From positions 1 through 56,614 of the forward strand of contig SHYV01000001.1 of the NCBI GenBank assembly GCA_009692605.1: 56,614 nt of DNA. The letters are read 5' to 3'. Below, in pieces: positions 1-56,614 of the stretch. The position numbers and the translations under genes were made by a program. The notes below the pieces were generated by a model that was given only the letters and a program-made list of their open reading frames with translations, did no database searches and was not told the origin of the DNA. This DNA is from Myxococcales bacterium. GTDB taxonomy: Bacteria; Myxococcota_A; UBA796; SXON01. The first letter of the stretch is position 1; each line of letters starts with the position of its first letter.

Positions 1-222
1 GCCTTCGCGCAATTCCTCTGGATGGCGCGAGCGGACACACCAGTCGAGCCGCACCTTGCCTACCCGTGGCTCGGGACGATCCTCCTTGGATTGCTTCCGG
101 CGCCGCTGCTGCGGGCCCGACAATGGCAGCTCGCCGGGCTGGCCTCCATCCCATTCGCGGTGCTCCCGTTCGCCCAGCTCTATAGGCTGTACCTCGCTGC
201 GACGCCGACGACGTTCGAGTGA
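1..222 (+). CDS. C-terminal fragment of a membrane protein (gene starts upstream of the window)
   Basis: Frame 1 is open from base 1 to the stop at 220-222. It has hydrophobic stretches (LGTILLGLLPAPLL, IPFAVLPFAQLY) and G/C-rich third positions. Confidence 0.35.
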   Translation, partial: AFAQFLWMARADTPVEPHLAYPWLGTILLGLLPAPLLRARQWQLAGLASIPFAVLPFAQLYRLYLAATPTTFE

Positions 223-291
223 GCCCTGACCGCGCTCGGGACACGCCGGCAACGGTCCGCCGTTGAACGGCGGGGGGCATGCCGATACAGC

Positions 292-1686
292 GTGAACATG
301 GAACGCCAGAGCGATCCCCCCGCGGCCTGGTCCCTTCGTTACGAAGGCGGCACGCTCGTGCTCGACGGCTGCGCGGAGGCCGACCTGCCCCCCGGCGTGG
401 AATGGGACCGGAGGATCGGGCGCGGACGCGCGCAGGCTGCGCTCTACGCGCCGGTGGTCCTCGCGGCGAGGGACCGCGGCGTGCCGCTGGAGGACCGGAC
501 ACGGGGCTACGAGAAGCTCGACACGCTGCGAGCGCTGACCTCCCGTGCGCCCCGCGAGTACCAGACGGAGGCCGTCGCCGCGTGGCGGGCCGCCCGCAAT
601 CAGGGCGTCATCGTGCTGCCCACCGGCGCAGGAAAGAGCTTCGTCGCCGAGCTGGCGATCCTGCAGGCGAAGCGCAGCACGCTGGTCGTCGTCCCCACGC
701 TTGACCTGCTCTCCCAGTGGTACGGCAACCTGCGCCGCGCGTTCGGCGAGGAGCTGATTGGCGCGCTGGGGGGCGGATCGCACCAGATCCGGCCGATCAC
801 GGTAGCCACCTACGACTCGGTGTTCATCCACATCGACCGCTACGGGGATCGCTTCGGCCTGGTCATCTGGGATGAGTGTCACCACCTGCCCGCGGCCGGC
901 TACGCCCACGCCGCGCGTTCGCTGATCGCCCCGTTCCGGCTCGGCCTGACCGCCACCCCGGAGCGGCCGGACGGCGCCCATGCGCGGTATGGCGAGCTGA
1001 TCGGCGAGATCGTCTTCCGGAAGGAGATCCCCGAATTGGCTGGGGATTTCCTCGCGCCCTACACCACCGAGGTGATCACGGTGTCGCTCTCGGACGCCGA
1101 GCGCGCCCGGCACGACGAATTGCGCGCCCGCTACAAGGACTTCCTCGACCAGAACCACATCCGCATCCGCTCGACCGAAGACTGGCAGCGGTTCATCATG
1201 CTGGCCTCGCGCTCGCAGGCCGGCCGCGCTGCGCACAAGGCCCACATGGAGTGCAAGCGCATCATCCAGGGCGGCGAGCGAAAACTCGCGATGGTGGCCG
1301 ACCTGCTCGCAGAGGAGTGGGGCCGACGGGCGATCGTCTTCACCAACGACAACGCCACCGCCATGCGGATCTCGCGCACGCTGCTGATCCCCTGCATCAC
1401 CCACCACACCGACGTGAAAGAGCGTCGACACTGGATCGAGGCGTTCACCAGGGGCGACGTTGGGGCGCTCGTCACCTCGAGGGTGCTCAACGAGGGCGTA
1501 GACATCCCGGACGCCGAAGTGGCCATCGTGGTCAGCGGCTCCGGGACGGTGCGCGAGAACGTTCAGCGGCTGGGGCGCATCCTGCGGCCGCGGGAGGGGA
1601 AGCAGGCCCGACTCTATGAGCTGGTGACCGAGAACACCGGGGAGACGTTCACCAGCGAACGCCGTCGGGATCACGCCGCGTTCTAA
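292..1686 (+). CDS. SF2 DNA helicase, XPB/ERCC3 (Ssl2)-like
   Basis: Walker A VLPTGAGKS, motif II DECHH, motif III TATPER, and second RecA-lobe motifs TSRVLNEGVDIP and QRLGRILR. GTG at 292, ATG at 298. Confidence 0.85.
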   Translation: MNMERQSDPPAAWSLRYEGGTLVLDGCAEADLPPGVEWDRRIGRGRAQAALYAPVVLAARDRGVPLEDRTRGYEKLDTLRALTSRAPREYQTEAVAAWRAARNQGVIVLPTGAGKSFVAELAILQAKRSTLVVVPTLDLLSQWYGNLRRAFGEELIGALGGGSHQIRPITVATYDSVFIHIDRYGDRFGLVIWDECHHLPAAGYAHAARSLIAPFRLGLTATPERPDGAHARYGELIGEIVFRKEIPELAGDFLAPYTTEVITVSLSDAERARHDELRARYKDFLDQNHIRIRSTEDWQRFIMLASRSQAGRAAHKAHMECKRIIQGGERKLAMVADLLAEEWGRRAIVFTNDNATAMRISRTLLIPCITHHTDVKERRHWIEAFTRGDVGALVTSRVLNEGVDIPDAEVAIVVSGSGTVRENVQRLGRILRPREGKQARLYELVTENTGETFTSERRRDHAAF

Positions 1687-1687
1687 G

Positions 1688-2392
1688 CTACCTCACCCAC
1701 ACGCCGTCGATCTTCTTCTCGTTGGGAGAGTAGTGGTCCTTGTAGTTCAGGTGGTTGCAGTCCTTGACGTAGTAACCAAGGTAGTACCACTTGAAATTAT
1801 TTACCCTGCACCACGCCAACTCCCAAAGCACCGAGTAGACGCCCATGGAGCGGTTGGAGTCTTCGGGGTCGAAGTAGTGGTACACGCTCGACACGCTCGT
1901 CTCGCCAAGATCGAGGATTGAAACCGCGATCATCCGCTCCCCGACGAAGTACTGGGCCTCCACGGTGTCCACGCAGGTGTCGACCAGCCAGCGGCGGTAC
2001 CCTTCCTCGTCGAGCGGCTCGCCGGAGCGCGACAACCCGCGGCCGATCTTGTGCCGGTTGTAGAGATCGAGGTGCCGCGGGGTGCAGTCCGGCGGGAGGA
2101 TGCGAACGGTGACATCCTGGTTCTTGCGCACGCTGCGCCGCTGGGAGGTCGTGGCCGAAAACTCGGCGATGGGCACACGGAGGGGCCGGCACTCGCTGCA
2201 GGAACCACAGGAGGCGCGGTACAGGAAGCGGCCAGAGCGGCGGTCGCCCTCCTCGAGCAGCACGTCGAACTCTGCGGGCTTCACCATGCGGTCCGCCACC
2301 CGCAGCGGCAGGCGCGCCTCGCGGTTGGGCAGGTAAGGGCAGGCCTCCGGACGGTCCCAGATGACGCGCATCCGTGGACCGGCCGGGGTCAA
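1688..2392 (-). CDS. bpt: Arginyl/leucyl-tRNA--protein transferase (ATE/Bpt family, N-degron pathway)
   Basis: N-terminal CPYLP motif, a CGSCSEC cysteine cluster, and C-terminal YYLGYY / HLNYK motifs typical of ATE_N + ATE_C. TTG at 2392, alternative ATG at 2371. Confidence 0.8.
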   Translation of the reverse strand: MTPAGPRMRVIWDRPEACPYLPNREARLPLRVADRMVKPAEFDVLLEEGDRRSGRFLYRASCGSCSECRPLRVPIAEFSATTSQRRSVRKNQDVTVRILPPDCTPRHLDLYNRHKIGRGLSRSGEPLDEEGYRRWLVDTCVDTVEAQYFVGERMIAVSILDLGETSVSSVYHYFDPEDSNRSMGVYSVLWELAWCRVNNFKWYYLGYYVKDCNHLNYKDHYSPNEKKIDGVWVR

Positions 2393-3648
2393 AACAGCTC
2401 ACACGTGAACGGCAGCGTCGAGGCGTCGCCGTAGTCGTTCCAGTACCCGACCGCGCCGAAGTTGGTGCCGATGTTGTCTTCCCCGCCGGAGTCGTTGGGC
2501 TCACCCGAATACCAAGCGGAGTAGGTGAGCGGTGAGCCGTCGACCCAGACCCAGGTCCCTTCGGAGTCGCGGTCGTTGAGCCCGATCCAAGAGGCGCCGC
2601 CGAAGTAGCTGTAGTAGGCCGTGGTGCTGACGCCGAAGTTCTCGGTGGCGTCATTCATGATCACCAGCTGCTCGCCGAACGCGGCGCAGATGTCGCGCGC
2701 GGTGGTCCACGACACGTAGTTGGTGCAATAGTCGTAATTGCCCTCCGCGTAGCAGTTGTAGCACTCGCGGAGCTCGTCCACGCTGCCATCGCAGTCGTTG
2801 TCCGCTCCGTCACAGGACTCCGGGCTGCCAGGAAACGTGGCGGCGACACCGTCGTCGCAGTCTCCATCGCAGAAGGTGTAGCCGTCGCCATCGGCGTCGG
2901 TGTCCTCGCTGGTGAGCGCATTGCAGTCGTTGTCGATGCCGTCAACGCACACCTCGACGTTGCCGAAGTAGCGGGCAGCGTCGGTGTCGTCGCAGTCCCC
3001 GCGGCAGGCGGACACCCCGTCGGCGTCGGCGTCGAAGCCCTCGTCGATCTCGCCGTCGCAGTCGTTGTCCTGCTCGTCGCACTCCTCAGGGTGGTTGGGC
3101 GCCCGGTCGGGGTCGGTGTCGTCGCAGTCCCCGCTGCACGCCGCCACGCCGTCTCCGTCGGCGTCGAAGTCCTCGTCCACCGCTCCATCGCAGTCGTTGT
3201 CCACTCCATCGCAGGGGTCGGGCGCGCCGGCATGGGTCGTCTCGTCCTCATCATCGCAGTCAAAACAGCCGTTTACGCCATCTCCGTCCCCATCTGCGAC
3301 GTCGTCGAGCGCGCCGGAGCAGTCATTGTCGAGGTCGTCGCCGCAGATCTCATCCGCGAAGGGGTTCACGGCTGCGTTGCCGTCGTCACAGTCGGCCTGC
3401 GGGCCCGGGCAGGTCAGGGTGCTGTCCCCGTCCATATCGAAATCTTCGTCGACAGCGTCATCACAGTCGTCGTCCTCGCCGTTGCAGACCTCGGTCGAAC
3501 CCGGAAACACGAGCGTATTGGAGTCGTTGCAGTCCTGATCGGCGTTCCAGCCGTCGCGGTCGGCGTCCGGGCTGCCGGAGTCGTCAGGGGGCCTGGAACA
3601 GGAGATCAGCGAGGGGATCAGCAAAGCGATCAGTGAGACGATGAGCAT
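2389..3648 (-). CDS. Secreted lipoprotein with six Cys/Asp-rich MopE-type putative metal-binding repeats and a C-terminal C-type lectin domain
   Basis: ATG at 3648 gives the lipoprotein signal MLIVSLIALLIPSLISC, 11 nt downstream of the kinase stop. Six repeats end in a DNDCDG-like core. The C-terminus reads WIGLNDRDSEGTWVWVDGSPLTYSAWYSGEPND...YWND (CTLD with EPN and WND motifs). Confidence 0.8.
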   Translation of the reverse strand: MLIVSLIALLIPSLISCSRPPDDSGSPDADRDGWNADQDCNDSNTLVFPGSTEVCNGEDDDCDDAVDEDFDMDGDSTLTCPGPQADCDDGNAAVNPFADEICGDDLDNDCSGALDDVADGDGDGVNGCFDCDDEDETTHAGAPDPCDGVDNDCDGAVDEDFDADGDGVAACSGDCDDTDPDRAPNHPEECDEQDNDCDGEIDEGFDADADGVSACRGDCDDTDAARYFGNVEVCVDGIDNDCNALTSEDTDADGDGYTFCDGDCDDGVAATFPGSPESCDGADNDCDGSVDELRECYNCYAEGNYDYCTNYVSWTTARDICAAFGEQLVIMNDATENFGVSTTAYYSYFGGASWIGLNDRDSEGTWVWVDGSPLTYSAWYSGEPNDSGGEDNIGTNFGAVGYWNDYGDASTLPFTCELF

Positions 3649-3658
3649 GCATCGGAGC

Positions 3659-6600
3659 CTATCCCTCCTGCGGCCCGGTCCCCCCGATCTCTCTCTCCAA
3701 CCCTCGCAGGCCCAGCCGCTCCGCCTCCGTGCGCACCTGCTCGAGCACATGGGCGATGTCCTCTCCACGCCGGTGGGCAAGCCGAGCCAGGAACAGCCGC
3801 CCCATCAGCGCAGTCTCGGCATCCCCCACCTGCTTGCAGGCGGCGACCGCACGGTTGAGCTCGAGCTCGGCGCCGCCCTCGGCCCGAAGCGCCCGCAAGT
3901 AGCAGAGGTAGACGTCGTTCATGGCGACGAACCGGCCAAGGCCGCTGGTTCGCGCGATCTCGCGGCTCTCTTCGAAGGCCGTAAAAGCGCGTCCGTCGTC
4001 GCCGAGCCGCATCCACGCATCGCCGATATTATGTAGGTTTACAGCCTCTCCCTGACGATATCCGAGCCCGGCGCGAACCTCGAGGGCCTTTCGGAACGCA
4101 TCAAGAGCGTCGTGGTAGCTCCCGCGCTGGAACGCCGCGAGCCCGAGGTTGTTGAGGATTCGCCCTTGAAGGATGCGGTCCTTTGCGGCCTCCGCGAGGG
4201 GCAGAGCGGCGCGCAACAGGGCCTCGGCGGTGTCCATCTCCCCCCGCCGAAGCGCCGCCACGGCCTGACCGACGTCGACGCGGGCGGCAAGAGAGGCGTC
4301 GTCCCCCGCCGCGACGAGACCCTCCGCGTACCGCTGCTGGGCCTCCTCGGGCTTCCCTTCCTGAAGGGCGATCGCGGCGAGCGCCTCAAGCGCATCCACG
4401 ACACGCGAGCGCTGCTCAGGCCCCGGCCCGCTGCTCCCCCCGGCGCCGCCCCCCCCGGCGAACGCCCGAGCGGCGAGCGTCTCCAGCGCGCTCTCCAAAT
4501 GCATGCGCGCCGTGCCCGTCCGCCCTTGAGCGTGGTGCAGTTTCCCCAGCGCCAGCATGGCCCGCGCCTCCACCTCGGGCGGCCCGATCTCGCCCGCGAT
4601 GTCCAACGCGACCTCCAGGTGCGCCAGCGTCCGCGGTCGTCCGAGCAACAAGCTGAGCTCGCCGGCCAAGAGGTGCAGGCTGGCCTCCAACATCGGGTCC
4701 TTCTCGGTCCGGGGGCCCCTCTCCAGCCAAGCGAGCGCACGCTGTAGGCACTCCAACGCCCGATCGCTGCGCTCGGCATGATGCTCAAGCTCCGCCACAC
4801 GAAGCAAGGAAGCCGCCGCGTCACGAATCCGCCCGCCGGCGTGCGCATGCGTCGCCCAGGCCTCGCCCATCGCGTCAAGGCGACCGGCGTACTGGCGCTC
4901 CATCCCAGAGGCTACCAATCGATGGTATTCGCGGCGCTGCACGGCGAGGATCCCGCGGAGCACCGCCTCCCAGATCAGCACGGAGCGAAAGGCGTATTGA
5001 GTGCCCGCCACCGGCGACTCCGGCGCGATCAGGCCGCCGCGCACAAGCTCCCCGACGATCGGAGTCGGGTCCTCGGCGCCGAGCGCCGCCCCGAGCAGGG
5101 CCGCCGAGAAGTCGAACCCGATGACCGCCGCCACCTGCAGCGCACCGCGCGCACCGGGCTCCAGCGCGTCAATGCGCGCGTCCACCAGGCCCTGCAGCGT
5201 ATCCGGCAGGCCGGGATCGAGGTGCGGGTCTTTCAGCCTCGCCGTAGAGCCCTCGTACCAAATGCGCCCGCCCTGACGAAGCGCCTTCAGGATCTCTTCC
5301 AGGTAAAGGGGATTTCCCTCCGCCGTCCGGAGCAGCAGCCGGGTGAGGTCGGGGCCAATCGCCGTAGCGCCGAGCAGCGCGCTCGCGAACTGGCCAGCCT
5401 GCTCAGGCGGCAGCGGGGCAAGCCGCACCGGGACGAGGCCGGAAAATCGGGCGCCATCCTCGTCAGTGCGCCACGAGGCAAGGAGCATGACCGGCTGGCC
5501 GACGCACACGCGCAGGAGATGGGCAAAGAGCTCGGCCTCGGCATCATCGAGATGCTGCACGTCTTCGAGCATGAGCATCACCGGTCCCTCCCTGCAGATC
5601 CCGGCGATGAGGTGAGCGCACGCCGAAAAAATCGCCTCACGCGGCGGAGGCGGGCGCCGGTGCGGGGCCCGGCGAGACGGCCCGGCCGCCGCAGCCTTCG
5701 GTGGCCCCAGCTCGAACTGGAACAGCGCCGAAATCACCGCAGACTCTGCGCCATCCAGGCCAAGCCCACCAAGCCGGGTCAGCCGCTCGGCCGTAACGGC
5801 CGCGGAGGCGCCATCCCGGATGCCAAGAATGTCGGCGAGGAGGTCGCGTGTCGCCGAGAAGGGCCTCGTGGAGAAGGGAGCCGCGCGTGCGTGGAAGTTA
5901 AGCAGGCTGCGCCGCTGCGCGAGGTCGCGCAGCTCCGCAAAGAAGCGGCTCTTTCCGACGCCCGCCTCCCCAACCACGCAGAGGCTGGTGCCAAGCCCAT
6001 CCCGAAGGCGGGCGATGGCGTCGCGCATCACCTCCAGCTCGTCGGCCCGGCGCAACCATCCCCCGCTGCTCCCACGCCCCCCCGCCCGACGCCCCCCCGC
6101 GAGCACAAAGGTGCGCTGCATCGCCCGGCCCCCCTTGCGACGTAGGGCCGGTCCCGGCTCGAACGGGTACCGGTCCCCGGCGAGCGCCGCGACCTTCTCA
6201 CTCACCAGCGTGGTCCCCGGCTCCGCTGCCCAGGCCAGCCGCTGCGGCATCTTGAGCGTGTCCCCATGCGCCGCGTAGCGGTAGCGGTTGCCGATCGGGC
6301 GCGCCACCGTGAGGTCCCCGACATGCACGGCGATGGCGAACTCGACGGCGAGCCCCTTCTTGCGCTGGCGCTCGGCCAGCCGGTGGAGCTCGCCCGCGCA
6401 GATCAACGCGCGGTCGAGGTCGTCCCCCAACGAACGCGGAAGACCGAAGAACACTCGCAGCGTGTCGTCATCGTAACGATCGGCCACCCCGCCCAACCGA
6501 ACAACGAGCTCCCGCACCCCGCGCAGCATCCGAATGTGGATGCGCGCGATGTCCTCCGACTCGGCGTTCACCGAGTGGTCGGTCAGGCCATTGGCCTCGG

Positions 6601-7756
6601 CGGTCAGGACCACGATCGACCGATGCTCGCCCGACGGGGTGCTTCGGAACGCAGGGGTCTCCTGATGGCTGACCGCGGTGTCGAGTATGGACATCGCCGA
6701 CCGGTCCGGCTCGACGCCGGTGTGCATCGCGTCCAGATCCGCGACCAGCTGCCGAAGGCCGGCGTCCATCCTTCCCCCGAGCGCCTCATTCGGGAACAAG
6801 TCCTTCATCAGGGCGGCGATCTGCGCTCCGCCCGCACGTGCGGCGTGCCGGTACTGGAACGCGCGCAGGTCCTCATCCAGCTCCGTGCCGGTCGGGTAGC
6901 GGGCGTTGACGTCCAGCGCCAGCGCCCGATGAACGATGGCGACGAGGTCGTCGGGCACGTCGGGGTTGAGGGCCTGAAGGTCCGGGAGCACCCCCGAGGT
7001 CAAGGCCCGAAGCTTGTCCTCAGGGGTGCCTTCGTAGAGCCGCCGGCCGGCGAGCATCTCATACAGCACGATTCCAACCGCGTAGAGATCGGATCGGCCG
7101 TCGAGGCGCTCGCCATTCGCTTGCTCGGGCGACATGTAAGCGAACTTCCCGCCGCGGGGTGGGTCGGCAGCCGCCGAAACGCCCACGTGCTGGGTCGCCA
7201 GAGAATGGGGGTCCACCCCCTCGGTCTCGGGCGTGGCGGCGAGCCGGGCGATCCCGAAATCGACCAGCTTGACCTCTCCCTCGAAGCTGACCATCACGTT
7301 GTGGGGGCTGACGTCGCGATGGACGATCTGCAGCGGAACGCCCTCGGCGGTGCGCCGGGAGTGCGCATAGGCGAGCCCGCGGGAGATCGCGGCGCCGATC
7401 GCGACGGCGACCGCGACAGGCATTCGCCGCTCATCCCGCCGCAGCGCCCGGAGCACGTGGGTGAGGTCCGCCCCGTGGATGAACTCCATCGCGAGGTAGG
7501 GATCGTCGTCGACCTTCCCGAGCTCGAAGACCTGCACGATGTTGGGATGGGTCAGGGCGACCGAGAGCTTGGCTTCGTGGATGAACAGGCTGACGAAGCG
7601 CGGGTTGCGGGCCAGATCGGGGAGAATCCGCTTGATCACCAGCCGCTTCTCAAACCCCTCCAGACCGACACTTCGTGCCAGAAAAACCTCAGCCATGCCC
7701 CCTTGGGCAAGCGGCTCCAAAAGCTGGTAACGGCCAAACGGCCGCGGAAATTCCAT
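3659..7756 (-). CDS. Multidomain Ser/Thr protein kinase (Hanks kinase, cyclase-homology-like domain, P-loop AAA/STAND ATPase, TPR repeats)
   Basis: Kinase motifs GGMAEVFLA, HRDVSPHN, DFG and SPE. A class III cyclase-like block starts at SIVVLTAEANG. P-loop GEAGVGKSRF. The C-terminal third has TPR-like repeats. ATG at 7756. Confidence 0.9.
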   Translation of the reverse strand: MEFPRPFGRYQLLEPLAQGGMAEVFLARSVGLEGFEKRLVIKRILPDLARNPRFVSLFIHEAKLSVALTHPNIVQVFELGKVDDDPYLAMEFIHGADLTHVLRALRRDERRMPVAVAVAIGAAISRGLAYAHSRRTAEGVPLQIVHRDVSPHNVMVSFEGEVKLVDFGIARLAATPETEGVDPHSLATQHVGVSAAADPPRGGKFAYMSPEQANGERLDGRSDLYAVGIVLYEMLAGRRLYEGTPEDKLRALTSGVLPDLQALNPDVPDDLVAIVHRALALDVNARYPTGTELDEDLRAFQYRHAARAGGAQIAALMKDLFPNEALGGRMDAGLRQLVADLDAMHTGVEPDRSAMSILDTAVSHQETPAFRSTPSGEHRSIVVLTAEANGLTDHSVNAESEDIARIHIRMLRGVRELVVRLGGVADRYDDDTLRVFFGLPRSLGDDLDRALICAGELHRLAERQRKKGLAVEFAIAVHVGDLTVARPIGNRYRYAAHGDTLKMPQRLAWAAEPGTTLVSEKVAALAGDRYPFEPGPALRRKGGRAMQRTFVLAGGRRAGGRGSSGGWLRRADELEVMRDAIARLRDGLGTSLCVVGEAGVGKSRFFAELRDLAQRRSLLNFHARAAPFSTRPFSATRDLLADILGIRDGASAAVTAERLTRLGGLGLDGAESAVISALFQFELGPPKAAAAGPSRRAPHRRPPPPREAIFSACAHLIAGICREGPVMLMLEDVQHLDDAEAELFAHLLRVCVGQPVMLLASWRTDEDGARFSGLVPVRLAPLPPEQAGQFASALLGATAIGPDLTRLLLRTAEGNPLYLEEILKALRQGGRIWYEGSTARLKDPHLDPGLPDTLQGLVDARIDALEPGARGALQVAAVIGFDFSAALLGAALGAEDPTPIVGELVRGGLIAPESPVAGTQYAFRSVLIWEAVLRGILAVQRREYHRLVASGMERQYAGRLDAMGEAWATHAHAGGRIRDAAASLLRVAELEHHAERSDRALECLQRALAWLERGPRTEKDPMLEASLHLLAGELSLLLGRPRTLAHLEVALDIAGEIGPPEVEARAMLALGKLHHAQGRTGTARMHLESALETLAARAFAGGGGAGGSSGPGPEQRSRVVDALEALAAIALQEGKPEEAQQRYAEGLVAAGDDASLAARVDVGQAVAALRRGEMDTAEALLRAALPLAEAAKDRILQGRILNNLGLAAFQRGSYHDALDAFRKALEVRAGLGYRQGEAVNLHNIGDAWMRLGDDGRAFTAFEESREIARTSGLGRFVAMNDVYLCYLRALRAEGGAELELNRAVAACKQVGDAETALMGRLFLARLAHRRGEDIAHVLEQVRTEAERLGLRGLEREIGGTGPQEG

Positions 7757-7820
7757 CGCGGTTTTTTGTATGCTGCGCCGTCGCCTGAGTCACGCGGCGA
7801 GCGGGCTGGATGGGTGGGAG

Positions 7821-9023
7821 TCACGCGCGCGATTCGATCGGGATGGCGGCCGGGAGGGCGGCCGGGAGGGCGGCCAGCAGCCCCGCCGCCAACATCGCCA
7901 GCCCAGCGCCAACCCCGAGCGCGACCGCCGGGCCGGCGAAGCCCCACAGGCCCCCAACCAGCAGCGACGCCGGCAGCGCCATCGCCCCGGTGACGACGCC
8001 GTACCAACCGTAGGCCGTGCCGCGCAGAGCCGCCGGCACCACGTCGCGAACCAACGCCTTCTCCACCGGTTCGGTCAGGCCAAAATAAGCCCCGTAGGCC
8101 CCGAACAGCGCCCACGCCTGCCAAGACGCCGTCGCGACCCCGAAGAGCAGGTAGACGCAGCCATAGACCACCCAGCCGGCGATGATCGTGGTTCGGCGAG
8201 GCAGGGCGTCACCGAGCCAGCCGCCAAACGCGGACCACCCCACCTTGGACACATGGAAAAAGCTCCAGAGCAACGGGATGCTGGCATCTGCCACGCCGAG
8301 ATCCCGGGCGCGGAGCAAAAGGAACGCATCCGACGAATTGCCAAGCCCGAACAGGGCGAACACACCAAGCAGCCGCCAGAACCCAGCCGGGAGCGCGACC
8401 GGCCCGGCGAGAACATCGCCGGTTGGGCCAACCGATGGCCCACCGGGACCAGGGTTAGTTGGGGGACGCTCCTTCAGCATCGCGGTGGTGGCGAACGCGA
8501 GGACTCCGGGCACGGCCGCGCACAGGAACACCGTGCGCAGGGACATACCGCTGGCCAAGAGCGCGGCGGCGATCAGCGGGCCCACGACCGCTCCCGCGTG
8601 ATCCATGCCGCGATGGAAGCCAAACGCACGCGCCGCCTGACCTTCTTCGGCGGCGTCGGCGATCAGGGCGTCCCGCGGCGCCCCACGCACCCCCTTGCCC
8701 ACCCGGTCGGTCAGCCGGATCAGCAGGACGTGCCATGGCGCCGCTGCGAAGGCCATGAGCGGCCGAACCGCACCAGCGAGCCCGTACCCAACCATGATCA
8801 GCGGCTTGCGCGCGCCCACCCGGTCCGAGAGCCGACCCGCGATGAGCTTCAGCGCGCTGGAGACGACGTCGGCCGCTCCTTCCACGACGCCGAGGAACAC
8901 GGGGGTCACACCCACCGTGCCGATCAGGAACAGGGGCAGCAGCGGGAAGATCATCTCCGAGCCGGCGTCGGTGAAGAAGCTGGTGAGGCCGAGGAGGATC
9001 ACCGTCGGAGGGAGCGGGCGCAC
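7821..9023 (-). CDS. MFS transporter
   Basis: About 12 hydrophobic segments and an MFS motif-A-like loop GRLSDRVGARKP. GTG start at 9023. Confidence 0.8.
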   Translation of the reverse strand: MRPLPPTVILLGLTSFFTDAGSEMIFPLLPLFLIGTVGVTPVFLGVVEGAADVVSSALKLIAGRLSDRVGARKPLIMVGYGLAGAVRPLMAFAAAPWHVLLIRLTDRVGKGVRGAPRDALIADAAEEGQAARAFGFHRGMDHAGAVVGPLIAAALLASGMSLRTVFLCAAVPGVLAFATTAMLKERPPTNPGPGGPSVGPTGDVLAGPVALPAGFWRLLGVFALFGLGNSSDAFLLLRARDLGVADASIPLLWSFFHVSKVGWSAFGGWLGDALPRRTTIIAGWVVYGCVYLLFGVATASWQAWALFGAYGAYFGLTEPVEKALVRDVVPAALRGTAYGWYGVVTGAMALPASLLVGGLWGFAGPAVALGVGAGLAMLAAGLLAALPAALPAAIPIESRA

Positions 9024-9207
9024 ACTCGGCAGGTATTCAAATCGGACGAAGCGGGCTTGACGTCCGCCGGAGTGACCACCGTCCGCCGGGGTTTCGTCGG
9101 ACGACCGTCAGCGGCGAATCAAGCCGAGATCCACAAGCCATAAACCCGCCTTCCTATCGCATAGTCTGTCAGAGCCCAGCCACGTCTGCCGTGGCACCCG
9201 CCTTGCG

Positions 9208-9849
9208 ATGGACCGGCAACATCCATGGTGCCCCGTGCTCCTCGTCCGCCTTGTCCTCTTGATGATGTCCCCCATCACGCGCCCTGCGGGTGACGAGGAG
9301 TCCGCCCCCCCCGACGGCGAGCCGATGGTCTTGGCCGTTCGGACGGCGTCGGAGCTTAAAAACACCCTGCCCCGGCTCGATGATCTCGATCGGCTCGGCG
9401 TAGGCCTGATCGCCGTCGACCCGCGGGTCCGCGCCCGCATCCCCGACATGCTCGCGCTCGGGCGGGCAGCGCGTCTCAGGGGGGTGGGGGTGGTCGTGGG
9501 GCGGGGGGGAGGGCGGGGGGGAGGGCCGAGCGCAGGTTGGGCGGAGGGGAGCACGGGTGAGGCTCGGCTGCGGGTGGCGGGGCTGCTCTTGTCCCGGCAC
9601 CCCGTGCTGACCCTCGCAGACCTCGATGATCCGCTGATCGTCGCGCTCGCGCTGGTGCGCCGGCAGCTGATCGATGGGACGCGCCTGATGCCATGGGCAC
9701 CGCCGGGGGGGCTGGTTTTCGAGCGCCTGAGCCGGGGACGCCGCCTGTTCGTCGCGCTGGACGGCGGGGGGGACGGCGGGGGGGACGGCGGGGGGCGCGA
9801 CAGCCTCGTGGTCGAAGGGGCGGGGTACTGCGTGTGGTGGGTGGAGTAG
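9208..9849 (+). CDS. Hypothetical protein with internal Gly-rich tracts (first gene of the kinase cassette)
   Basis: A 213-codon ORF with strong G/C third-position bias. It lies on the same strand as the kinase gene, 54 nt upstream of it. I recognised no family motif. The start is uncertain and no obvious SD is present. Confidence 0.45.
   Translation: MDRQHPWCPVLLVRLVLLMMSPITRPAGDEESAPPDGEPMVLAVRTASELKNTLPRLDDLDRLGVGLIAVDPRVRARIPDMLALGRAARLRGVGVVVGRGGGRGGGPSAGWAEGSTGEARLRVAGLLLSRHPVLTLADLDDPLIVALALVRRQLIDGTRLMPWAPPGGLVFERLSRGRRLFVALDGGGDGGGDGGGRDSLVVEGAGYCVWWVE
9479..9525 (+). repeat. Dense G-tract run (G-quadruplex-capable) inside the CDS
   Basis: G-runs of 6, 5, 2, 4, 7, 3, 7 and 3 separated by 1-4 nt, encoding GVGVVVGRGGGRGGG. 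Confidence 0.6.
9760..9795 (+). repeat. Perfect 12-bp tandem repeat (GACGGCGGGGGG) x3
   Basis: Three identical in-frame units encoding (DGGG)3. Confidence 0.9.
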
Positions 9850-9903
9850 GGTCGGGCCCAAGGGGAGCGCCGCTGACTCACCGAGACGCGCTACACTCCC
9901 GCG

Positions 9904-11838
9904 ATGATCACCGGTCTGGATCACCGCGTCCTCCACGAATACCCTTGGCCGATCGCCGACGCCTGGAAGCGCGTGCTCAACGCCCGTCCCGGCGCAGACC
10001 GGCTGCGCCAACAGCGTGTGTGCATCGGCGTGATCGTCCGCTGGCTCTGCGCGGTCACGCTCGCCGAGTACCGGCTGGGGCCGACGGACCCGAAGACGGA
10101 TCGATTCGTGGACGAGAAGCTGCGCGAGTTCAGCGACGGCTCCTGGCGCCTCATACTGAACAACCTCACCGCGCTGATCAAGACGCGGCGCCGTCGTTTC
10201 TGCGACGATCTCGTCTTTGGGATGCGCGACGACGCCGGCAACGAGGGGCCGCTTCAGGTCGCGCTGATCCAGGCGATCGCGGCTCGGAACAACGAAGCGC
10301 ACACCAAGGACAGCACCCCATCTGGCGAGTTCGCGCACTGCCAACGGTTTCAGGAAGCGCTCACTCAGGTCCTCAGCGAGGCCGCGTTTCTGGCCTCGTA
10401 CCGAGCGTTCACCGCCGACGTCAGCGCCGGCACGAACGGGCGTCACACCGGGCGCGGCCAGTGCCTGGCCGGGGATGGGCTGTCCGAAGACGTGGACATG
10501 TCGGAGCCGCTGCTGAAGGACGCCGTGTACTGGATCCGGCCCGACGCTCGCAGCGCGCTGCTCCTCCACCCCTACGTCGCCGCCGACCGGGACGGCAACG
10601 GGGACGTCGCGGTCTTGGTGTGCGACCGCGTAGTAGGCGGCACGATCTCGCTGAGCTCCCCCTCGCATCCGAACCGCGACAAGGAGTTCTCCTTACACGC
10701 CGCGAAGTGGGTTGAGATCGACGAGCGGCTGGGCGGGCTCCGGTACCCACGTCCCCTCCCAGAAGCGCGCGTTTTGGAGGTGCCCGCGGCAGCCCTCGGG
10801 CCCGCAGCTCAGCCCCCCGCTGGCCCCGCGCCGACGTCGATCGACAACCCCCTCACCACGCTCTTCGAGATCTTGGAGCCCCTCGGGAGCGGCGGCATGG
10901 CGCGCGTCTTCCGAGCTCGCGATCGGCGGACAGGCGCGGAGTGCGCGGTGAAGGTAATACACCACGATCTGGTCAGCAGCCCGGTGGCGATCGAGCGCTT
11001 TCAGCGAGAGTATCGGGATCTCTCGGCCATCGCCTCGGATCACGTCGTGCCGGTCATGGCCGAGGGCACGCTCGCGGACGGACGACGCTGGATCCAGATG
11101 GGCCTGATGTGCGGGAGCCTGCAACAGAGCGTTCAAGCAGGAGGACAACCGTTGGCGGTGCTCCTGCCATGGGCCGAGCAGATGCTCCGTGCGGTCGTCG
11201 CTCTGCACGCCGCGAACATCATCCACCGGGACATCAAGCCCTCGAACTTCCTCGTCGACAATCAAGGCCGCGTGCGGCTCAGCGACCTAGGCGTCGCATT
11301 TCGACCCGGGGACCCGTCGCTCACGCTCACCGGAGAAGGGGTCGGCACCGCCCGGTACATGGCGCCCGAGACGCGGCAGAGCGGCCTGTGCACCCCCCGG
11401 AGCGACCTCTGGTCGTTGGCGCTGACGCTCCATGAGCTGCACACCGGCGTCTGGGTCCCTCACCCGGGCGAAGGGGTGAACGGCGTGTTCGGCGCGTTCC
11501 TGCGTTGCCTTGGCGCACCGAGCCCGACCGCGCGACCCAGTGACGCGCAGGCGACGAACATGCTGGCGCAGGCCCTGCGCGAGGACCTCAAAGGGGCCGT
11601 GCCGACGGCGTCCCCGGCGGCGTCCCCGCCATCGTCGTCGACCGAGAGGGCGCCGAACGTGGCTGCCGTGAGCCTCGCGATCCCGGCCGCCGCCGCGACC
11701 GGGGCCCTGGCTGCAGGGGTGATCGCGCTCGCGGTGCTCGGGAGCGCTGGAGCCGGACACGGCGGGAAGGCCTTAGGCCGCGCGCTTGGACAGGCGGCTC
11801 TGGCGGGAGCGCTTCGGGGGAAGAGGGGGAGGAGGTAG
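9904..11838 (+). CDS. Hanks-type Ser/Thr kinase with an unassigned ~300-aa N-terminal domain and a C-terminal hydrophobic tail anchor
   Basis: Kinase motifs LGSGGMARVF, AVKVI, HRDIKPSN, DLG (a DFG variant) and YMAPE occupy the second half. The C-terminal Ala-rich helix is AIPAAAATGALAAGVIALAVLG. The N-terminal half (HEYPWPIADAWKRVL...) matches no motif I recognise. Confidence 0.85.
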   Translation: MITGLDHRVLHEYPWPIADAWKRVLNARPGADRLRQQRVCIGVIVRWLCAVTLAEYRLGPTDPKTDRFVDEKLREFSDGSWRLILNNLTALIKTRRRRFCDDLVFGMRDDAGNEGPLQVALIQAIAARNNEAHTKDSTPSGEFAHCQRFQEALTQVLSEAAFLASYRAFTADVSAGTNGRHTGRGQCLAGDGLSEDVDMSEPLLKDAVYWIRPDARSALLLHPYVAADRDGNGDVAVLVCDRVVGGTISLSSPSHPNRDKEFSLHAAKWVEIDERLGGLRYPRPLPEARVLEVPAAALGPAAQPPAGPAPTSIDNPLTTLFEILEPLGSGGMARVFRARDRRTGAECAVKVIHHDLVSSPVAIERFQREYRDLSAIASDHVVPVMAEGTLADGRRWIQMGLMCGSLQQSVQAGGQPLAVLLPWAEQMLRAVVALHAANIIHRDIKPSNFLVDNQGRVRLSDLGVAFRPGDPSLTLTGEGVGTARYMAPETRQSGLCTPRSDLWSLALTLHELHTGVWVPHPGEGVNGVFGAFLRCLGAPSPTARPSDAQATNMLAQALREDLKGAVPTASPAASPPSSSTERAPNVAAVSLAIPAAAATGALAAGVIALAVLGSAGAGHGGKALGRALGQAALAGALRGKRGRR

Positions 11839-11842
11839 CCCC

Positions 11843-12988
11843 ATGAGCGCCTACTACGACCGCACCCTGCCCGAACCCCTGTTCCGACACGTCCGGCCCG
11901 GCGGCGGCCTTGATTGGCTCCCCGGCTGGCTGCGCTCCCCAAAGGCCATCGAACGCCGGGCCCGCGTCGAGCTCCGCCGCAACGACGACGATCACAAGCA
12001 CGGCGCCCTCATGATCTACATGGGCCGGAGCCGGCCGCTCGTCGTCATCGGCGGCGCGCTCGGCGAGGTCCGTATCGATGCCGCAGACGCCTACAAGCAC
12101 CAGCGCCCTGGCATTTTCGGTCCGCGCGCCGCCTCGGCGGTGCCCGGCCTGAAGACCGAGCTGCAGACCTACCTGAACGAGTGCCGGGTTGGCGACGACT
12201 TCCTTGAAGGGGAGGGCGCGGTCCAGGGTGCCTTCGCCCGAAGGTACACTCTCGATCACGTCGCCGGCGAGCCGCTGATCGTGGACACCGAGGTGCGATT
12301 GGGGTTCGTGAAGTCGGGAGGGTTGACGGGCACCGCGCACCGCAACGCACTGCACGATCGCCTGCGGCGCGAACACCCGACGTTCGTCGGGACCAAGTCA
12401 ACGCCGACCAAGCTGGATGCGGCCGCGATCCTGCCGTCCGGCGATCTGGGGGTAATCGAACTGAAGAAGGAGAAGGGGGACCTCGCCGAGGCGGTCCGGC
12501 AGGTCGCAGCGCACGTTTTCGCGTTTCCAATTCTCGGAGCAACCCTGATCGGCGGCGTCGACAAGCTGGTCGACCAGAAGGTGGAGAGCGGATTTTTGCC
12601 GGCCGGCCGTGCACCCCTACAAAGAAGCCGGCCGATTCCCATCATCGCGGCCCCGGACTCGGATCCGCGCTGGGCGGACCGTTGGCGCCGGGATTGCGCG
12701 AATTCGGGAGCACCATCGAGGAGGTTTGGACCCGGCTACTTCCCACGTCCAAGGTCCGCTATCGTATGGTCGACAATCAGCCATTGCTCCGATCCACCCC
12801 GGAGATCGCCGAGCGGTACGGGGAGCTTGGGTCGTAAAGTTCCATTTCAGCGCGCCTCACCGATCGGATCTGGGCGGCCGCTCGTCCTGAGCAAGGCGAG
12901 TTTCGTGCGCCTCGCGTGTTCGCGAGGTCGACGTTCGCGTTTAGCTCGACGGGGCTACCAACCGACAACCGAGCCGGCCACCGGCTAG
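11843..12988 (+). CDS. PD-(D/E)xK nuclease-like protein (3' end doubtful, possible frameshift)
   Basis: The ATG at 11843 lies 4 nt after the kinase stop (TAG 11836-11838). The core reads KLDAAAILPSGDLGVIELKKEKGD...RQVAAH, which fits D-x13-E-x-K plus a following Q-helix. After about 12690 the annotated frame becomes R/S/P-rich. A second frame reads protein-like up to TAA 12835-12837. Confidence 0.6.
   Translation: MSAYYDRTLPEPLFRHVRPGGGLDWLPGWLRSPKAIERRARVELRRNDDDHKHGALMIYMGRSRPLVVIGGALGEVRIDAADAYKHQRPGIFGPRAASAVPGLKTELQTYLNECRVGDDFLEGEGAVQGAFARRYTLDHVAGEPLIVDTEVRLGFVKSGGLTGTAHRNALHDRLRREHPTFVGTKSTPTKLDAAAILPSGDLGVIELKKEKGDLAEAVRQVAAHVFAFPILGATLIGGVDKLVDQKVESGFLPAGRAPLQRSRPIPIIAAPDSDPRWADRWRRDCANSGAPSRRFGPGYFPRPRSAIVWSTISHCSDPPRRSPSGTGSLGRKVPFQRASPIGSGRPLVLSKASFVRLACSRGRRSRLARRGYQPTTEPATG
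12910..12927 (+). terminator. Weak hairpin, possible terminator of the kinase cassette
   Basis: CCTCGCG-TGTT-CGCGAGG (7-bp GC stem, 4-nt loop) followed by a poor T-tract (TCGACGTTCGCGTTT). It is only meaningful if the upstream gene really ends at 12837. Confidence 0.2.
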
Positions 12989-13016
12989 GTTACTCCCGCC
13001 GCCCCGGCCCGCCTCC

Positions 13017-14096
13017 ATGCCCCCCACCACCGTCCACCTCCTCGGCCTCCTCCCCGAAGACCTCGTCGCCCACATGGAGGCGGCGGGAGAGCGCTGCTCC
13101 CTGACCGAAGCGCGTCAGGTGCTCTCCCGGATCATCTCGGAGGGCGCGGCCGACCCGACGCCCCGCCGCGAGCCCCGCCGGGCGCTGGTCGAAGCCATTC
13201 GCCGGCAAACCACCTGGGAGCGTCTGGAGGTGCTCGAGCGCGTGCCCGACGAGGAAGGCAAGAGCGTGCGCTACCTGTTTCGCTCTCCAGACGGCGCGCT
13301 GTCCGAGGCGGTCCGCATCGGTCTGCTCAAGCCCGACCACTACACCGTCTGCTTGTCCTCTCAGGTCGGCTGCGCGATGCAATGCGCGTTCTGCGCGACC
13401 GGACGGCTCGGGCTCACTCGGAACCTCGCCCCATGGGAGATCATCTCGGCCTTTTTGACGGTGCGGGATGAGACCCCAGGCCGCGTCAACGGCGCGGTCT
13501 TCATGGGTCAGGGCGAGCCCTTCCACTCCTACGACGCGGTGATCCAGACCGCCCGAATCTTGTGCAACCCCGCGGGCGGCCGGGTCGCGAAGGAGAACAT
13601 CACCATCTCCACGGTGGGCCTGGTCCCGCAGATTCGCCGGTACACGCGAGAACTACAGCCATACAAGCTCATCATCTCGCTCACATCCACCGTAGCGGCG
13701 CGCCGGGCGGAGCTCCTGCCGGTAGCTGGGCGGACCCCGCTGGCCGAGCTGGTCGCCGCGATCCGGGAGTACGCCACGATCGCGCAAGACCGCGTCACCG
13801 TGGCCTGGGTCGTGCTCGGCGGGGTGAACACCGGCGACGACGAGGTGGAAGGGCTACGCGCGATGCTGAGCGACCTGCCCCTGCGCATCAACCTGATCGA
13901 CGTGAACGACGGCCGGTCGGAGCGCGACGGCGGGTTCAGGCGGGCGACGCCCGCGGAGCTATCGGAGCTCCTGAACCGGCTGCAGGTGCTCCGGGTGCCG
14001 GTGGTGCGCCGCTACTCGGTGGGGCAGGACAAAGACTCGGCGTGTGGGATGTTGGCGGGGCGGCGGACCGCCTCGTCCGTGCCGTCGAGCACCTGA
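13017..14096 (+). CDS. rlmN: Radical SAM 23S rRNA/tRNA (adenine-C2)-methyltransferase, RlmN family
   Basis: Radical SAM cluster motif GCAMQCAFCATG, GEP motif FMGQGEP, and the conserved C-terminal Cys in DSACGML. Confidence 0.85.
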   Translation: MPPTTVHLLGLLPEDLVAHMEAAGERCSLTEARQVLSRIISEGAADPTPRREPRRALVEAIRRQTTWERLEVLERVPDEEGKSVRYLFRSPDGALSEAVRIGLLKPDHYTVCLSSQVGCAMQCAFCATGRLGLTRNLAPWEIISAFLTVRDETPGRVNGAVFMGQGEPFHSYDAVIQTARILCNPAGGRVAKENITISTVGLVPQIRRYTRELQPYKLIISLTSTVAARRAELLPVAGRTPLAELVAAIREYATIAQDRVTVAWVVLGGVNTGDDEVEGLRAMLSDLPLRINLIDVNDGRSERDGGFRRATPAELSELLNRLQVLRVPVVRRYSVGQDKDSACGMLAGRRTASSVPSST

Positions 14097-14110
14097 GTAT
14101 CGATCGGCGC

Positions 14111-14138
14111 TTGACTCAGCCGCGCGTTTCCATAGAAT
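14111..14138 (+). promoter_or_regulatory. Sigma-70-like promoter candidate for the liv-type operon
   Basis: TTGACT (14111-14116), a 16-bp spacer, then TAGAAT (14133-14138), about 35 nt upstream of the ATG at 14173. Confidence 0.35.
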
Positions 14139-14172
14139 CCAGCCAACTTTCGGAGTCCCCTTGTCCAGCTTC

Positions 14173-15510
14173 ATGTCCGCCGCCCTCCCCGCCGCCCTCC
14201 CCGCCGCCCTCGCCCTGCTCCTGCTCCCCTCATGCGCCGGCGACCCCGTCGTCCCGGTGAGAGAGATCGTCGTCGGGGAGTATGGCTCGCTCACCGGCGC
14301 ACAGGCGACGTTCGGCATCTCCACCCGGAACGGCATCGACCTCGCCACCGACGCGCTGAACGAGAAAGGGGGCATTCATGGCGTGAAGGTGCGCATCGTC
14401 GTGGAGGACGATCAGGGCAAGCCGGAGGAGGCGGCCACCGCCGTCGGCAAGATCATCTCGCAGGACCGCCCCGTCGCGGTGCTGGGTGAGGTCGCGTCCA
14501 CCAACTCGCTCGCCGCCGCCCCCATGCTGCAGGCGAACGGCATCGCGATGATCTCCCCGTCGTCGACCAACCCCAAGGTGACCGAGCAGGGCGACTTCAT
14601 CTTCCGCGTCTGCTTCATCGACCCCTTCCAGGGCACTGCGGTCGCCACGTTCGCCTACAATTCCAAGGCGCTGCGAAACGTCGGCATCCTCAAGGACGTC
14701 AAGAGCGACTACTCCACCGGCCTCGCCCAGTTCTTCACCGAGACGTTCACCGCCATGGGCGGGACCATCGCGGACGAAGAGGCCTACTCACAGGGCGACG
14801 TAGACTTCAAGGCCCAGCTCACCTCGATGATCGCCAAGAGCCCCGACGCCATCTTCATCCCCGGCTACTACACAGACGTCGGGCTCATCGCCCGACAGGC
14901 CCGCGAGCTAGGCTTCAAGGGGCCGTTCCTCGGCGGCGACGGCTGGGACAGCGCGGAGCTCACGAAGATCGGCGGCGAGGCCATCACCGGCGGGTACTTC
15001 ACCAACCACTACGCCGTCGACGACCCGAACCCCATCGTCCAGGACTTCATCGCGAAGTACGATGCGAAGTACCACGAGAAGCCGGATGGGCTGGCCGCGC
15101 TCGGGTACGACTCGGCCATGGTGCTCTACGCGGCGATGACCGAGATCGCGAAGGATCCGAAGGTGCTGGAGGCGTTGGCCGACCGCTCGTCGGTCCCGGC
15201 CACCGAGGGCTCACGAAAAGCGGCTCGTGCCGCGCTGCGCGACCAGCTCGCGAAGACCGCCGGGTTCCCCGGCGTGACCGGCAACATCACCATCGACGAA
15301 AAGCGAAACGCACAGAAGCCCGCCGTGGTCGTCGAAGTCACCGAAAAGGGAAACAAGTTCGTCGAATCGATCGCGCCCGCCTCGGCCACCGCCGACCCGG
15401 CCGCTGCCCCGGTGGACCCCGCTGCGCCGCCCGCCGCTGCCCCGGTGGACCCCGCTGCGCCGCCCGCCGCGGCGCCCGCCAGCGCGCCCGCCGCCGTCAC
15501 CACGCCGTAG
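14173..15510 (+). CDS. Branched-chain amino acid ABC transporter substrate-binding lipoprotein (LivJ/LivK family) with a Pro/Ala-rich C-terminal tail
   Basis: ATG at 14173 gives the lipoprotein signal MSAALPAALPAALALLLLPSCAG. The body is type I periplasmic-binding-fold-like (VAVLGEVASTNSLAAAP, FIPGYYTDVG). Permease genes follow directly. Confidence 0.85.
   Translation: MSAALPAALPAALALLLLPSCAGDPVVPVREIVVGEYGSLTGAQATFGISTRNGIDLATDALNEKGGIHGVKVRIVVEDDQGKPEEAATAVGKIISQDRPVAVLGEVASTNSLAAAPMLQANGIAMISPSSTNPKVTEQGDFIFRVCFIDPFQGTAVATFAYNSKALRNVGILKDVKSDYSTGLAQFFTETFTAMGGTIADEEAYSQGDVDFKAQLTSMIAKSPDAIFIPGYYTDVGLIARQARELGFKGPFLGGDGWDSAELTKIGGEAITGGYFTNHYAVDDPNPIVQDFIAKYDAKYHEKPDGLAALGYDSAMVLYAAMTEIAKDPKVLEALADRSSVPATEGSRKAARAALRDQLAKTAGFPGVTGNITIDEKRNAQKPAVVVEVTEKGNKFVESIAPASATADPAAAPVDPAAPPAAAPVDPAAPPAAAPASAPAAVTTP
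15400..15465 (+). repeat. Perfect 33-bp tandem duplication in the binding-protein tail
   Basis: GCCGCTGCCCCGGTGGACCCCGCTGCGCCGCCC x2, encoding AAAPVDPAAPP twice. Confidence 0.9.
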
Positions 15511-15522
15511 CGGCCCGACCCG

Positions 15523-16422
15523 ATGACCGTTTTTCTCCAGCAGCTCATCAACGGCCTGTCGCTCGGGGCGATCTACGCCCTGATCGCGCTTGGCTACACC
15601 ATGGTCTACGGCACCCTGCAGCTCATCAACTTCGCGCACAGCGAGGTGTTCATGATGGGGGCTTTCGCGTCGTTGTACCTCGCACGTTGGAGCGGAGCCG
15701 ATCAGGACCCGACGCTGGTCTCGGTGTGCTTCGTGATCGTGGGCACCATGGCGTTCTGCGCGATCCTCGGGATGGCGATCGAGCGGCTGGCCTACCGGCC
15801 GCTCCGAAAGTCCGGCCGCCTCAACCTGCTGATCACCGCCATCGGCGTGTCGATGCTGCTCCGGAACGGCACCCTCATCGCAGCGGGCCCGCTCGCGAGC
15901 TTTCCGACGTTGCTCCCGCAGACCCAATGGCAGCTCGCCGAGGGCCTCAGCCTGCGCAGCATGGACGTCATCACCCTGTCCGTCACGCTCGTGCTCATGG
16001 TCGCGCTGCACCACATCGTCGAGCGCACCCAGATGGGCCGCGCGATGCGCGCCGTGAGCCACAGCCGTGACGCCGCCGCGCTGATGGGAATCCCAGTGGA
16101 TCGGGTGATCGCCTTCACCTTCGCGCTGGGCTCCTGTCTGGCTGGGGCTGCCGCGTTCCTCCGAGCCGTCGACATGCACAAGATCGACCCCGAAATGGGG
16201 ACGAACATGGGGCTCAAGGCGTTCGTCGCCGCCGTCGTCGGCGGGATCGGGTCCATCCCGGGCGCTGTCGTGGGGGCCATCCTGCTCGGCCTGTCCGAGA
16301 CCTTCGTCAGCGGGTACCTGACGAGCACCTACCGCGACGCCATCGCCTTCTGCCTCCTCATCGTCATCCTGCTGGTGCGTCCTGCCGGCCTGCTCGGCAA
16401 ACACGCCCCGGAGAAGGTCTGA
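15523..16422 (+). CDS. livH: Branched-chain amino acid ABC transporter permease
   Basis: The N-terminus FLQQLINGLSLGAIYALIALGYTMVYG is typical of LivH. Polytopic membrane protein. Confidence 0.9.
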   Translation: MTVFLQQLINGLSLGAIYALIALGYTMVYGTLQLINFAHSEVFMMGAFASLYLARWSGADQDPTLVSVCFVIVGTMAFCAILGMAIERLAYRPLRKSGRLNLLITAIGVSMLLRNGTLIAAGPLASFPTLLPQTQWQLAEGLSLRSMDVITLSVTLVLMVALHHIVERTQMGRAMRAVSHSRDAAALMGIPVDRVIAFTFALGSCLAGAAAFLRAVDMHKIDPEMGTNMGLKAFVAAVVGGIGSIPGAVVGAILLGLSETFVSGYLTSTYRDAIAFCLLIVILLVRPAGLLGKHAPEKV

Positions 16423-17372
16423 TGACCCGCGGCGCGATGATCGGCTGGGCCGCGATGGCGGCCGGCATCGCCATCGTCTGGGCAATCCAGATCTACGCCG
16501 TGCCCTGGACCGACCCCTACCTGACCGACATCATCGTCCGCGTGGGCATGAGCCTGCTGGCGGTGATGGGGCTCGCGCTGGTCCTCGGGTTCACCGGGCA
16601 GTTCTCGCTCGGCCACGCGGGCTTCATGGCGGTCGGGGCCTACACGGCGGGGGCGCTGGTGCACTACACGCACGTCCACCCCGTGGTGGGCATCCTCGCG
16701 GGGGCGCTCGCTGCCGCGTTCGTCGGCGTGCTCGTCGGGCTGCCTAGCCTCCGACTGACCGGCGATTACCTCGCCGTCGTGACCTTAGGCTTCAACGGGA
16801 TCATCATCGTCCTCATCCAGAACGCGGAGTGGCTGGGCGGGGCGAAGGGGCTCATCGGGCTGCCCACGTTCACCAACTTCGGCTGGACCTTCACGTTCGT
16901 GATCATCGGGGGCGTCGCGATCCGCAACGTCATCGCCAGCGCCCAGGGGCGGGTGTTCGAAGCCGTTCGCGACAACGAGATCGCCACCCGGTCGCTGGGC
17001 ATCGACACCACCCGGGCCAAGGTGACCGCCTTCGTCTTCGGTGCCTTCTGGGCCGGGATCGCCGGAGGACTGGTGGCGTTCCACCGCGGGTCGATCTTCC
17101 CGACCCAGTTCCAATACGATCGCTCGATCGAGCTGGTCACCATGGTCGTCCTCGGGGGCACCGGCTCGCTCTCGGGGCCGCTCATCGCATCATCGGTGCT
17201 GACCGCCTTACCCGAAATCCTCCGGCCGATCGCTCAATACCGCATGGTGATCTACGCGCTGCTGCTCATCGGAATGATGATCCTGCGCCCCTCGGGCCTG
17301 CTCGGCGCCCGCGAGCTGACCGAGGTGGTCGCCGGCTGGTACCGCGCGCTGCGCCGCCATCGGGCCGCCTGA
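16422..17372 (+). CDS. livM: Branched-chain amino acid ABC transporter permease
   Basis: The ATG overlaps the livH stop by 1 nt. LivM-type motifs GQFSLGHAGFMAVGAY and LGGAKG. Confidence 0.9.
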   Translation: MTRGAMIGWAAMAAGIAIVWAIQIYAVPWTDPYLTDIIVRVGMSLLAVMGLALVLGFTGQFSLGHAGFMAVGAYTAGALVHYTHVHPVVGILAGALAAAFVGVLVGLPSLRLTGDYLAVVTLGFNGIIIVLIQNAEWLGGAKGLIGLPTFTNFGWTFTFVIIGGVAIRNVIASAQGRVFEAVRDNEIATRSLGIDTTRAKVTAFVFGAFWAGIAGGLVAFHRGSIFPTQFQYDRSIELVTMVVLGGTGSLSGPLIASSVLTALPEILRPIAQYRMVIYALLLIGMMILRPSGLLGARELTEVVAGWYRALRRHRAA

Positions 17373-17376
17373 GACC

Positions 17377-18405
17377 CTACGGCCGGAGGGCCGCGTCAAT
17401 CGCGCGCCGAGCCTCTTCCTGCATCGCCCTGAGCACAGGGTCGTCCGGGATCCCGGGGTCGAGATCGATGTGGCGGTCGAGCCCGGTCGCGACGCTCCCG
17501 TCGGGCGCGAACGTGAGCCGTAGCTCACCGAGTCGCATCGTCTGGACGAACGAAAACACCCAGACGGCGCGGTTGACGTAGAAGGGCTCGACGTACTGGT
17601 TGTGGTCGCCGCCGTCGATGACCGCGATGATCCGGGGAACGCGACGAGCCAGCATCTTCGCGGCGTCCGTCGCATTGTATTGCAGAAGGATGATCCCGTC
17701 GATCGCCCGCTCGGCCTGCTGCTGGAGGAAAGGCAGGGCATCCTCCGGCGGGTGCACGGTGTAGCCGGCATGATCGGAGGGGGTGGCCTCGGGCGCGGCG
17801 ATGCCGGTCACCAGAAACCAACCGTCGGCGGTCCGGAGCTCGATCGAGCGCCGGATGCCGGGCCCCTCGATGTTCGCAGACACCATCGGAAGCCGGGCGA
17901 GATCCTCGGGGTCCACAGCCGACAAGCCCGCCAGATCGCGCGGCGTCACGTTCAGCGCGTCCCACCCTCCCTGGATGAACCCCTTCGCTGCAGTGCGGTC
18001 CATGACCGCGAGCTGCGGCAACGGCATGTTCTGGAATCCGACCGCGTCGGTGAGCCACTCGCCAGCGTTCACCAGCAACGAGTACGGGGAGGAGCGGGCA
18101 GCGGCCTGAACGTAACTTTCGGTCCGCGCGAGCGAGCCGCGCGGGCGGTGTGGGCAGCCGCAGGTCTCCATCGAGCCGCGCTGCTCGCTGCCGTAGAAGA
18201 TCACCAGATCGGCGGGTGAGGTCGACACCCGCGAGGCGAGCGGGCCGTCGATGGCAAGCTCGCTGTAAAGCCCCTTGTCTGCGGCCGGCGTGGGCGTCAG
18301 CCCATCGGAAGCTACGCTCGCGGGGAGGTCCGACAATGGCGGCGGACCGGATCGCACGCCATGATGGCCGGCGCAGGCGCCCGTGCCCATCGCCAGAAGC
18401 GCCAT
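17377..18405 (-). CDS. Lipoprotein, 5'-nucleotidase/metallophosphoesterase-like (functional assignment weak)
   Basis: The ATG at 18405 (MALLAMGTGACAG signal) lies downstream of the ETF-QO stop, and the longer 18666 start would overlap that gene. The ETCGC motif and overall layout resemble deltaproteobacterial 5'-nucleotidase-like proteins. Confidence 0.5.
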   Translation of the reverse strand: MALLAMGTGACAGHHGVRSGPPPLSDLPASVASDGLTPTPAADKGLYSELAIDGPLASRVSTSPADLVIFYGSEQRGSMETCGCPHRPRGSLARTESYVQAAARSSPYSLLVNAGEWLTDAVGFQNMPLPQLAVMDRTAAKGFIQGGWDALNVTPRDLAGLSAVDPEDLARLPMVSANIEGPGIRRSIELRTADGWFLVTGIAAPEATPSDHAGYTVHPPEDALPFLQQQAERAIDGIILLQYNATDAAKMLARRVPRIIAVIDGGDHNQYVEPFYVNRAVWVFSFVQTMRLGELRLTFAPDGSVATGLDRHIDLDPGIPDDPVLRAMQEEARRAIDAALRP

Positions 18406-18455
18406 GGCCGGTCCACCGCGCCACGGCCGCTCGAAGCCACCGGAAGGACGCGGCT

Positions 18456-20150
18456 TCAGAGGATCCCGTACTCCGGACCGCCCCCGCCCTCCGGCGGCAC
18501 CCAGGTGATGATCTGGTAGGGATCGCGGATGTCGCAGGTCTTGCAGTGCACGCAATTGGAGAAGTCCACCTGCATTTCGAGCCGCTGGGTCTTCTCGTTG
18601 GGGAGCATGTTGTAGACCTGCGCCGGACAGAACCGGGTGCACGGATTGCCGTACTCCTCTGCGCATGTGGTCGCGCAGATCTCCCGGTCGACGATGTGCA
18701 GGTGGGCCGGCTGCTGCTCCTCGTGCTTGGTACCCGAGTGGTACACGTCGGTCAGCTTGTCGACGATGTAGGTGCCGTCGTAGGTGAGGTCGTCGCGCGA
18801 CGGGTAAGGGTGATGGCCTCGGTAGGCTGCGTTCTTGCGCATCCCCTCGAAGTCAGCGTGGAACGGGTTGATCTCCTTTCCCGGACCGAACACGAGCGAC
18901 ATCCCGGTCGCCGCGAGACCGCCCACGGTCCCCTTCTCGAACCCCGCGTGGAAGTTCTTGGCGGGCTCCATCTCGGTGCGGATCCAGCTCGCGTCCACCT
19001 TCTCCTTGTACAGGCGCAGCACCTCCGCCCGGGCGTCGCCCCGCTTGAGCGCCACGAACGCCGTCTCCGCCGCGAGCATGCCAGACTTCATGGACAGGTG
19101 GATGCCCTTCAGGCGCATCGGGTTCAGGAAGCTCGCCGAATCGCCGACGATCATCGCGCCGTCTGCGTAGAGCGTGGGGATCGAGGCCCACCCGCCACAG
19201 GTCACCGCCTTCGCGCCGTACTTCACGACCTTGCCCCCAGCGAGCTTCTTGCGCATCCAGGGATGGTTCTTCAGCTTCTGAAGCAGGTAGTGGGCGTCCA
19301 TCGCCGGGTCCTGCGCGTCGAGCCCGACGAGCAGACCCAGAGCGTACCGGTCCCCGGCGAGCGAGTAGAGGAACGCCCCCCCGAACGTGTTCAGATCGAG
19401 CGGGAAGCCGAGCGTGAGCACCACCTCGCCGGTCTTCACAGCCCCCGGCGGCATCTCGATGATCTCCTTCACGCCGATCTCGTAGGCGATGGGCTGGCTC
19501 GCCTTGTCGAGACCGTGCTTCTGCACGAGCTGCCGGGTGAGGGTGCCGCGCGGACCCTCGCCGAGGATCGTGACCTTCGCGGTCAGGTCGTAGCCTGGCT
19601 CAAAGTTGCCCTTGGGCTGCCCGTCGGGGCCGATGCCCTTGTCGCCGGAGCGGACGCCGACCACTGCACCGTTCTCGCCCCAGAGGAGCTGGGTGCCGGC
19701 GAACCCCGAGAAGATCGTGAGGCCCCGCGACTCCGCCTGAGCGGCCAGCCACTTCTGGAACTTCGCGATGGAGATGATCGGCAGCCCATGATCGCCGAGC
19801 CCAGGCGGCATCATCGGCGCAGGAACCGCGAACTTCTCGGTCATCACCAAAAAGGTCTCGTCCTCGACGTAGCGCTCGACGAACGACGGATCCAATTTCT
19901 TCCAGTCGGGGATCAGCTCGTCGAGGGCCTGCGGGTCAAGCACGGCCCCAGAGATCGCGTGCGCGCCGATCTCCGAGCCTTTCTCCATCAGGCCGATGGT
20001 CAACTCCTCCAGCTTCGGGCCGGGCTCAGTCCCGGCATCGACAGCGGCGTTATGGGCCGCCACAAGGTCGAGCAGGCGGATGGAGCCCGCGAGACAACCG
20101 GGTCCGCCTCCCACAAACAGGACATCAACCAACATTTCATCGCGTAGCAT
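18456..20150 (-). CDS. Electron transfer flavoprotein-ubiquinone oxidoreductase (ETF-QO)
   Basis: FAD fingerprint VLFVGGGPGCLAG and a C-terminal 4Fe-4S ferredoxin-like cysteine cluster (CTRFCPAQVY...NCVHCKTCDI). Confidence 0.9.
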   Translation of the reverse strand: MLRDEMLVDVLFVGGGPGCLAGSIRLLDLVAAHNAAVDAGTEPGPKLEELTIGLMEKGSEIGAHAISGAVLDPQALDELIPDWKKLDPSFVERYVEDETFLVMTEKFAVPAPMMPPGLGDHGLPIISIAKFQKWLAAQAESRGLTIFSGFAGTQLLWGENGAVVGVRSGDKGIGPDGQPKGNFEPGYDLTAKVTILGEGPRGTLTRQLVQKHGLDKASQPIAYEIGVKEIIEMPPGAVKTGEVVLTLGFPLDLNTFGGAFLYSLAGDRYALGLLVGLDAQDPAMDAHYLLQKLKNHPWMRKKLAGGKVVKYGAKAVTCGGWASIPTLYADGAMIVGDSASFLNPMRLKGIHLSMKSGMLAAETAFVALKRGDARAEVLRLYKEKVDASWIRTEMEPAKNFHAGFEKGTVGGLAATGMSLVFGPGKEINPFHADFEGMRKNAAYRGHHPYPSRDDLTYDGTYIVDKLTDVYHSGTKHEEQQPAHLHIVDREICATTCAEEYGNPCTRFCPAQVYNMLPNEKTQRLEMQVDFSNCVHCKTCDIRDPYQIITWVPPEGGGGPEYGIL

Positions 20151-20219
20151 CGAGGGCCTCGCCGGCGGGGGTGTCCCCCGAATGAGCTGCGGAGGAGCCC
20201 CGCAACAAGGGTGTATTCA

Positions 20220-20615
20220 TTAACCCGCTGAGAGCGCGAGCACCCGGGCGTACTCCTCTGGAGTCACCGGCGCCACCGACAGGCGTGACTGCCGGACCAG
20301 CTCGGACCGGGACAGCAGCGGGTCGGCCTTGAACGCGGCCAACGAGACGCCCATTGCGAGCGCGTGCACCGGCTTGATGTCCACACAGACCCACCGGTCC
20401 ACCTCGGGGTAGGCCGGGGTGACAACCTCAGCGATCCCCACGACCTCTTTCCCAACGTTCGAGTGGTAGTACAGGCACAAGTCGCCGGGCGCCATCGCGA
20501 GCAGGTTCAGCCGGGCGGTGTTGTTCCGAATGCCGGTCCACGCCGTCTGCCGGTCGAGCACGAGCTGGGAGTAGGGGTAGGAGGTCGGTTCGCTCTTGAT
20601 CAACCAGTGGCGCAT
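20220..20615 (-). CDS. EVE (PUA-like) domain protein
   Basis: N-terminal MRHWLIKSEP...Y and a length of about 130 aa are typical of EVE/THYN1-like proteins. Confidence 0.8.
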   Translation of the reverse strand: MRHWLIKSEPTSYPYSQLVLDRQTAWTGIRNNTARLNLLAMAPGDLCLYYHSNVGKEVVGIAEVVTPAYPEVDRWVCVDIKPVHALAMGVSLAAFKADPLLSRSELVRQSRLSVAPVTPEEYARVLALSAG

Positions 20616-20654
20616 GGAGGAGAGGTATCACCGCCACTCCCTCACGGCGGCCCG

Positions 20655-21278
20655 CTAAAGGGGAGACGTCGTGAGGCAGCGCTCGAGCCGCTCGCGCTGC
20701 TCGACGGTCAGGTGTCGGGGCCGGCGCTGGAGCACGCTGGCCAGCTCGGCCGGCACCGCTGCCGACGCCGCTACCAGATGCTCGGCTACGCTGAGCTGGG
20801 GCAACAGGACCGGGCCGACGCTCCCCCGGAGCGCACCTCCCTCGACGAGCGCGGACCGGTGCTGCAGATCGATCGCGAGCGCCGCCAGGGCGAACACCAA
20901 CGCGATGGCCGCCCCCGGCCCAACCGGGAGGCGCGCCCCCATCTGAACCGCGAACGCCAGAGAAGCGGCAGCGAACACACCCGGTGCGACCAAAGGGAAC
21001 TCCACGTCTCCGAATCGGTGGAGCCCCAGCCGGGCACCGAGGGCCCGAAGGCGCGGGTCGATGCGCCCGGCAGCCCGGCCGACGCACAGGACGTAGGCCG
21101 AAAGGCCGTACACCGGCTCACCCAGCCACCGGGTCGCCAGCACCTCAGCAGCCAGCAGACACACCGCCGGGGCCCACGCCTCCCGGCCGCTCCGCCCGAG
21201 CCAGATACCGACGGCCGTCCCGGGCACCAGCGCACCGACCACCCCAACCGACACGCCGACCAGCCCGAAAGGGCTCAA
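20655..21278 (-). CDS. Hypothetical integral membrane protein
   Basis: Several hydrophobic segments. The start overlaps the stop of the upstream gene by 4 nt, suggesting coupling. Confidence 0.55.
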   Translation of the reverse strand: MSPFGLVGVSVGVVGALVPGTAVGIWLGRSGREAWAPAVCLLAAEVLATRWLGEPVYGLSAYVLCVGRAAGRIDPRLRALGARLGLHRFGDVEFPLVAPGVFAAASLAFAVQMGARLPVGPGAAIALVFALAALAIDLQHRSALVEGGALRGSVGPVLLPQLSVAEHLVAASAAVPAELASVLQRRPRHLTVEQRERLERCLTTSPL

Positions 21279-22471
21279 CTCCCCACCCGGATCGCACCTT
21301 CGCCCGCCCCGTGCGAGGAGGAGGCGGACGAGATCACGCTCGAGCTGGCGTCGTCGTGATCCTCGAACGAGGCTGAAAAAGGAACGTCTCCGGGAGGCAG
21401 TTTACTCGTCGATGCTCTGACGCAGTACTCGTAGGATCGGGAGAACCAGCCCCCGCGCACAATGGCGCTCCCGTCGTGGGCACCAGCGCCGCCTGCCGAC
21501 CCCAGCTCGAGCGACACCCGCGAGGTCTCGCTCCCGACGCGGAAAACCAACGCGTCCGCGAGCATCCAGTCGTCATCCCGAACACGACCGGCAAAACACA
21601 GCGACCTCTCACCGAGAGATCCCTGAACCCCGGGCCCCCCAGCCCCATCCGAGTGGGCGACCGCGATGCTGAAGCTGGCGTCCCGCGGGCCGGACCACCC
21701 GTCCGCCCCTGCTTGCACCTGCCAGGGTGCGTCCACCACCATCGGCTCGGCGTCGGCCCAGTCGTGCAGGTCGCCGTCGGGCGTGATCTGACGCGCCACG
21801 GCCGTCAAGCTGCCACGCCCGCGGTAGGTGCGGTCGAGGACGGGGTCGTGATCGAGCCAGGTCTCGTGGACCCAATGCACCCCCACCAGCCGCTGCACAT
21901 GCTCAAGGAGGACGGTCTCTGCCTTGGCGAAGGGCAGGCGCAGCTTCAAGTCCCCGCCCTCCAGCGTCAGGGCAAACCCCGAGCCGGGCCCAAGGTGGCT
22001 CATCGGAAGCGGCGCGACAGCGCTCTCCACGCACTCGGCGCGGGAGAGCTGGCACTCGAACACGGCGCCATTCGGCAGCTGTACCCAAGCCGCGCGCCGG
22101 GTCAGCCCCACCACGGCCAGCGGCTCTGCCCCGAACAGCGGCACGTCGCCGCCCAGCCCCGCTTTCACATCGCTCACGCGGAGCCCATGCCCGCGCGCGT
22201 CGAAGCTCGCCGTGAGGTCCCATAGGTGTCGGCCGTCCCACAGGCGCAGGCCCGGGGAGATCCGAACGTCGAGCTGATCGCGTGAGTTGCGACGAAGATC
22301 CAGCACCAACGAGACCGGCTCAGGTCCCGCCGCGCCGTCGCGCTCGGCCACTACGGCGAGCTGGGTGGGGAGCAACACCTGGGAGGGGTGCGGTGAGCGC
22401 GCACAGCCGGGGCCATCGACCAGCACGCCGAGCACCGGCAGCAAGAGCGCACATCGAAGGGGGCGAGCCAC
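21275..22471 (-). CDS. Hypothetical secreted lipoprotein
   Basis: Signal/lipobox MARPLRCALLLPVLGVLVDGPGC. High GC3. No motif recognised. Confidence 0.65.
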   Translation of the reverse strand: MARPLRCALLLPVLGVLVDGPGCARSPHPSQVLLPTQLAVVAERDGAAGPEPVSLVLDLRRNSRDQLDVRISPGLRLWDGRHLWDLTASFDARGHGLRVSDVKAGLGGDVPLFGAEPLAVVGLTRRAAWVQLPNGAVFECQLSRAECVESAVAPLPMSHLGPGSGFALTLEGGDLKLRLPFAKAETVLLEHVQRLVGVHWVHETWLDHDPVLDRTYRGRGSLTAVARQITPDGDLHDWADAEPMVVDAPWQVQAGADGWSGPRDASFSIAVAHSDGAGGPGVQGSLGERSLCFAGRVRDDDWMLADALVFRVGSETSRVSLELGSAGGAGAHDGSAIVRGGWFSRSYEYCVRASTSKLPPGDVPFSASFEDHDDASSSVISSASSSHGAGEGAIRVGS

Positions 22472-22501
22472 AAGCAGGGCGCTATCAGGATACGCCGCCG
22501 G

Positions 22502-22963
22502 ATGCTGCCTGCACTCCTCCTCACGCTAGCGGCCTCGCCGGCAGCGATGGCCGAGCCGGCTGCTTTCGCGCTGCTGCCGTTCGGCCTCGACCTGTACATC
22601 CAGAAGAAGCCCGTGCGCGCCATCGTCTACACGGTCACTCAGGCGCTTGGCGTGTCGGCTGCGGCCTACGGGACACACAGGTCTGACGCTCTGATCCTCA
22701 CCGAGGATCTCGAAGGAGCGGCGCCATGGAGGGCCCTGACCGCGTGCGGCGTCACCGCGGCCGGCGCGTCGTACCTGGTCTCCATCGTGGACGCCTCCAA
22801 CCTGCACACCAAGAGCGCCTCCGAGCGTGCCCAGTGGATGATGGAGTGGGACCGCACCCGGGCCCCCACGGCGTGGACCGAGGGCCGCGAAACAGCGCTC
22901 CGGGTGCCGGCCACATTGAACGGTCAGGATCTGCCCCTGAAGCGGCTCGCCCCGGGCCAGTGA
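22502..22963 (+). CDS. Hypothetical small secreted/membrane protein
   Basis: Signal-like N-terminus MLPALLLTLAASPAAMA followed by a hydrophobic segment. Divergent from the 21275-22471 gene. Confidence 0.5.
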   Translation: MLPALLLTLAASPAAMAEPAAFALLPFGLDLYIQKKPVRAIVYTVTQALGVSAAAYGTHRSDALILTEDLEGAAPWRALTACGVTAAGASYLVSIVDASNLHTKSASERAQWMMEWDRTRAPTAWTEGRETALRVPATLNGQDLPLKRLAPGQ

Positions 22964-23018
22964 TGATGAGGATTGATCCCCAGATCACCGGCGCGGCCGC
23001 CCGAGTGAGCTCCCACCG

Positions 23019-23798
23019 GTGACCATCGTGCTCGCGATCATGCGGCGTGAGCTCGCCTCCGCGTTCGACCAGCCTTTCGCCTACTTTCTCGTGCCAATCT
23101 ACGGGCTGCTGGTCGGGGGCTTCTCGCTCTGGTTCGACGACGTGTTCTCCGCGGGCACGGCCACGATGCGGGGGGTGTTCTTCTGGGCGGGGTTCTTCCT
23201 GCTCATCCTCGTCCCGGCGCTGACCATGAGGGTGTTCGCAGAGGAGCGCCGGTCCGGCACGCTCGAGATCCTGGCGACGCTGCCGATCTCGGAGTCCGAG
23301 CTGGTGCTCGGAAAGTTCCTCGCGGCATGGGGTCTGGTCGGGGTGCTCGTGGCGAGCACGCTCGGGTACCCGTTGATGTTGGCGTGGCTGTCTACGCCAG
23401 CGACGATCGCCGGGAGCGGCGACGCCCCCGTTTTCGTGCGGATGTTCTCCGAGTGCGGTCTCGACTGGGGGCCGGTGTTCGGCGGATATCTGGGCCTCCT
23501 GCTGCTGGGCGCGGCGCTCACCGCGATCGGCCTCGCGTCCAGCGCGTCCACCTCGAACCCGATCATCGCCTTCCTGACCACGCTGGCGCTCACGACGTTC
23601 CCGTTTGTGCTGGGGCTCTTTCTGGACCGGGTGCCCCCCGCCCTGCTGCCCCTCTTTCAGTACGGGAGTTTTGGCTACCACTTCGACAGCCTCGCCCGCG
23701 GGGTGATCGACGCCCGCGACCTCGTGTTCTGGGGCGGGTTGACCGGGCTCGGGCTGCACTGCGCGGTCTGGTTGCTCGAGAAGCGTAGGCTTGGATGA
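23019..23798 (+). CDS. ABC-2 type transporter permease, GldF-like
   Basis: IMRRELASAFDQPFAYF near the N-terminus, six hydrophobic segments, and a GldG-like gene immediately downstream. The start is ambiguous (GTG 23019 or ATG 23040). Confidence 0.8.
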   Translation: MTIVLAIMRRELASAFDQPFAYFLVPIYGLLVGGFSLWFDDVFSAGTATMRGVFFWAGFFLLILVPALTMRVFAEERRSGTLEILATLPISESELVLGKFLAAWGLVGVLVASTLGYPLMLAWLSTPATIAGSGDAPVFVRMFSECGLDWGPVFGGYLGLLLLGAALTAIGLASSASTSNPIIAFLTTLALTTFPFVLGLFLDRVPPALLPLFQYGSFGYHFDSLARGVIDARDLVFWGGLTGLGLHCAVWLLEKRRLG

Positions 23799-23808
23799 GC
23801 GGGCACCC

Positions 23809-25464
23809 ATGATGACGCCCCGGCGGAACCTGATCCTGAACAGCCACCTCCAGATGGTGCTGACGGTGCTCATCGTCCTGCTCGCCAACGGGTTTGCGGC
23901 GTTCCACGTGGCCCGGATCGACCTCTCCGGCGAGCGGCTGTACACGCTAGACGAAGCCTCGAAGCAGATCGTGCAGACGATGGACCGCCCGATCGTCGCG
24001 CGCGTCTACTTCACCCACGGGCTCGGCGCGCCCTACCAGAACCACGAGCAGCTCGTGAAGGACAAGCTGGGTGAGTTCGCGTCCTACGCGCGGGGCCGGA
24101 TGACGGTCGAGGCCGTCGACCCGGCGGTAGACCCCGACTCGGCGGGGAAGGCCGCCGCCTTCGGGCTGCAGCAGCTCGACTACACCTTTCACGATCAGGA
24201 CAGGGCGGAGCTCCGAAAGATCTGGATGGGCGTCGTACTGCTCTACGGCGACCGGCAAGAGGTGCTGCCCGCGGTCACCAACCTCGACACCCTCGAGTAC
24301 GACATCGCGGCGGCCTTCGTACGACTCCGAACGAAGCGCGAGGACGTGAAGACACTCGGCTGGGCGATCGGAGATGGCGAACCTGACTACACCCGCGATG
24401 CCGGGCCGGTTCGTACGCTCGCGTCGGAGCTCTCCCGGAAGTTCGTCCTCAGGCAAATCCCGCTCGGCGGCGCCGGCAGCATCCCCGAGGACGTCTCGGC
24501 CATGCTGGTGATCGGGCCCCAAACCGCGCTCGGTGAGCGCGCGCTCTACCAGTTGGACCAGTTTGTCATGCGCGGCGGCGCGCTCGCCGCGTTCGTCACC
24601 AACACCCGGCCCGACCTCCGCACGATGCGCCCGCAGCGTGTCTCGAGCGGCCTCGACCCGCTGCTGGGGAGCTTCGGGGTGCGCGTCAACCGCGACCTCG
24701 TCCTCGACCGTGTCCAGAACGGCCAGATGCGATTCCCGGTGCGAGCGGGCGGGGGCTCGGGCTACCGAGACGTCAACTACCCGCTGATCCCCAAGGCGAT
24801 CGATCTCTCGAAGACCAACGTCATGGTCGGCGGCACCGAGGCGCTGCTCTTCCCGTTCGCGTCCACCGTGGCGGTGTCCGAGGCGCTGCCGATGGGCGTA
24901 AAGGCCGAGGTGCTCGCTCAGTCCAGCGAGTCCTCCGGTGTTGTGGAGAGGCTCGAAACGCTGGACCCGACGAAGATCGCCAACGTCTTGTCGAGTGAAA
25001 AGCGCGGCCCCTTTCCGCTCATTGTAGCCATGACCGGCTCGTTCCGGTCTTTCTTCGAGTCCCGGCCCGTGCCCCCACCCGACCCGGACGCGCCCTCGGT
25101 CAACGCGGCGAACCCCGACGACGACGGTTCCCCGCCCGCCGAGTCCCCGCAGCAGTTGGAGGGGGCATCCACCCGCCTCGTGATCGCGGGGTCGGCTGAC
25201 TTTGTCGCCAACAACCAGAATTTCATGCTGAACCTCTGCGATTGGCTGGTCGCGGACGAATCCCTCCTGGGCATCCGGGGAAAAGCCTCGTCGCTGCCCG
25301 CTCTCCGACCCACCGAACCCCGGGAACGAACGGCCTGGAAGGCGCTGCAGATCCTCTGGGCGCCCGTCGGACTGCTGCTCTACGGCGCCGCCCGTCAGCG
25401 CCGGCGACGCCGGCCTGCCTCCTCGCCGCGGACCCCACCCTCCGCGCGCAAGGAGCCCACGTGA
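23809..25464 (+). CDS. GldG-like ABC-transporter auxiliary protein (ABC-type uncharacterized transport system component)
   Basis: N- and C-terminal TM anchors flank a large periplasmic body. Its position after a GldF-like permease fits the family. ATG at 23809, 11 nt after the permease stop. Confidence 0.8.
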   Translation: MMTPRRNLILNSHLQMVLTVLIVLLANGFAAFHVARIDLSGERLYTLDEASKQIVQTMDRPIVARVYFTHGLGAPYQNHEQLVKDKLGEFASYARGRMTVEAVDPAVDPDSAGKAAAFGLQQLDYTFHDQDRAELRKIWMGVVLLYGDRQEVLPAVTNLDTLEYDIAAAFVRLRTKREDVKTLGWAIGDGEPDYTRDAGPVRTLASELSRKFVLRQIPLGGAGSIPEDVSAMLVIGPQTALGERALYQLDQFVMRGGALAAFVTNTRPDLRTMRPQRVSSGLDPLLGSFGVRVNRDLVLDRVQNGQMRFPVRAGGGSGYRDVNYPLIPKAIDLSKTNVMVGGTEALLFPFASTVAVSEALPMGVKAEVLAQSSESSGVVERLETLDPTKIANVLSSEKRGPFPLIVAMTGSFRSFFESRPVPPPDPDAPSVNAANPDDDGSPPAESPQQLEGASTRLVIAGSADFVANNQNFMLNLCDWLVADESLLGIRGKASSLPALRPTEPRERTAWKALQILWAPVGLLLYGAARQRRRRRPASSPRTPPSARKEPT

Positions 25465-26885
25465 GGCTCTTTCCCAAGACCTGGGTGCTGCTCGCGCTGA
25501 CCGGGCTGCTCGCCGTCGCGAACGCGTGGACCATGTCCCCGGCGGCGGCGCCGAGTGAGCTGCCCAGCCTGCCGGCCGTGGTGCCAGACGAGGTCACGCG
25601 CATCGTGATCTCCTCACCGATCGACCGGCTCGAGATCGACCGGACGGCGTTCGTGCGCGGCCACCCGGAATCGGAGAGGTGGGACATCGTGGCGCCGCTT
25701 GAGTACGCCGCGGACGTCGCGCAGGTCCGCGCGCTCCTGAGGATCTACGGGACGGGCGTGTCGATGGACGCTCGGGTCGACTCGGGAAACCTCAAGGACT
25801 ACCAGCTCGAAGATCAGGACGCGAAGGTGGTCGAGCTCTACACGGACGGGGCGACGCCAGCGCTGCAGGTCATCGTCGGCCGCACCGTCGGCCCTACTTC
25901 GTCGTTCGTGCGGCTGCCGGGCGCAGAGACCGTCTACCGGGCCGCAGTCGGGCCCCGGCAGCGCTACGATCAGGCGGCAGCGGATTGGCGCGACAGGGTC
26001 GTCCTTAGCGTAGACAAGGACACCGTCACCGCGCTCAACATCCAGCAAGGCAGCGACATCCCGCGCGGCAGGGCGACGTTGGCGCTCACCCGATCCCCGA
26101 CCGCGCCGAGCGCACCCCCGCGTTGGACGATCGCAGGCGTGCTGGGCACAGCGCCCGATTCTGCGGCCAGCTCCGCGCTCAGCGCCGCAATTGACTCGGC
26201 CGTCGTCGAGAGCGTGGCCCGTGCTCTCGGGCACATCCGCGCCGGAGACATCCATAATACCAGCTTTCCCGGAGGTTTTGAGGCACCCATCGCGATCGCA
26301 ACCCTCACGACGGCCTCCAGGGTTCACCGGATCGTGCTCGGCAGCGCCAGTGACGACAAGACTGCGTTCGTGAAGGTGGATGAGCGGCCCGAGGTCTTCG
26401 CGGTAAGCGGCCAGCTCACCCGCATGCTCACCCAGCCGGCGCTCGCCTACCGGAACCGGGAGATCTTCGCCTTCGACCCCACTCTGGTACGTCGCCTGGC
26501 GCTGACCGAGGGGTCGATCACCGTCGAGATCGAACGCGGGGCCGACGCCACCACCGACAGCAGGTCCGACGGCAGGTCCGACGGAACGACCAGCTGGAAC
26601 GTGCTGCGCCCCCTGAACATGGACGTGGATGACGGGCTCGCCGACAAGCTGACGGGCTCACTCTCCGCGCTACGGGCGTCCGGGATCCCTGACGGCGCCG
26701 CGTTTGTGGAGGGACCCGGAGGACTGCTCATCACGTTCGCGGACGGGAGCACACGCGCGCTGGACTTCGGACAGCCGGAGCGTGACGGGGAGGGACGGCA
26801 GGTTGTCCGTGTCCGGTCCGCCGGAAGCGTCTACCAGATCAGGGTGCAGACCCTTGACGAAATCGAACGGGTGTTCGGCCGCTAG
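25461..26885 (+). CDS. DUF4340-like protein (N-terminally anchored, periplasmic)
   Basis: GTG at 25461 overlaps the GldG-like stop (GTGA). It gives the TM anchor VRLFPKTWVLLALTGLLAVANAW. The gene position after gldG-like matches DUF4340 neighbourhoods. Confidence 0.65.
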   Translation: MRLFPKTWVLLALTGLLAVANAWTMSPAAAPSELPSLPAVVPDEVTRIVISSPIDRLEIDRTAFVRGHPESERWDIVAPLEYAADVAQVRALLRIYGTGVSMDARVDSGNLKDYQLEDQDAKVVELYTDGATPALQVIVGRTVGPTSSFVRLPGAETVYRAAVGPRQRYDQAAADWRDRVVLSVDKDTVTALNIQQGSDIPRGRATLALTRSPTAPSAPPRWTIAGVLGTAPDSAASSALSAAIDSAVVESVARALGHIRAGDIHNTSFPGGFEAPIAIATLTTASRVHRIVLGSASDDKTAFVKVDERPEVFAVSGQLTRMLTQPALAYRNREIFAFDPTLVRRLALTEGSITVEIERGADATTDSRSDGRSDGTTSWNVLRPLNMDVDDGLADKLTGSLSALRASGIPDGAAFVEGPGGLLITFADGSTRALDFGQPERDGEGRQVVRVRSAGSVYQIRVQTLDEIERVFGR

Positions 26886-26898
26886 CAGCAAGCAGCCG

Positions 26899-28005
26899 TC
26901 AGCTCATTCGGCCGCTCTGAACCTGAACCACCCGGACCGCGCTCTCCGACCCCAGCAGCACCGGCACGGCCCGCACGTCGGTGGTGCTGACGAACACCTG
27001 CGCCCCAAGCTCGTGGAGTCGTCGGACGAACGACGCGGTTCGCGCCGCATCGAGCTCGCTCCCGAGGTCGTCCACCAGGAAGATCGGCACCTCACCCGAC
27101 TCACCCGCAGCCAGAATCTCAGCGAGCTTCCAGGCGAGCACCACGGACCGCGCTTGACCCTGGGAGGCGTCCGACCGCGCAGGCTGACCACCGACCTGGA
27201 ACAGCAGGTCATCGCGCTGCGCTCCGCCCAGAACGCGCCGCCGCACCCGCTCCTGCGCGCGCTGTGACTCGACCAGAAGCGCATACCGGGCCACCAGGTC
27301 AGGCTCATCGCCTTCCCCAAGCGCGGATCGCAAGCGCACTTCGGCAGTCTCGCCCCCCGCGATCTCCGCGTAGAGTCGGCGAAAGGCATCGGAGATTCGG
27401 TCTACTGTTCCACGCCGCATCGCGGTCACCCGGGCACCGAGCGGCACGAGTTGGGCGTCGAGCACGTCGAGCTCAGCGTCCGTGGCTCTACCCGAGCGAT
27501 AGAGCGCCGCTTTTTGATCCAGCACCCGGCGATGGTCTCTTGCAACGGACAAATACTCAGGATTAAGAGTCAGTATTGTTCGGTCAAGCAGGGCTCGCCG
27601 AGCCACCGGTTCATCGCGAATGACCGCTACATCGGCCGGCGAAAACCAGCTTGCCCGGAGCGACATCAGCCAGCCGACGGCGTCTACCGCTCGTTCTTCA
27701 CGAACCAGACGTCGCCCCTGCTCGCCGCTTGAGAACGCGAACTGCCGAGTTTGGCCGTCCGAGCGTGCCACAGCACGCAGGTCCAACCCCGCGTGCGGAG
27801 CAGCGTTCACCCCGCAGCGGGGGATCGCCTCCGCCAACCTTGGGGTCCGAAAGCTCCGAAGGCTGCCCAACACACCGAGGGCCTCCAGCGCATTGGTCTT
27901 GCCCTGCCCGTTCGGTCCGTGAAAAACGACCATCGGCGCGTCCACATCCACCACGTCGTCCTGAAGATTTCGGAACGATCGAGCCTGAAATCGGATAATG
28001 CGCAT
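26899..28005 (-). CDS. recF: DNA replication and repair protein RecF
   Basis: The N-terminus FQARSFRNL...FHGPNGQGKTNALEAL (Walker A), an SMC-like signature, and Walker B LVDDLGSELD. Confidence 0.9.
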   Translation of the reverse strand: MRIIRFQARSFRNLQDDVVDVDAPMVVFHGPNGQGKTNALEALGVLGSLRSFRTPRLAEAIPRCGVNAAPHAGLDLRAVARSDGQTRQFAFSSGEQGRRLVREERAVDAVGWLMSLRASWFSPADVAVIRDEPVARRALLDRTILTLNPEYLSVARDHRRVLDQKAALYRSGRATDAELDVLDAQLVPLGARVTAMRRGTVDRISDAFRRLYAEIAGGETAEVRLRSALGEGDEPDLVARYALLVESQRAQERVRRRVLGGAQRDDLLFQVGGQPARSDASQGQARSVVLAWKLAEILAAGESGEVPIFLVDDLGSELDAARTASFVRRLHELGAQVFVSTTDVRAVPVLLGSESAVRVVQVQSGRMS

Positions 28006-28042
28006 CAGTGCGCCGAAGTCCAGGGGCTTCGGTGCATGGTTA

Positions 28043-29167
28043 CTAGTCCAACCGGACGGGCATCACCACGAACAGCGCGTCGCCCGAGTCCGGGTCCTTC
28101 ACCAGACAGGGCGACAGGGTGTCGCCAAGCTCCAAGAGTACGCGCGTGCTGCCCAGCACCCCGAGCACCTCTTGGAGAAACCGACCGTTGAACCCCATCG
28201 TGATCGGCTCGCCGTGCAGATCCATCGGCACCTCCTCTTTGGACTCGCCAGCGTCGAGCTTCCGAGACGTCAGCGTCAGCGTGTCGTCGGCCAGCGCGAA
28301 CTTCACCGAGCGCGAGGTGTCGGTCGCGAAGATCAGCACGCGCTTGAGAGCCTCCTGAAGCACCGCCCGCTCAACCGAAGCCCGTCGCTTGAACGCGCTT
28401 GGCAACACCTGTCGGTAGTCAGGAAAGTCTGCTTCGAGGAGTCTCATGTGAATGGTGCAATCCTCGAGCCGAACGACCGCTGCGCGCTCGCCAAAGGCGA
28501 TCTCCACATCCCCCTTCACACCGTCAATCAGCCGACGCACCTCGAACAGCCCCTTCCGCGGAACGAGGGACTTGCGACCGATCGCGAGCTCCCCGGTGAA
28601 CGGCGCCTGACTCCAGGACAACCGGTTGCCGTCGGTCGCGACGACGCGCAGGAGTGAGGTGCCATCGGGCCCGGTCACCTCTTCGAAGTGCGCGCCGTTC
28701 AAGCCGTACCGGTTGTCATCGGGAGCGACCGAGAAGAGGGTCTGATCAAGAACACGACAGAGCGCCTCGGCCGAAATGCGCAACGACCGACTCTGATCAA
28801 GTGGGGGCGTCACCGGAAACTCGCCGCCTGCTTGACCGACGAGCCGGAAGTTCGACGAGCCGGAGCGCACCTCGAGCCGCTGCTGGTCCATCAGCGTACA
28901 GGTGACGGTCTCTCCGCCGAGAGACTTCACCGTGTTGAGCAAATAGCCAGCATCAACCGCGATGTCCCCAGGCACCTTAACCGTCGCCGGCACCTGCCCG
29001 AACAGCGTCAGCGTCTTGTCCGTGCCGGTGTACCGAAGCATGCCGGAGGCGTCGGCCTGAAGCAGCACTGAACACAGGATCGAGCCGCTCTGAACCTTCT
29101 TCTCGACAAAGCCCGAGACCCGGGTGAGCGCCTGAAGCAAGCTGTCACGGGAGATGATGAAATCCAT
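28043..29167 (-). CDS. dnaN: DNA polymerase III beta sliding clamp
   Basis: ATG at 29167 gives MDFIISRDSLLQAL, typical of DnaN, with length about 374 aa. It sits between recF and dnaA. Confidence 0.9.
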   Translation of the reverse strand: MDFIISRDSLLQALTRVSGFVEKKVQSGSILCSVLLQADASGMLRYTGTDKTLTLFGQVPATVKVPGDIAVDAGYLLNTVKSLGGETVTCTLMDQQRLEVRSGSSNFRLVGQAGGEFPVTPPLDQSRSLRISAEALCRVLDQTLFSVAPDDNRYGLNGAHFEEVTGPDGTSLLRVVATDGNRLSWSQAPFTGELAIGRKSLVPRKGLFEVRRLIDGVKGDVEIAFGERAAVVRLEDCTIHMRLLEADFPDYRQVLPSAFKRRASVERAVLQEALKRVLIFATDTSRSVKFALADDTLTLTSRKLDAGESKEEVPMDLHGEPITMGFNGRFLQEVLGVLGSTRVLLELGDTLSPCLVKDPDSGDALFVVMPVRLD

Positions 29168-29494
29168 GTCCGAACTCCGCGAGGGGAAACAACTGCCTGC
29201 AAACAACTACAGGAGAAGTAATTGAGGATCAATATGTTGTTGTTGTAGTACCGCTGGGGATGAGCGGATAACTTCAATACGTTAGTTTATAGCTTGTTCT
29301 CTGGCCGGTACAGGCTGTGGAGATGATCCGGAGGGTTCCCGGATAACAGGACGGTTGTGCACAGCCTCGAACGCCACCGGCTTCGGGTTGTGGGTAACTC
29401 GATGAACTCTCCGTTGGTTGTCCATCATCAGTCCTCTGGTCTTCCCCAGGGTTGTCCACAGCGTTGAATACGGCCACGAGCGATGCTGCGAGCG
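29168..29494. other. Candidate chromosomal replication origin (oriC) in the dnaA-dnaN spacer
   Basis: Locally AT-rich stretch at 29205-29300. DnaA-box-like 9-mers scored against TTATCCACA/TGTGGATAA: 29452-29460 TTGTCCACA (8/9), 29389-29397 TGTGGGTAA (8/9), 29263-29271 AGCGGATAA (7/9), 29316-29324 TGTGGAGAT (7/9) and 29355-29363 TTGTGCACA (7/9). Confidence 0.55.
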
Positions 29495-30820
29495 CTACGC
29501 GAGCGGGGCGCGGCAGAGGCGATCGAGCAGCTCGATTTCGGCTCGGATGTTCGGGTCGCGCTCAGCGCTCTCCTCCACCCGGTTGCAGGCGTACTGCACC
29601 GTGGAGTTGTCGCGGCTGAACGCACGGCCGATCTCGGGGAACGACAGCCCGGTGATCACGCGGGTGAGGTACATCGCGACCTGACGCGGCCACGCGATGT
29701 TTGCTGGGCGCCGATTCCCGAGGATGTCGCTCGAGCGTAAGTGGTAGTGGTCGGCGACTCGGTTGATGATCCGCTCGGGGGTCGGCGCAGGCGCGGGCGG
29801 CGGGATCAGGTCTGACATGCGCTCATGCAAGAACGGCAGGGTGATCGGCGTGCGATAGAAGGCGTGCAACGCGGATAGTCGCTTCAATACACCTTCGAGT
29901 TCACGAACGCTCGACCGAACGCGCTGTGCGATCGTGTACTGGACGTCGGTCGGGATGTCCAGCCGCATCGCCTGAGCCTTGCGGGCGAGGATCGCCATCA
30001 TCGTCTCTACGTCGGGCGGCTGTACGTCGACCAAAAGTCCCTGCTCGAACCGCGTACGCAGCCGTGGTGCCAGCTTGCCGAGGTTCCGAGGCGGCTCGTC
30101 CGAGGTGATCACGATCTGCTTGCCGTTCGCCTTCATCGCCTCGAAGATGTGGAAGAGCTCCTCTTCGGTGCGCTCGCGGCCTTCGATGAACTGGATGTCA
30201 TCGAGGATCAGCAGGTCAACCTCGGTCCGAAAGCGTTCCTGAAACTGCAGGTTCGCCTGATTCTGGATCGCCCGAACCATCTGCTCGAAGAACTGCTGGG
30301 CACCGTAGTAGCAGACGTTCAGGTGAGGGTGGAGCTGCTCGACACGATTGCCGATCGCGTGGGAGAGGTGGGTCTTGCCAAGGCCGGTGCTGCCGTAGAT
30401 GAACAGCGGATTGTAGATGTGGGCGGGGGTCTCGACGACGGCGATGGCGGCGGCGTGAGCGAACTCGTTGCATCGTCCTACGACGAAGTTCTCAAACACC
30501 AGGGACCGATCGACCGAAGGGATGCGCGCTCGGGGTGGGTGACCGTTGGCAGCGGGAGCCGCCGCGCTGTCGCCCAGCAGCTCGACGCTGACCGTGCGTC
30601 CGAGCACCTCGGCGCACGCCCCCGCGATCTCGGCGTGGAGGTTCTCGGCGATCCAGTCATGGTGCCACCGGGACGCGGTTCGGAAGACCACCCGGCGGAC
30701 ATCGCTCACGCTCGGGAGCAGCGCCGAGACCTCGAGTCCAGAGCGCACCCATGCGTCCATGTCGCGGTCCCCGATCTTGACTTCCAGACGGGCGCAGAAA
30801 TCGTTCCAGAAAAGGTCCAT
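29495..30820 (-). CDS. dnaA: Chromosomal replication initiator protein DnaA
   Basis: ATG at 30820 (MDLFWNDFCARL). AAA+ Walker A GSTGLGKTHL, Walker B LILDDIQF, and the C-terminal DNA-binding domain with RQVAMYL and GRAFSRDNSTV. Confidence 0.9.
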   Translation of the reverse strand: MDLFWNDFCARLEVKIGDRDMDAWVRSGLEVSALLPSVSDVRRVVFRTASRWHHDWIAENLHAEIAGACAEVLGRTVSVELLGDSAAAPAANGHPPRARIPSVDRSLVFENFVVGRCNEFAHAAAIAVVETPAHIYNPLFIYGSTGLGKTHLSHAIGNRVEQLHPHLNVCYYGAQQFFEQMVRAIQNQANLQFQERFRTEVDLLILDDIQFIEGRERTEEELFHIFEAMKANGKQIVITSDEPPRNLGKLAPRLRTRFEQGLLVDVQPPDVETMMAILARKAQAMRLDIPTDVQYTIAQRVRSSVRELEGVLKRLSALHAFYRTPITLPFLHERMSDLIPPPAPAPTPERIINRVADHYHLRSSDILGNRRPANIAWPRQVAMYLTRVITGLSFPEIGRAFSRDNSTVQYACNRVEESAERDPNIRAEIELLDRLCRAPLA

Positions 30821-31060
30821 GCTTAAGAATCCACTACGGTCAGTCGCTCGATGGCGAGCTTTGGGCCGCAGAAACGTGTACCCGAACCGGAGGAATTGCT
30901 CAAGCCCCAGGCAACCCGCAACTAGCAGCGGAGCCGTGTGGTAGATTTCAATTTGAATGGTTAGCAGGCGCATAAGCGGGAAATATTCGGATGATCCGTA
31001 CTTGCCGTGGGCATCTGCCGCGATACACGCCGCGGCCTCTCTGTACAGGTCGGAGTTCAT

Positions 31061-31219
31061 ATGTCCAAGCGTACTTTTCAGCCTCACAACATCCGTCGCA
31101 AGCGTACCCACGGTTTCCGGGAGCGCATGTCCACCACCGCGGGTCGCGCGCTGCTCGCTCGCCGCCGGGCGAAGGGCCGCAAGCGGCTCGTCGTCGTCAT
31201 CGCCGACAAGCGCTCGTAG
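31061..31219 (+). CDS. rpmH: 50S ribosomal protein L34
   Basis: [23 protein letters not shown] is the near-universal L34 N-terminus. Confidence 0.9.
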
Positions 31220-31239
31220 TCTACGCGGCGCGAGGAACG

Positions 31240-31677
31240 ATGGAGCGATTGCGTCGCTCTGCCGACTTCACGCGTGTGCAGTCGGCAGGTCGTCGGGTGC
31301 GTGGCACCCACTTCCAGCTCGTTGTCGCGCCGGGTGGTGCGGTGCGCGCTCGTTGTGGCTTTGCGGTCAGCCGCAAAGTTGGCAATGCCGTTGTGCGGAA
31401 TCGCGTCAAGCGCTGGCTGCGTGAAGCGACGCGAGATGCGTGGTCTCGGGTGTCCGACCGGGTGGTGGACCTTGTTTTTATCGCTCGTCCGGGCGCAGGG
31501 GAAGCTGGGTTTCTGCCGGTCTCGGCGGAGGTTCAGGATCTCCTGAGGCGCGCCGCCCTGCTTTCGGTTTCGCCGTCTGGCGCTGTCGCCCCGGCGTTTG
31601 CTTCTCCTCCTGCCGTTGCGCCTGCCCCCGTCCCCGCACCCGCGCCGTCTCCTCTGGTCACGACCGGTCACAAGTGA
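31240..31677 (+). CDS. rnpA: Ribonuclease P protein component with a Pro/Ala-rich C-terminal extension
   Basis: The RNR motif region FAVSRKVGNAVVRNRVKRWLRE, and its position directly after rpmH. Confidence 0.85.
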   Translation: MERLRRSADFTRVQSAGRRVRGTHFQLVVAPGGAVRARCGFAVSRKVGNAVVRNRVKRWLREATRDAWSRVSDRVVDLVFIARPGAGEAGFLPVSAEVQDLLRRAALLSVSPSGAVAPAFASPPAVAPAPVPAPAPSPLVTTGHK

Positions 31678-31684
31678 GCGCCTG

Positions 31685-31951
31685 ATGATGAAGCCGTTGG
31701 TGCTCGCCGCCATCCGTGCCTACCAGCGAGCGATCTCCTGGTGGATGCCTCCCGTGTGCCGATTTTACCCGTCCTGCAGCAAGTACACGGCTGAGGCCGT
31801 GGCGATCTGGGGGCCGTCGCGCGGTCTCTGGCTCGGCGTCCAGCGGATCTTCCGATGTGGCCCGTGGCATCCCGGCGGGCTCGACCCGGTGCCGCGCCCA
31901 GAGGAACCCGACGCCCCTGATTCGTGCGCCTGCCATGCGGGTACGCCATGA
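31685..31951 (+). CDS. yidD: Membrane protein insertion efficiency factor YidD
   Basis: YQRAISWWMPPVCRFYPSCSKYTAEA is the YidD signature. Confidence 0.85.
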   Translation: MMKPLVLAAIRAYQRAISWWMPPVCRFYPSCSKYTAEAVAIWGPSRGLWLGVQRIFRCGPWHPGGLDPVPRPEEPDAPDSCACHAGTP

Positions 31952-33648
31952 GCGAACCCGCCCGCCCGCGTGACGCCGGAGAGCAGCGGACGCTGATCGC
32001 CATCGCGATGTGCATGGTCGTGTTTTGGGGATGGTCGAACTGGTTCGCCCCAAAGGTGGACCCGGCGCTCGTCGACGGGCAGCCCAGCGCCGAATCGGCT
32101 CCGGTGCTGCCGGCAGCGCCCGCCGTCGTGGCGAGCGCACCGATCGTAGACCAGCCGTGCAGCGATACCCGAGAGGTGTTCGCCACGTCGACGTTCAGCA
32201 TGGCGGTGTCGGATTGCGGTGCGGTGCGCTCGATCGATCTGCCGGGTGTGCAAGCACCGGTCATCGTGACCCCGTGGTGGACGTGGCTGTTCGCCAAGGC
32301 GGGCACCTTCACTGGCAGCGCCGACCCCGGGCCGTGGGTGCCGTACCGTAGCGGCGGCGCGCATGAAACCCTGCTCGGCCCCAACGGCCAGTTTCTGGGC
32401 GCCGGTCGCGGTGCTCTTGGACTGCCTTCTCTCGGACATGCCGACGTGGTGCGCTCCGGCGACTCGGTGTCCTGGGCGCGAACGGAGGGCGGGCTCAAGG
32501 TCACCAGCACACTCTCCCCCGGCGAGTCGTCTGACCTCGCCAACCTCACGATCCAGTGGGAGAGCGACCGCCCGCTGGTCGGGCCGTTCTGGGTGCTAGG
32601 CGAGGACGCGCTGTTGCCGGTGGAGACCGCCGAGGCCATGCAGCCTCGACTCGAAGCGGGCGCCGCCGGCGAGCTCGATACGCTGCTCGCGCCGCAGGAC
32701 GTCGGCGCCTCTCAGCCGGTGGGCGAAGGTCCTGCCGACTGGTTCGGGGTCGGCGATCGCTACTTCCTGGCTGCGGCCAAGCCTCTCTCTGGTACGAGCG
32801 GCTCTGTGCAGTATGCTGCCTTGCCGGGGGCGAGCGCAGAGGATGTTGCGTCGGGGCGGTTCCGCGTCGGGGTTTATTTTCTCTCAGACGCCACGGACAT
32901 CGGTCCGGGCAAGCCCTTGGTTCAGAACTTCCAGATCTACGTGGGAGCGAAGAAGTCGGAGCGGCTGTCGGAGATCGGCGGCGGGCTCGAGTCCGGCGTC
33001 AGCCTGGGCTGGTTCGCGCTTTTCGCCAAGGTGATCCTGTTCACCTTGCAGCTCTTCGGCAACGTCATCTCCAACTGGGGCCTGTGCATCATCGCGCTGA
33101 CCTTCCTGATCCGGGCGTCGCTCTTCCCGCTCGCCGCCAAGGGCTTCAAGAGCGGCAAGCAGATGCAGGAGGTGCAGCCGAAGCTCAAGGAGCTGCAGAC
33201 GCTCTACCCGGATGACAAGGAGAAGCAGTCGGCCGAGACGATGCGCATCATGCGCGAGCACGGCGTGAACCCGCTCGCGGGTTGCTTGCCGATCATCCCG
33301 CAGATGCTGGTGTTCTGGGCGCTCGCTTCGGCGTTGGCGGCCAGCCCGGACCTGTATGGCGCGGAATTCCTCTACCTGCAGGATCTGTCCATGCAGGACC
33401 CGTACGGTGTGCTGGCGGTCTTGATCATCGCTGGCATGTACGCACAGCAGCAGCTGATGCCGATGACCGGGATCGATCCGACGCAGGCGCAGATGATGAA
33501 GGCGATGCCTCTCATCTTCGGCTTCCTGATGTTCAACTACCCGTCCGGCATGTCGGTCTACTACGTGGTCAACACCGTCCTCATGATCCTCCAACAGTGG
33601 TACATCATGCGGGACGGTGGAACCATCGCCCCTTCGCTGCCGATTTGA
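31948..33648 (+). CDS. yidC: Membrane protein insertase YidC
   Basis: The ATG overlaps the yidD stop (ATGA). The conserved C-terminal core contains GLCIIALTFLIRASLFPL, NPLAGCLP and YYVVNTVLMILQQ. Confidence 0.9.
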   Translation: MSEPARPRDAGEQRTLIAIAMCMVVFWGWSNWFAPKVDPALVDGQPSAESAPVLPAAPAVVASAPIVDQPCSDTREVFATSTFSMAVSDCGAVRSIDLPGVQAPVIVTPWWTWLFAKAGTFTGSADPGPWVPYRSGGAHETLLGPNGQFLGAGRGALGLPSLGHADVVRSGDSVSWARTEGGLKVTSTLSPGESSDLANLTIQWESDRPLVGPFWVLGEDALLPVETAEAMQPRLEAGAAGELDTLLAPQDVGASQPVGEGPADWFGVGDRYFLAAAKPLSGTSGSVQYAALPGASAEDVASGRFRVGVYFLSDATDIGPGKPLVQNFQIYVGAKKSERLSEIGGGLESGVSLGWFALFAKVILFTLQLFGNVISNWGLCIIALTFLIRASLFPLAAKGFKSGKQMQEVQPKLKELQTLYPDDKEKQSAETMRIMREHGVNPLAGCLPIIPQMLVFWALASALAASPDLYGAEFLYLQDLSMQDPYGVLAVLIIAGMYAQQQLMPMTGIDPTQAQMMKAMPLIFGFLMFNYPSGMSVYYVVNTVLMILQQWYIMRDGGTIAPSLPI

Positions 33649-33671
33649 CCCCGACTCTTCTGCTTTGACCC

Positions 33672-34571
33672 TTGGAGCCCCACATGAGCATGCCTGATTC
33701 CCACGTCCACGCCGAAGGCCGCAGCCTGAAGCTCGCCATCGAAGCCGCCGCCGCGACCCTCGGTGTGCCCGTGAATCTGATCCAGCACAAGCTGGACATG
33801 GAGCACTTCAAGTCCGCCGGCACCACCGGCGCGGAGACCGTGAAGATCTTCGCCTGGGCCAAGGATCCTGGCGATGTCGCCGCGTCCAATGACGCAGAAG
33901 CGTGGATGTCGGGCCTCCTGAAGAGCATGGGCCGCGAAGGCCGCGTCCGCGCCGAGAAGCGGGACGGCGTGGTGCTCACTTGCGTGGATGTGGGCGAGGC
34001 GGGCCGCCACCTTGTCGGCCGAGGCGGCAGCACGCTGCGCGCCATCCAGTACCTGATGGAGGCCTCCATCGCGTCCTCCCATCCCGGCGTCGAATTCCGA
34101 ATCGACGTGGCGCGCCCCGAGGGCGATGGCCCGTCCGCGGACGGTCGTGGCGACGACCGGCCGCCCCGTCGGGACGACTACGCCGATCGGGGTCCTCGCC
34201 GGGATGCCGGCCCGGGCGACCGTGGTCCTCGCCGGGATGGACCTTCGGGCGACCGTGGTCCTCGCCGGGATGCCGGCCCGGGCGACCGTGGTCCTCGCCG
34301 GGATGGACCTTCGGGCGACCGTGGTCCTCGCCGCGATGATCGCGGGGATCGCGGTTCCAGCGAGGATCGCCTGCGGGCTCTGGCCCAGAAGCTGGCCCGC
34401 ATGGTCTCCGAGAGCGGGCAGGCCGAGATCACCCGGCGCGCGCTGAACAGCTACGAGCGCCGTCTCGTCCACACCGAGGTCGCTAACGTGCCCGGGATCG
34501 GGTCGCGGTCGCTCGGTGAGGGCACCGAGAAGCAGGTCGAGATCTACAAGGTGGCGTCGAGCGAGGAGTAG
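33672..34571 (+). CDS. jag: Jag/SpoIIIJ-associated RNA-binding protein (Jag_N, KH, R3H) with a repetitive Arg/Asp/Gly/Pro insertion
   Basis: The KH-like GRGGSTLRAIQYL and the R3H motif LNSYERRLVHTEV. TTG at 33672 or ATG at 33684. Confidence 0.85.
   Translation: MEPHMSMPDSHVHAEGRSLKLAIEAAAATLGVPVNLIQHKLDMEHFKSAGTTGAETVKIFAWAKDPGDVAASNDAEAWMSGLLKSMGREGRVRAEKRDGVVLTCVDVGEAGRHLVGRGGSTLRAIQYLMEASIASSHPGVEFRIDVARPEGDGPSADGRGDDRPPRRDDYADRGPRRDAGPGDRGPRRDGPSGDRGPRRDAGPGDRGPRRDGPSGDRGPRRDDRGDRGSSEDRLRALAQKLARMVSESGQAEITRRALNSYERRLVHTEVANVPGIGSRSLGEGTEKQVEIYKVASSEE
34191..34335 (+). repeat. 33-bp in-frame tandem repeat (about 4.4 units, alternating two variants) inside jag
   Basis: GGTCCTCGCCGGGATGCCGGCCCGGGCGACCGT alternates with GGTCCTCGCCGGGATGGACCTTCGGGCGACCGT. 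The 66-bp pair is repeated perfectly twice and encodes GPRRDAGPGDR/GPRRDGPSGDR. Confidence 0.9.
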
Positions 34572-34578
34572 TCGCGCC

Positions 34579-35094
34579 GTGGTCACCCGCCGGCACCTGC
34601 TCGCGGCCGCGGTCGCTTTGGCGACGGTGCCGGCAGGGCTGGCTGGGGTGGTGTGCACGTGGTGGGCGCAACCCCCGCAGGCTCCTCTTCGGAACCTGTC
34701 CGCCTCTGAAGTGGCGTTCTTCGATGCGCTGGCAGAGGCGATCTTCCCGCCCGGTGGCATCCCGGAGCTCTCTGGGCGTGAGGCGGGGGTGTGCCGCTAC
34801 ATCGATGGGGTGCTGGCGGGCATGGCGGAGACGCAACGGGACCTCTTTCGGCTGAGCCTCCATGCGCTGAACACGCTCGCCTACAAGCAGGTCGGGGCGA
34901 CGCTCCCCGATCTCGACGCCGGGCAGGTGGCGGAGGTGCTTCGCGGCTGGCTCACCGCGGCGGACGGGAACCTCCGCGGGCTCGCCCAATCGCTCCACAT
35001 CTTGGTCGGCATGGCGTTCCTCGCGCACCCCGGCGTGAGCCCGGTCGTCGCGGGGCAGTTCGGCTGCGGGTTCGGAGACCCCGATGGCGGGTAG
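34579..35094 (+). CDS. Gluconate 2-dehydrogenase subunit 3-like small subunit (Tat-type signal)
   Basis: GTG at 34579 gives VVTRRHLLAAAVALATVPAGLAG. It is paired with a downstream overlapping GMC oxidoreductase, as is typical for this family. Confidence 0.65.
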   Translation: MVTRRHLLAAAVALATVPAGLAGVVCTWWAQPPQAPLRNLSASEVAFFDALAEAIFPPGGIPELSGREAGVCRYIDGVLAGMAETQRDLFRLSLHALNTLAYKQVGATLPDLDAGQVAEVLRGWLTAADGNLRGLAQSLHILVGMAFLAHPGVSPVVAGQFGCGFGDPDGG

Positions 35095-36637
35095 GTGGGA
35101 CCCGGCGCAGGGACCGCTGCGCCTGCCGACCCCGGAGGCCGCTGGGTTTTCGGCGAGCGACAAAGAGGAGGTCGCCGATGTCGTGATCGTCGGCGCGGGT
35201 CCAGGCGGATCGGCGTGCGCCCGGGCGCTCGCGCTGGCCGGGGCAAAGGTGATCGTCATCGAGGAGGGGCCTGCGCGGCAGCGCTACGCCCGACACTTCG
35301 GCCCCTCGATGCGCCACCACCAGCAGGAAGGGGGCGCCATGGTGGCGATGTCCGCCGCGCCGATCCCGATCGCCGCCGGGCGAGGGCTTGGGGGCGGGAC
35401 GATCATCAACAGCGCGATCGCCTGGCGTGCGCCAGACGCGGTGCTGGCAGGCTGGGCGGAGGTGGTCGGCGACGATGGCTTCGCCCCCAGCGTGCTCGAG
35501 CCGGTGTACGACATGCTCTGGGGCCTGCTTGGCATTTGGTCGACCCGGCTCGAGATCGCCGGCGAGAACAACGCCATCATCGTGCGGGGCGCTGAGAAAT
35601 GTGGGTATGAAGGCGGTTATCTTGAGCGCGCGACGCCCGGTTGCTCCGGGTGCGGGGTCTGCTACTACGGCTGCCCCACCGGCGGGAAGGCGAGCGTGGA
35701 TACCAACCTCCTCGCGGACGCCGTCGCCAATGGCGCGCGGATTCAGGCTGAGACCAAGGTGGACCGGATCCTCATCGACCGGGTGGACGGGACGGACCGG
35801 GCAGTGGGCGTTTCTGGTCAGATGTTCGATCCGGACACCGGAGAGCCGGGCGGTCGGTGCACGGTGCGGGCTCGTCGCGTCGTCATCGCTGCAGGCGGGG
35901 TCGGCACTCCTCGCCTGCTCCACCATGCGGGCCTCGGCGGTCGGCTGGGCCCGGCCGTTGGAGAGGGGCTCCATCTACACCCCGGAAACGCCGTGCTCGG
36001 CTGGTGCGACCATGAGGTGCTGCTGTGGAAGGGCGCGACTCAAGGCGCCTATTTTCACCCGCCCGGTCTGCACGGCGTGCTGCCGCACACCTTCTCTTCG
36101 CCGCCCGAGGCCCTGCTCTCGCTGTTGACGCTCACCGGTCAAGCGACGAAGGAGGCGCTGCCCAGATTCAAGAACCTGTGCGGCTGTGTGGTGATGATCA
36201 GCGACAGCGGCACCGGTTCGGTGCGCGCGTGGGGCGATGGCCGCGCGCGCATCTCATACACTTTCGCTGAGGATGATATCGACCGGATCAAGGCGGGGAT
36301 GTACCATACGGCGCGCGTGCTTCTGGCCGGCGGTGCCCGCGTCGTCTTCGCCCCGGTGTACGGGACGAGCGTGTACAAGACGGCAGAGTCGCTCCGCGAC
36401 GCGCTCGCCCCTCTTCCTGTGGCGAACTTCACGCTCTACGCGTCCCATCCGATGTCGTCCTGCCGCATGGGGAAGGACCCCGCTGCGAGCGTCATCGGGC
36501 CGACCGGAGAGAGCCACGGGTTAGCAGGACTGTACATCACGGACAGCTCGATCTTCCCGACGTCGCTCGGCGTCAACCCCTCCCTGACCACCATGGCGAT
36601 GGGGACGCTGCTCGGGGAGCGGATGGGGGCCGGTTGA
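35084..36637 (+). CDS. GMC family FAD-dependent oxidoreductase
   Basis: FAD fingerprint DVVIVGAGPGGSACA and the C-terminal GMC motifs HPMSSCRMG and GLYITDSSIFPTS. Confidence 0.85.
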   Translation: MAGRWDPAQGPLRLPTPEAAGFSASDKEEVADVVIVGAGPGGSACARALALAGAKVIVIEEGPARQRYARHFGPSMRHHQQEGGAMVAMSAAPIPIAAGRGLGGGTIINSAIAWRAPDAVLAGWAEVVGDDGFAPSVLEPVYDMLWGLLGIWSTRLEIAGENNAIIVRGAEKCGYEGGYLERATPGCSGCGVCYYGCPTGGKASVDTNLLADAVANGARIQAETKVDRILIDRVDGTDRAVGVSGQMFDPDTGEPGGRCTVRARRVVIAAGGVGTPRLLHHAGLGGRLGPAVGEGLHLHPGNAVLGWCDHEVLLWKGATQGAYFHPPGLHGVLPHTFSSPPEALLSLLTLTGQATKEALPRFKNLCGCVVMISDSGTGSVRAWGDGRARISYTFAEDDIDRIKAGMYHTARVLLAGGARVVFAPVYGTSVYKTAESLRDALAPLPVANFTLYASHPMSSCRMGKDPAASVIGPTGESHGLAGLYITDSSIFPTSLGVNPSLTTMAMGTLLGERMGAG

Positions 36638-38667
36638 TCTGGACCGACGATCAGGAGGCGGTGCTCGCGCATCCGGCCGACGCCCACGCTGTGGTCCGTT
36701 CGGCACCCGGCGCGGGCAAGACCACGACGCTCGTCGGACGGGTGCAGCGTCTGGTTGAGACCGTGGAACCCCGCGTCGTGCGCGTGGTGATGTTCAACAA
36801 GGCGGTGCAAGAGACCTTCGTGGAGCGCCTGGGCGTGCGCGCCGTCCGGGTCAGCACGTTTGATGCCCTGGCGTTCGAGGTCCTTAGGGTGGCTGAGCGG
36901 CAAGCCATCCTCTCCCGCCCGCTCGAGGTGCGGCCGGAGCTCACCACATGGCTCGCGCGGGACGTCTTTCGCGGCCATCGTGAGGCCTTTGACGACCCCG
37001 ACGAGATCGAGCGGGCGGTGGCGTTCTGGAAGGGGCACCTCGTGTCGCCTTCGAGGGCGGCGTTTCCTTCGAACCCTGCGCTCGTCGAGGCCTACCGGCA
37101 GTTCGAGGAGCGGAGGCTCGCGGGCGACACGTTGCGGCTTGGCTTCGAGGACATGGTGTACACCGCGGTCGGCGTGCTGCGAAAGCACCCGCGCCTGCTC
37201 GGCCGCATCGATCACCTGCTCATCGACGAGTTTCAGGACGTGAACCCGGGGCGGGTGGAGCTGGTGCAGCGGCTGATCCATGAGGGCACCTCGCTGATGG
37301 TGGTGGGCGACGAGGATCAGGGGATCAATGAGTGGTGTGGGGGGCATCCTCGGTACTTCCGCACCTTCGCCGATATGTTCACCAAGCTCCCGACCCTTGA
37401 GTACCGGCTCTCGCGGACGTTCCGCTTCGGCCCGGAGCTAGCCGAGGCCGCCACGCGGATGATCGCGTTCAACACTGAACGATCGCCCGGTACGATCGAC
37501 GGGGGCGGAAGCGCTGGGCGACTCCAGCTCGTAGCGGACGTTGGCGTGACGGTACGCCAGCTGCTGAGGGACGGGACGACCCCCTCGGATATTGCGGTGC
37601 TTTATCGTGGGAGAACACAGGGAGCGGGTGTGTTGGCCGCGATGATCGGGGATGGCATCCCTCTGCACACCGAGGACGTGAGCCTGCTGCGCGTCGGACG
37701 CGGTCCGGAGCTCGCGCTGGGATACCTCCGCGCCGCCACCACCGAGGCGGCCGTCGCGTTCGACGAGGCGTGGATGGTCGCCTTTGCGCCGGAGCGATAC
37801 ATCCAAAAGGAGGCGTTCACCGCACAGGTTCGCCGACTTGGGCGCAAGGGGCTCCGGGCGGTGGTGCGAGACAGGGCGGTGGCGATGGAGTGCGGGCAGG
37901 GGCCGGGTGGGCTCCGCTCCCTCGCCGAGCTCGCGCGCCTGTTGGAGGCGATGGGGCGCTGCGCGACCGCCGCCGCCGCGCTCGATCTGCTGCTGCTGGA
38001 TGTCGATGTGGACGAGCAGATCCGCGCGCGTCTGAAGTCCGATCGGGAGCAGGACACCGCGATCGCCTGCTTCCATGCGCTGCACGCGCTCCTTCGCGGC
38101 TCGGGCGTCTCCCCGCGTGACGCGGAGGCGTCGGTCGCTGCGATCGACGCTCAGCGGGGGTGCCCGCTTGGCCAATGCGTTCGCGCGTGCACGATTCACA
38201 AGGCGAAAGGCCTGGAGTGGAAGCACGTTTTGTTGCCCGGGCTGACCGAGGGGGCGTGCCCAGCCGAGGAGCGAGGCCAGGTGGTGGGCACGACGGATGA
38301 GCCCGGTGGGATCGCGCAGAGCCCGTGGATCGAGCAGGAGCGGCGGATCTTCTACGTGGCGGTCACGCGGGCGATCGAGGTCTGCTATCTGCACGCGCCG
38401 GGTGATAATCCCAGCCGGTTCGTCGAGGAGCTCTCCCCGTCGAGGCCGGCGCAGCTCAAGGCGTCGCTGACCGGGAGCGCGCGGGCTGGCCCGCAGGGCG
38501 TGCCTTGGTCTGGCGGCGATGACCGGCTCATCGTCCGGCGTTGGGCGGCGGGGGACGGCCTAAGCGGGATCGCGGTCGCGCTCGGCCGGACGCCGGCTGC
38601 GGTCGCCGCGCGGCTGACGAAGTTGGGGGAGGTAGCGAGCCGCGCGGAGGCCCGGCTTCGGCCGTGA
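36634..38667 (+). CDS. UvrD/Rep-family SF1 helicase with a C-terminal Myb/SANT-like helix-turn-helix tail
   Basis: Motif I SAPGAGKTTTL, motif II LLIDEFQD, motif III VGDEDQGINEW, and motifs V/VI TIHKAKGLEW and YVAVTRA. The tail reads WSGGDDRLIVRRWAAGDGLSGIAVALGRTPAAVAARLTKLG. The TTG start overlaps the GMC stop. Confidence 0.85.
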   Translation: MIWTDDQEAVLAHPADAHAVVRSAPGAGKTTTLVGRVQRLVETVEPRVVRVVMFNKAVQETFVERLGVRAVRVSTFDALAFEVLRVAERQAILSRPLEVRPELTTWLARDVFRGHREAFDDPDEIERAVAFWKGHLVSPSRAAFPSNPALVEAYRQFEERRLAGDTLRLGFEDMVYTAVGVLRKHPRLLGRIDHLLIDEFQDVNPGRVELVQRLIHEGTSLMVVGDEDQGINEWCGGHPRYFRTFADMFTKLPTLEYRLSRTFRFGPELAEAATRMIAFNTERSPGTIDGGGSAGRLQLVADVGVTVRQLLRDGTTPSDIAVLYRGRTQGAGVLAAMIGDGIPLHTEDVSLLRVGRGPELALGYLRAATTEAAVAFDEAWMVAFAPERYIQKEAFTAQVRRLGRKGLRAVVRDRAVAMECGQGPGGLRSLAELARLLEAMGRCATAAAALDLLLLDVDVDEQIRARLKSDREQDTAIACFHALHALLRGSGVSPRDAEASVAAIDAQRGCPLGQCVRACTIHKAKGLEWKHVLLPGLTEGACPAEERGQVVGTTDEPGGIAQSPWIEQERRIFYVAVTRAIEVCYLHAPGDNPSRFVEELSPSRPAQLKASLTGSARAGPQGVPWSGGDDRLIVRRWAAGDGLSGIAVALGRTPAAVAARLTKLGEVASRAEARLRP

Positions 38668-38678
38668 CCCGGGCGGAC

Positions 38679-40004
38679 CTAGGGGGTCAGCCGCGTGACG
38701 GTGCGCGGGAACGGGACGGACTGGCGCACGTTCTTGACGTCGCAGATCCAGGTCACCAGCCGCTCAAGCCCGGCGCCCATCCCGCCATGCGGCACGGTGC
38801 CGTAGCGACGCAGGTCGAGGTACCACTCGAACGCCTCCATCGGGAGCCCGTGGTGGTTGATCTTGCGGACCAGCTCATCGTAGCTGTCCTCGCGCTGGCC
38901 GCCGCCGATGATCTCACCGTAGCCCTCAGACGCAAGGACATCGACGCCGAGCGCGCGCTCAGGCCTCGCGGGGTCGGCCTTCATGTAGAAGGCCTTGACC
39001 GCGGTGGGGTACCGGTGGACCATGATCGGCCGGTCGAATTGCTGGGTCAGCTCGGTCTCATGCCGGCTCCCGAAGTCGTCTTCGGGCTCCACCGCGGTGA
39101 ACTCAGGGTCGCCCTTGGCGGCGGCCAGCGCGGCGATCATGGCGGTTGCCTCGTCGTAGCTCATGCGCGGAAACGGCTTCTGCACCCGCTCCAGCACGGC
39201 GATGTCGCGCCCGAGCGCTTCGAGGTGATGTCGGCCGTGCTTGAGCACGTGCGCCACCACCTCGACGATGAAGTCCTCGCACATGTCCATGATGCCCTCG
39301 AGGTCGATGAACGCGATCTCGGGCTCCACCATCCAAAACTCGTTGAGGTGCCGGCGCGTATCGGATTTTTCCGCGCGGAAGGTCGGGCCAAAACAGTAGG
39401 TCTTGCCGAACGCGGTGGCGCCGGCCTCCTGGTACAGCTGGCCGGACTGCGAGAGGTAGGCGGTGCGGCCGAAGTACTCGGTCTCGAACAGCGTGCTGGT
39501 GCCCTCACAGGCGTTCGGCGTGAAGATTGGGCTGTCGAGCAGCAGAAAGCCGCGCTCGTCGAAATAGTTCCGGATCGCCTGAACGACGAGGTGCCGCACG
39601 TGCAGGATCGCGTGCGGGCCCTTCGACCGGAACCAGAGGTGCCGGTGGTCGAAGAGGAAGGCGTCCCCGTGGTCCTTCGGGGTGATCGGGTAGCCGTCGG
39701 ACGGTCCGACGATGCGCGCGCCGGTGACCTGAACCTCGAAGCCTAGCTTCGAGCGGGTGTCGGCGACCAGGAGCCCGTCGATCTCGAGGCTCGACTCCTG
39801 GCCGAGCGCCTTGATCACGTCGAACAGCTCGTCGCCGAGGGTGGCCTTGTTGCACACGCACTGGATGATGCCTGACCCGTCGCGGAGCTGGAGGAAGAGG
39901 AGCTTTCCCTTCCCGGCTACGTTGTAGATCCAGCCCTGCAGCGTGACGACGGTGTCGTCCGTCGGTGTCCTACGGCGGGAGATTTCAGCGACGGTGGTGA
40001 TCAT
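38679..40004 (-). CDS. asnS: Asparagine--tRNA ligase
   Basis: Class IIb motifs FRAEKSDTRRHLNEFWMVE and GYGEIIGGGQRE (AsnRS-type), motif 3 GMGAGLERL, and the C-terminus FPRTVTRLTP. ATG at 40004. Confidence 0.9.
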   Translation of the reverse strand: MITTVAEISRRRTPTDDTVVTLQGWIYNVAGKGKLLFLQLRDGSGIIQCVCNKATLGDELFDVIKALGQESSLEIDGLLVADTRSKLGFEVQVTGARIVGPSDGYPITPKDHGDAFLFDHRHLWFRSKGPHAILHVRHLVVQAIRNYFDERGFLLLDSPIFTPNACEGTSTLFETEYFGRTAYLSQSGQLYQEAGATAFGKTYCFGPTFRAEKSDTRRHLNEFWMVEPEIAFIDLEGIMDMCEDFIVEVVAHVLKHGRHHLEALGRDIAVLERVQKPFPRMSYDEATAMIAALAAAKGDPEFTAVEPEDDFGSRHETELTQQFDRPIMVHRYPTAVKAFYMKADPARPERALGVDVLASEGYGEIIGGGQREDSYDELVRKINHHGLPMEAFEWYLDLRRYGTVPHGGMGAGLERLVTWICDVKNVRQSVPFPRTVTRLTP

Positions 40005-40150
40005 GACGTTTGGCCCGGGATCGAGCCGGCGCGGTAACATGCGGGGGCCGGGCGGTACAGATGGCGGGCAAGGGTGCCACATCCTGTCGCGATTCGGCCG
40101 TCAGCGCGCGATCGTCGTTGGCTCTCGTGGCTGCGCGATACCCTGCTTCG

Positions 40151-41038
40151 ATGTCCGAAGTCCGCGACACCGGGGTCCTTGGCACCGTACTCGACGCGGC
40201 GCGCCTGCTTGTAGGTCAGGTGCGGCACTGGCTGCCGATGGTAGCGGTGCTGGCGATGATCGGCGCGCTCCCCGAAGCCCTGATTGAACACTACCTGCCG
40301 GACATGGCGACGCTCCTCCACGTCCTGATCAGCATGGACACTGAGGATGTCGCGGCCGCGGCCGGCATGGTCGTGCTCCTGTTGAGCTTGAAGTTCGTGG
40401 TCACGCTGGTCGCGTTGATGTTCGCCTTCGTCATTCTGGCGGACCTCTCGGCGGGGCGGACGCCGGATGTGTGGGCCGGGATGCGCCGGCTGGCGAGCTG
40501 GCGGCTGCAATTCGCCTGGCTGTTGGCTGGGGTGTTCGAGCAGACCGCGATCAGCTTGTGGTTCATGGGTGGCGCCCTCTTGCTCGTGCCGGTGGGCCTC
40601 GCCACCACGGTGGCCTACGAGGAGGACAACGGTTTTCAGTCGTTCCCGAGGGCGCTGCGTCTCGGCCTCCTTGAGATGGGCTCCGCGCGCCCGGGCGTTC
40701 GGATCGCGATCGCCGTGACCCTTGGGTTCCTGCTCGGTGCGGTGGTCAGCGGGGTCATCAGCGTGGTCTCGTGTGCGACGTCCGCGGCCAGCGTCGGACC
40801 CGCCGTCTTCGACCTGCTCAAGACGGTCCAGACGGGGCAGCTCCCCACGCTTCCTGGCGGCGGGCTGCCGGCTGACTCCGGCCTTGGATGGGGGCGCGTC
40901 CTCTTCGTCGTCCTGGTCTCGCCCGTCGCGGTGTTGCCGACCGTCTTTATGATCACTGTCCAGCAGCTCACGTACTGGCAGGCTCGGCGGTTCGACGACG
41001 CGGCTTGTCGCGCGGCAGGTCACACGGGCAGGCCGTGA
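40151..41038 (+). CDS. Hypothetical polytopic membrane protein
   Basis: ATG at 40151, about six hydrophobic segments, no family recognised. Confidence 0.6.
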   Translation: MSEVRDTGVLGTVLDAARLLVGQVRHWLPMVAVLAMIGALPEALIEHYLPDMATLLHVLISMDTEDVAAAAGMVVLLLSLKFVVTLVALMFAFVILADLSAGRTPDVWAGMRRLASWRLQFAWLLAGVFEQTAISLWFMGGALLLVPVGLATTVAYEEDNGFQSFPRALRLGLLEMGSARPGVRIAIAVTLGFLLGAVVSGVISVVSCATSAASVGPAVFDLLKTVQTGQLPTLPGGGLPADSGLGWGRVLFVVLVSPVAVLPTVFMITVQQLTYWQARRFDDAACRAAGHTGRP

Positions 41039-41064
41039 CGCAGCGAGGTTCGGGCGTGGGCGGC

Positions 41065-41655
41065 TTAGCGCGCGATCACGTCGAACGTGACGTACATCGA
41101 GGGAGAAAGGGAGGAGATCACGATCGATGGGTCCGGGACGCCGTAGTCAGCCCAGGCGAGATCGACGCGCCCCGATAGCCGAAGTTCGTCGCCGGCGTAG
41201 CTGAACGCGGCGGGGATGGAGACGGTGCGCGTGACGTCACGGATGGTCAGCGGTCCGGTCAGGGTGATGGTCCCGGCGCCGGTTCGGGTCCGGAGCATTT
41301 TGGTATCTCCGGTGATGGTCGTGGCCCGAAAGGTGATGTGGGCGAACCGGCTGGCCTCGAGGCAGTAGCTGTGCAGACGCGCGTCCCGGGGGCCGGAGCC
41401 GGTCAGCATGCCGGCGGTGGGCACATCGAGGTACCCGGTCAGCGCCACTGGGTCTACCGTGCCGGTGAACGGGGCCCGCCCCGAAAAGTCCCCAAGGGTG
41501 GCGCTGTTGTGGAAGACGATGGAGCTCTGCTCGGTGAATACGAGGTCGGCCGCGCGGGCGGGCGCGGCGTGTACTGCGTACAGTGCCAGCACGACGTAGG
41601 GGGCCAGCACGACGTAGGGGGCCAGCCCTGGCCGCGCGGCGAGCACCCGGTACAC
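41065..41655 (-). CDS. YceI-like periplasmic protein
   Basis: A signal peptide followed by a pattern resembling the YceI-like beta-barrel (FHNSATLGDFSG, HITFRATTITGD, LTIRDVTRTV). Confidence 0.6.
   Translation of the reverse strand: MYRVLAARPGLAPYVVLAPYVVLALYAVHAAPARAADLVFTEQSSIVFHNSATLGDFSGRAPFTGTVDPVALTGYLDVPTAGMLTGSGPRDARLHSYCLEASRFAHITFRATTITGDTKMLRTRTGAGTITLTGPLTIRDVTRTVSIPAAFSYAGDELRLSGRVDLAWADYGVPDPSIVISSLSPSMYVTFDVIAR
41585..41625 (-). repeat. 18-bp tandem duplication inside the YceI-like signal peptide
   Basis: The plus-strand unit GCCAGCACGACGTAGGGG occurs 2.3 times, encoding LAPYVV LAPYVV LA. Confidence 0.85.
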
Positions 41656-42524
41656 TACTCGGCCTGAATCGTGTGCAGCTCGATGTCGAAGGTCAGGTTG
41701 CCCGACGGGGCGCCCGGCTTCATCGGCGTGTCGCCATAGGCGAGGTCGGCGGGGATCCAGAAGCGGGTCTTCTCCCCCTCGACCATCAGCTGTACGCCCT
41801 CGGTCCAGCCCTTGATGACGCCGTTGAGCGGAAAGCTCGCGGTCTTTTTACGTACGACCGAGCTGTCGAACATCTTGCCGTCGATCGACCACCCCGTGTA
41901 GTGGACCTCGACCGTGTCGCTCGCCTTGGGGTGCACCTTTCCGGTTCCTGGGGTCAGGACCATGTAGGCCAGCCCCGACGCCGTCTTCGTGGCGTGCCGC
42001 GGCGCTGCGGCGACATCGTCGGGCGCGAGGATGGGCTTCGGCGCAGCCTGAATGCCCTTGAGCTCCACGTCAAATACCAGCATGCCCGCTGGCTTCCCTT
42101 GCTTGTCGGCGTACGCGAGCTCACTTGGGATCCAGAAGCGTGTCTTCTCCCCTACGGTCATGAGCTGTACGCCTTCGGTCCAGCCCTTGATCACCTGCGT
42201 CAGCTTGAACTTGGTGGTGTTTCCACGCACGACCGAGCTGTCGAACATCTTTCCATCGGTGGTCCAGCCGGTGTAGTGCACCTCGACGCGGTCCTCGGCG
42301 ACCGGGTGTTCGCCGCCGGTCCCGAGCGTCAGGACCTTGTAGGACAGGCCCGATTTGGTCGTGACCGCGTCAGGGGGCGGCGCAGCGACGTCAGAGGGCG
42401 CGGGTAGGTCTGTGGGCTTGGCCTTCGCGGTGGCGAGGGGCTTTGGTGCGTCGGCGGCCCGGTCGCAGCCGGACAAGGCAAGGAGGCCGACGAGGAGGGG
42501 GACCAAAACGGAGTGTGCGCACAT
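41655..42524 (-). CDS. Lipoprotein with two tandem FKBP-type peptidyl-prolyl isomerase domains
   Basis: Lipobox LLALSGC. It has two copies of VEVHYTGW..DGKMFDSSVVR...VIKGWTEGVQLM.VGEKTRFWIP..LAY. Confidence 0.85.
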   Translation of the reverse strand: MCAHSVLVPLLVGLLALSGCDRAADAPKPLATAKAKPTDLPAPSDVAAPPPDAVTTKSGLSYKVLTLGTGGEHPVAEDRVEVHYTGWTTDGKMFDSSVVRGNTTKFKLTQVIKGWTEGVQLMTVGEKTRFWIPSELAYADKQGKPAGMLVFDVELKGIQAAPKPILAPDDVAAAPRHATKTASGLAYMVLTPGTGKVHPKASDTVEVHYTGWSIDGKMFDSSVVRKKTASFPLNGVIKGWTEGVQLMVEGEKTRFWIPADLAYGDTPMKPGAPSGNLTFDIELHTIQAE

Positions 42525-42557
42525 GACCAGGGGGTAACCGGCTGGTTATCCGGCGGC

Positions 42558-42965
42558 ATGCGCCTCTCGAGAAACGCCCCATGCCCGTGCGGATCGGGCC
42601 GCAACGCCAAAGGATGCTGTGCGCGTCTGCTGGATGGCGAGCTTGCCACCGACGCGGCGGCCGTGATGCGCTCGCGCTACACGGCATATTCGGTGGGCGA
42701 CCTCGCGCACCTGATCCGGACGACCCACCCGGACAGCCCGCACCACGGCGCGAACCGTAGGGCGTGGACAGAGAGCCTGCGGGCGTACTCGGAGGGGACC
42801 GTCTTCCATGGGCTCGACGTGCAGTACGTCGCGCAGTCGGGGAACGAGGCTCTGGTCCAGTTCCATGCCAGCTTGACGCGCGACGGCCAGGACGTCTCGT
42901 TCACCGAGCGGAGCCGTTTCCGGCGGGTCGGGGATCGCTGGCTCTACTTCGACGGAGAAGGCTGA
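42558..42965 (+). CDS. ychJ: YchJ-family protein with an N-terminal SEC-C zinc motif
   Basis: PCPCGSGRNAKGCC at the N-terminus and an NTF2-like remainder (MRSRYTAYSVGD). Confidence 0.7.
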   Translation: MRLSRNAPCPCGSGRNAKGCCARLLDGELATDAAAVMRSRYTAYSVGDLAHLIRTTHPDSPHHGANRRAWTESLRAYSEGTVFHGLDVQYVAQSGNEALVQFHASLTRDGQDVSFTERSRFRRVGDRWLYFDGEG

Positions 42966-43603
42966 CCGAACAGGTTCTTGATCCGACATTTGATGCGGGC
43001 GAGCAGGCCTCGCTTCGCGGAGCAGGTCTTCGGCTCCGGCGCGGGCGAAGCCGCGGGGGGCTTGCGGCGGGGGGGAGGCAGCTCCTGCTCCTCCCCGCTG
43101 CCCTCGCGCTGGTGGCTGTGCGAGTGCCCGTGGCTGTGACCGTGGTCGTGGCCATCGGCTGGCGCGGGTTCCGCCGCTGCCGCTGGTTCCGCCGCTGCCG
43201 CTGGTTCTGCCGCTGCCGCTGGTTCCGCCGCTGCCGCTGCCGCTGGTTCTGCCGCTGGTTCTGCCGCTGCCGCTGGTTCTGCCGCTGCCGCAGCTGCTGC
43301 ATCTGCGGGCGCTGCATCTGCGGGCGCTGGGGTTGCGCCCTTCTTCTTGCGCTTTCCGGCGCCTGTCGCTCTCGTCTGTTCGCCAAGCGCTCGACCCTCC
43401 GAGTGCAGGCTGAACGATGTGCCGTCCCAGCGCAGCAGGCCGTCTTCCACCATGCCCTCCAGCAGCTCCGAGAGCGGCTGATGGCTGACCAGCAGCTTCA
43501 GGCCGCACCACTCGCCGAGCACCGGCATGCTCAGCTCCCCGCCTTCCTCCAGAAGGTGCAGGCAGATCTTCTCACGGCGGCTCTGGACGAGGGTGTCGGA
43601 CAT
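42944..43603 (-). CDS. Winged-helix-like protein with an (AAEP)n low-complexity linker, a His-rich tract and a basic C-terminal tail
   Basis: The N-terminal ~80 aa resemble a small wHTH (FeoC/MarR-like: ICLHLLEEGGELSMPVLGEWCGL...LLEGMVEDGLL). This is followed by KRKKK, the Ala/Glu/Pro repeats, HDHGHSHGHSHSH, and the C-terminus CSAKRGLLARIKCRIKNLFG. Confidence 0.6.
   Translation of the reverse strand: MSDTLVQSRREKICLHLLEEGGELSMPVLGEWCGLKLLVSHQPLSELLEGMVEDGLLRWDGTSFSLHSEGRALGEQTRATGAGKRKKKGATPAPADAAPADAAAAAAAEPAAAAEPAAEPAAAAAAEPAAAAEPAAAAEPAAAAEPAPADGHDHGHSHGHSHSHQREGSGEEQELPPPRRKPPAASPAPEPKTCSAKRGLLARIKCRIKNLFGQPSPSK
43165..43335 (-). repeat. Imperfect 12-18 bp coding microsatellite (plus-strand GCCGCTGCCGCTGGTTCY units, then GCATCTGCGGGCGCT x2)
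   Basis: Read directly from the sequence. It encodes the AAAAEP/ADAAP repeats of the wHTH-His protein. Confidence 0.8.
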
Positions 43604-43646
43604 TTCCCGTCGCTAACCAGCTGGCCGCCGGTGTGCGGACGTCGGG

Positions 43647-44681
43647 TCACGCGAGCGCCTCTCGTACCACGTCATCCCACGAGCGCACGTTGACCGCTGC
43701 GCGACGCCCCGCCCAGCATCGGATCGCGTCGACAAGCTCGGGCCCACAGGTCCCGCCCTCCCCGGTCAGGAGCCTGCAGTCCCCGATGTCGCTGGCGACC
43801 ACCGGCGTGCCCTGAGCCCTGTAGGCCAGAATTTTGAGCGGGCAGAACCAGGGCGGCGCGTCCGGCCCGTACGGCGCCAGCCCGATGTCCATGGCGGCGA
43901 CGTAGTCGGCGACCTCGCGCTCGGGCACCTGTCCTACGCACCGCAGGCGGGGGTGGCTGATTTTTATCGGGCCGTCCCCGACGCAGAGGCCCACGGCTTC
44001 GGGGATCGCGTCCAGCAGCTCCGGCAACCTTTCGACCCCGTGCCAGGGCTTCATCGACCCGAGGAACCCGAGCACGAGCTGCCCATCGAGGCCAAGACGC
44101 CGCCGGGTGCCCTCGCGGTCGCCTAGATGCGGTTGGACCCCGTTCGGCACGTGTCGCACGTCGTTGGCGCCTTCGCTGCGCGCCCAGTCCACCAGCCACG
44201 AGGAGACCGTGACCACCCGGGACGCCGATCGGAGCGCCATGGCCTCTGTCGCGCCTCCGAGCCACGGAAACGTCAGCGACTCGAACATCCGACGCTCCCG
44301 CGCGAGCGGTGCGTTGACCTCCAGCACACGCGGGATGTCTGCCGGCAGCAGCGTGCCGGTGACCGAGTAGAGCGCGTGCCGCTCCCAGACGAGCGTCGGT
44401 CGTTGGGCGCGACAGAGTCCCACTACCGTCCGCGCCACACGGATCTCGTTCAGCTCGCGGTAGCGTGCACCGAACGTCGGCCAGCCCGGCAATACAGCCG
44501 GCACGAGGACGGAGAGGTCGGCCTCATCCTGCTCGCCCCGGGCGTCGGAGCGGCTGGCGGCGATGATCGGGGCCCGCAGCGCGCGTGCGACGCCCCGGAG
44601 GTGCGCGGAGGCCCCGGAGGGCCCCAGCGCCGGGATGCCGACGGCCGTGCACAGCACGACCGGCCGGGCGCCTGCGATCAC
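43647..44681 (-). CDS. GT-B fold glycosyltransferase (family 4-like)
   Basis: GTG at 44681 overlaps the rhomboid stop (GTGA). The C-terminal EX7E-region-like segment is FCPLKILAYRAQGTPVVASDIGD. Confidence 0.7.
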   Translation of the reverse strand: MIAGARPVVLCTAVGIPALGPSGASAHLRGVARALRAPIIAASRSDARGEQDEADLSVLVPAVLPGWPTFGARYRELNEIRVARTVVGLCRAQRPTLVWERHALYSVTGTLLPADIPRVLEVNAPLARERRMFESLTFPWLGGATEAMALRSASRVVTVSSWLVDWARSEGANDVRHVPNGVQPHLGDREGTRRRLGLDGQLVLGFLGSMKPWHGVERLPELLDAIPEAVGLCVGDGPIKISHPRLRCVGQVPEREVADYVAAMDIGLAPYGPDAPPWFCPLKILAYRAQGTPVVASDIGDCRLLTGEGGTCGPELVDAIRCWAGRRAAVNVRSWDDVVREALA

Positions 44682-46006
44682 GGGACGGCCGGGGCGAGCG
44701 CGAGGGTGTCGAGGACCGCGTCGCCTATGGCCCTGCGGCCGCTGCACGAATCCTGCGACGCGCAGCTCGCCGGCAGCAGGTAGCCGGCGCGGGTGCGGAG
44801 CCCGTCGTGCTCGACGATCCGCTCGACGATCACCCACGGCTCTTCATCATTCTCCACCGTCACGAAGAAACCCAGCGGGACGCCCTCGATCGTGCTGGCC
44901 TCGGCACGTCCATCCAGCCACTGGCCCCAGAGCTGCTGCTCCCGCGCCGCGGGCTTTTGCTGTGTAGGCTCCAACCCCGCATCGGTCAGGGGCCCGTCGC
45001 CGACGAACGTCCCTGCGAAGATCGGGTAGAGGTCGCCCGAGGACCACGCCTGCATGCCCTTCCACCGGCCCGAATGCGCGTGCCAGCGCGCGGGTAACGA
45101 GAGTGAAATCCCCTCCGAGACCTGCACGGCGGACCAGGAACCCGCCCAGACCGACGGCGGGGTCCATGGCAACAGCGCGGTCAGACCGAACGACGCTGCC
45201 GTCAGGACCTTGCCTCGCGCGGGGTGAAACGGCCGCGACGCGACGACGGCGAGGACTCCGCCGACGAGCCCGCCGGCGTGCCCAGCGAGTGAGACTGAGG
45301 GCCCGTCGAACAGGCTCATGAACGCGAGGGGCAGGAACAGGACGAGGTTGCCGACCCCATACCGGCTCTGGAGCTCGGCCGGGACCAGCGCCGAGTGGCG
45401 GAACCCGATCGCGATCTGCGCGCCCCAGACGCCGTATGCGAGCGTGCTGGCGCCGACCACGGGCAGGTCGCTCCAGAGCAGGATGGCGATGGCGCTAGAC
45501 AACAGCGCCATCGCGTACACCGAGGCCGCTCCCCAAGCCCCGAGCACCCGCTCGGTGCGGTACCCGCTGTACGCCAGGAGCGGCAAGTTCACTGCGAGGT
45601 GGCCGACGCTCACGTGGGTGAGGGCCGCGGTGAACGGCGTCCAGAACGCGCGCTCCATCACCGTTCGCTCAAACCCGATCGAAGTCGCGTCCATCACGGC
45701 GTCTCCGTGCCCCGCGATCCAGAACAACGCCTGCGCCGCCCCAATCAGCGTGAGCACGGCGCACACCACGACGGTGACCCAGGGCACACCGAAACCACGC
45801 AGCTGTGCGCACATCCGGGCCTCTTCGGCGGCCAGAGCGTCGCGCAACGCCGCGATCTCCCGAGCGGGTACGAAGCTGTCTCCGGTCCAATCCGCATTCT
45901 GGATGTGAACGGAGTCTGGCATTCGTCCCCTGCGGAGCTCTTCTTCAAGCTCCACAGGCGGGATGAGGTAGGTCTCAAGGCTCGTTCGAACCTGGGCGGG
46001 AGGCAC
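44678..46006 (-). CDS. Rhomboid-family intramembrane serine protease with N- and C-terminal extra domains
   Basis: Six-TM core containing GASTLAYGVWG (catalytic Ser) and HAGGLVGGVL (catalytic His). An extra domain of about 170 aa follows the core. Confidence 0.8.
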   Translation of the reverse strand: MPPAQVRTSLETYLIPPVELEEELRRGRMPDSVHIQNADWTGDSFVPAREIAALRDALAAEEARMCAQLRGFGVPWVTVVVCAVLTLIGAAQALFWIAGHGDAVMDATSIGFERTVMERAFWTPFTAALTHVSVGHLAVNLPLLAYSGYRTERVLGAWGAASVYAMALLSSAIAILLWSDLPVVGASTLAYGVWGAQIAIGFRHSALVPAELQSRYGVGNLVLFLPLAFMSLFDGPSVSLAGHAGGLVGGVLAVVASRPFHPARGKVLTAASFGLTALLPWTPPSVWAGSWSAVQVSEGISLSLPARWHAHSGRWKGMQAWSSGDLYPIFAGTFVGDGPLTDAGLEPTQQKPAAREQQLWGQWLDGRAEASTIEGVPLGFFVTVENDEEPWVIVERIVEHDGLRTRAGYLLPASCASQDSCSGRRAIGDAVLDTLALAPAVP

Positions 46007-46032
46007 GAACCAAGCTTACCCGGGGCGACCCT

Positions 46033-46221
46033 CTACTTGGTCTCTTTGTGCCCGGTGACCTTGCGCTCGTAGCGACAGTACTTGTTCAGCTCCATGCGAG
46101 CAGCGGTGTTTTTCTTGTTCTTCTGCGTCACATACCGGCTGACGCCGGGCACGCCGCTGGTGCGGCAGGTGGTGCATTCGAGGTGGATGACCTGACGGCC
46201 CTGGGCCTTCTTCTTCGCCAT
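46033..46221 (-). CDS. rpmG: 50S ribosomal protein L33 (3-Cys variant)
   Basis: LECTTC...[26 protein letters not shown] matches L33. The fourth zinc-ribbon Cys position is Glu here. Confidence 0.85.
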
Positions 46222-46333
46222 GTTCGACTCCAGCTTGTTGGACCCGGGCGGCTATTGCTGGGCGCGAGCGGTGTCAAGGGCTGTGGTGGGGGCTTAGGGG
46301 TCGGCGGTTCGGCGACGCCGGGCTTCGCAAGCC

Positions 46334-47104
46334 TCACTCGCCCGTCGTGATCGCACGCCCGGTGCGCGCCCAGCCCCACATCCCCTCGTCGTAGTGGGCC
46401 ACCGCAAACCCCGCGTTTCGCAGTAGCAGCCATGCCATGCCGCTGCGCACCCCGCCCGTGCACGTGACCACGATGGGCTGACCCGCTGGCACTCTCGCCA
46501 GACCAGCAGGCGCGAACAGGTCCTTCCATGGCACGTTCAACGCCCCGGGGATGTGCCCGGCGCGGGACTCTCCGTAGGGGGTGGCGCCGGAAAACTCGGC
46601 AGGCTCGCGCACGTCTACCACCCGTCCCGTCCCGTCCTCGAGCCACGCCGCGAGCTGCCCCGTGCCGATGCGCTCGGCTGAACGCGGGTCGGCAATGAAA
46701 TCGCCCGCGGTCGCCGGTCCCGCAGGCCGGCGGGTCCGCGCCCCCGTCCACGCTACCATTCCACCGCGCAGCACGTGCACATCGGGGTGCCCTAGGTAGT
46801 CCAGATCCCAGTAGATCCGGCCCTCCTCGCCCCACCCCAGGTCCCAGTCCCCGACGACGAGGACCGGCCGGCTCCCGCTCACCCCGAGGCCGGCGAACGC
46901 TGTCGCTGCGGCAGCAGCATCCCCGAGCCCGCCGTCCGTGGCGCGCCCCGAGGTCCCGATGCGCCAGGAGGTGTGGACCGCCCCGAGGATGTGTCCGGCT
47001 GCCAGGAACGACATGAGCGAGCGTGTGTCCAGCACCGTCGCCCCCGCGCCCACGAGTGACATCGCCTGCGCTATGCCGACGATCGGCGGAAGTTGAGACG
47101 GCAT
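46334..47104 (-). CDS. Tandem-rhodanese sulfurtransferase (thiosulfate/3-mercaptopyruvate type)
   Basis: Two rhodanese domains, with the active-site loop VVTCTGGVRSG in the second. Confidence 0.8.
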   Translation of the reverse strand: MPSQLPPIVGIAQAMSLVGAGATVLDTRSLMSFLAAGHILGAVHTSWRIGTSGRATDGGLGDAAAAATAFAGLGVSGSRPVLVVGDWDLGWGEEGRIYWDLDYLGHPDVHVLRGGMVAWTGARTRRPAGPATAGDFIADPRSAERIGTGQLAAWLEDGTGRVVDVREPAEFSGATPYGESRAGHIPGALNVPWKDLFAPAGLARVPAGQPIVVTCTGGVRSGMAWLLLRNAGFAVAHYDEGMWGWARTGRAITTGE

Positions 47105-47136
47105 CTCGCCGAGATATCCGGTAGAGGGTACGACCT

Positions 47137-48630
47137 GTGCGAGTGTCTTCGCTGTCTGCCGCTCCCACGAACCTGCGCCTGGCGCGACTCGCGGGCGTAC
47201 TGCTCGCGGCGATACAGTGGGGCCGGTTCTCGGACGAACGGTACGTCATCGACGACGCATGGATCTCGTTCCGCACGGCGCGAAACCTCGTGGAGGCGGG
47301 CGGGCTCACATTTGATCTGACGCAGCCGCCCGTCGAGGGGGTGACCAACCTGCTCTGGACGCTGCTGAGCGCGTTGGGGCAGTGGGTGGCGCCGGCTGCG
47401 GACCCGGCGGTGGTGGCTCGGACGGTCGGGGGGCTTTGCCTGCTTGGGGTCGTGTGGTTGGCCACGGGCCTGACCGCACGGTGGGCCGACCGTCCCGTGG
47501 TCGGCGCCCTGTTTACGTCGCTCGCGCTGGGAGGGGCGGGCAGCCTCGCTTTCCACTCGTTGAGCGGGCTGGAGTCAGGGTTCTACCTTCTGCTGTGGGT
47601 CGCGACGCTGGAGGTGGTCGAAGGGGCGGGTCCGGCGCCGATCAGCCGTGCGCGCGGCGCTTCGCTCGCGGGCCTGTTGATCGCGCTCGGCATGACGCGC
47701 CCGGAGGGCGTGCTGCTTGGGGGGCTCACCTTCTTGTTCGCGCTCACTCGGTGGGGGCCCGCCGGCCGTGGGCGCGCGATCGCCGCTGCCGGCGCCTGGG
47801 CCTGCGGGATCGCCGCGCTCGAGGCGTTTCGCCTCCTCTACTTTGGGGCGCTCGTTCCCAACACTTTTCACGCCAAGCCTCCGAACCTTGAAGGCGGCTG
47901 GGGGTACCTGCTCCGGTTCTGCCAGGCGACCGGGTGGGTCGGCGCGCTCGGGTTGGTAGCCGCGATGCGCACGCGGGCTGTAGGGTGGCTCGCGGGGATC
48001 GCTGTGGTGATGCTGGCAGGCGCTGTCTGGTCGGGCGGGGATTGGATGCCCGGGTTTCGGCGGGCAATGGACGTCTACGTGATCATCGCGATCGGGGCGG
48101 GCGTCGCCGTTGGTTCGAGAGAGGCGTGGCGACGGCGAGCGGGAGCGGTGGGCGCCGGGGCCCTTGCCCTTGGGTCGCTCTGGATGGCGGTGACCGGGCT
48201 GGACGCCGGACGCTACGGGCAGGTCGTTTACGGGCAGGTGGGATCGCTCCTGGCGCGCACCCCGGAGGTCGACACCGTCGCCGCGGCCGATGTGGGTCAC
48301 TTGGGGTGGTGTTTTCCAGGTTCGATCCTCGATCTGGGAGGGCTCACCGACGCCCGCTGGGCCGCTTCGGGCGGCTGGGATGAGGCGTGGTTCAGGGAGC
48401 GAGACCCAGACGTCCTGCTCGTCGTGACCGGGTCCCCTCTGCAGCCTGATCTGGTCGAGACCGCCGGAGTGCGAGCCTATGAGGCCCGAGCGCTCCAGTA
48501 TGTAAGAGAGTCCGGGCGCTATCGGCTGCGCGCGGTCATCCCGCTCCCCGGTCTCACCCAAATGGCCGTCATCGCCCGGGATGGAGTGGAGATGCCCGAC
48601 GCGATCTGGGGTGAAGCGCCGACGCGCTGA
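47137..48630 (+). CDS. Polytopic membrane protein, GT-C-type glycosyltransferase-like
   Basis: The N-terminal loop motif YVIDDAWISFRTARNL is followed by about 10 hydrophobic segments and a soluble C-terminal domain. GTG start at 47137. Confidence 0.6.
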   Translation: MRVSSLSAAPTNLRLARLAGVLLAAIQWGRFSDERYVIDDAWISFRTARNLVEAGGLTFDLTQPPVEGVTNLLWTLLSALGQWVAPAADPAVVARTVGGLCLLGVVWLATGLTARWADRPVVGALFTSLALGGAGSLAFHSLSGLESGFYLLLWVATLEVVEGAGPAPISRARGASLAGLLIALGMTRPEGVLLGGLTFLFALTRWGPAGRGRAIAAAGAWACGIAALEAFRLLYFGALVPNTFHAKPPNLEGGWGYLLRFCQATGWVGALGLVAAMRTRAVGWLAGIAVVMLAGAVWSGGDWMPGFRRAMDVYVIIAIGAGVAVGSREAWRRRAGAVGAGALALGSLWMAVTGLDAGRYGQVVYGQVGSLLARTPEVDTVAAADVGHLGWCFPGSILDLGGLTDARWAASGGWDEAWFRERDPDVLLVVTGSPLQPDLVETAGVRAYEARALQYVRESGRYRLRAVIPLPGLTQMAVIARDGVEMPDAIWGEAPTR

Positions 48631-48708
48631 ACGGGTAGGGTTGCCCCCCAGGTCAGGTCATTGGGTAGGCGCTATCCGTTGCCCGTACTGGCCGGAGAGG
48701 AGCAGCGT

Positions 48709-49831
48709 ATGGATCCCGCCCGTCCTCCTGCGCCGGTTCGCGGCGATGGTGCTGTGGCGGCGAGCTCAGCTGCCCGCGTTGCCTCTTCTGCTCGTTGTCG
48801 TGCTCCCCGGGTTCGGGGCCTGGGCGGGCGCAGTTCTCGCGGCGGCTGCCTCACGAGGCCGGAGGGAGCGGGCGTCGCGCTGGTTGGCCTCCTTCGGATG
48901 GGGCTCGCTCGCGCTCCCGGGCTGCGGCCCGCGCTGGTCGCGTTCGGCGTGCCTATGGTGGGGTACGGGTTGTTTCGCCTCTGGTATTTTGGTGATTGGC
49001 TGCCGAATCCGGCGCGGGCCAAGATCGGCGGCCTCCCCGCGATCACGGAGCTGGAGGTCGCCGCGGCGTACCTGCAGGCGTCCTAGCAGGGCTGGGCGCC
49101 TGGCGCGGCGGCTGCGGCGATCGCGGTCGTTTTGCATCGGGGCGCGACTGACGACGCCGGCGGTGGCGATGCTGGCCTTGGCCGCGGCGCTCGGCGCAGG
49201 CGAGCGGATGCGCGCGCCGGCTGGGGGGGCGCTGGTGGTGGGCGGGGTGCTCCAGGCCTGGTTCACCTTTACTCTGCCGGTGGCGCGGGACTTTGCGGCG
49301 TCCCTCGGGGACCCGATCGGGAGGTTCCTCGAGTTGAACCTGCAGCCCGGCGCGCTCGTCGCCACGGCGTCGGCTGGCGCGACCGCCTTCCGGGCGCCGT
49401 CGATCAACTTCCTACATTCATTGGGTCTTAATGACAAGCACATCGCTTCGCGGCGGGTGGGCGCGATCCTCACGAGGGGCCAGCACATGCCCGGCCACCA
49501 GAAGGGGGGCGGCGCCTACGTGCTCCGTCGTGAGCCCGATCTTGTGATCCTCGGACCGACAGAAGGCTACCTCGGGACAGACCCCACGTTGTGGATCCTG
49601 ACCGAATAGGGGCTGCTCGGCGCCCCGGAGTTCAGGGCGGACTACCAGCCGTTCGCGTTCGACATCCCGGCGACCGCAGAGGAGGCCGAGTGGCCTGCGG
49701 TCGCCCGGCTGGTCCTGCGCACGGCCAACCCGTCGAGGCGCTGCTTCCCGCTCGTTGCCTACGTGCGGGTGGGCGCGGAGCCGCGCCTTGTGGCCCTGGG
49801 TACGCGGCTGGTCCCACCTTGGGGGGAGTGA
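48709..49831 (+). pseudogene. Decayed, N-terminally truncated paralogue of the upstream GT-C-like gene (frameshifts plus two in-frame TAG stops)
   Basis: Protein-like text is split over two frames. FRLWYFGDWLPNPARAK...ELEVAAAYLQAS-TAG(49084-49086)-QGW parallels FRLLYFGALVPNTFHAK...NLEGGWGYLLRFCQATGW upstream. The C-terminal block ...REPDLVILGP...LTE-TAG(49607-49609)-GLLGAPEFRADYQPFAF... then continues open for 74 more codons to TGA 49829-49831. Confidence 0.5.
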
Positions 49832-49854
49832 TTTTGCCAGCCCCGTGGTAGGCA

Positions 49855-51054
49855 TTGACCATGACATCGAACGACCAGAATTCTGCGGCGCCCGCCCCCC
49901 CCCGCCTTGACGTCGAGCAGTCCGTCCGCGACCGCTACTCCGAGGGGGCGGTGAGCCGCGTCGCCGCGCTGTGCTGTCCGGTAGACTATGACCCGAAGTA
50001 CCTCAAGATTCTCCCGGATGAGGTGCTCGAGCGCGACTACGGCTGCGGGGACCCGAGCCGTTACGTGCGTGAGGGCGACACCGTGTTGGATCTCGGCTCC
50101 GGCGGCGGGAAGATCTGCTTCATCGCAAGCCAAATCGTCGGTGCTGCCGGGCGGGTCATCGGCGTAGACATGAACCCGGACATGCTGGACCTCGCGCGGC
50201 GCAACGCCCCGCTGGTGGCCGAGCGCGTCGGCTACGCCAACGTGGAGTTCCACCGCGGCCGGATTCAGGACCTGCAGCTTGCGCTGGACGCCGTGGACGC
50301 CCGTCTTTCCGGGCACCCGATCCGGACGGCCGACGATCTCGCCGCCCACGCCAGCTGGGAGCGCGACCTCCGTGCGACGCTCCCGATGATCGCGGACAAT
50401 TCCGTGGACGTCGTCGTGAGCAACTGCGTGCTGAACCTCGTGGATGACACGGCGAAGCCTCTGCTCATCCGGGAGATCTTCCGGGTGCTGAAGGTCGGTG
50501 GTCGCATCGCCATCTCCGACATCGTCAGCGACGAGGTGGCGCCGCAGGCCTTGCGCGACGACCCCGTCTTGTGGTCAGGTTGCATCAGCGGCGCGTTTCA
50601 GGAGATGGAGCTCTTGACAATGCTTGAACAAGCTGGATTTTACGGCGTAGCATGGGACAAGTGGGAGGCCCTTCCCTGGCAGGTGGTGAACGGAATCGAG
50701 TTCCGCTCAGTGACCGTCACCGCCATGAAGGGCAAGCAGGGTGCGTGCTGGGAGGGGAACCACGCGGTGATCTTCGCGGGCCCCTGGAAGCAGGTGGAAG
50801 ACGACGACGGGCACATTCTCCGACGAGGGGAGCGCGTGGCGGTGTGCGAGAAGACCTTCCACATCCTCACCACTGGGCCTTACCGGGACCAGGTGATCGG
50901 CATCGAGCCTCGTGTGCCGGTCGCGGGCGAGGACCGTCGACCTTTCGACTGCACCCGGACGGTCGCGCGGCACCCTCGCGAGACCAAGGGGCTGGAGTAT
51001 CAAGTGACCAGTGAGGCTCTCGCCTGCTGTGTGCCGGGCGAGGGGTGTCCGTGA
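49855..51054 (+). CDS. arsM: SAM-dependent methyltransferase, arsenite methyltransferase (ArsM)-like
   Basis: SAM motif VLDLGSGGGKICF and Cys pairs (LCCPVDY, YGCGDP) as in ArsM. TTG at 49855, ATG at 49861. Confidence 0.75.
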   Translation: MTMTSNDQNSAAPAPPRLDVEQSVRDRYSEGAVSRVAALCCPVDYDPKYLKILPDEVLERDYGCGDPSRYVREGDTVLDLGSGGGKICFIASQIVGAAGRVIGVDMNPDMLDLARRNAPLVAERVGYANVEFHRGRIQDLQLALDAVDARLSGHPIRTADDLAAHASWERDLRATLPMIADNSVDVVVSNCVLNLVDDTAKPLLIREIFRVLKVGGRIAISDIVSDEVAPQALRDDPVLWSGCISGAFQEMELLTMLEQAGFYGVAWDKWEALPWQVVNGIEFRSVTVTAMKGKQGACWEGNHAVIFAGPWKQVEDDDGHILRRGERVAVCEKTFHILTTGPYRDQVIGIEPRVPVAGEDRRPFDCTRTVARHPRETKGLEYQVTSEALACCVPGEGCP

Positions 51055-52082
51055 TGACCACCGCGGGCTCCCTGCCCGGGGGGGAGTTCGAAGCGGCCCT
51101 CGCCCGGTCGGGGTTTCCCGATGGGCTTGGCGTTGGTAATCTCGAGATATTTCAGGTCAACATCGGCAAGTTGTGCAACATGTCCTGTCGGCATTGCCAT
51201 GTGGACGCGGGGCCGCACCAGGTGGCCGAGAACATGGACCGCGCCACCATGGAGGCCTGTTTGGCCGCCTTGGACCAGACGCCGGCGCACACGGTGGACA
51301 TCACGGGGGGCGCGCCCGAGCTGAACCCGGGCTTCGAGTGGTTGGTCGAGCAGTGCCTGATCCGTGGAAAGCACGTGATCGACAGGTGCAACCTGACTGT
51401 GCTGCTTATTCCCAAGTACGCACACCTGCCTGGTTGGTTCGCCGAGCGCGGCGTGGAGGTGGTGTGCTCGTTGCCGCACCACAGGAAGCCCAACACCGAC
51501 GCGCAGCGGGGTGAGGGGACGTGGGATCGCTCGATCGAGGCGCTAAAGTTGCTGAATGCGGTCGGATACGGGCAAGGGGATCCCTGCCGACGCCTGACGC
51601 TCATGCACAACCCGGCAGGGGCGTTTCTTCCCGGCGGGCAGGCCAGCATGGAGCGTGAGTGGAAAGCCGGGCTGCTCCGCACCACGGGCGTGACCTTCGA
51701 CAGGCTGATCGCCCTGAACAACATGCCGATCAGCCGGTTCCTTGAATGGCTGGTCCAGACGGGCAACCTCGACAGCTACATGGCGAAGCTGACCGCCGCG
51801 TTCAACCCGGCTGCCATCCCCGGCCTCATGTGCAGGAACACGCTCTCGGTCGGCTGGGACGGCCAGATCTACGACTGCGACTTCAACCAGATGCTCGCCC
51901 TCCCGGCCCTCGCGCAGAAATGGGTAGGATCCGCGGAGGGCGGATCCTACCCATTCTTGAGCGCTGGGTCGGTGCGGGAATTCGACTATGCCGCGCTGCG
52001 AGCGCGGCGAGTGCGGGTGGGGCGGCACTGTTTTGGATGCACGGCGGGCGCAGGCAGCTCCTGCGGCGGGGCGACGGCGTAG
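51045..52082 (+). CDS. arsS: Arsenosugar-biosynthesis radical SAM / Cys-rich-domain protein ArsS
   Basis: FQVNIGKLCNMSCRHCHVDAGP, DITGGAPELNP, DRCNLTVL, and the C-terminal Cys-rich HCFGCTAGAGSSCGG. Start candidates are GTG 51045, GTG 51051 and ATG 51054, the last overlapping the arsM stop. Confidence 0.85.
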   Translation: MSVMTTAGSLPGGEFEAALARSGFPDGLGVGNLEIFQVNIGKLCNMSCRHCHVDAGPHQVAENMDRATMEACLAALDQTPAHTVDITGGAPELNPGFEWLVEQCLIRGKHVIDRCNLTVLLIPKYAHLPGWFAERGVEVVCSLPHHRKPNTDAQRGEGTWDRSIEALKLLNAVGYGQGDPCRRLTLMHNPAGAFLPGGQASMEREWKAGLLRTTGVTFDRLIALNNMPISRFLEWLVQTGNLDSYMAKLTAAFNPAAIPGLMCRNTLSVGWDGQIYDCDFNQMLALPALAQKWVGSAEGGSYPFLSAGSVREFDYAALRARRVRVGRHCFGCTAGAGSSCGGATA

Positions 52083-52085
52083 TCG

Positions 52086-52766
52086 GTGGTCTCGGTGATC
52101 ATCCCCACGCTGAACGAGGCTCACGCGTTGCCGGTGCTGATCCGGGCGCTGGAGCGAGAGGTCGGGGAGGCCGGCGAGATTTTGGTGAGCGACGCCGGGA
52201 GTACGGATGGAACGGCCGAGCGTGCCCGGGAGCTTGGGGCCCGGGTGGTCGTCGGGGGCGCGGGGCGCGGGGCGCAGCTGGCGGCGGCGGTCGCGGTCTC
52301 TCGGGGCGACCGGCTGTGGTTCCTGCACGCGGACAGCCTGGTGGGCGCCGAGTCGGGTCGGGCGCTCGCCGTAGCCAGGGCCCGTTGGGGCTGCTTCGCG
52401 ACGCGGATTGGCAGTGCGGATCCGCGGCTGCGGCTCTGCGCGCGATGGATGACCCACAGGGCCAGATCGAGCGGTTCCTGCACAGGCGACATGGGGATCT
52501 GGATGGACCGCGACGTGTACGGTTCGCTGGGCGGGTTCCGCCCCCTTCCGGCGTTCGAAGATCTCGACTTGTCCGACCGCGCCCGCGCCCGGTACCCGTG
52601 GGCGGTGCTGGAGCCCGCGCTGATCACCTCCGCTCGTCGCTGGGAGATCGACGGGACCTCCCGGACGATGGCGCGCTTCCTCGGGTTTCGGCTCGGCTAC
52701 CGCATCGGGATCGACCCGGACCGGCTCGCGGCGGCCTACACGGCGGGCGCCAGACACCCGAGATGA
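52086..52766 (+). CDS. GT2-family glycosyltransferase of the radical-SAM/arsenosugar-associated type
   Basis: VSVIIPTLNEAHAL (GT2 N-terminus) and the DxD-like VSDAGSTDGT. It lies immediately downstream of arsS. Confidence 0.75.
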   Translation: MVSVIIPTLNEAHALPVLIRALEREVGEAGEILVSDAGSTDGTAERARELGARVVVGGAGRGAQLAAAVAVSRGDRLWFLHADSLVGAESGRALAVARARWGCFATRIGSADPRLRLCARWMTHRARSSGSCTGDMGIWMDRDVYGSLGGFRPLPAFEDLDLSDRARARYPWAVLEPALITSARRWEIDGTSRTMARFLGFRLGYRIGIDPDRLAAAYTAGARHPR

Positions 52767-52774
52767 TCAGCGGG

Positions 52775-55483
52775 CTACGGGGCCCAGCCACAGGTCTTCA
52801 CGCCGGGTCCAGTCCAGACGCCATCCCCGTCTCCGTCGATCCGCACCGGGTTGGTGATCAGGCGGGGGACCACGGCGGCGTCGTAGTCTGTCAGCCCCCG
52901 CGGCATCGGGCCTTCGCCGATGGCGATCACCACTACATAGCTGTCCTGCCCTACGGGCAAGGCGAGGTCCGCGGTGACGTCGAGCTTGATGATCCCGCCG
53001 GGGTCCGACGCAGGAAGCGACAGCGCCGCATCGCAATTCACGATGACCTCTACCCGCGTCACGTCGATCGCCTTCAGCCCGAGCACCCGGACGGAGAGCG
53101 ACCCGATCCCGTCGACCACGCTCGCCAGGTCTCCGGGACCGGCGCCGTCCACCGTGACCTCGGCGAACGCGCCTGAGCTGATCTGTGCGCGGCCCGCTAG
53201 GACGCTGGTCGCCAAATCATCTGCGGTGAACGCGCCGATCGTGTCGTCATCGACCCGGACATAGGTGCGGGGGGTGCCGGGCGTGTCCATCCCGTGCTCG
53301 TCGGTGACGCCCACTCCGGTCGGGTGATGACCGAGGTTGTAGAAGGCGAACCAGTCGTTTAGCGCGCCGGTGTGCTGCGGGTCCTCGGGGTCGAGGTACG
53401 GGCTACGCTCACCGTTGAGGACCTCAAAGCTGTCGAAGTCCCAGGACCAGATCGCCTCGCTCGCTGTCAGGCCCAACGCGTCCGGATCGTCGGTGGAGGG
53501 GTCCTCCCCCATGCGGTCCCAGTCCAGGAGGCACAAGATGCCGCACTCGCCGTTGACCCGGGCGTGGTTGAGCTGGATGATGGACGCGCCGCGCTCACGC
53601 TCTGCCGCAAAGATGCCCTCCAGACCGAGGCCGTACCAGAGCACGGGCTCACCGCGCCCGGCGTCGACCACCGGGAAGGGCCAGGCGTTGGTATGCTCTG
53701 GCAGGCTCGCGGTGACCTCGCTGCCGAGCACGTAGAGCATCTGGTCCTCGAGCGAGGTGGCGAGGACCGCGTCGGAGAGGTCGACGATCGCCTCGTGGTC
53801 CGTCGAGATCATCGCGTCCAGGCCGCTGCCTGCAACCGTCCGCATGCGCGTCTCGGGCAGCACCGGGCTGTCGGGGCTGGGGCCACAATGGACATGGCTG
53901 TCGACGCTGGCCCATCCGGTGGTGTCGATCACGTGGGTCATCTCGATCACCACGTCCGTGACGCCATCTTCGGGCACATCCACGTCGACGGTGACGGGCT
54001 CGTATTCGTAGCCGCGCGTGATCCAGGCCGTCCAGTGGCCGGGAGGCACCGCCACGAACGGCTGGTTCGGGATCGGGTAGTCTACGAGCACGGTGCCATC
54101 GTCGCGCTCCAGCTCGATGCGTACAGGGAGCGCGGGTCCATCTCCGTCGTGCGCGCTCATGGTGATCATTCCGAACGGGCCGATCCCGAGCACGACGTCG
54201 CCGCTAGTCGTCTCGTCCACGCCTACGGGGTCACCGGGATCGCGTCCGTCCTGCCGCGCCTGCAGGCTACACGCCCCGGTCAGCATCGCTCGGCCGCCGA
54301 ACTCTCCGGTGGCGCTCGCCACGAAGGTGGTCAGGACGGCGTCTCCACCGGAGGCGTTGACGCAGCGTAGGTCCACGGCGGCCCCGGCCGGAGCCATCGC
54401 CGCGCCGGCCGCCGCCGAAGTGGACGCCACCGTTCCGCCGATGTCGACCCAGTGCACGTCGGTGCCGGGGACGGGGTCAGCCAGGTAGGCCTCAAGGCCT
54501 GCGGCGGCGCTCGCCCCATCGGTTGGGCCGACAGAGAGGACGAAGGAGGTCGTCGCGCTTCCGTCCGCGATCTGAAGGGGTGTCACCGCGTGATTCACGT
54601 CGAGTAACACCATGACCCCGGCGATCTCGGTCTGCGCGATCGCTGCGCCTGGCATCGCGATCGCGGTGGACCCGGTCGCGGTGCTGCTGCCCACCCAGGG
54701 CACCCCGGTGGCGAGGTTGACCCCGCCGAGCGAGAGGTCGCCCGACGCCCAAGCGGTCGACTCCATGCCGTCGGGCGGAAAGACGACCGCTCCGGTCAGG
54801 AAGCCGTCGGTGACGGGCTCGCCGCCTAGTTCCACGTCGACCTGCAGCGCGGAAGCGCCGGGTTCAAGCGTGTAGCGGACGAGCACGTCCAGCCCGTACA
54901 GGTCGCTCAGCTCCTGACGGCCTCCACCCTCGAACACCCGCCGCATGAGCGTAAGCTCGATCAGCCAGAAGCGGTCGTCGGTCCCGCGCACCTCGACCAC
55001 CGCGGCTTCTCCGTCCTTGCCGTCGTTGACGACCGCGACCGTGTCCCCGCGAAACATGTGGAGGGTGCTGGCTTCGAAGTCGAGCAAGTCAATCTGGCCG
55101 ATGATGAACGCCGCCTCGCCGAAGACCTCCGGACCGACCTGCTCGCACCCATCCAGAGCGACGGCGTCGACCGGCGTTCCGCCGTAGTGGACGTAGGTGC
55201 GAGGGCTGTAGGGCCCTCCGGCCTCCTTTCCTGGGTCGTTGGCGATGGCTGGGCCCTGAATGACGAACGCCGCCGTTTCATTGAGCAGCAGCACGTCTCC
55301 GGGGGCCGCTAAGGCGTCGGGTCCCCAGGGGGTCTCCGCCACGTCGGTCAGCTCACGGGCCAGGGCCCTGCCGGGAGAGGGGCAGCCGTGCAGGAACAGG
55401 CCCTCGCCGACATCGGCGCCCGAGTCGACCGGAGCGGGGGGGGCGGGCTGGCAACCGGGGAGGAGCAGGAGCAGGAGCATCAT
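52775..55483 (-). CDS. Large (902 aa) lipoprotein with a central PHP/CehA-McbA-type metallohydrolase-like domain
   Basis: Lipobox MMLLLLLLPGC. His/Asp motifs VDSHVHCGPSPDS, MISTDHEAIVD and LNHARVNGE. The flanking ~400-aa N-terminal and ~200-aa C-terminal regions are unassigned. Confidence 0.7.
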   Translation of the reverse strand: MMLLLLLLPGCQPAPPAPVDSGADVGEGLFLHGCPSPGRALARELTDVAETPWGPDALAAPGDVLLLNETAAFVIQGPAIANDPGKEAGGPYSPRTYVHYGGTPVDAVALDGCEQVGPEVFGEAAFIIGQIDLLDFEASTLHMFRGDTVAVVNDGKDGEAAVVEVRGTDDRFWLIELTLMRRVFEGGGRQELSDLYGLDVLVRYTLEPGASALQVDVELGGEPVTDGFLTGAVVFPPDGMESTAWASGDLSLGGVNLATGVPWVGSSTATGSTAIAMPGAAIAQTEIAGVMVLLDVNHAVTPLQIADGSATTSFVLSVGPTDGASAAAGLEAYLADPVPGTDVHWVDIGGTVASTSAAAGAAMAPAGAAVDLRCVNASGGDAVLTTFVASATGEFGGRAMLTGACSLQARQDGRDPGDPVGVDETTSGDVVLGIGPFGMITMSAHDGDGPALPVRIELERDDGTVLVDYPIPNQPFVAVPPGHWTAWITRGYEYEPVTVDVDVPEDGVTDVVIEMTHVIDTTGWASVDSHVHCGPSPDSPVLPETRMRTVAGSGLDAMISTDHEAIVDLSDAVLATSLEDQMLYVLGSEVTASLPEHTNAWPFPVVDAGRGEPVLWYGLGLEGIFAAERERGASIIQLNHARVNGECGILCLLDWDRMGEDPSTDDPDALGLTASEAIWSWDFDSFEVLNGERSPYLDPEDPQHTGALNDWFAFYNLGHHPTGVGVTDEHGMDTPGTPRTYVRVDDDTIGAFTADDLATSVLAGRAQISSGAFAEVTVDGAGPGDLASVVDGIGSLSVRVLGLKAIDVTRVEVIVNCDAALSLPASDPGGIIKLDVTADLALPVGQDSYVVVIAIGEGPMPRGLTDYDAAVVPRLITNPVRIDGDGDGVWTGPGVKTCGWAP

Positions 55484-55562
55484 CGGGAGGTATCCGGCCG
55501 GACAGCGAGGAGCGCCAGCGCGCGGCCCCTCGGGCTATGATCTCCGTCCGTTAGAGGTCCCG

Positions 55563-56141
55563 ATGTCATCGCGCCTGTCCCTGTGCCCGCTGCTCGCTGT
55601 CCTGGGCTGCTCCGGTCAGCCTGCCGACGACTCGGCCGCGCCGGCCGACACCGACGCGGACACCGATGCTGATTCAGACACCGACACCGATTCAGACACC
55701 GACGCGGACACCGACACCGGTGACATCGAGCTTCCGGCCAGCCCCTTCCCGATCATCCTCGCCTTGAGCGGGGACGCGAATGAGTCGGTGCGCTTCGACA
55801 CCGTGGTCTGCTCGCACCCTCCGAACAACCAGCTGCAGCTCACCTACTCGGACAGCACGTCGGCCTCCTCCTGGAACCTGCGGGTGTTCGTCCGCGAAAC
55901 GTTTTCGGGCGCGGGGACCTACTCCACCACCGTCGAGGCCCAGCTGCTCGAGAACGTGAGCGGTGGGCGCTACTTCTCGGCCAGCACATCGACCGGCGCG
56001 GCGGTGGCGCTGACCGTGGAGGGCTTCGGCACCAACGGCGCGTTCGGGAGCCTCACGACCGACCCGCTGACGATGGACGCCTCTGAGGTGGCGGTCTCGC
56101 CGCAGCCCATCCCGTTCTGGTGCGACGTGATCGCGGACTGA
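55563..56141 (+). CDS. Hypothetical lipoprotein with an Asp-Thr/Ala/Ser linker
   Basis: ATG at 55563 gives MSSRLSLCPLLAVLGCSG (lipobox), followed by DTDADTDADSDTDTDSDTDADTDTGD. Confidence 0.65.
   Translation: MSSRLSLCPLLAVLGCSGQPADDSAAPADTDADTDADSDTDTDSDTDADTDTGDIELPASPFPIILALSGDANESVRFDTVVCSHPPNNQLQLTYSDSTSASSWNLRVFVRETFSGAGTYSTTVEAQLLENVSGGRYFSASTSTGAAVALTVEGFGTNGAFGSLTTDPLTMDASEVAVSPQPIPFWCDVIAD
55647..55722 (+). repeat. 6-bp periodic GAC-NCN coding repeat (Asp-Thr/Ala/Ser linker)
   Basis: Read directly from the sequence: gacaccgacgcggacaccgatgctgattcagacaccgacaccgattcagacaccgacgcggacaccgacaccggtgac. Confidence 0.8.
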
Positions 56142-56210
56142 CCGGGGCCTGAACGGCGCCTGATCGCGGCACAGCCCTTGCTTGCGCCGGGTCGTCACCT
56201 GAGCGCCCCC

Positions 56211-56471
56211 GTGAGCGATTGGAATTTCCGGACCATCATCGAACCGTTTCGCATCAAGGCGGTCGAGCCCATTCCGATCCTGAGCCGGGCCGAGCGCGAG
56301 GCCGCTCTGGACGCCGCGGGGCACAACGTCTTTCGTCTGCCGGCCGCCACGGTCACTATCGACCTGCTGACCGACTCGGGCTCCGGCGCGATGAGCGCGG
56401 CCCAGGGGTCCGCGTTGATGATCGGCGACGAGAGCTGCGCCGGCAGTCGCTCATTTCTGCACCTTAAGTAG
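56211..56471 (+). pseudogene. 5' fragment of a tryptophanase / tyrosine phenol-lyase (beta-eliminating lyase) gene, truncated after about 87 codons
   Basis: [17 protein letters not shown]...[14 protein letters not shown]...[17 protein letters not shown] is collinear with the TnaA/TPL N-terminus. A TAG at 56469-56471 comes where ...xxVxxxFG...PTHQGRGAE should follow, and no frame downstream shows that motif. Confidence 0.6.
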
Positions 56472-56614
56472 GTAATACGCCGGCTTGACTTGGCGCCATC
56501 GCCATCGATTTGGCTATCGCCGCCGCCGGCGGTCCGCGGGACACCTCCCGTGCTGGCCTCCCGTCGGGCGGACTGTGCCGACCTGTTCCGCAGCGAGCTG
56601 ATCCTCGGCGAGGG

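Follow-up and report, generated by a model that had tools for sequence, protein, structure and literature searches.

The locus and its reading frames

The window, a metagenome-assembled contig of 56,614 nucleotides taken as a whole, carries at positions 9208 to 12988 three open reading frames, all on the + strand: ORF1, a kinase gene, and a third frame that can be read mechanically from 11843 to 12988 (ORF3; Table 1). A gap of 54 nt separates ORF1 from the kinase gene, and one of 4 nt separates the kinase gene from ORF3, CCCC lying between the kinase stop codon (TAG, 11836-11838) and the ATG at 11843. Coding on the + strand is backed by GC3 and by the GC1/2/3 pattern throughout ORF1 and the kinase gene, and in ORF3 up to about 12600. 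The region is flanked by a gene for an MFS-like transporter (NorA, E=5e-10) on one side and by rlmN (RlmN, E=1e-48) on the other; the window's own flanks are housekeeping and transport genes, not defence genes, and a second large kinase gene lies immediately upstream (3659-7756).

Table 1. Features of the three-frame region and the evidence for each (positions in the window)
Feature	Position	Strand	Evidence
ORF1, 213-aa Gly-tract protein	9208..9849	+	GC3>GC1>GC2 pattern fits + frame
Hanks-type Ser/Thr kinase, 644 aa, intact	9904..11838	+	Pfam Pkinase, E=5e-32
Kinase N-terminal domain, aa 1-310	9904..10833	+	No Pfam, PDB-sequence or Foldseek assignment
Protein kinase catalytic domain, aa 321-516	10864..11451	+	Pfam Pkinase match, E=5e-32
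Hydrophobic, probably transmembrane segment (aa ~591-615), then basic tail	11674..11748	+	Kyte-Doolittle
CCCC junction from kinase stop to ORF3 start, putative deletion scar	11839..11842	+	Comparison with L001 and L016 boundaries
5' 283 codons of a 316-codon NucS-like PD-(D/E)xK gene, truncated	11843..12693	+	100% identical to P0001; blastn to L001 9998-10851
Deletion junction, 3-nt microhomology GGA common to both flanks	12691..12693	+	Two overlapping blastn matches to L001
REase-ARP/PDDEXK_13 remnant, last 47-48 codons and stop (TAA, 12835-12837), out of frame with ORF3	12691..12837	+	HMM, tblastn
Lower-GC spacer, non-coding, read through by the mechanical ORF	12838..12988	+	Frame-specific GC3 signal lost

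ORF1 is probably a real gene. A 213-aa gene is called at its position solely on the near-identical contig ERZ1305449; tblastn found no homologue in any other related locus, and the protein matches nothing in Pfam, PADLOC or NCBIfam. Two perfect 12-nt tandem arrays with G7 runs lie within it. From these comparisons, ORF1 appears to be lineage-specific and to stand outside any conserved unit.

Judged from its sequence, the middle gene is intact and encodes a Hanks kinase that is anchored in the membrane and has an N-terminal domain of its own. Its translation contains GSGGMARVF, AVKVI, HRDIKPSN, DLG and YMAPE, and towards its C-terminus the Kyte-Doolittle 19-aa mean reaches 2.03 at aa 595-613, in a hydrophobic segment that is kept in four close homologues and in P0168. 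The N-terminal region of about 310 aa, which gave no significant assignment in Pfam, NCBIfam, PDB-sequence or Foldseek searches, consists of a helical part (aa 1-165) and then a beta-rich part (aa 167-251); its AF2 model has a pLDDT of 60, and is better over aa 1-200. Within it, R128, N129 and H133 of an R128-N129-x3-H133 motif (nt 10285-10302) are invariant in all six kinase sequences, and the domain with this motif is kept down to 34% identity. Only five full-length relatives were found (87, 83, 82, 62 and 34% alignment identity). In all of this the original prediction held up well: it had described the three same-strand frames with their two short gaps, the transporter and rlmN neighbours, and a complete Hanks core between an unassignable domain and a single C-terminal hydrophobic helix.

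Genomic contexts of the kinase

Four of the five full-length relatives head variable cargo and adjoin known or candidate defence genes. The pair of nuclease genes to which ORF3 belongs (see below) is present in three of seven kinase contexts (window/ERZ1305449, L001 and L016) and absent from the other four (L010/L011, L012, ERZ1426841 and L019). Where they occur together, kinase and nuclease pair form a single same-strand cluster, the left flanks of which differ, so there may be a functional link between them; the co-occurrences all come from one narrow clade, whose kinases are 84-94% identical.

What follows the kinase gene varies. In L016, L010 and L012, a gap of about 75 nt leads to a DUF4258 gene, and in L001 a Metallophos gene comes first. 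The gene to which ORF3 is coupled in both L001 and L016 is a B12-radical-SAM gene, not the kinase gene: the radical-SAM/ORF3 boundary there reads CCGGAGTGA GCCC ATG, and the window junction reads GGAGGAGGTAG CCCC ATG. From this comparison, the 4 nt between kinase gene and ORF3 look like a scar, left when DUF4258 toxin and B12-radical-SAM genes were lost in an earlier deletion; that this was a deletion in the window lineage, and not an insertion elsewhere, we infer by parsimony over closely related loci.

Such variety could mean that a modular locus with exchangeable cargo (DUF4258 toxin, B12-radical-SAM enzyme, nuclease pair, or GT4-conflict/phosphatase cluster) is headed by the kinase as a constant sensor or regulator, the nuclease pair being one of several effectors under kinase control. 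In six contexts the kinase does indeed open a same-strand run of genes with differing cargo; L001, L016, L010 and L012 share it together with a convergent TPR-block right flank, with differing cargo and left flanks; and conservation of the R-N-x3-H domain in its most distant relative points the same way. However, all contexts but two belong to close relatives, whose common ancestry would account for the cargo pattern equally well, and no cargo type recurs with the kinase outside the clade. Next to the distant homologues P0168 and P0175 lie unrelated genes (275 nt away in the case of P0168), and the supposed sensing function has no domain assignment behind it. We consider this reading possible, but unlikely.

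The third reading frame is a chimera

The stretch from 11843 to 12988 is a chimera, not a 381-aa gene. Residues 1-283 of ORF3 are 100% identical to P0001, a 316-aa protein encoded on the near-identical contig; beyond residue 283 ORF3 is related to no homologue, none aligns over 12838-12988, and the coding signal (GC by codon position) ends near 12600. The window matches an HMM of REase-ARP, built from relatives, over HMM positions 266-326 only, and the remnant has 93.6% protein identity to the C-terminus of the L001 REase. ERZ1305449, with the same layout of MFS gene, 213-aa gene and 644-aa gene, has an intact nuclease pair (316 and 322 aa) at the same place. The length deleted from the window is, by gene arithmetic (951+969-4-995), 921 bp. 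ORF3 lost its final 33 codons and REase-ARP about 275 of its 322, among them those for all the catalytic residues of the REase-ARP family (E138, D164 and E182-x-K184). As ORF3 is cut at residue 283 and followed by an out-of-frame REase-ARP tail, what had been taken for a coupled nuclease-fold effector is a truncated pseudogene, and with most of REase-ARP also gone the nuclease module is non-functional in the window. Near-identical strains are thus polymorphic for presence or absence of the nuclease pair, and a second decayed copy of ORF3 is found in L009.

It might be argued that the deletion is an artefact of assembly or binning and that the genome really carries an intact pair, as the contig is metagenome-assembled and the intact version, in another assembly, encodes a protein identical up to the junction. 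Yet only 3 nt are shared at the junction, which provides no repeat to make an assembler collapse 921 bp; both flanks run on collinearly into unique sequence; and the same gene has decayed independently in L009. An artefact seems unlikely to us, and a real deletion, as seen in the assembled sequence, is part of the reading that we put forward below as the probable one.

A NucS-like nuclease family and its partner

ORF3 contains D192-x13-E206-L-K208 followed by Q220 (nt 12416-12502). Across 58 sequences of its family, Y59, E124, D148, E206 and Q220 are invariant, and D192, K208 and E150 are conserved in at least 90%, so that the D/ExK residues of the original prediction (with Q220) are a family feature. 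The family profile matches NucS (2vld, E=4.7e-4) on the catalytic motif, and a Foldseek search with the ORF3 model placed SduA, EndoMS and NucS on top, weakly (best E=0.02, TM ~0.2). ORF3 thus belongs to a PD-(D/E)xK (NucS-like) family, of 208 representative clusters, which has no Pfam, PADLOC or NCBIfam model and, as originally supposed, no named system.

In intact relatives, the 316-aa NucS-like gene is followed, in translational coupling through a 4-nt overlap, by a 322-aa gene of the REase-ARP (Pfam PF22558)/PDDEXK_13 (PF20796) type, to which the homologues in L001 and on a plasmid match at E=2e-30 to 3e-43; Pfam describes PF22558 as 'Restriction Endonuclease associating with ARP'. The two genes are paired in six of nine contexts of the ORF3 family (ERZ1305449, L001, L016, L002, L014 and, as a fusion, L005), and REase-ARP is absent from three (L006/L007, L017 and L018). 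Fusions were found in three proteins of distant lineages (P0028, P0142 and, in reverse order, P0093), and active-site residues are conserved in both nuclease families. These arrangements make a second nuclease, overlapped by 4 nt or fused, the true conserved partner of ORF3. REase-ARP/PDDEXK_13 proteins, for which we found no experimental characterisation in the literature, also occur in other company: on the Phenylobacterium plasmid NZ_CP101284, REase-ARP is flanked by a BPTD_3080-family restriction endonuclease and an N6/N4 DNA methylase, with no adjoining ORF3-family gene.

The two-nuclease module is situated among anti-phage defence genes in most of the related genomes examined. Genes beside the relatives include those of DISARM (DrmABC), Eleos-like (LeoA/LeoBC-like), Hhe-like (PDC-S37), Wadjet-type (JetD), PDC-M26A and PDC-M51A systems, the last being matched (E=2e-141) by the B12-radical-SAM gene of L001, which is translationally coupled to ORF3.

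The original prediction had joined ORF1, kinase and ORF3 in one abortive-infection cassette of sensor, kinase and nuclease, the kinase activating the coupled nuclease. The common strand and short gaps, the same layout on ERZ1305449, the clustering of kinase and nuclease pair in L001 and L016 as well, and the PD-(D/E)xK nature of ORF3 are all in keeping with this, but ORF1 is missing from every related locus, and the other two components occur separately: four of seven kinase contexts lack the nuclease, and six of nine contexts of the nuclease family lack the kinase (L002, L005, L006, L014, L017 and L018). Moreover, the co-occurrences of kinase and nuclease pair (three of seven kinase contexts) are confined to one narrow clade, comparison of L001, L016, L010 and L012 makes a deletion scar the best reading of the 4-nt gap from which coupling had been deduced, and the nuclease in the window is truncated, with its obligate-looking partner deleted. 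As a conserved unit the trio is already largely refuted, and we regard the cassette as improbable. What survives is the family call for ORF3 (a conserved motif and a profile match to NucS), though not an intact 381-aa gene, only 283 codons being left; and the defence connection survives in that relatives of both kinase and ORF3 are found in anti-phage defence islands, but not for the trio as one unit.

That all this is ordinary housekeeping, with the kinase just another signalling kinase in a high-GC bacterium that has many of them, and ORF3 plus REase-ARP a NucS-like DNA-repair module, is very unlikely: although another large kinase lies upstream, RlmN and transporters form the flanks, and the repair enzyme NucS is the sole significant sequence-level link of ORF3, that similarity is limited to the catalytic motif, the spread is patchy (four matches in a word search of 5.8 billion proteins; two loci among 185,579 species genomes), near-identical strains differ in presence or absence of the pair, the ORF3 alleles of L001 and L016 are only 55% identical inside clusters whose remaining genes are 88-94% identical, and the neighbours are the DISARM, Eleos-like, Hhe-like, Wadjet-type and PDC genes listed above.

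A probable decaying edge of a defence locus

The most probable reading, in our view, is that the region is the decaying edge of a defence-island-type locus, in which three unrelated things lie side by side and do not form a three-gene system. Where intact, the two nucleases would form a hetero-oligomeric DNA endonuclease with one active site per subunit, as in heterodimeric restriction enzymes, and would presumably cleave DNA in the service of defence. The NucS-like subunit, in view of its allelic divergence within otherwise well-conserved loci, may be a fast-evolving recognition or interface component. Self-protection or licensing could be provided by coupled modifiers where these are present, such as the B12-radical-SAM enzyme of L001 and L016 or the methylase by REase-ARP on the Phenylobacterium plasmid; alternatively, what the nuclease recognises may be DNA structure, as it is for NucS and Shedu. 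The window lineage would first have lost at least 1.7 kb containing the DUF4258 toxin and radical-SAM genes, a deletion that brought ORF3 right up to the kinase stop codon; the later, very recent 921-bp deletion, at a microhomology, would then have inactivated the nuclease module. The kinase itself most likely works independently, perhaps in sensing infection or stress, by analogy with the single-gene defence kinases Stk2 and PD-T4-6.

Comparison with known systems

The kinase domain in the window matches PADLOC models for the defence kinases PD-T4-6 (E=1e-48) and mad6 (3e-47), but these matches cover the generic kinase core only and are no better than the match to PknB (8e-46), which itself falls far short of the NCBIfam cut-offs. 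None of the PD-T4-6, Stk2, PglW or MAD6 models contains anything corresponding to the N-terminal domain or the C-terminal anchor, and BREX and MADS partner genes are absent; what PD-T4-6, Stk2, PglW and MAD6 share with relatives of the window kinase is a link to defence, those relatives adjoining defence systems. Of PDC-M51, radical-SAM component A is matched by the L001 gene, which is missing from the window, and ORF3 and REase-ARP match none of its components, nor any other PADLOC model.

NucS/EndoMS (PDB 2vld, 5gke) resembles ORF3 in having two domains with a beta-rich N-terminal half, and a catalytic block (D...E-x-K...Q) of the same order and spacing, the similarity being limited to some 40 residues of the catalytic motif, with no significant Foldseek match. 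Unlike NucS/EndoMS, the ORF3 family occurs patchily in variable loci, is paired or fused with a second nuclease, shows strong allelic divergence, and gives no sign of a repair role. The best Foldseek match to the ORF3 model (8ps5, E=0.02, probability 0.47) is Shedu SduA (DUF4263; PDB 8ps5, 8ti9), which likewise has a NucS-like core after a variable N-terminal region and is found in defence islands. ORF3 matches no Shedu or DUF4263 model in PADLOC or Pfam, however, and Shedu is a single-gene system, whereas the ORF3 family usually keeps or needs its REase-ARP partner. Of that partner (PF22558/PF20796) the window holds only a catalytically empty remnant.

In heterodimeric type II restriction endonucleases such as BbvCI and Bpu10I, adjacent genes encode two different PD-(D/E)xK subunits, and each subunit has an active site. 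Most nuclease-pair loci have no cognate methyltransferase, but the two-subunit logic is the same, and the likeness is one of analogy.

A probable deletion chimera at the third ORF

Three same-strand ORFs separated by gaps of 54 and 4 nt are indeed present in this DNA (G+C content about 69%), and they lie between functionally unrelated genes, as had been claimed, for an MFS-like transporter (NorA, E = 5e-10) and for RlmN (E = 1e-48). It was in taking the third ORF (ORF3) for one complete gene that the original prediction went astray. Codon-position G+C backs the frames of the Gly-tract ORF (ORF1) and of the Hanks kinase as coding throughout; that of ORF3 is backed only to about position 12600, after which the signal shifts frame until about 12840 and then vanishes. 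A search of 5.8 billion proteins gave four ORF3 homologues, of 310-316 aa, all of which align to residues 1-283 only. One of them (P0001, 316 aa) is identical to ORF3 over these residues and unrelated to it from residue 284. It comes from ERZ1305449, an 8-kb contig with the same layout as the window: an opposite-strand 400-aa gene, then genes for 213, 644 and 316 aa with gaps again of 54 and 4 nt, and then a 322-aa gene that overlaps the end of the 316-aa gene by 4 nt and matches REase-ARP (PF22558) and PDDEXK_13 (PF20796).

When the window is compared by blastn with the related locus L001, the 5' part of ORF3 and the 3' end of the REase-ARP gene are found fused (Table). Translated in its own frame, the second segment reads LREFGSTIEEVW...AERYGELGS, is 93.6% identical to the C-terminus of the L001 REase-ARP protein and ends in TAA; with an HMM built from REase-ARP relatives, this segment alone of the window gives a match, at model positions 266-326. 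Gene arithmetic gives a missing length of 921 bp, and the junction carries a 3-nt microhomology (GGA). The deletion took away the final 33 codons of ORF3 together with the entire REase-ARP catalytic core (E138, D164, E182-x-K184), and the window has no intact REase-ARP domain bearing the catalytic E...D...E-x-K. ORF3 as called is a chimera of the 5' part of the true gene and an out-of-frame end of its partner, and the nuclease copy in the window appears to be non-functional. Since not one substitution separates the 283 retained codons from those of the intact copy, the deletion is probably very recent, or a polymorphism within one population. It is seen in an assembly, and a repeat scan found no repeat at the junction able to cause assembly collapse.

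A further decayed copy, in locus L009 (CALQBK020000004.1), comprises codons 1-64 and an inverted piece of aa 60-109. That contig is labelled as a Bifidobacterium breve MAG, and the one carrying L002/L008 (CAYWGD010000130.1) as an Enterobacteriaceae MAG; both are of high GC and look mis-binned.

Table. Positions of features in the window and in related loci
Sequence	Feature	Position	Strand	Remarks
Window	1365-aa protein, two genes upstream of the three ORFs	3659-7756	-	
Window	ORF1	9208-9849	+	213 aa
Window	First tandem array in ORF1	9499-9526		GGGCGGGGGGGA x2.3
Window	Second tandem array in ORF1	9759-9795		GGACGGCGGGGG x3.1
Window	Kinase ORF	9904-11838	+	644 aa
Window	ORF3 as called	11843-12988	+	381 aa
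Window	5' part of ORF3	11840-12693		L001 9998-10851
Window	3' end of REase-ARP gene	12691-12838		L001 11770-11917; reading frame 12691-12837, stop 12835-12837
Window	Deletion junction	12691-12693		
L001	LeoBC/LeoA-like gene	787-4539	-	1250 aa
L001	ORF3-family gene	10001-10951		
L001	Convergent block	11946-15850	-	
L001	DUF2357 + AAA_5 (PDC-M26A)	15897-20781	-	McrBC-like pair
L010	DISARM core	3796-9970	As kinase homologue	
L010	Convergent block	12404-16187	-	
L012	Convergent block	5755-9646	-	
L016	ORF3-family gene	8001-8951		
L016	Convergent block	10439-11644	-	
L009	Decayed ORF3 copy	8980-9540		
L013 (NZ_CP101284.1)	REase-ARP region, Phenylobacterium plasmid pA	1-4328		

A family of NucS-like proteins usually paired with a second putative nuclease

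What does the intact gene encode? When 1.84 billion representative proteins were searched by profile, the ORF3 family comprised 208 clusters with E<=1e-3, of which 51 had E<=1e-30 (the clusters, some 200, being defined at 50% identity), the majority encoding about 300-340 aa. Across 58 aligned members Y59, E124, D148, E206 and Q220 never vary, and conservation is at least 90% at D192, K208 and E150. PD-(D/E)xK proteins are marked by a conserved acidic residue and, after it, (D/E)-x-K, the two lying on neighbouring strands; a Q or another helix residue often comes further downstream. D192...E206-x-K208...Q220 conforms to this pattern, and the family profile aligns this same block with the one responsible for catalysis in Pyrococcus NucS (2vld, E = 4.7e-4). 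At the level of the fold (an alpha-beta-beta-beta-alpha-beta core), the top PDB matches found by Foldseek for an AF2 model of ORF3 (pLDDT 72.6, pTM 0.69) were SduA, EndoMS, NucS, Card1 and Can2, all non-significant (best E = 0.02, TM about 0.2). The nuclease-fold call, which was to stand or fall with conservation of the D/ExK residues among homologues, was thus right at the level of motif and profile. No family-level Pfam match was found in any of the 58 members, nor any model for the family in PADLOC or NCBIfam, and we regard these proteins as an apparently uncharacterised and unnamed family of NucS-like nucleases, missing from all three collections. Locus scans with a narrower ORF3 alignment gave two genome, two metagenome and no viral loci. 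A 5443-aa protein (P0082) has 15 separate stretches matching profile positions 116-153, which may be a repeat or compositional artefact.

Among nine independent contexts examined for the family, the REase-ARP gene adjoins the ORF3-family gene with a 4-nt overlap in ERZ1305449, L001, L016 and L002, follows it directly in L014, and is fused to it in L005 (P0028). Fusions are seen also in two more distant members, P0093 (to REase-ARP/PDDEXK_13, in reverse order) and P0142 (PDDEXK_13 match, 2e-87). REase-ARP is missing from three of the nine (L006/L007, L017 and L018); in L017 and L018 the downstream genes were considered for this role and are not REase-ARP. Adjacency or fusion therefore recurs across divergent lineages, as would be expected of a two-nuclease module, and both families retain complete E...D...E-x-K signatures. 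The idea that they are homologues of each other was rejected, as homology between them is not detectable.

By sequence, no solved-structure relative of the REase-ARP profile was found, and searches for literature on REase-ARP, PF22558, PDDEXK_13, PDC-M51 and BPTD_3080 returned nothing. Neither family had matches in phage records; plasmid records gave one match for REase-ARP and none for the ORF3 family. On Phenylobacterium plasmid pA, the REase-ARP gene has a BPTD_3080-family restriction endonuclease on one side and an N6/N4 DNA methylase on the other. The BPTD_3080-family gene crosses the record start, and the methylase carries no annotation in PLSDB; a 556-aa neighbour, considered as an ORF3-family protein, proved to be the C-terminal part of the BPTD_3080-family enzyme.

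The ORF3 proteins of L001 and L016 are only 55% identical, with differences distributed along the entire protein, against 88-94% for the kinase, DUF4258, radical-SAM and REase-ARP proteins of these two loci (genes compared are in the Table). Such a pattern suggests that one subunit has undergone allelic replacement or diversifying selection; a contrast of 55% with about 90%, here in one locus pair, is typical of arms-race components. In view of the pairing and fusions, the two active-site signatures, this divergence and the restriction/methylase context on the plasmid, we suggest that the ORF3-family and REase-ARP proteins may form a hetero-oligomeric, restriction-like DNA endonuclease, of which the NucS-like subunit would be the fast-evolving component.

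The kinase and its changing neighbours

The claims made for the kinase have fared well. All the core motifs quoted for it (Gly-rich loop, VAIK Lys, HRD, DFG/DLG, APE) are found in the translation and are invariant in homologues, with a Pkinase match (PF00069, aa 321-516, E = 5e-32) above the gathering score, and aa 595-613 (mean hydropathy 2.03 over 19 residues) are consistent with a C-terminal membrane helix. The N-terminal domain, described as unassignable, has no Pfam, PDB-sequence or Foldseek match. A search with the full-length query gave five full-length relatives, with 87, 83, 82, 62 and 34% alignment identity, and R128-N129-x3-H133 of this domain is invariant in six sequences, including the 34%-identical homologue. 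HEPN domains are four-helix bundles with an R-x4-6-H motif, and the kinase residues recall its R-x4-H form, as a motif-level lead. An AF2 model of the N-terminus (pLDDT 60) is helical up to aa 165 and beta-rich thereafter; Foldseek (against PDB and BFVD), a profile run on PDB sequences and Pfam searches with all members yielded no significant or HEPN match, only weak OB-fold matches of the beta part (eIF1A, IF1, SSB) that came up repeatedly. In PADLOC-DB v2 the only matches of the kinase are to the PD-T4-6, mad6, PglW and MkoA models, and they are confined to the generic kinase domain of these.

Downstream of the kinase, the relatives differ. In L016 it is followed by genes for DUF4258, a B12-radical-SAM protein, the ORF3-family protein and REase-ARP; L001 has the same order, except that genes for a metallophosphatase and a 279-aa protein come between kinase and DUF4258; in L010/L011 and L012 only kinase and DUF4258 are present, and L019 has the kinase and an unknown 194-aa gene. 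DUF4258 is a RelE/ParE-superfamily toxin family whose target is not known (PMC11980606). In ERZ1426841, which has the 62%-identical kinase, a 275-nt gap precedes a run comprising a GT4-conflict/radical-SAM-SPASM fusion, AAA_33, Y_phosphatase3, a GT2 glycosyltransferase, a carbamoyltransferase and His_Phos_1, possibly a conflict cluster that modifies nucleotides or sugars; ahead of the kinase are a divergent NYN-domain gene and vWA/DUF2201 genes.

These gene orders bear on the 4-nt gap, which had been read as a sign of coupling. The kinase-ORF3 junction in the window is GGAGGAGGTAG-CCCC-ATG, and the radical-SAM/ORF3 junction in L001 and L016 is CCGGAGTGA-GCCC-ATG; the kinase stop is followed by about 75 nt and then DUF4258 in L016, L010 and L012, and by the metallophosphatase gene in L001. 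By parsimony, an earlier deletion probably took out the DUF4258 and radical-SAM genes and left the gap as its scar.

PADLOC searches revealed defence genes around several relatives. DrmA, DrmB and DrmC (E = 1e-259, 1e-70 and 3e-31) are directly upstream of the kinase in L010, a complete DISARM core ending 31 nt before the kinase start. In L001 there is upstream a LeoBC/LeoA-like (Eleos) dynamin-type gene, whose product matches both models as an Eleos-type fusion, and downstream an AAA_5 gene (PDC-M26A) next to a DUF2357 gene, so that the kinase-nuclease cluster is flanked on both sides. A PDC-S37/Hhe-like helicase is upstream in L016, the radical-SAM gene coupled to ORF3 is PDC-M51A (E = 2e-141), and JetD adjoins the ORF3-family gene in L018. 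Among the five close kinase loci no nucleotide similarity is shared by the left flanks, which together with these neighbours are hallmarks of defence islands. In the window the flanks are housekeeping and transport genes, with only the kinase, ORF1 and the nuclease remnant kept.

Four relatives, but not the window, carry a convergent four-gene block on the right side of the kinase cargo. Its genes, which have no Pfam families, encode a TPR protein of about 556 aa followed by three proteins whose lengths are about 325, 140-178 and 235 aa. With 33-63% identity, against 82-94% for the kinase, the block is a second divergence hot spot.

Does the trio form a system?

The trio was found, besides the window, only on the near-identical ERZ1305449, and not in the varying contexts that the original prediction looked for. 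ORF1 has no homologue in any of the kinase-relative loci (L016, L001, L010/L011, L012, ERZ1426841, L019), and the kinase is found without the nuclease, and the nuclease without the kinase, although they are together in L001 and L016; for these reasons the trio is not a conserved unit. Thus the nuclease fold, the domain novelty and the flavour of defence survive from the earlier reading, but the sensor-kinase-nuclease cassette does not. A looser link of the kinase to variable downstream cargo is possible, the informative loci all being from one narrow clade.

Both tandem arrays in ORF1 are perfect 12-nt repeats with G7 runs that code for Gly tracts, and could be slippage-prone or G-quadruplex-forming. 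Scans of the trio region for promoters, terminators, repeats and tRNAs were uninformative. The 1365-aa protein encoded nearby has, as read from its translation, kinase-like sequence at its N-terminus and a long C-terminal region resembling an ATPase with TPR repeats.

It is tempting to go further, and to see in the kinase (a private helical R-N-x3-H domain, a possible OB-like beta domain, the Hanks core and a membrane anchor) an unrecognised defence sensor heading a modular locus with interchangeable effectors (the DUF4258 RelE/ParE-type toxin, the B12-radical-SAM enzyme, the two-nuclease pair, the GT4-conflict cluster), the pair itself being a new and widespread restriction-like defence system with its NucS-like subunit under diversifying selection; we consider this whole picture unlikely. 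The best-supported reading, from comparison of sequences, is that the window holds an intact orphan-domain Hanks kinase beside the remnant of a recently inactivated NucS-like plus REase-ARP module. An apparent three-gene system thereby resolves into two separate leads, a NucS-like nuclease family and a rare kinase with a private N-terminal domain, both of which merit study in intact relatives. The window itself seems to present decay in progress, a 921-bp deletion distinguishing two otherwise identical strains and illustrating rapid module turnover; it also carries the caution that in high-GC genomes ORFs spanning deletion junctions can resemble intact genes.

Finally, how do these genes compare with known systems? 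As predicted, no named system was matched: PADLOC-DB v2, which demands all components in one locus, revealed no complete anti-phage system at the trio, ORF1 and ORF3 having no matches at all. Ophion, a radical-SAM defence system, was considered and rejected, its gene set being different. Shedu (SduA, DUF4263) shares with ORF3 only a weak structural resemblance in Foldseek, and neither ORF3 nor its homologues have a PADLOC or Pfam match to it. The likeness to NucS/EndoMS is confined to about 40 residues and does not extend over the full length (including the N-terminal dimerisation/DNA-binding domain), and the Pfam NucS model matches none of the 58 members. The kinase lead gains interest from relatives that adjoin DISARM, Eleos-like and Hhe-like genes, and the ORF3 family with REase-ARP, being usually paired, three times fused and strikingly divergent in one subunit in one locus pair (55% against about 90%), offers a concrete candidate, its catalytic residues defined, for a new restriction-like defence module.
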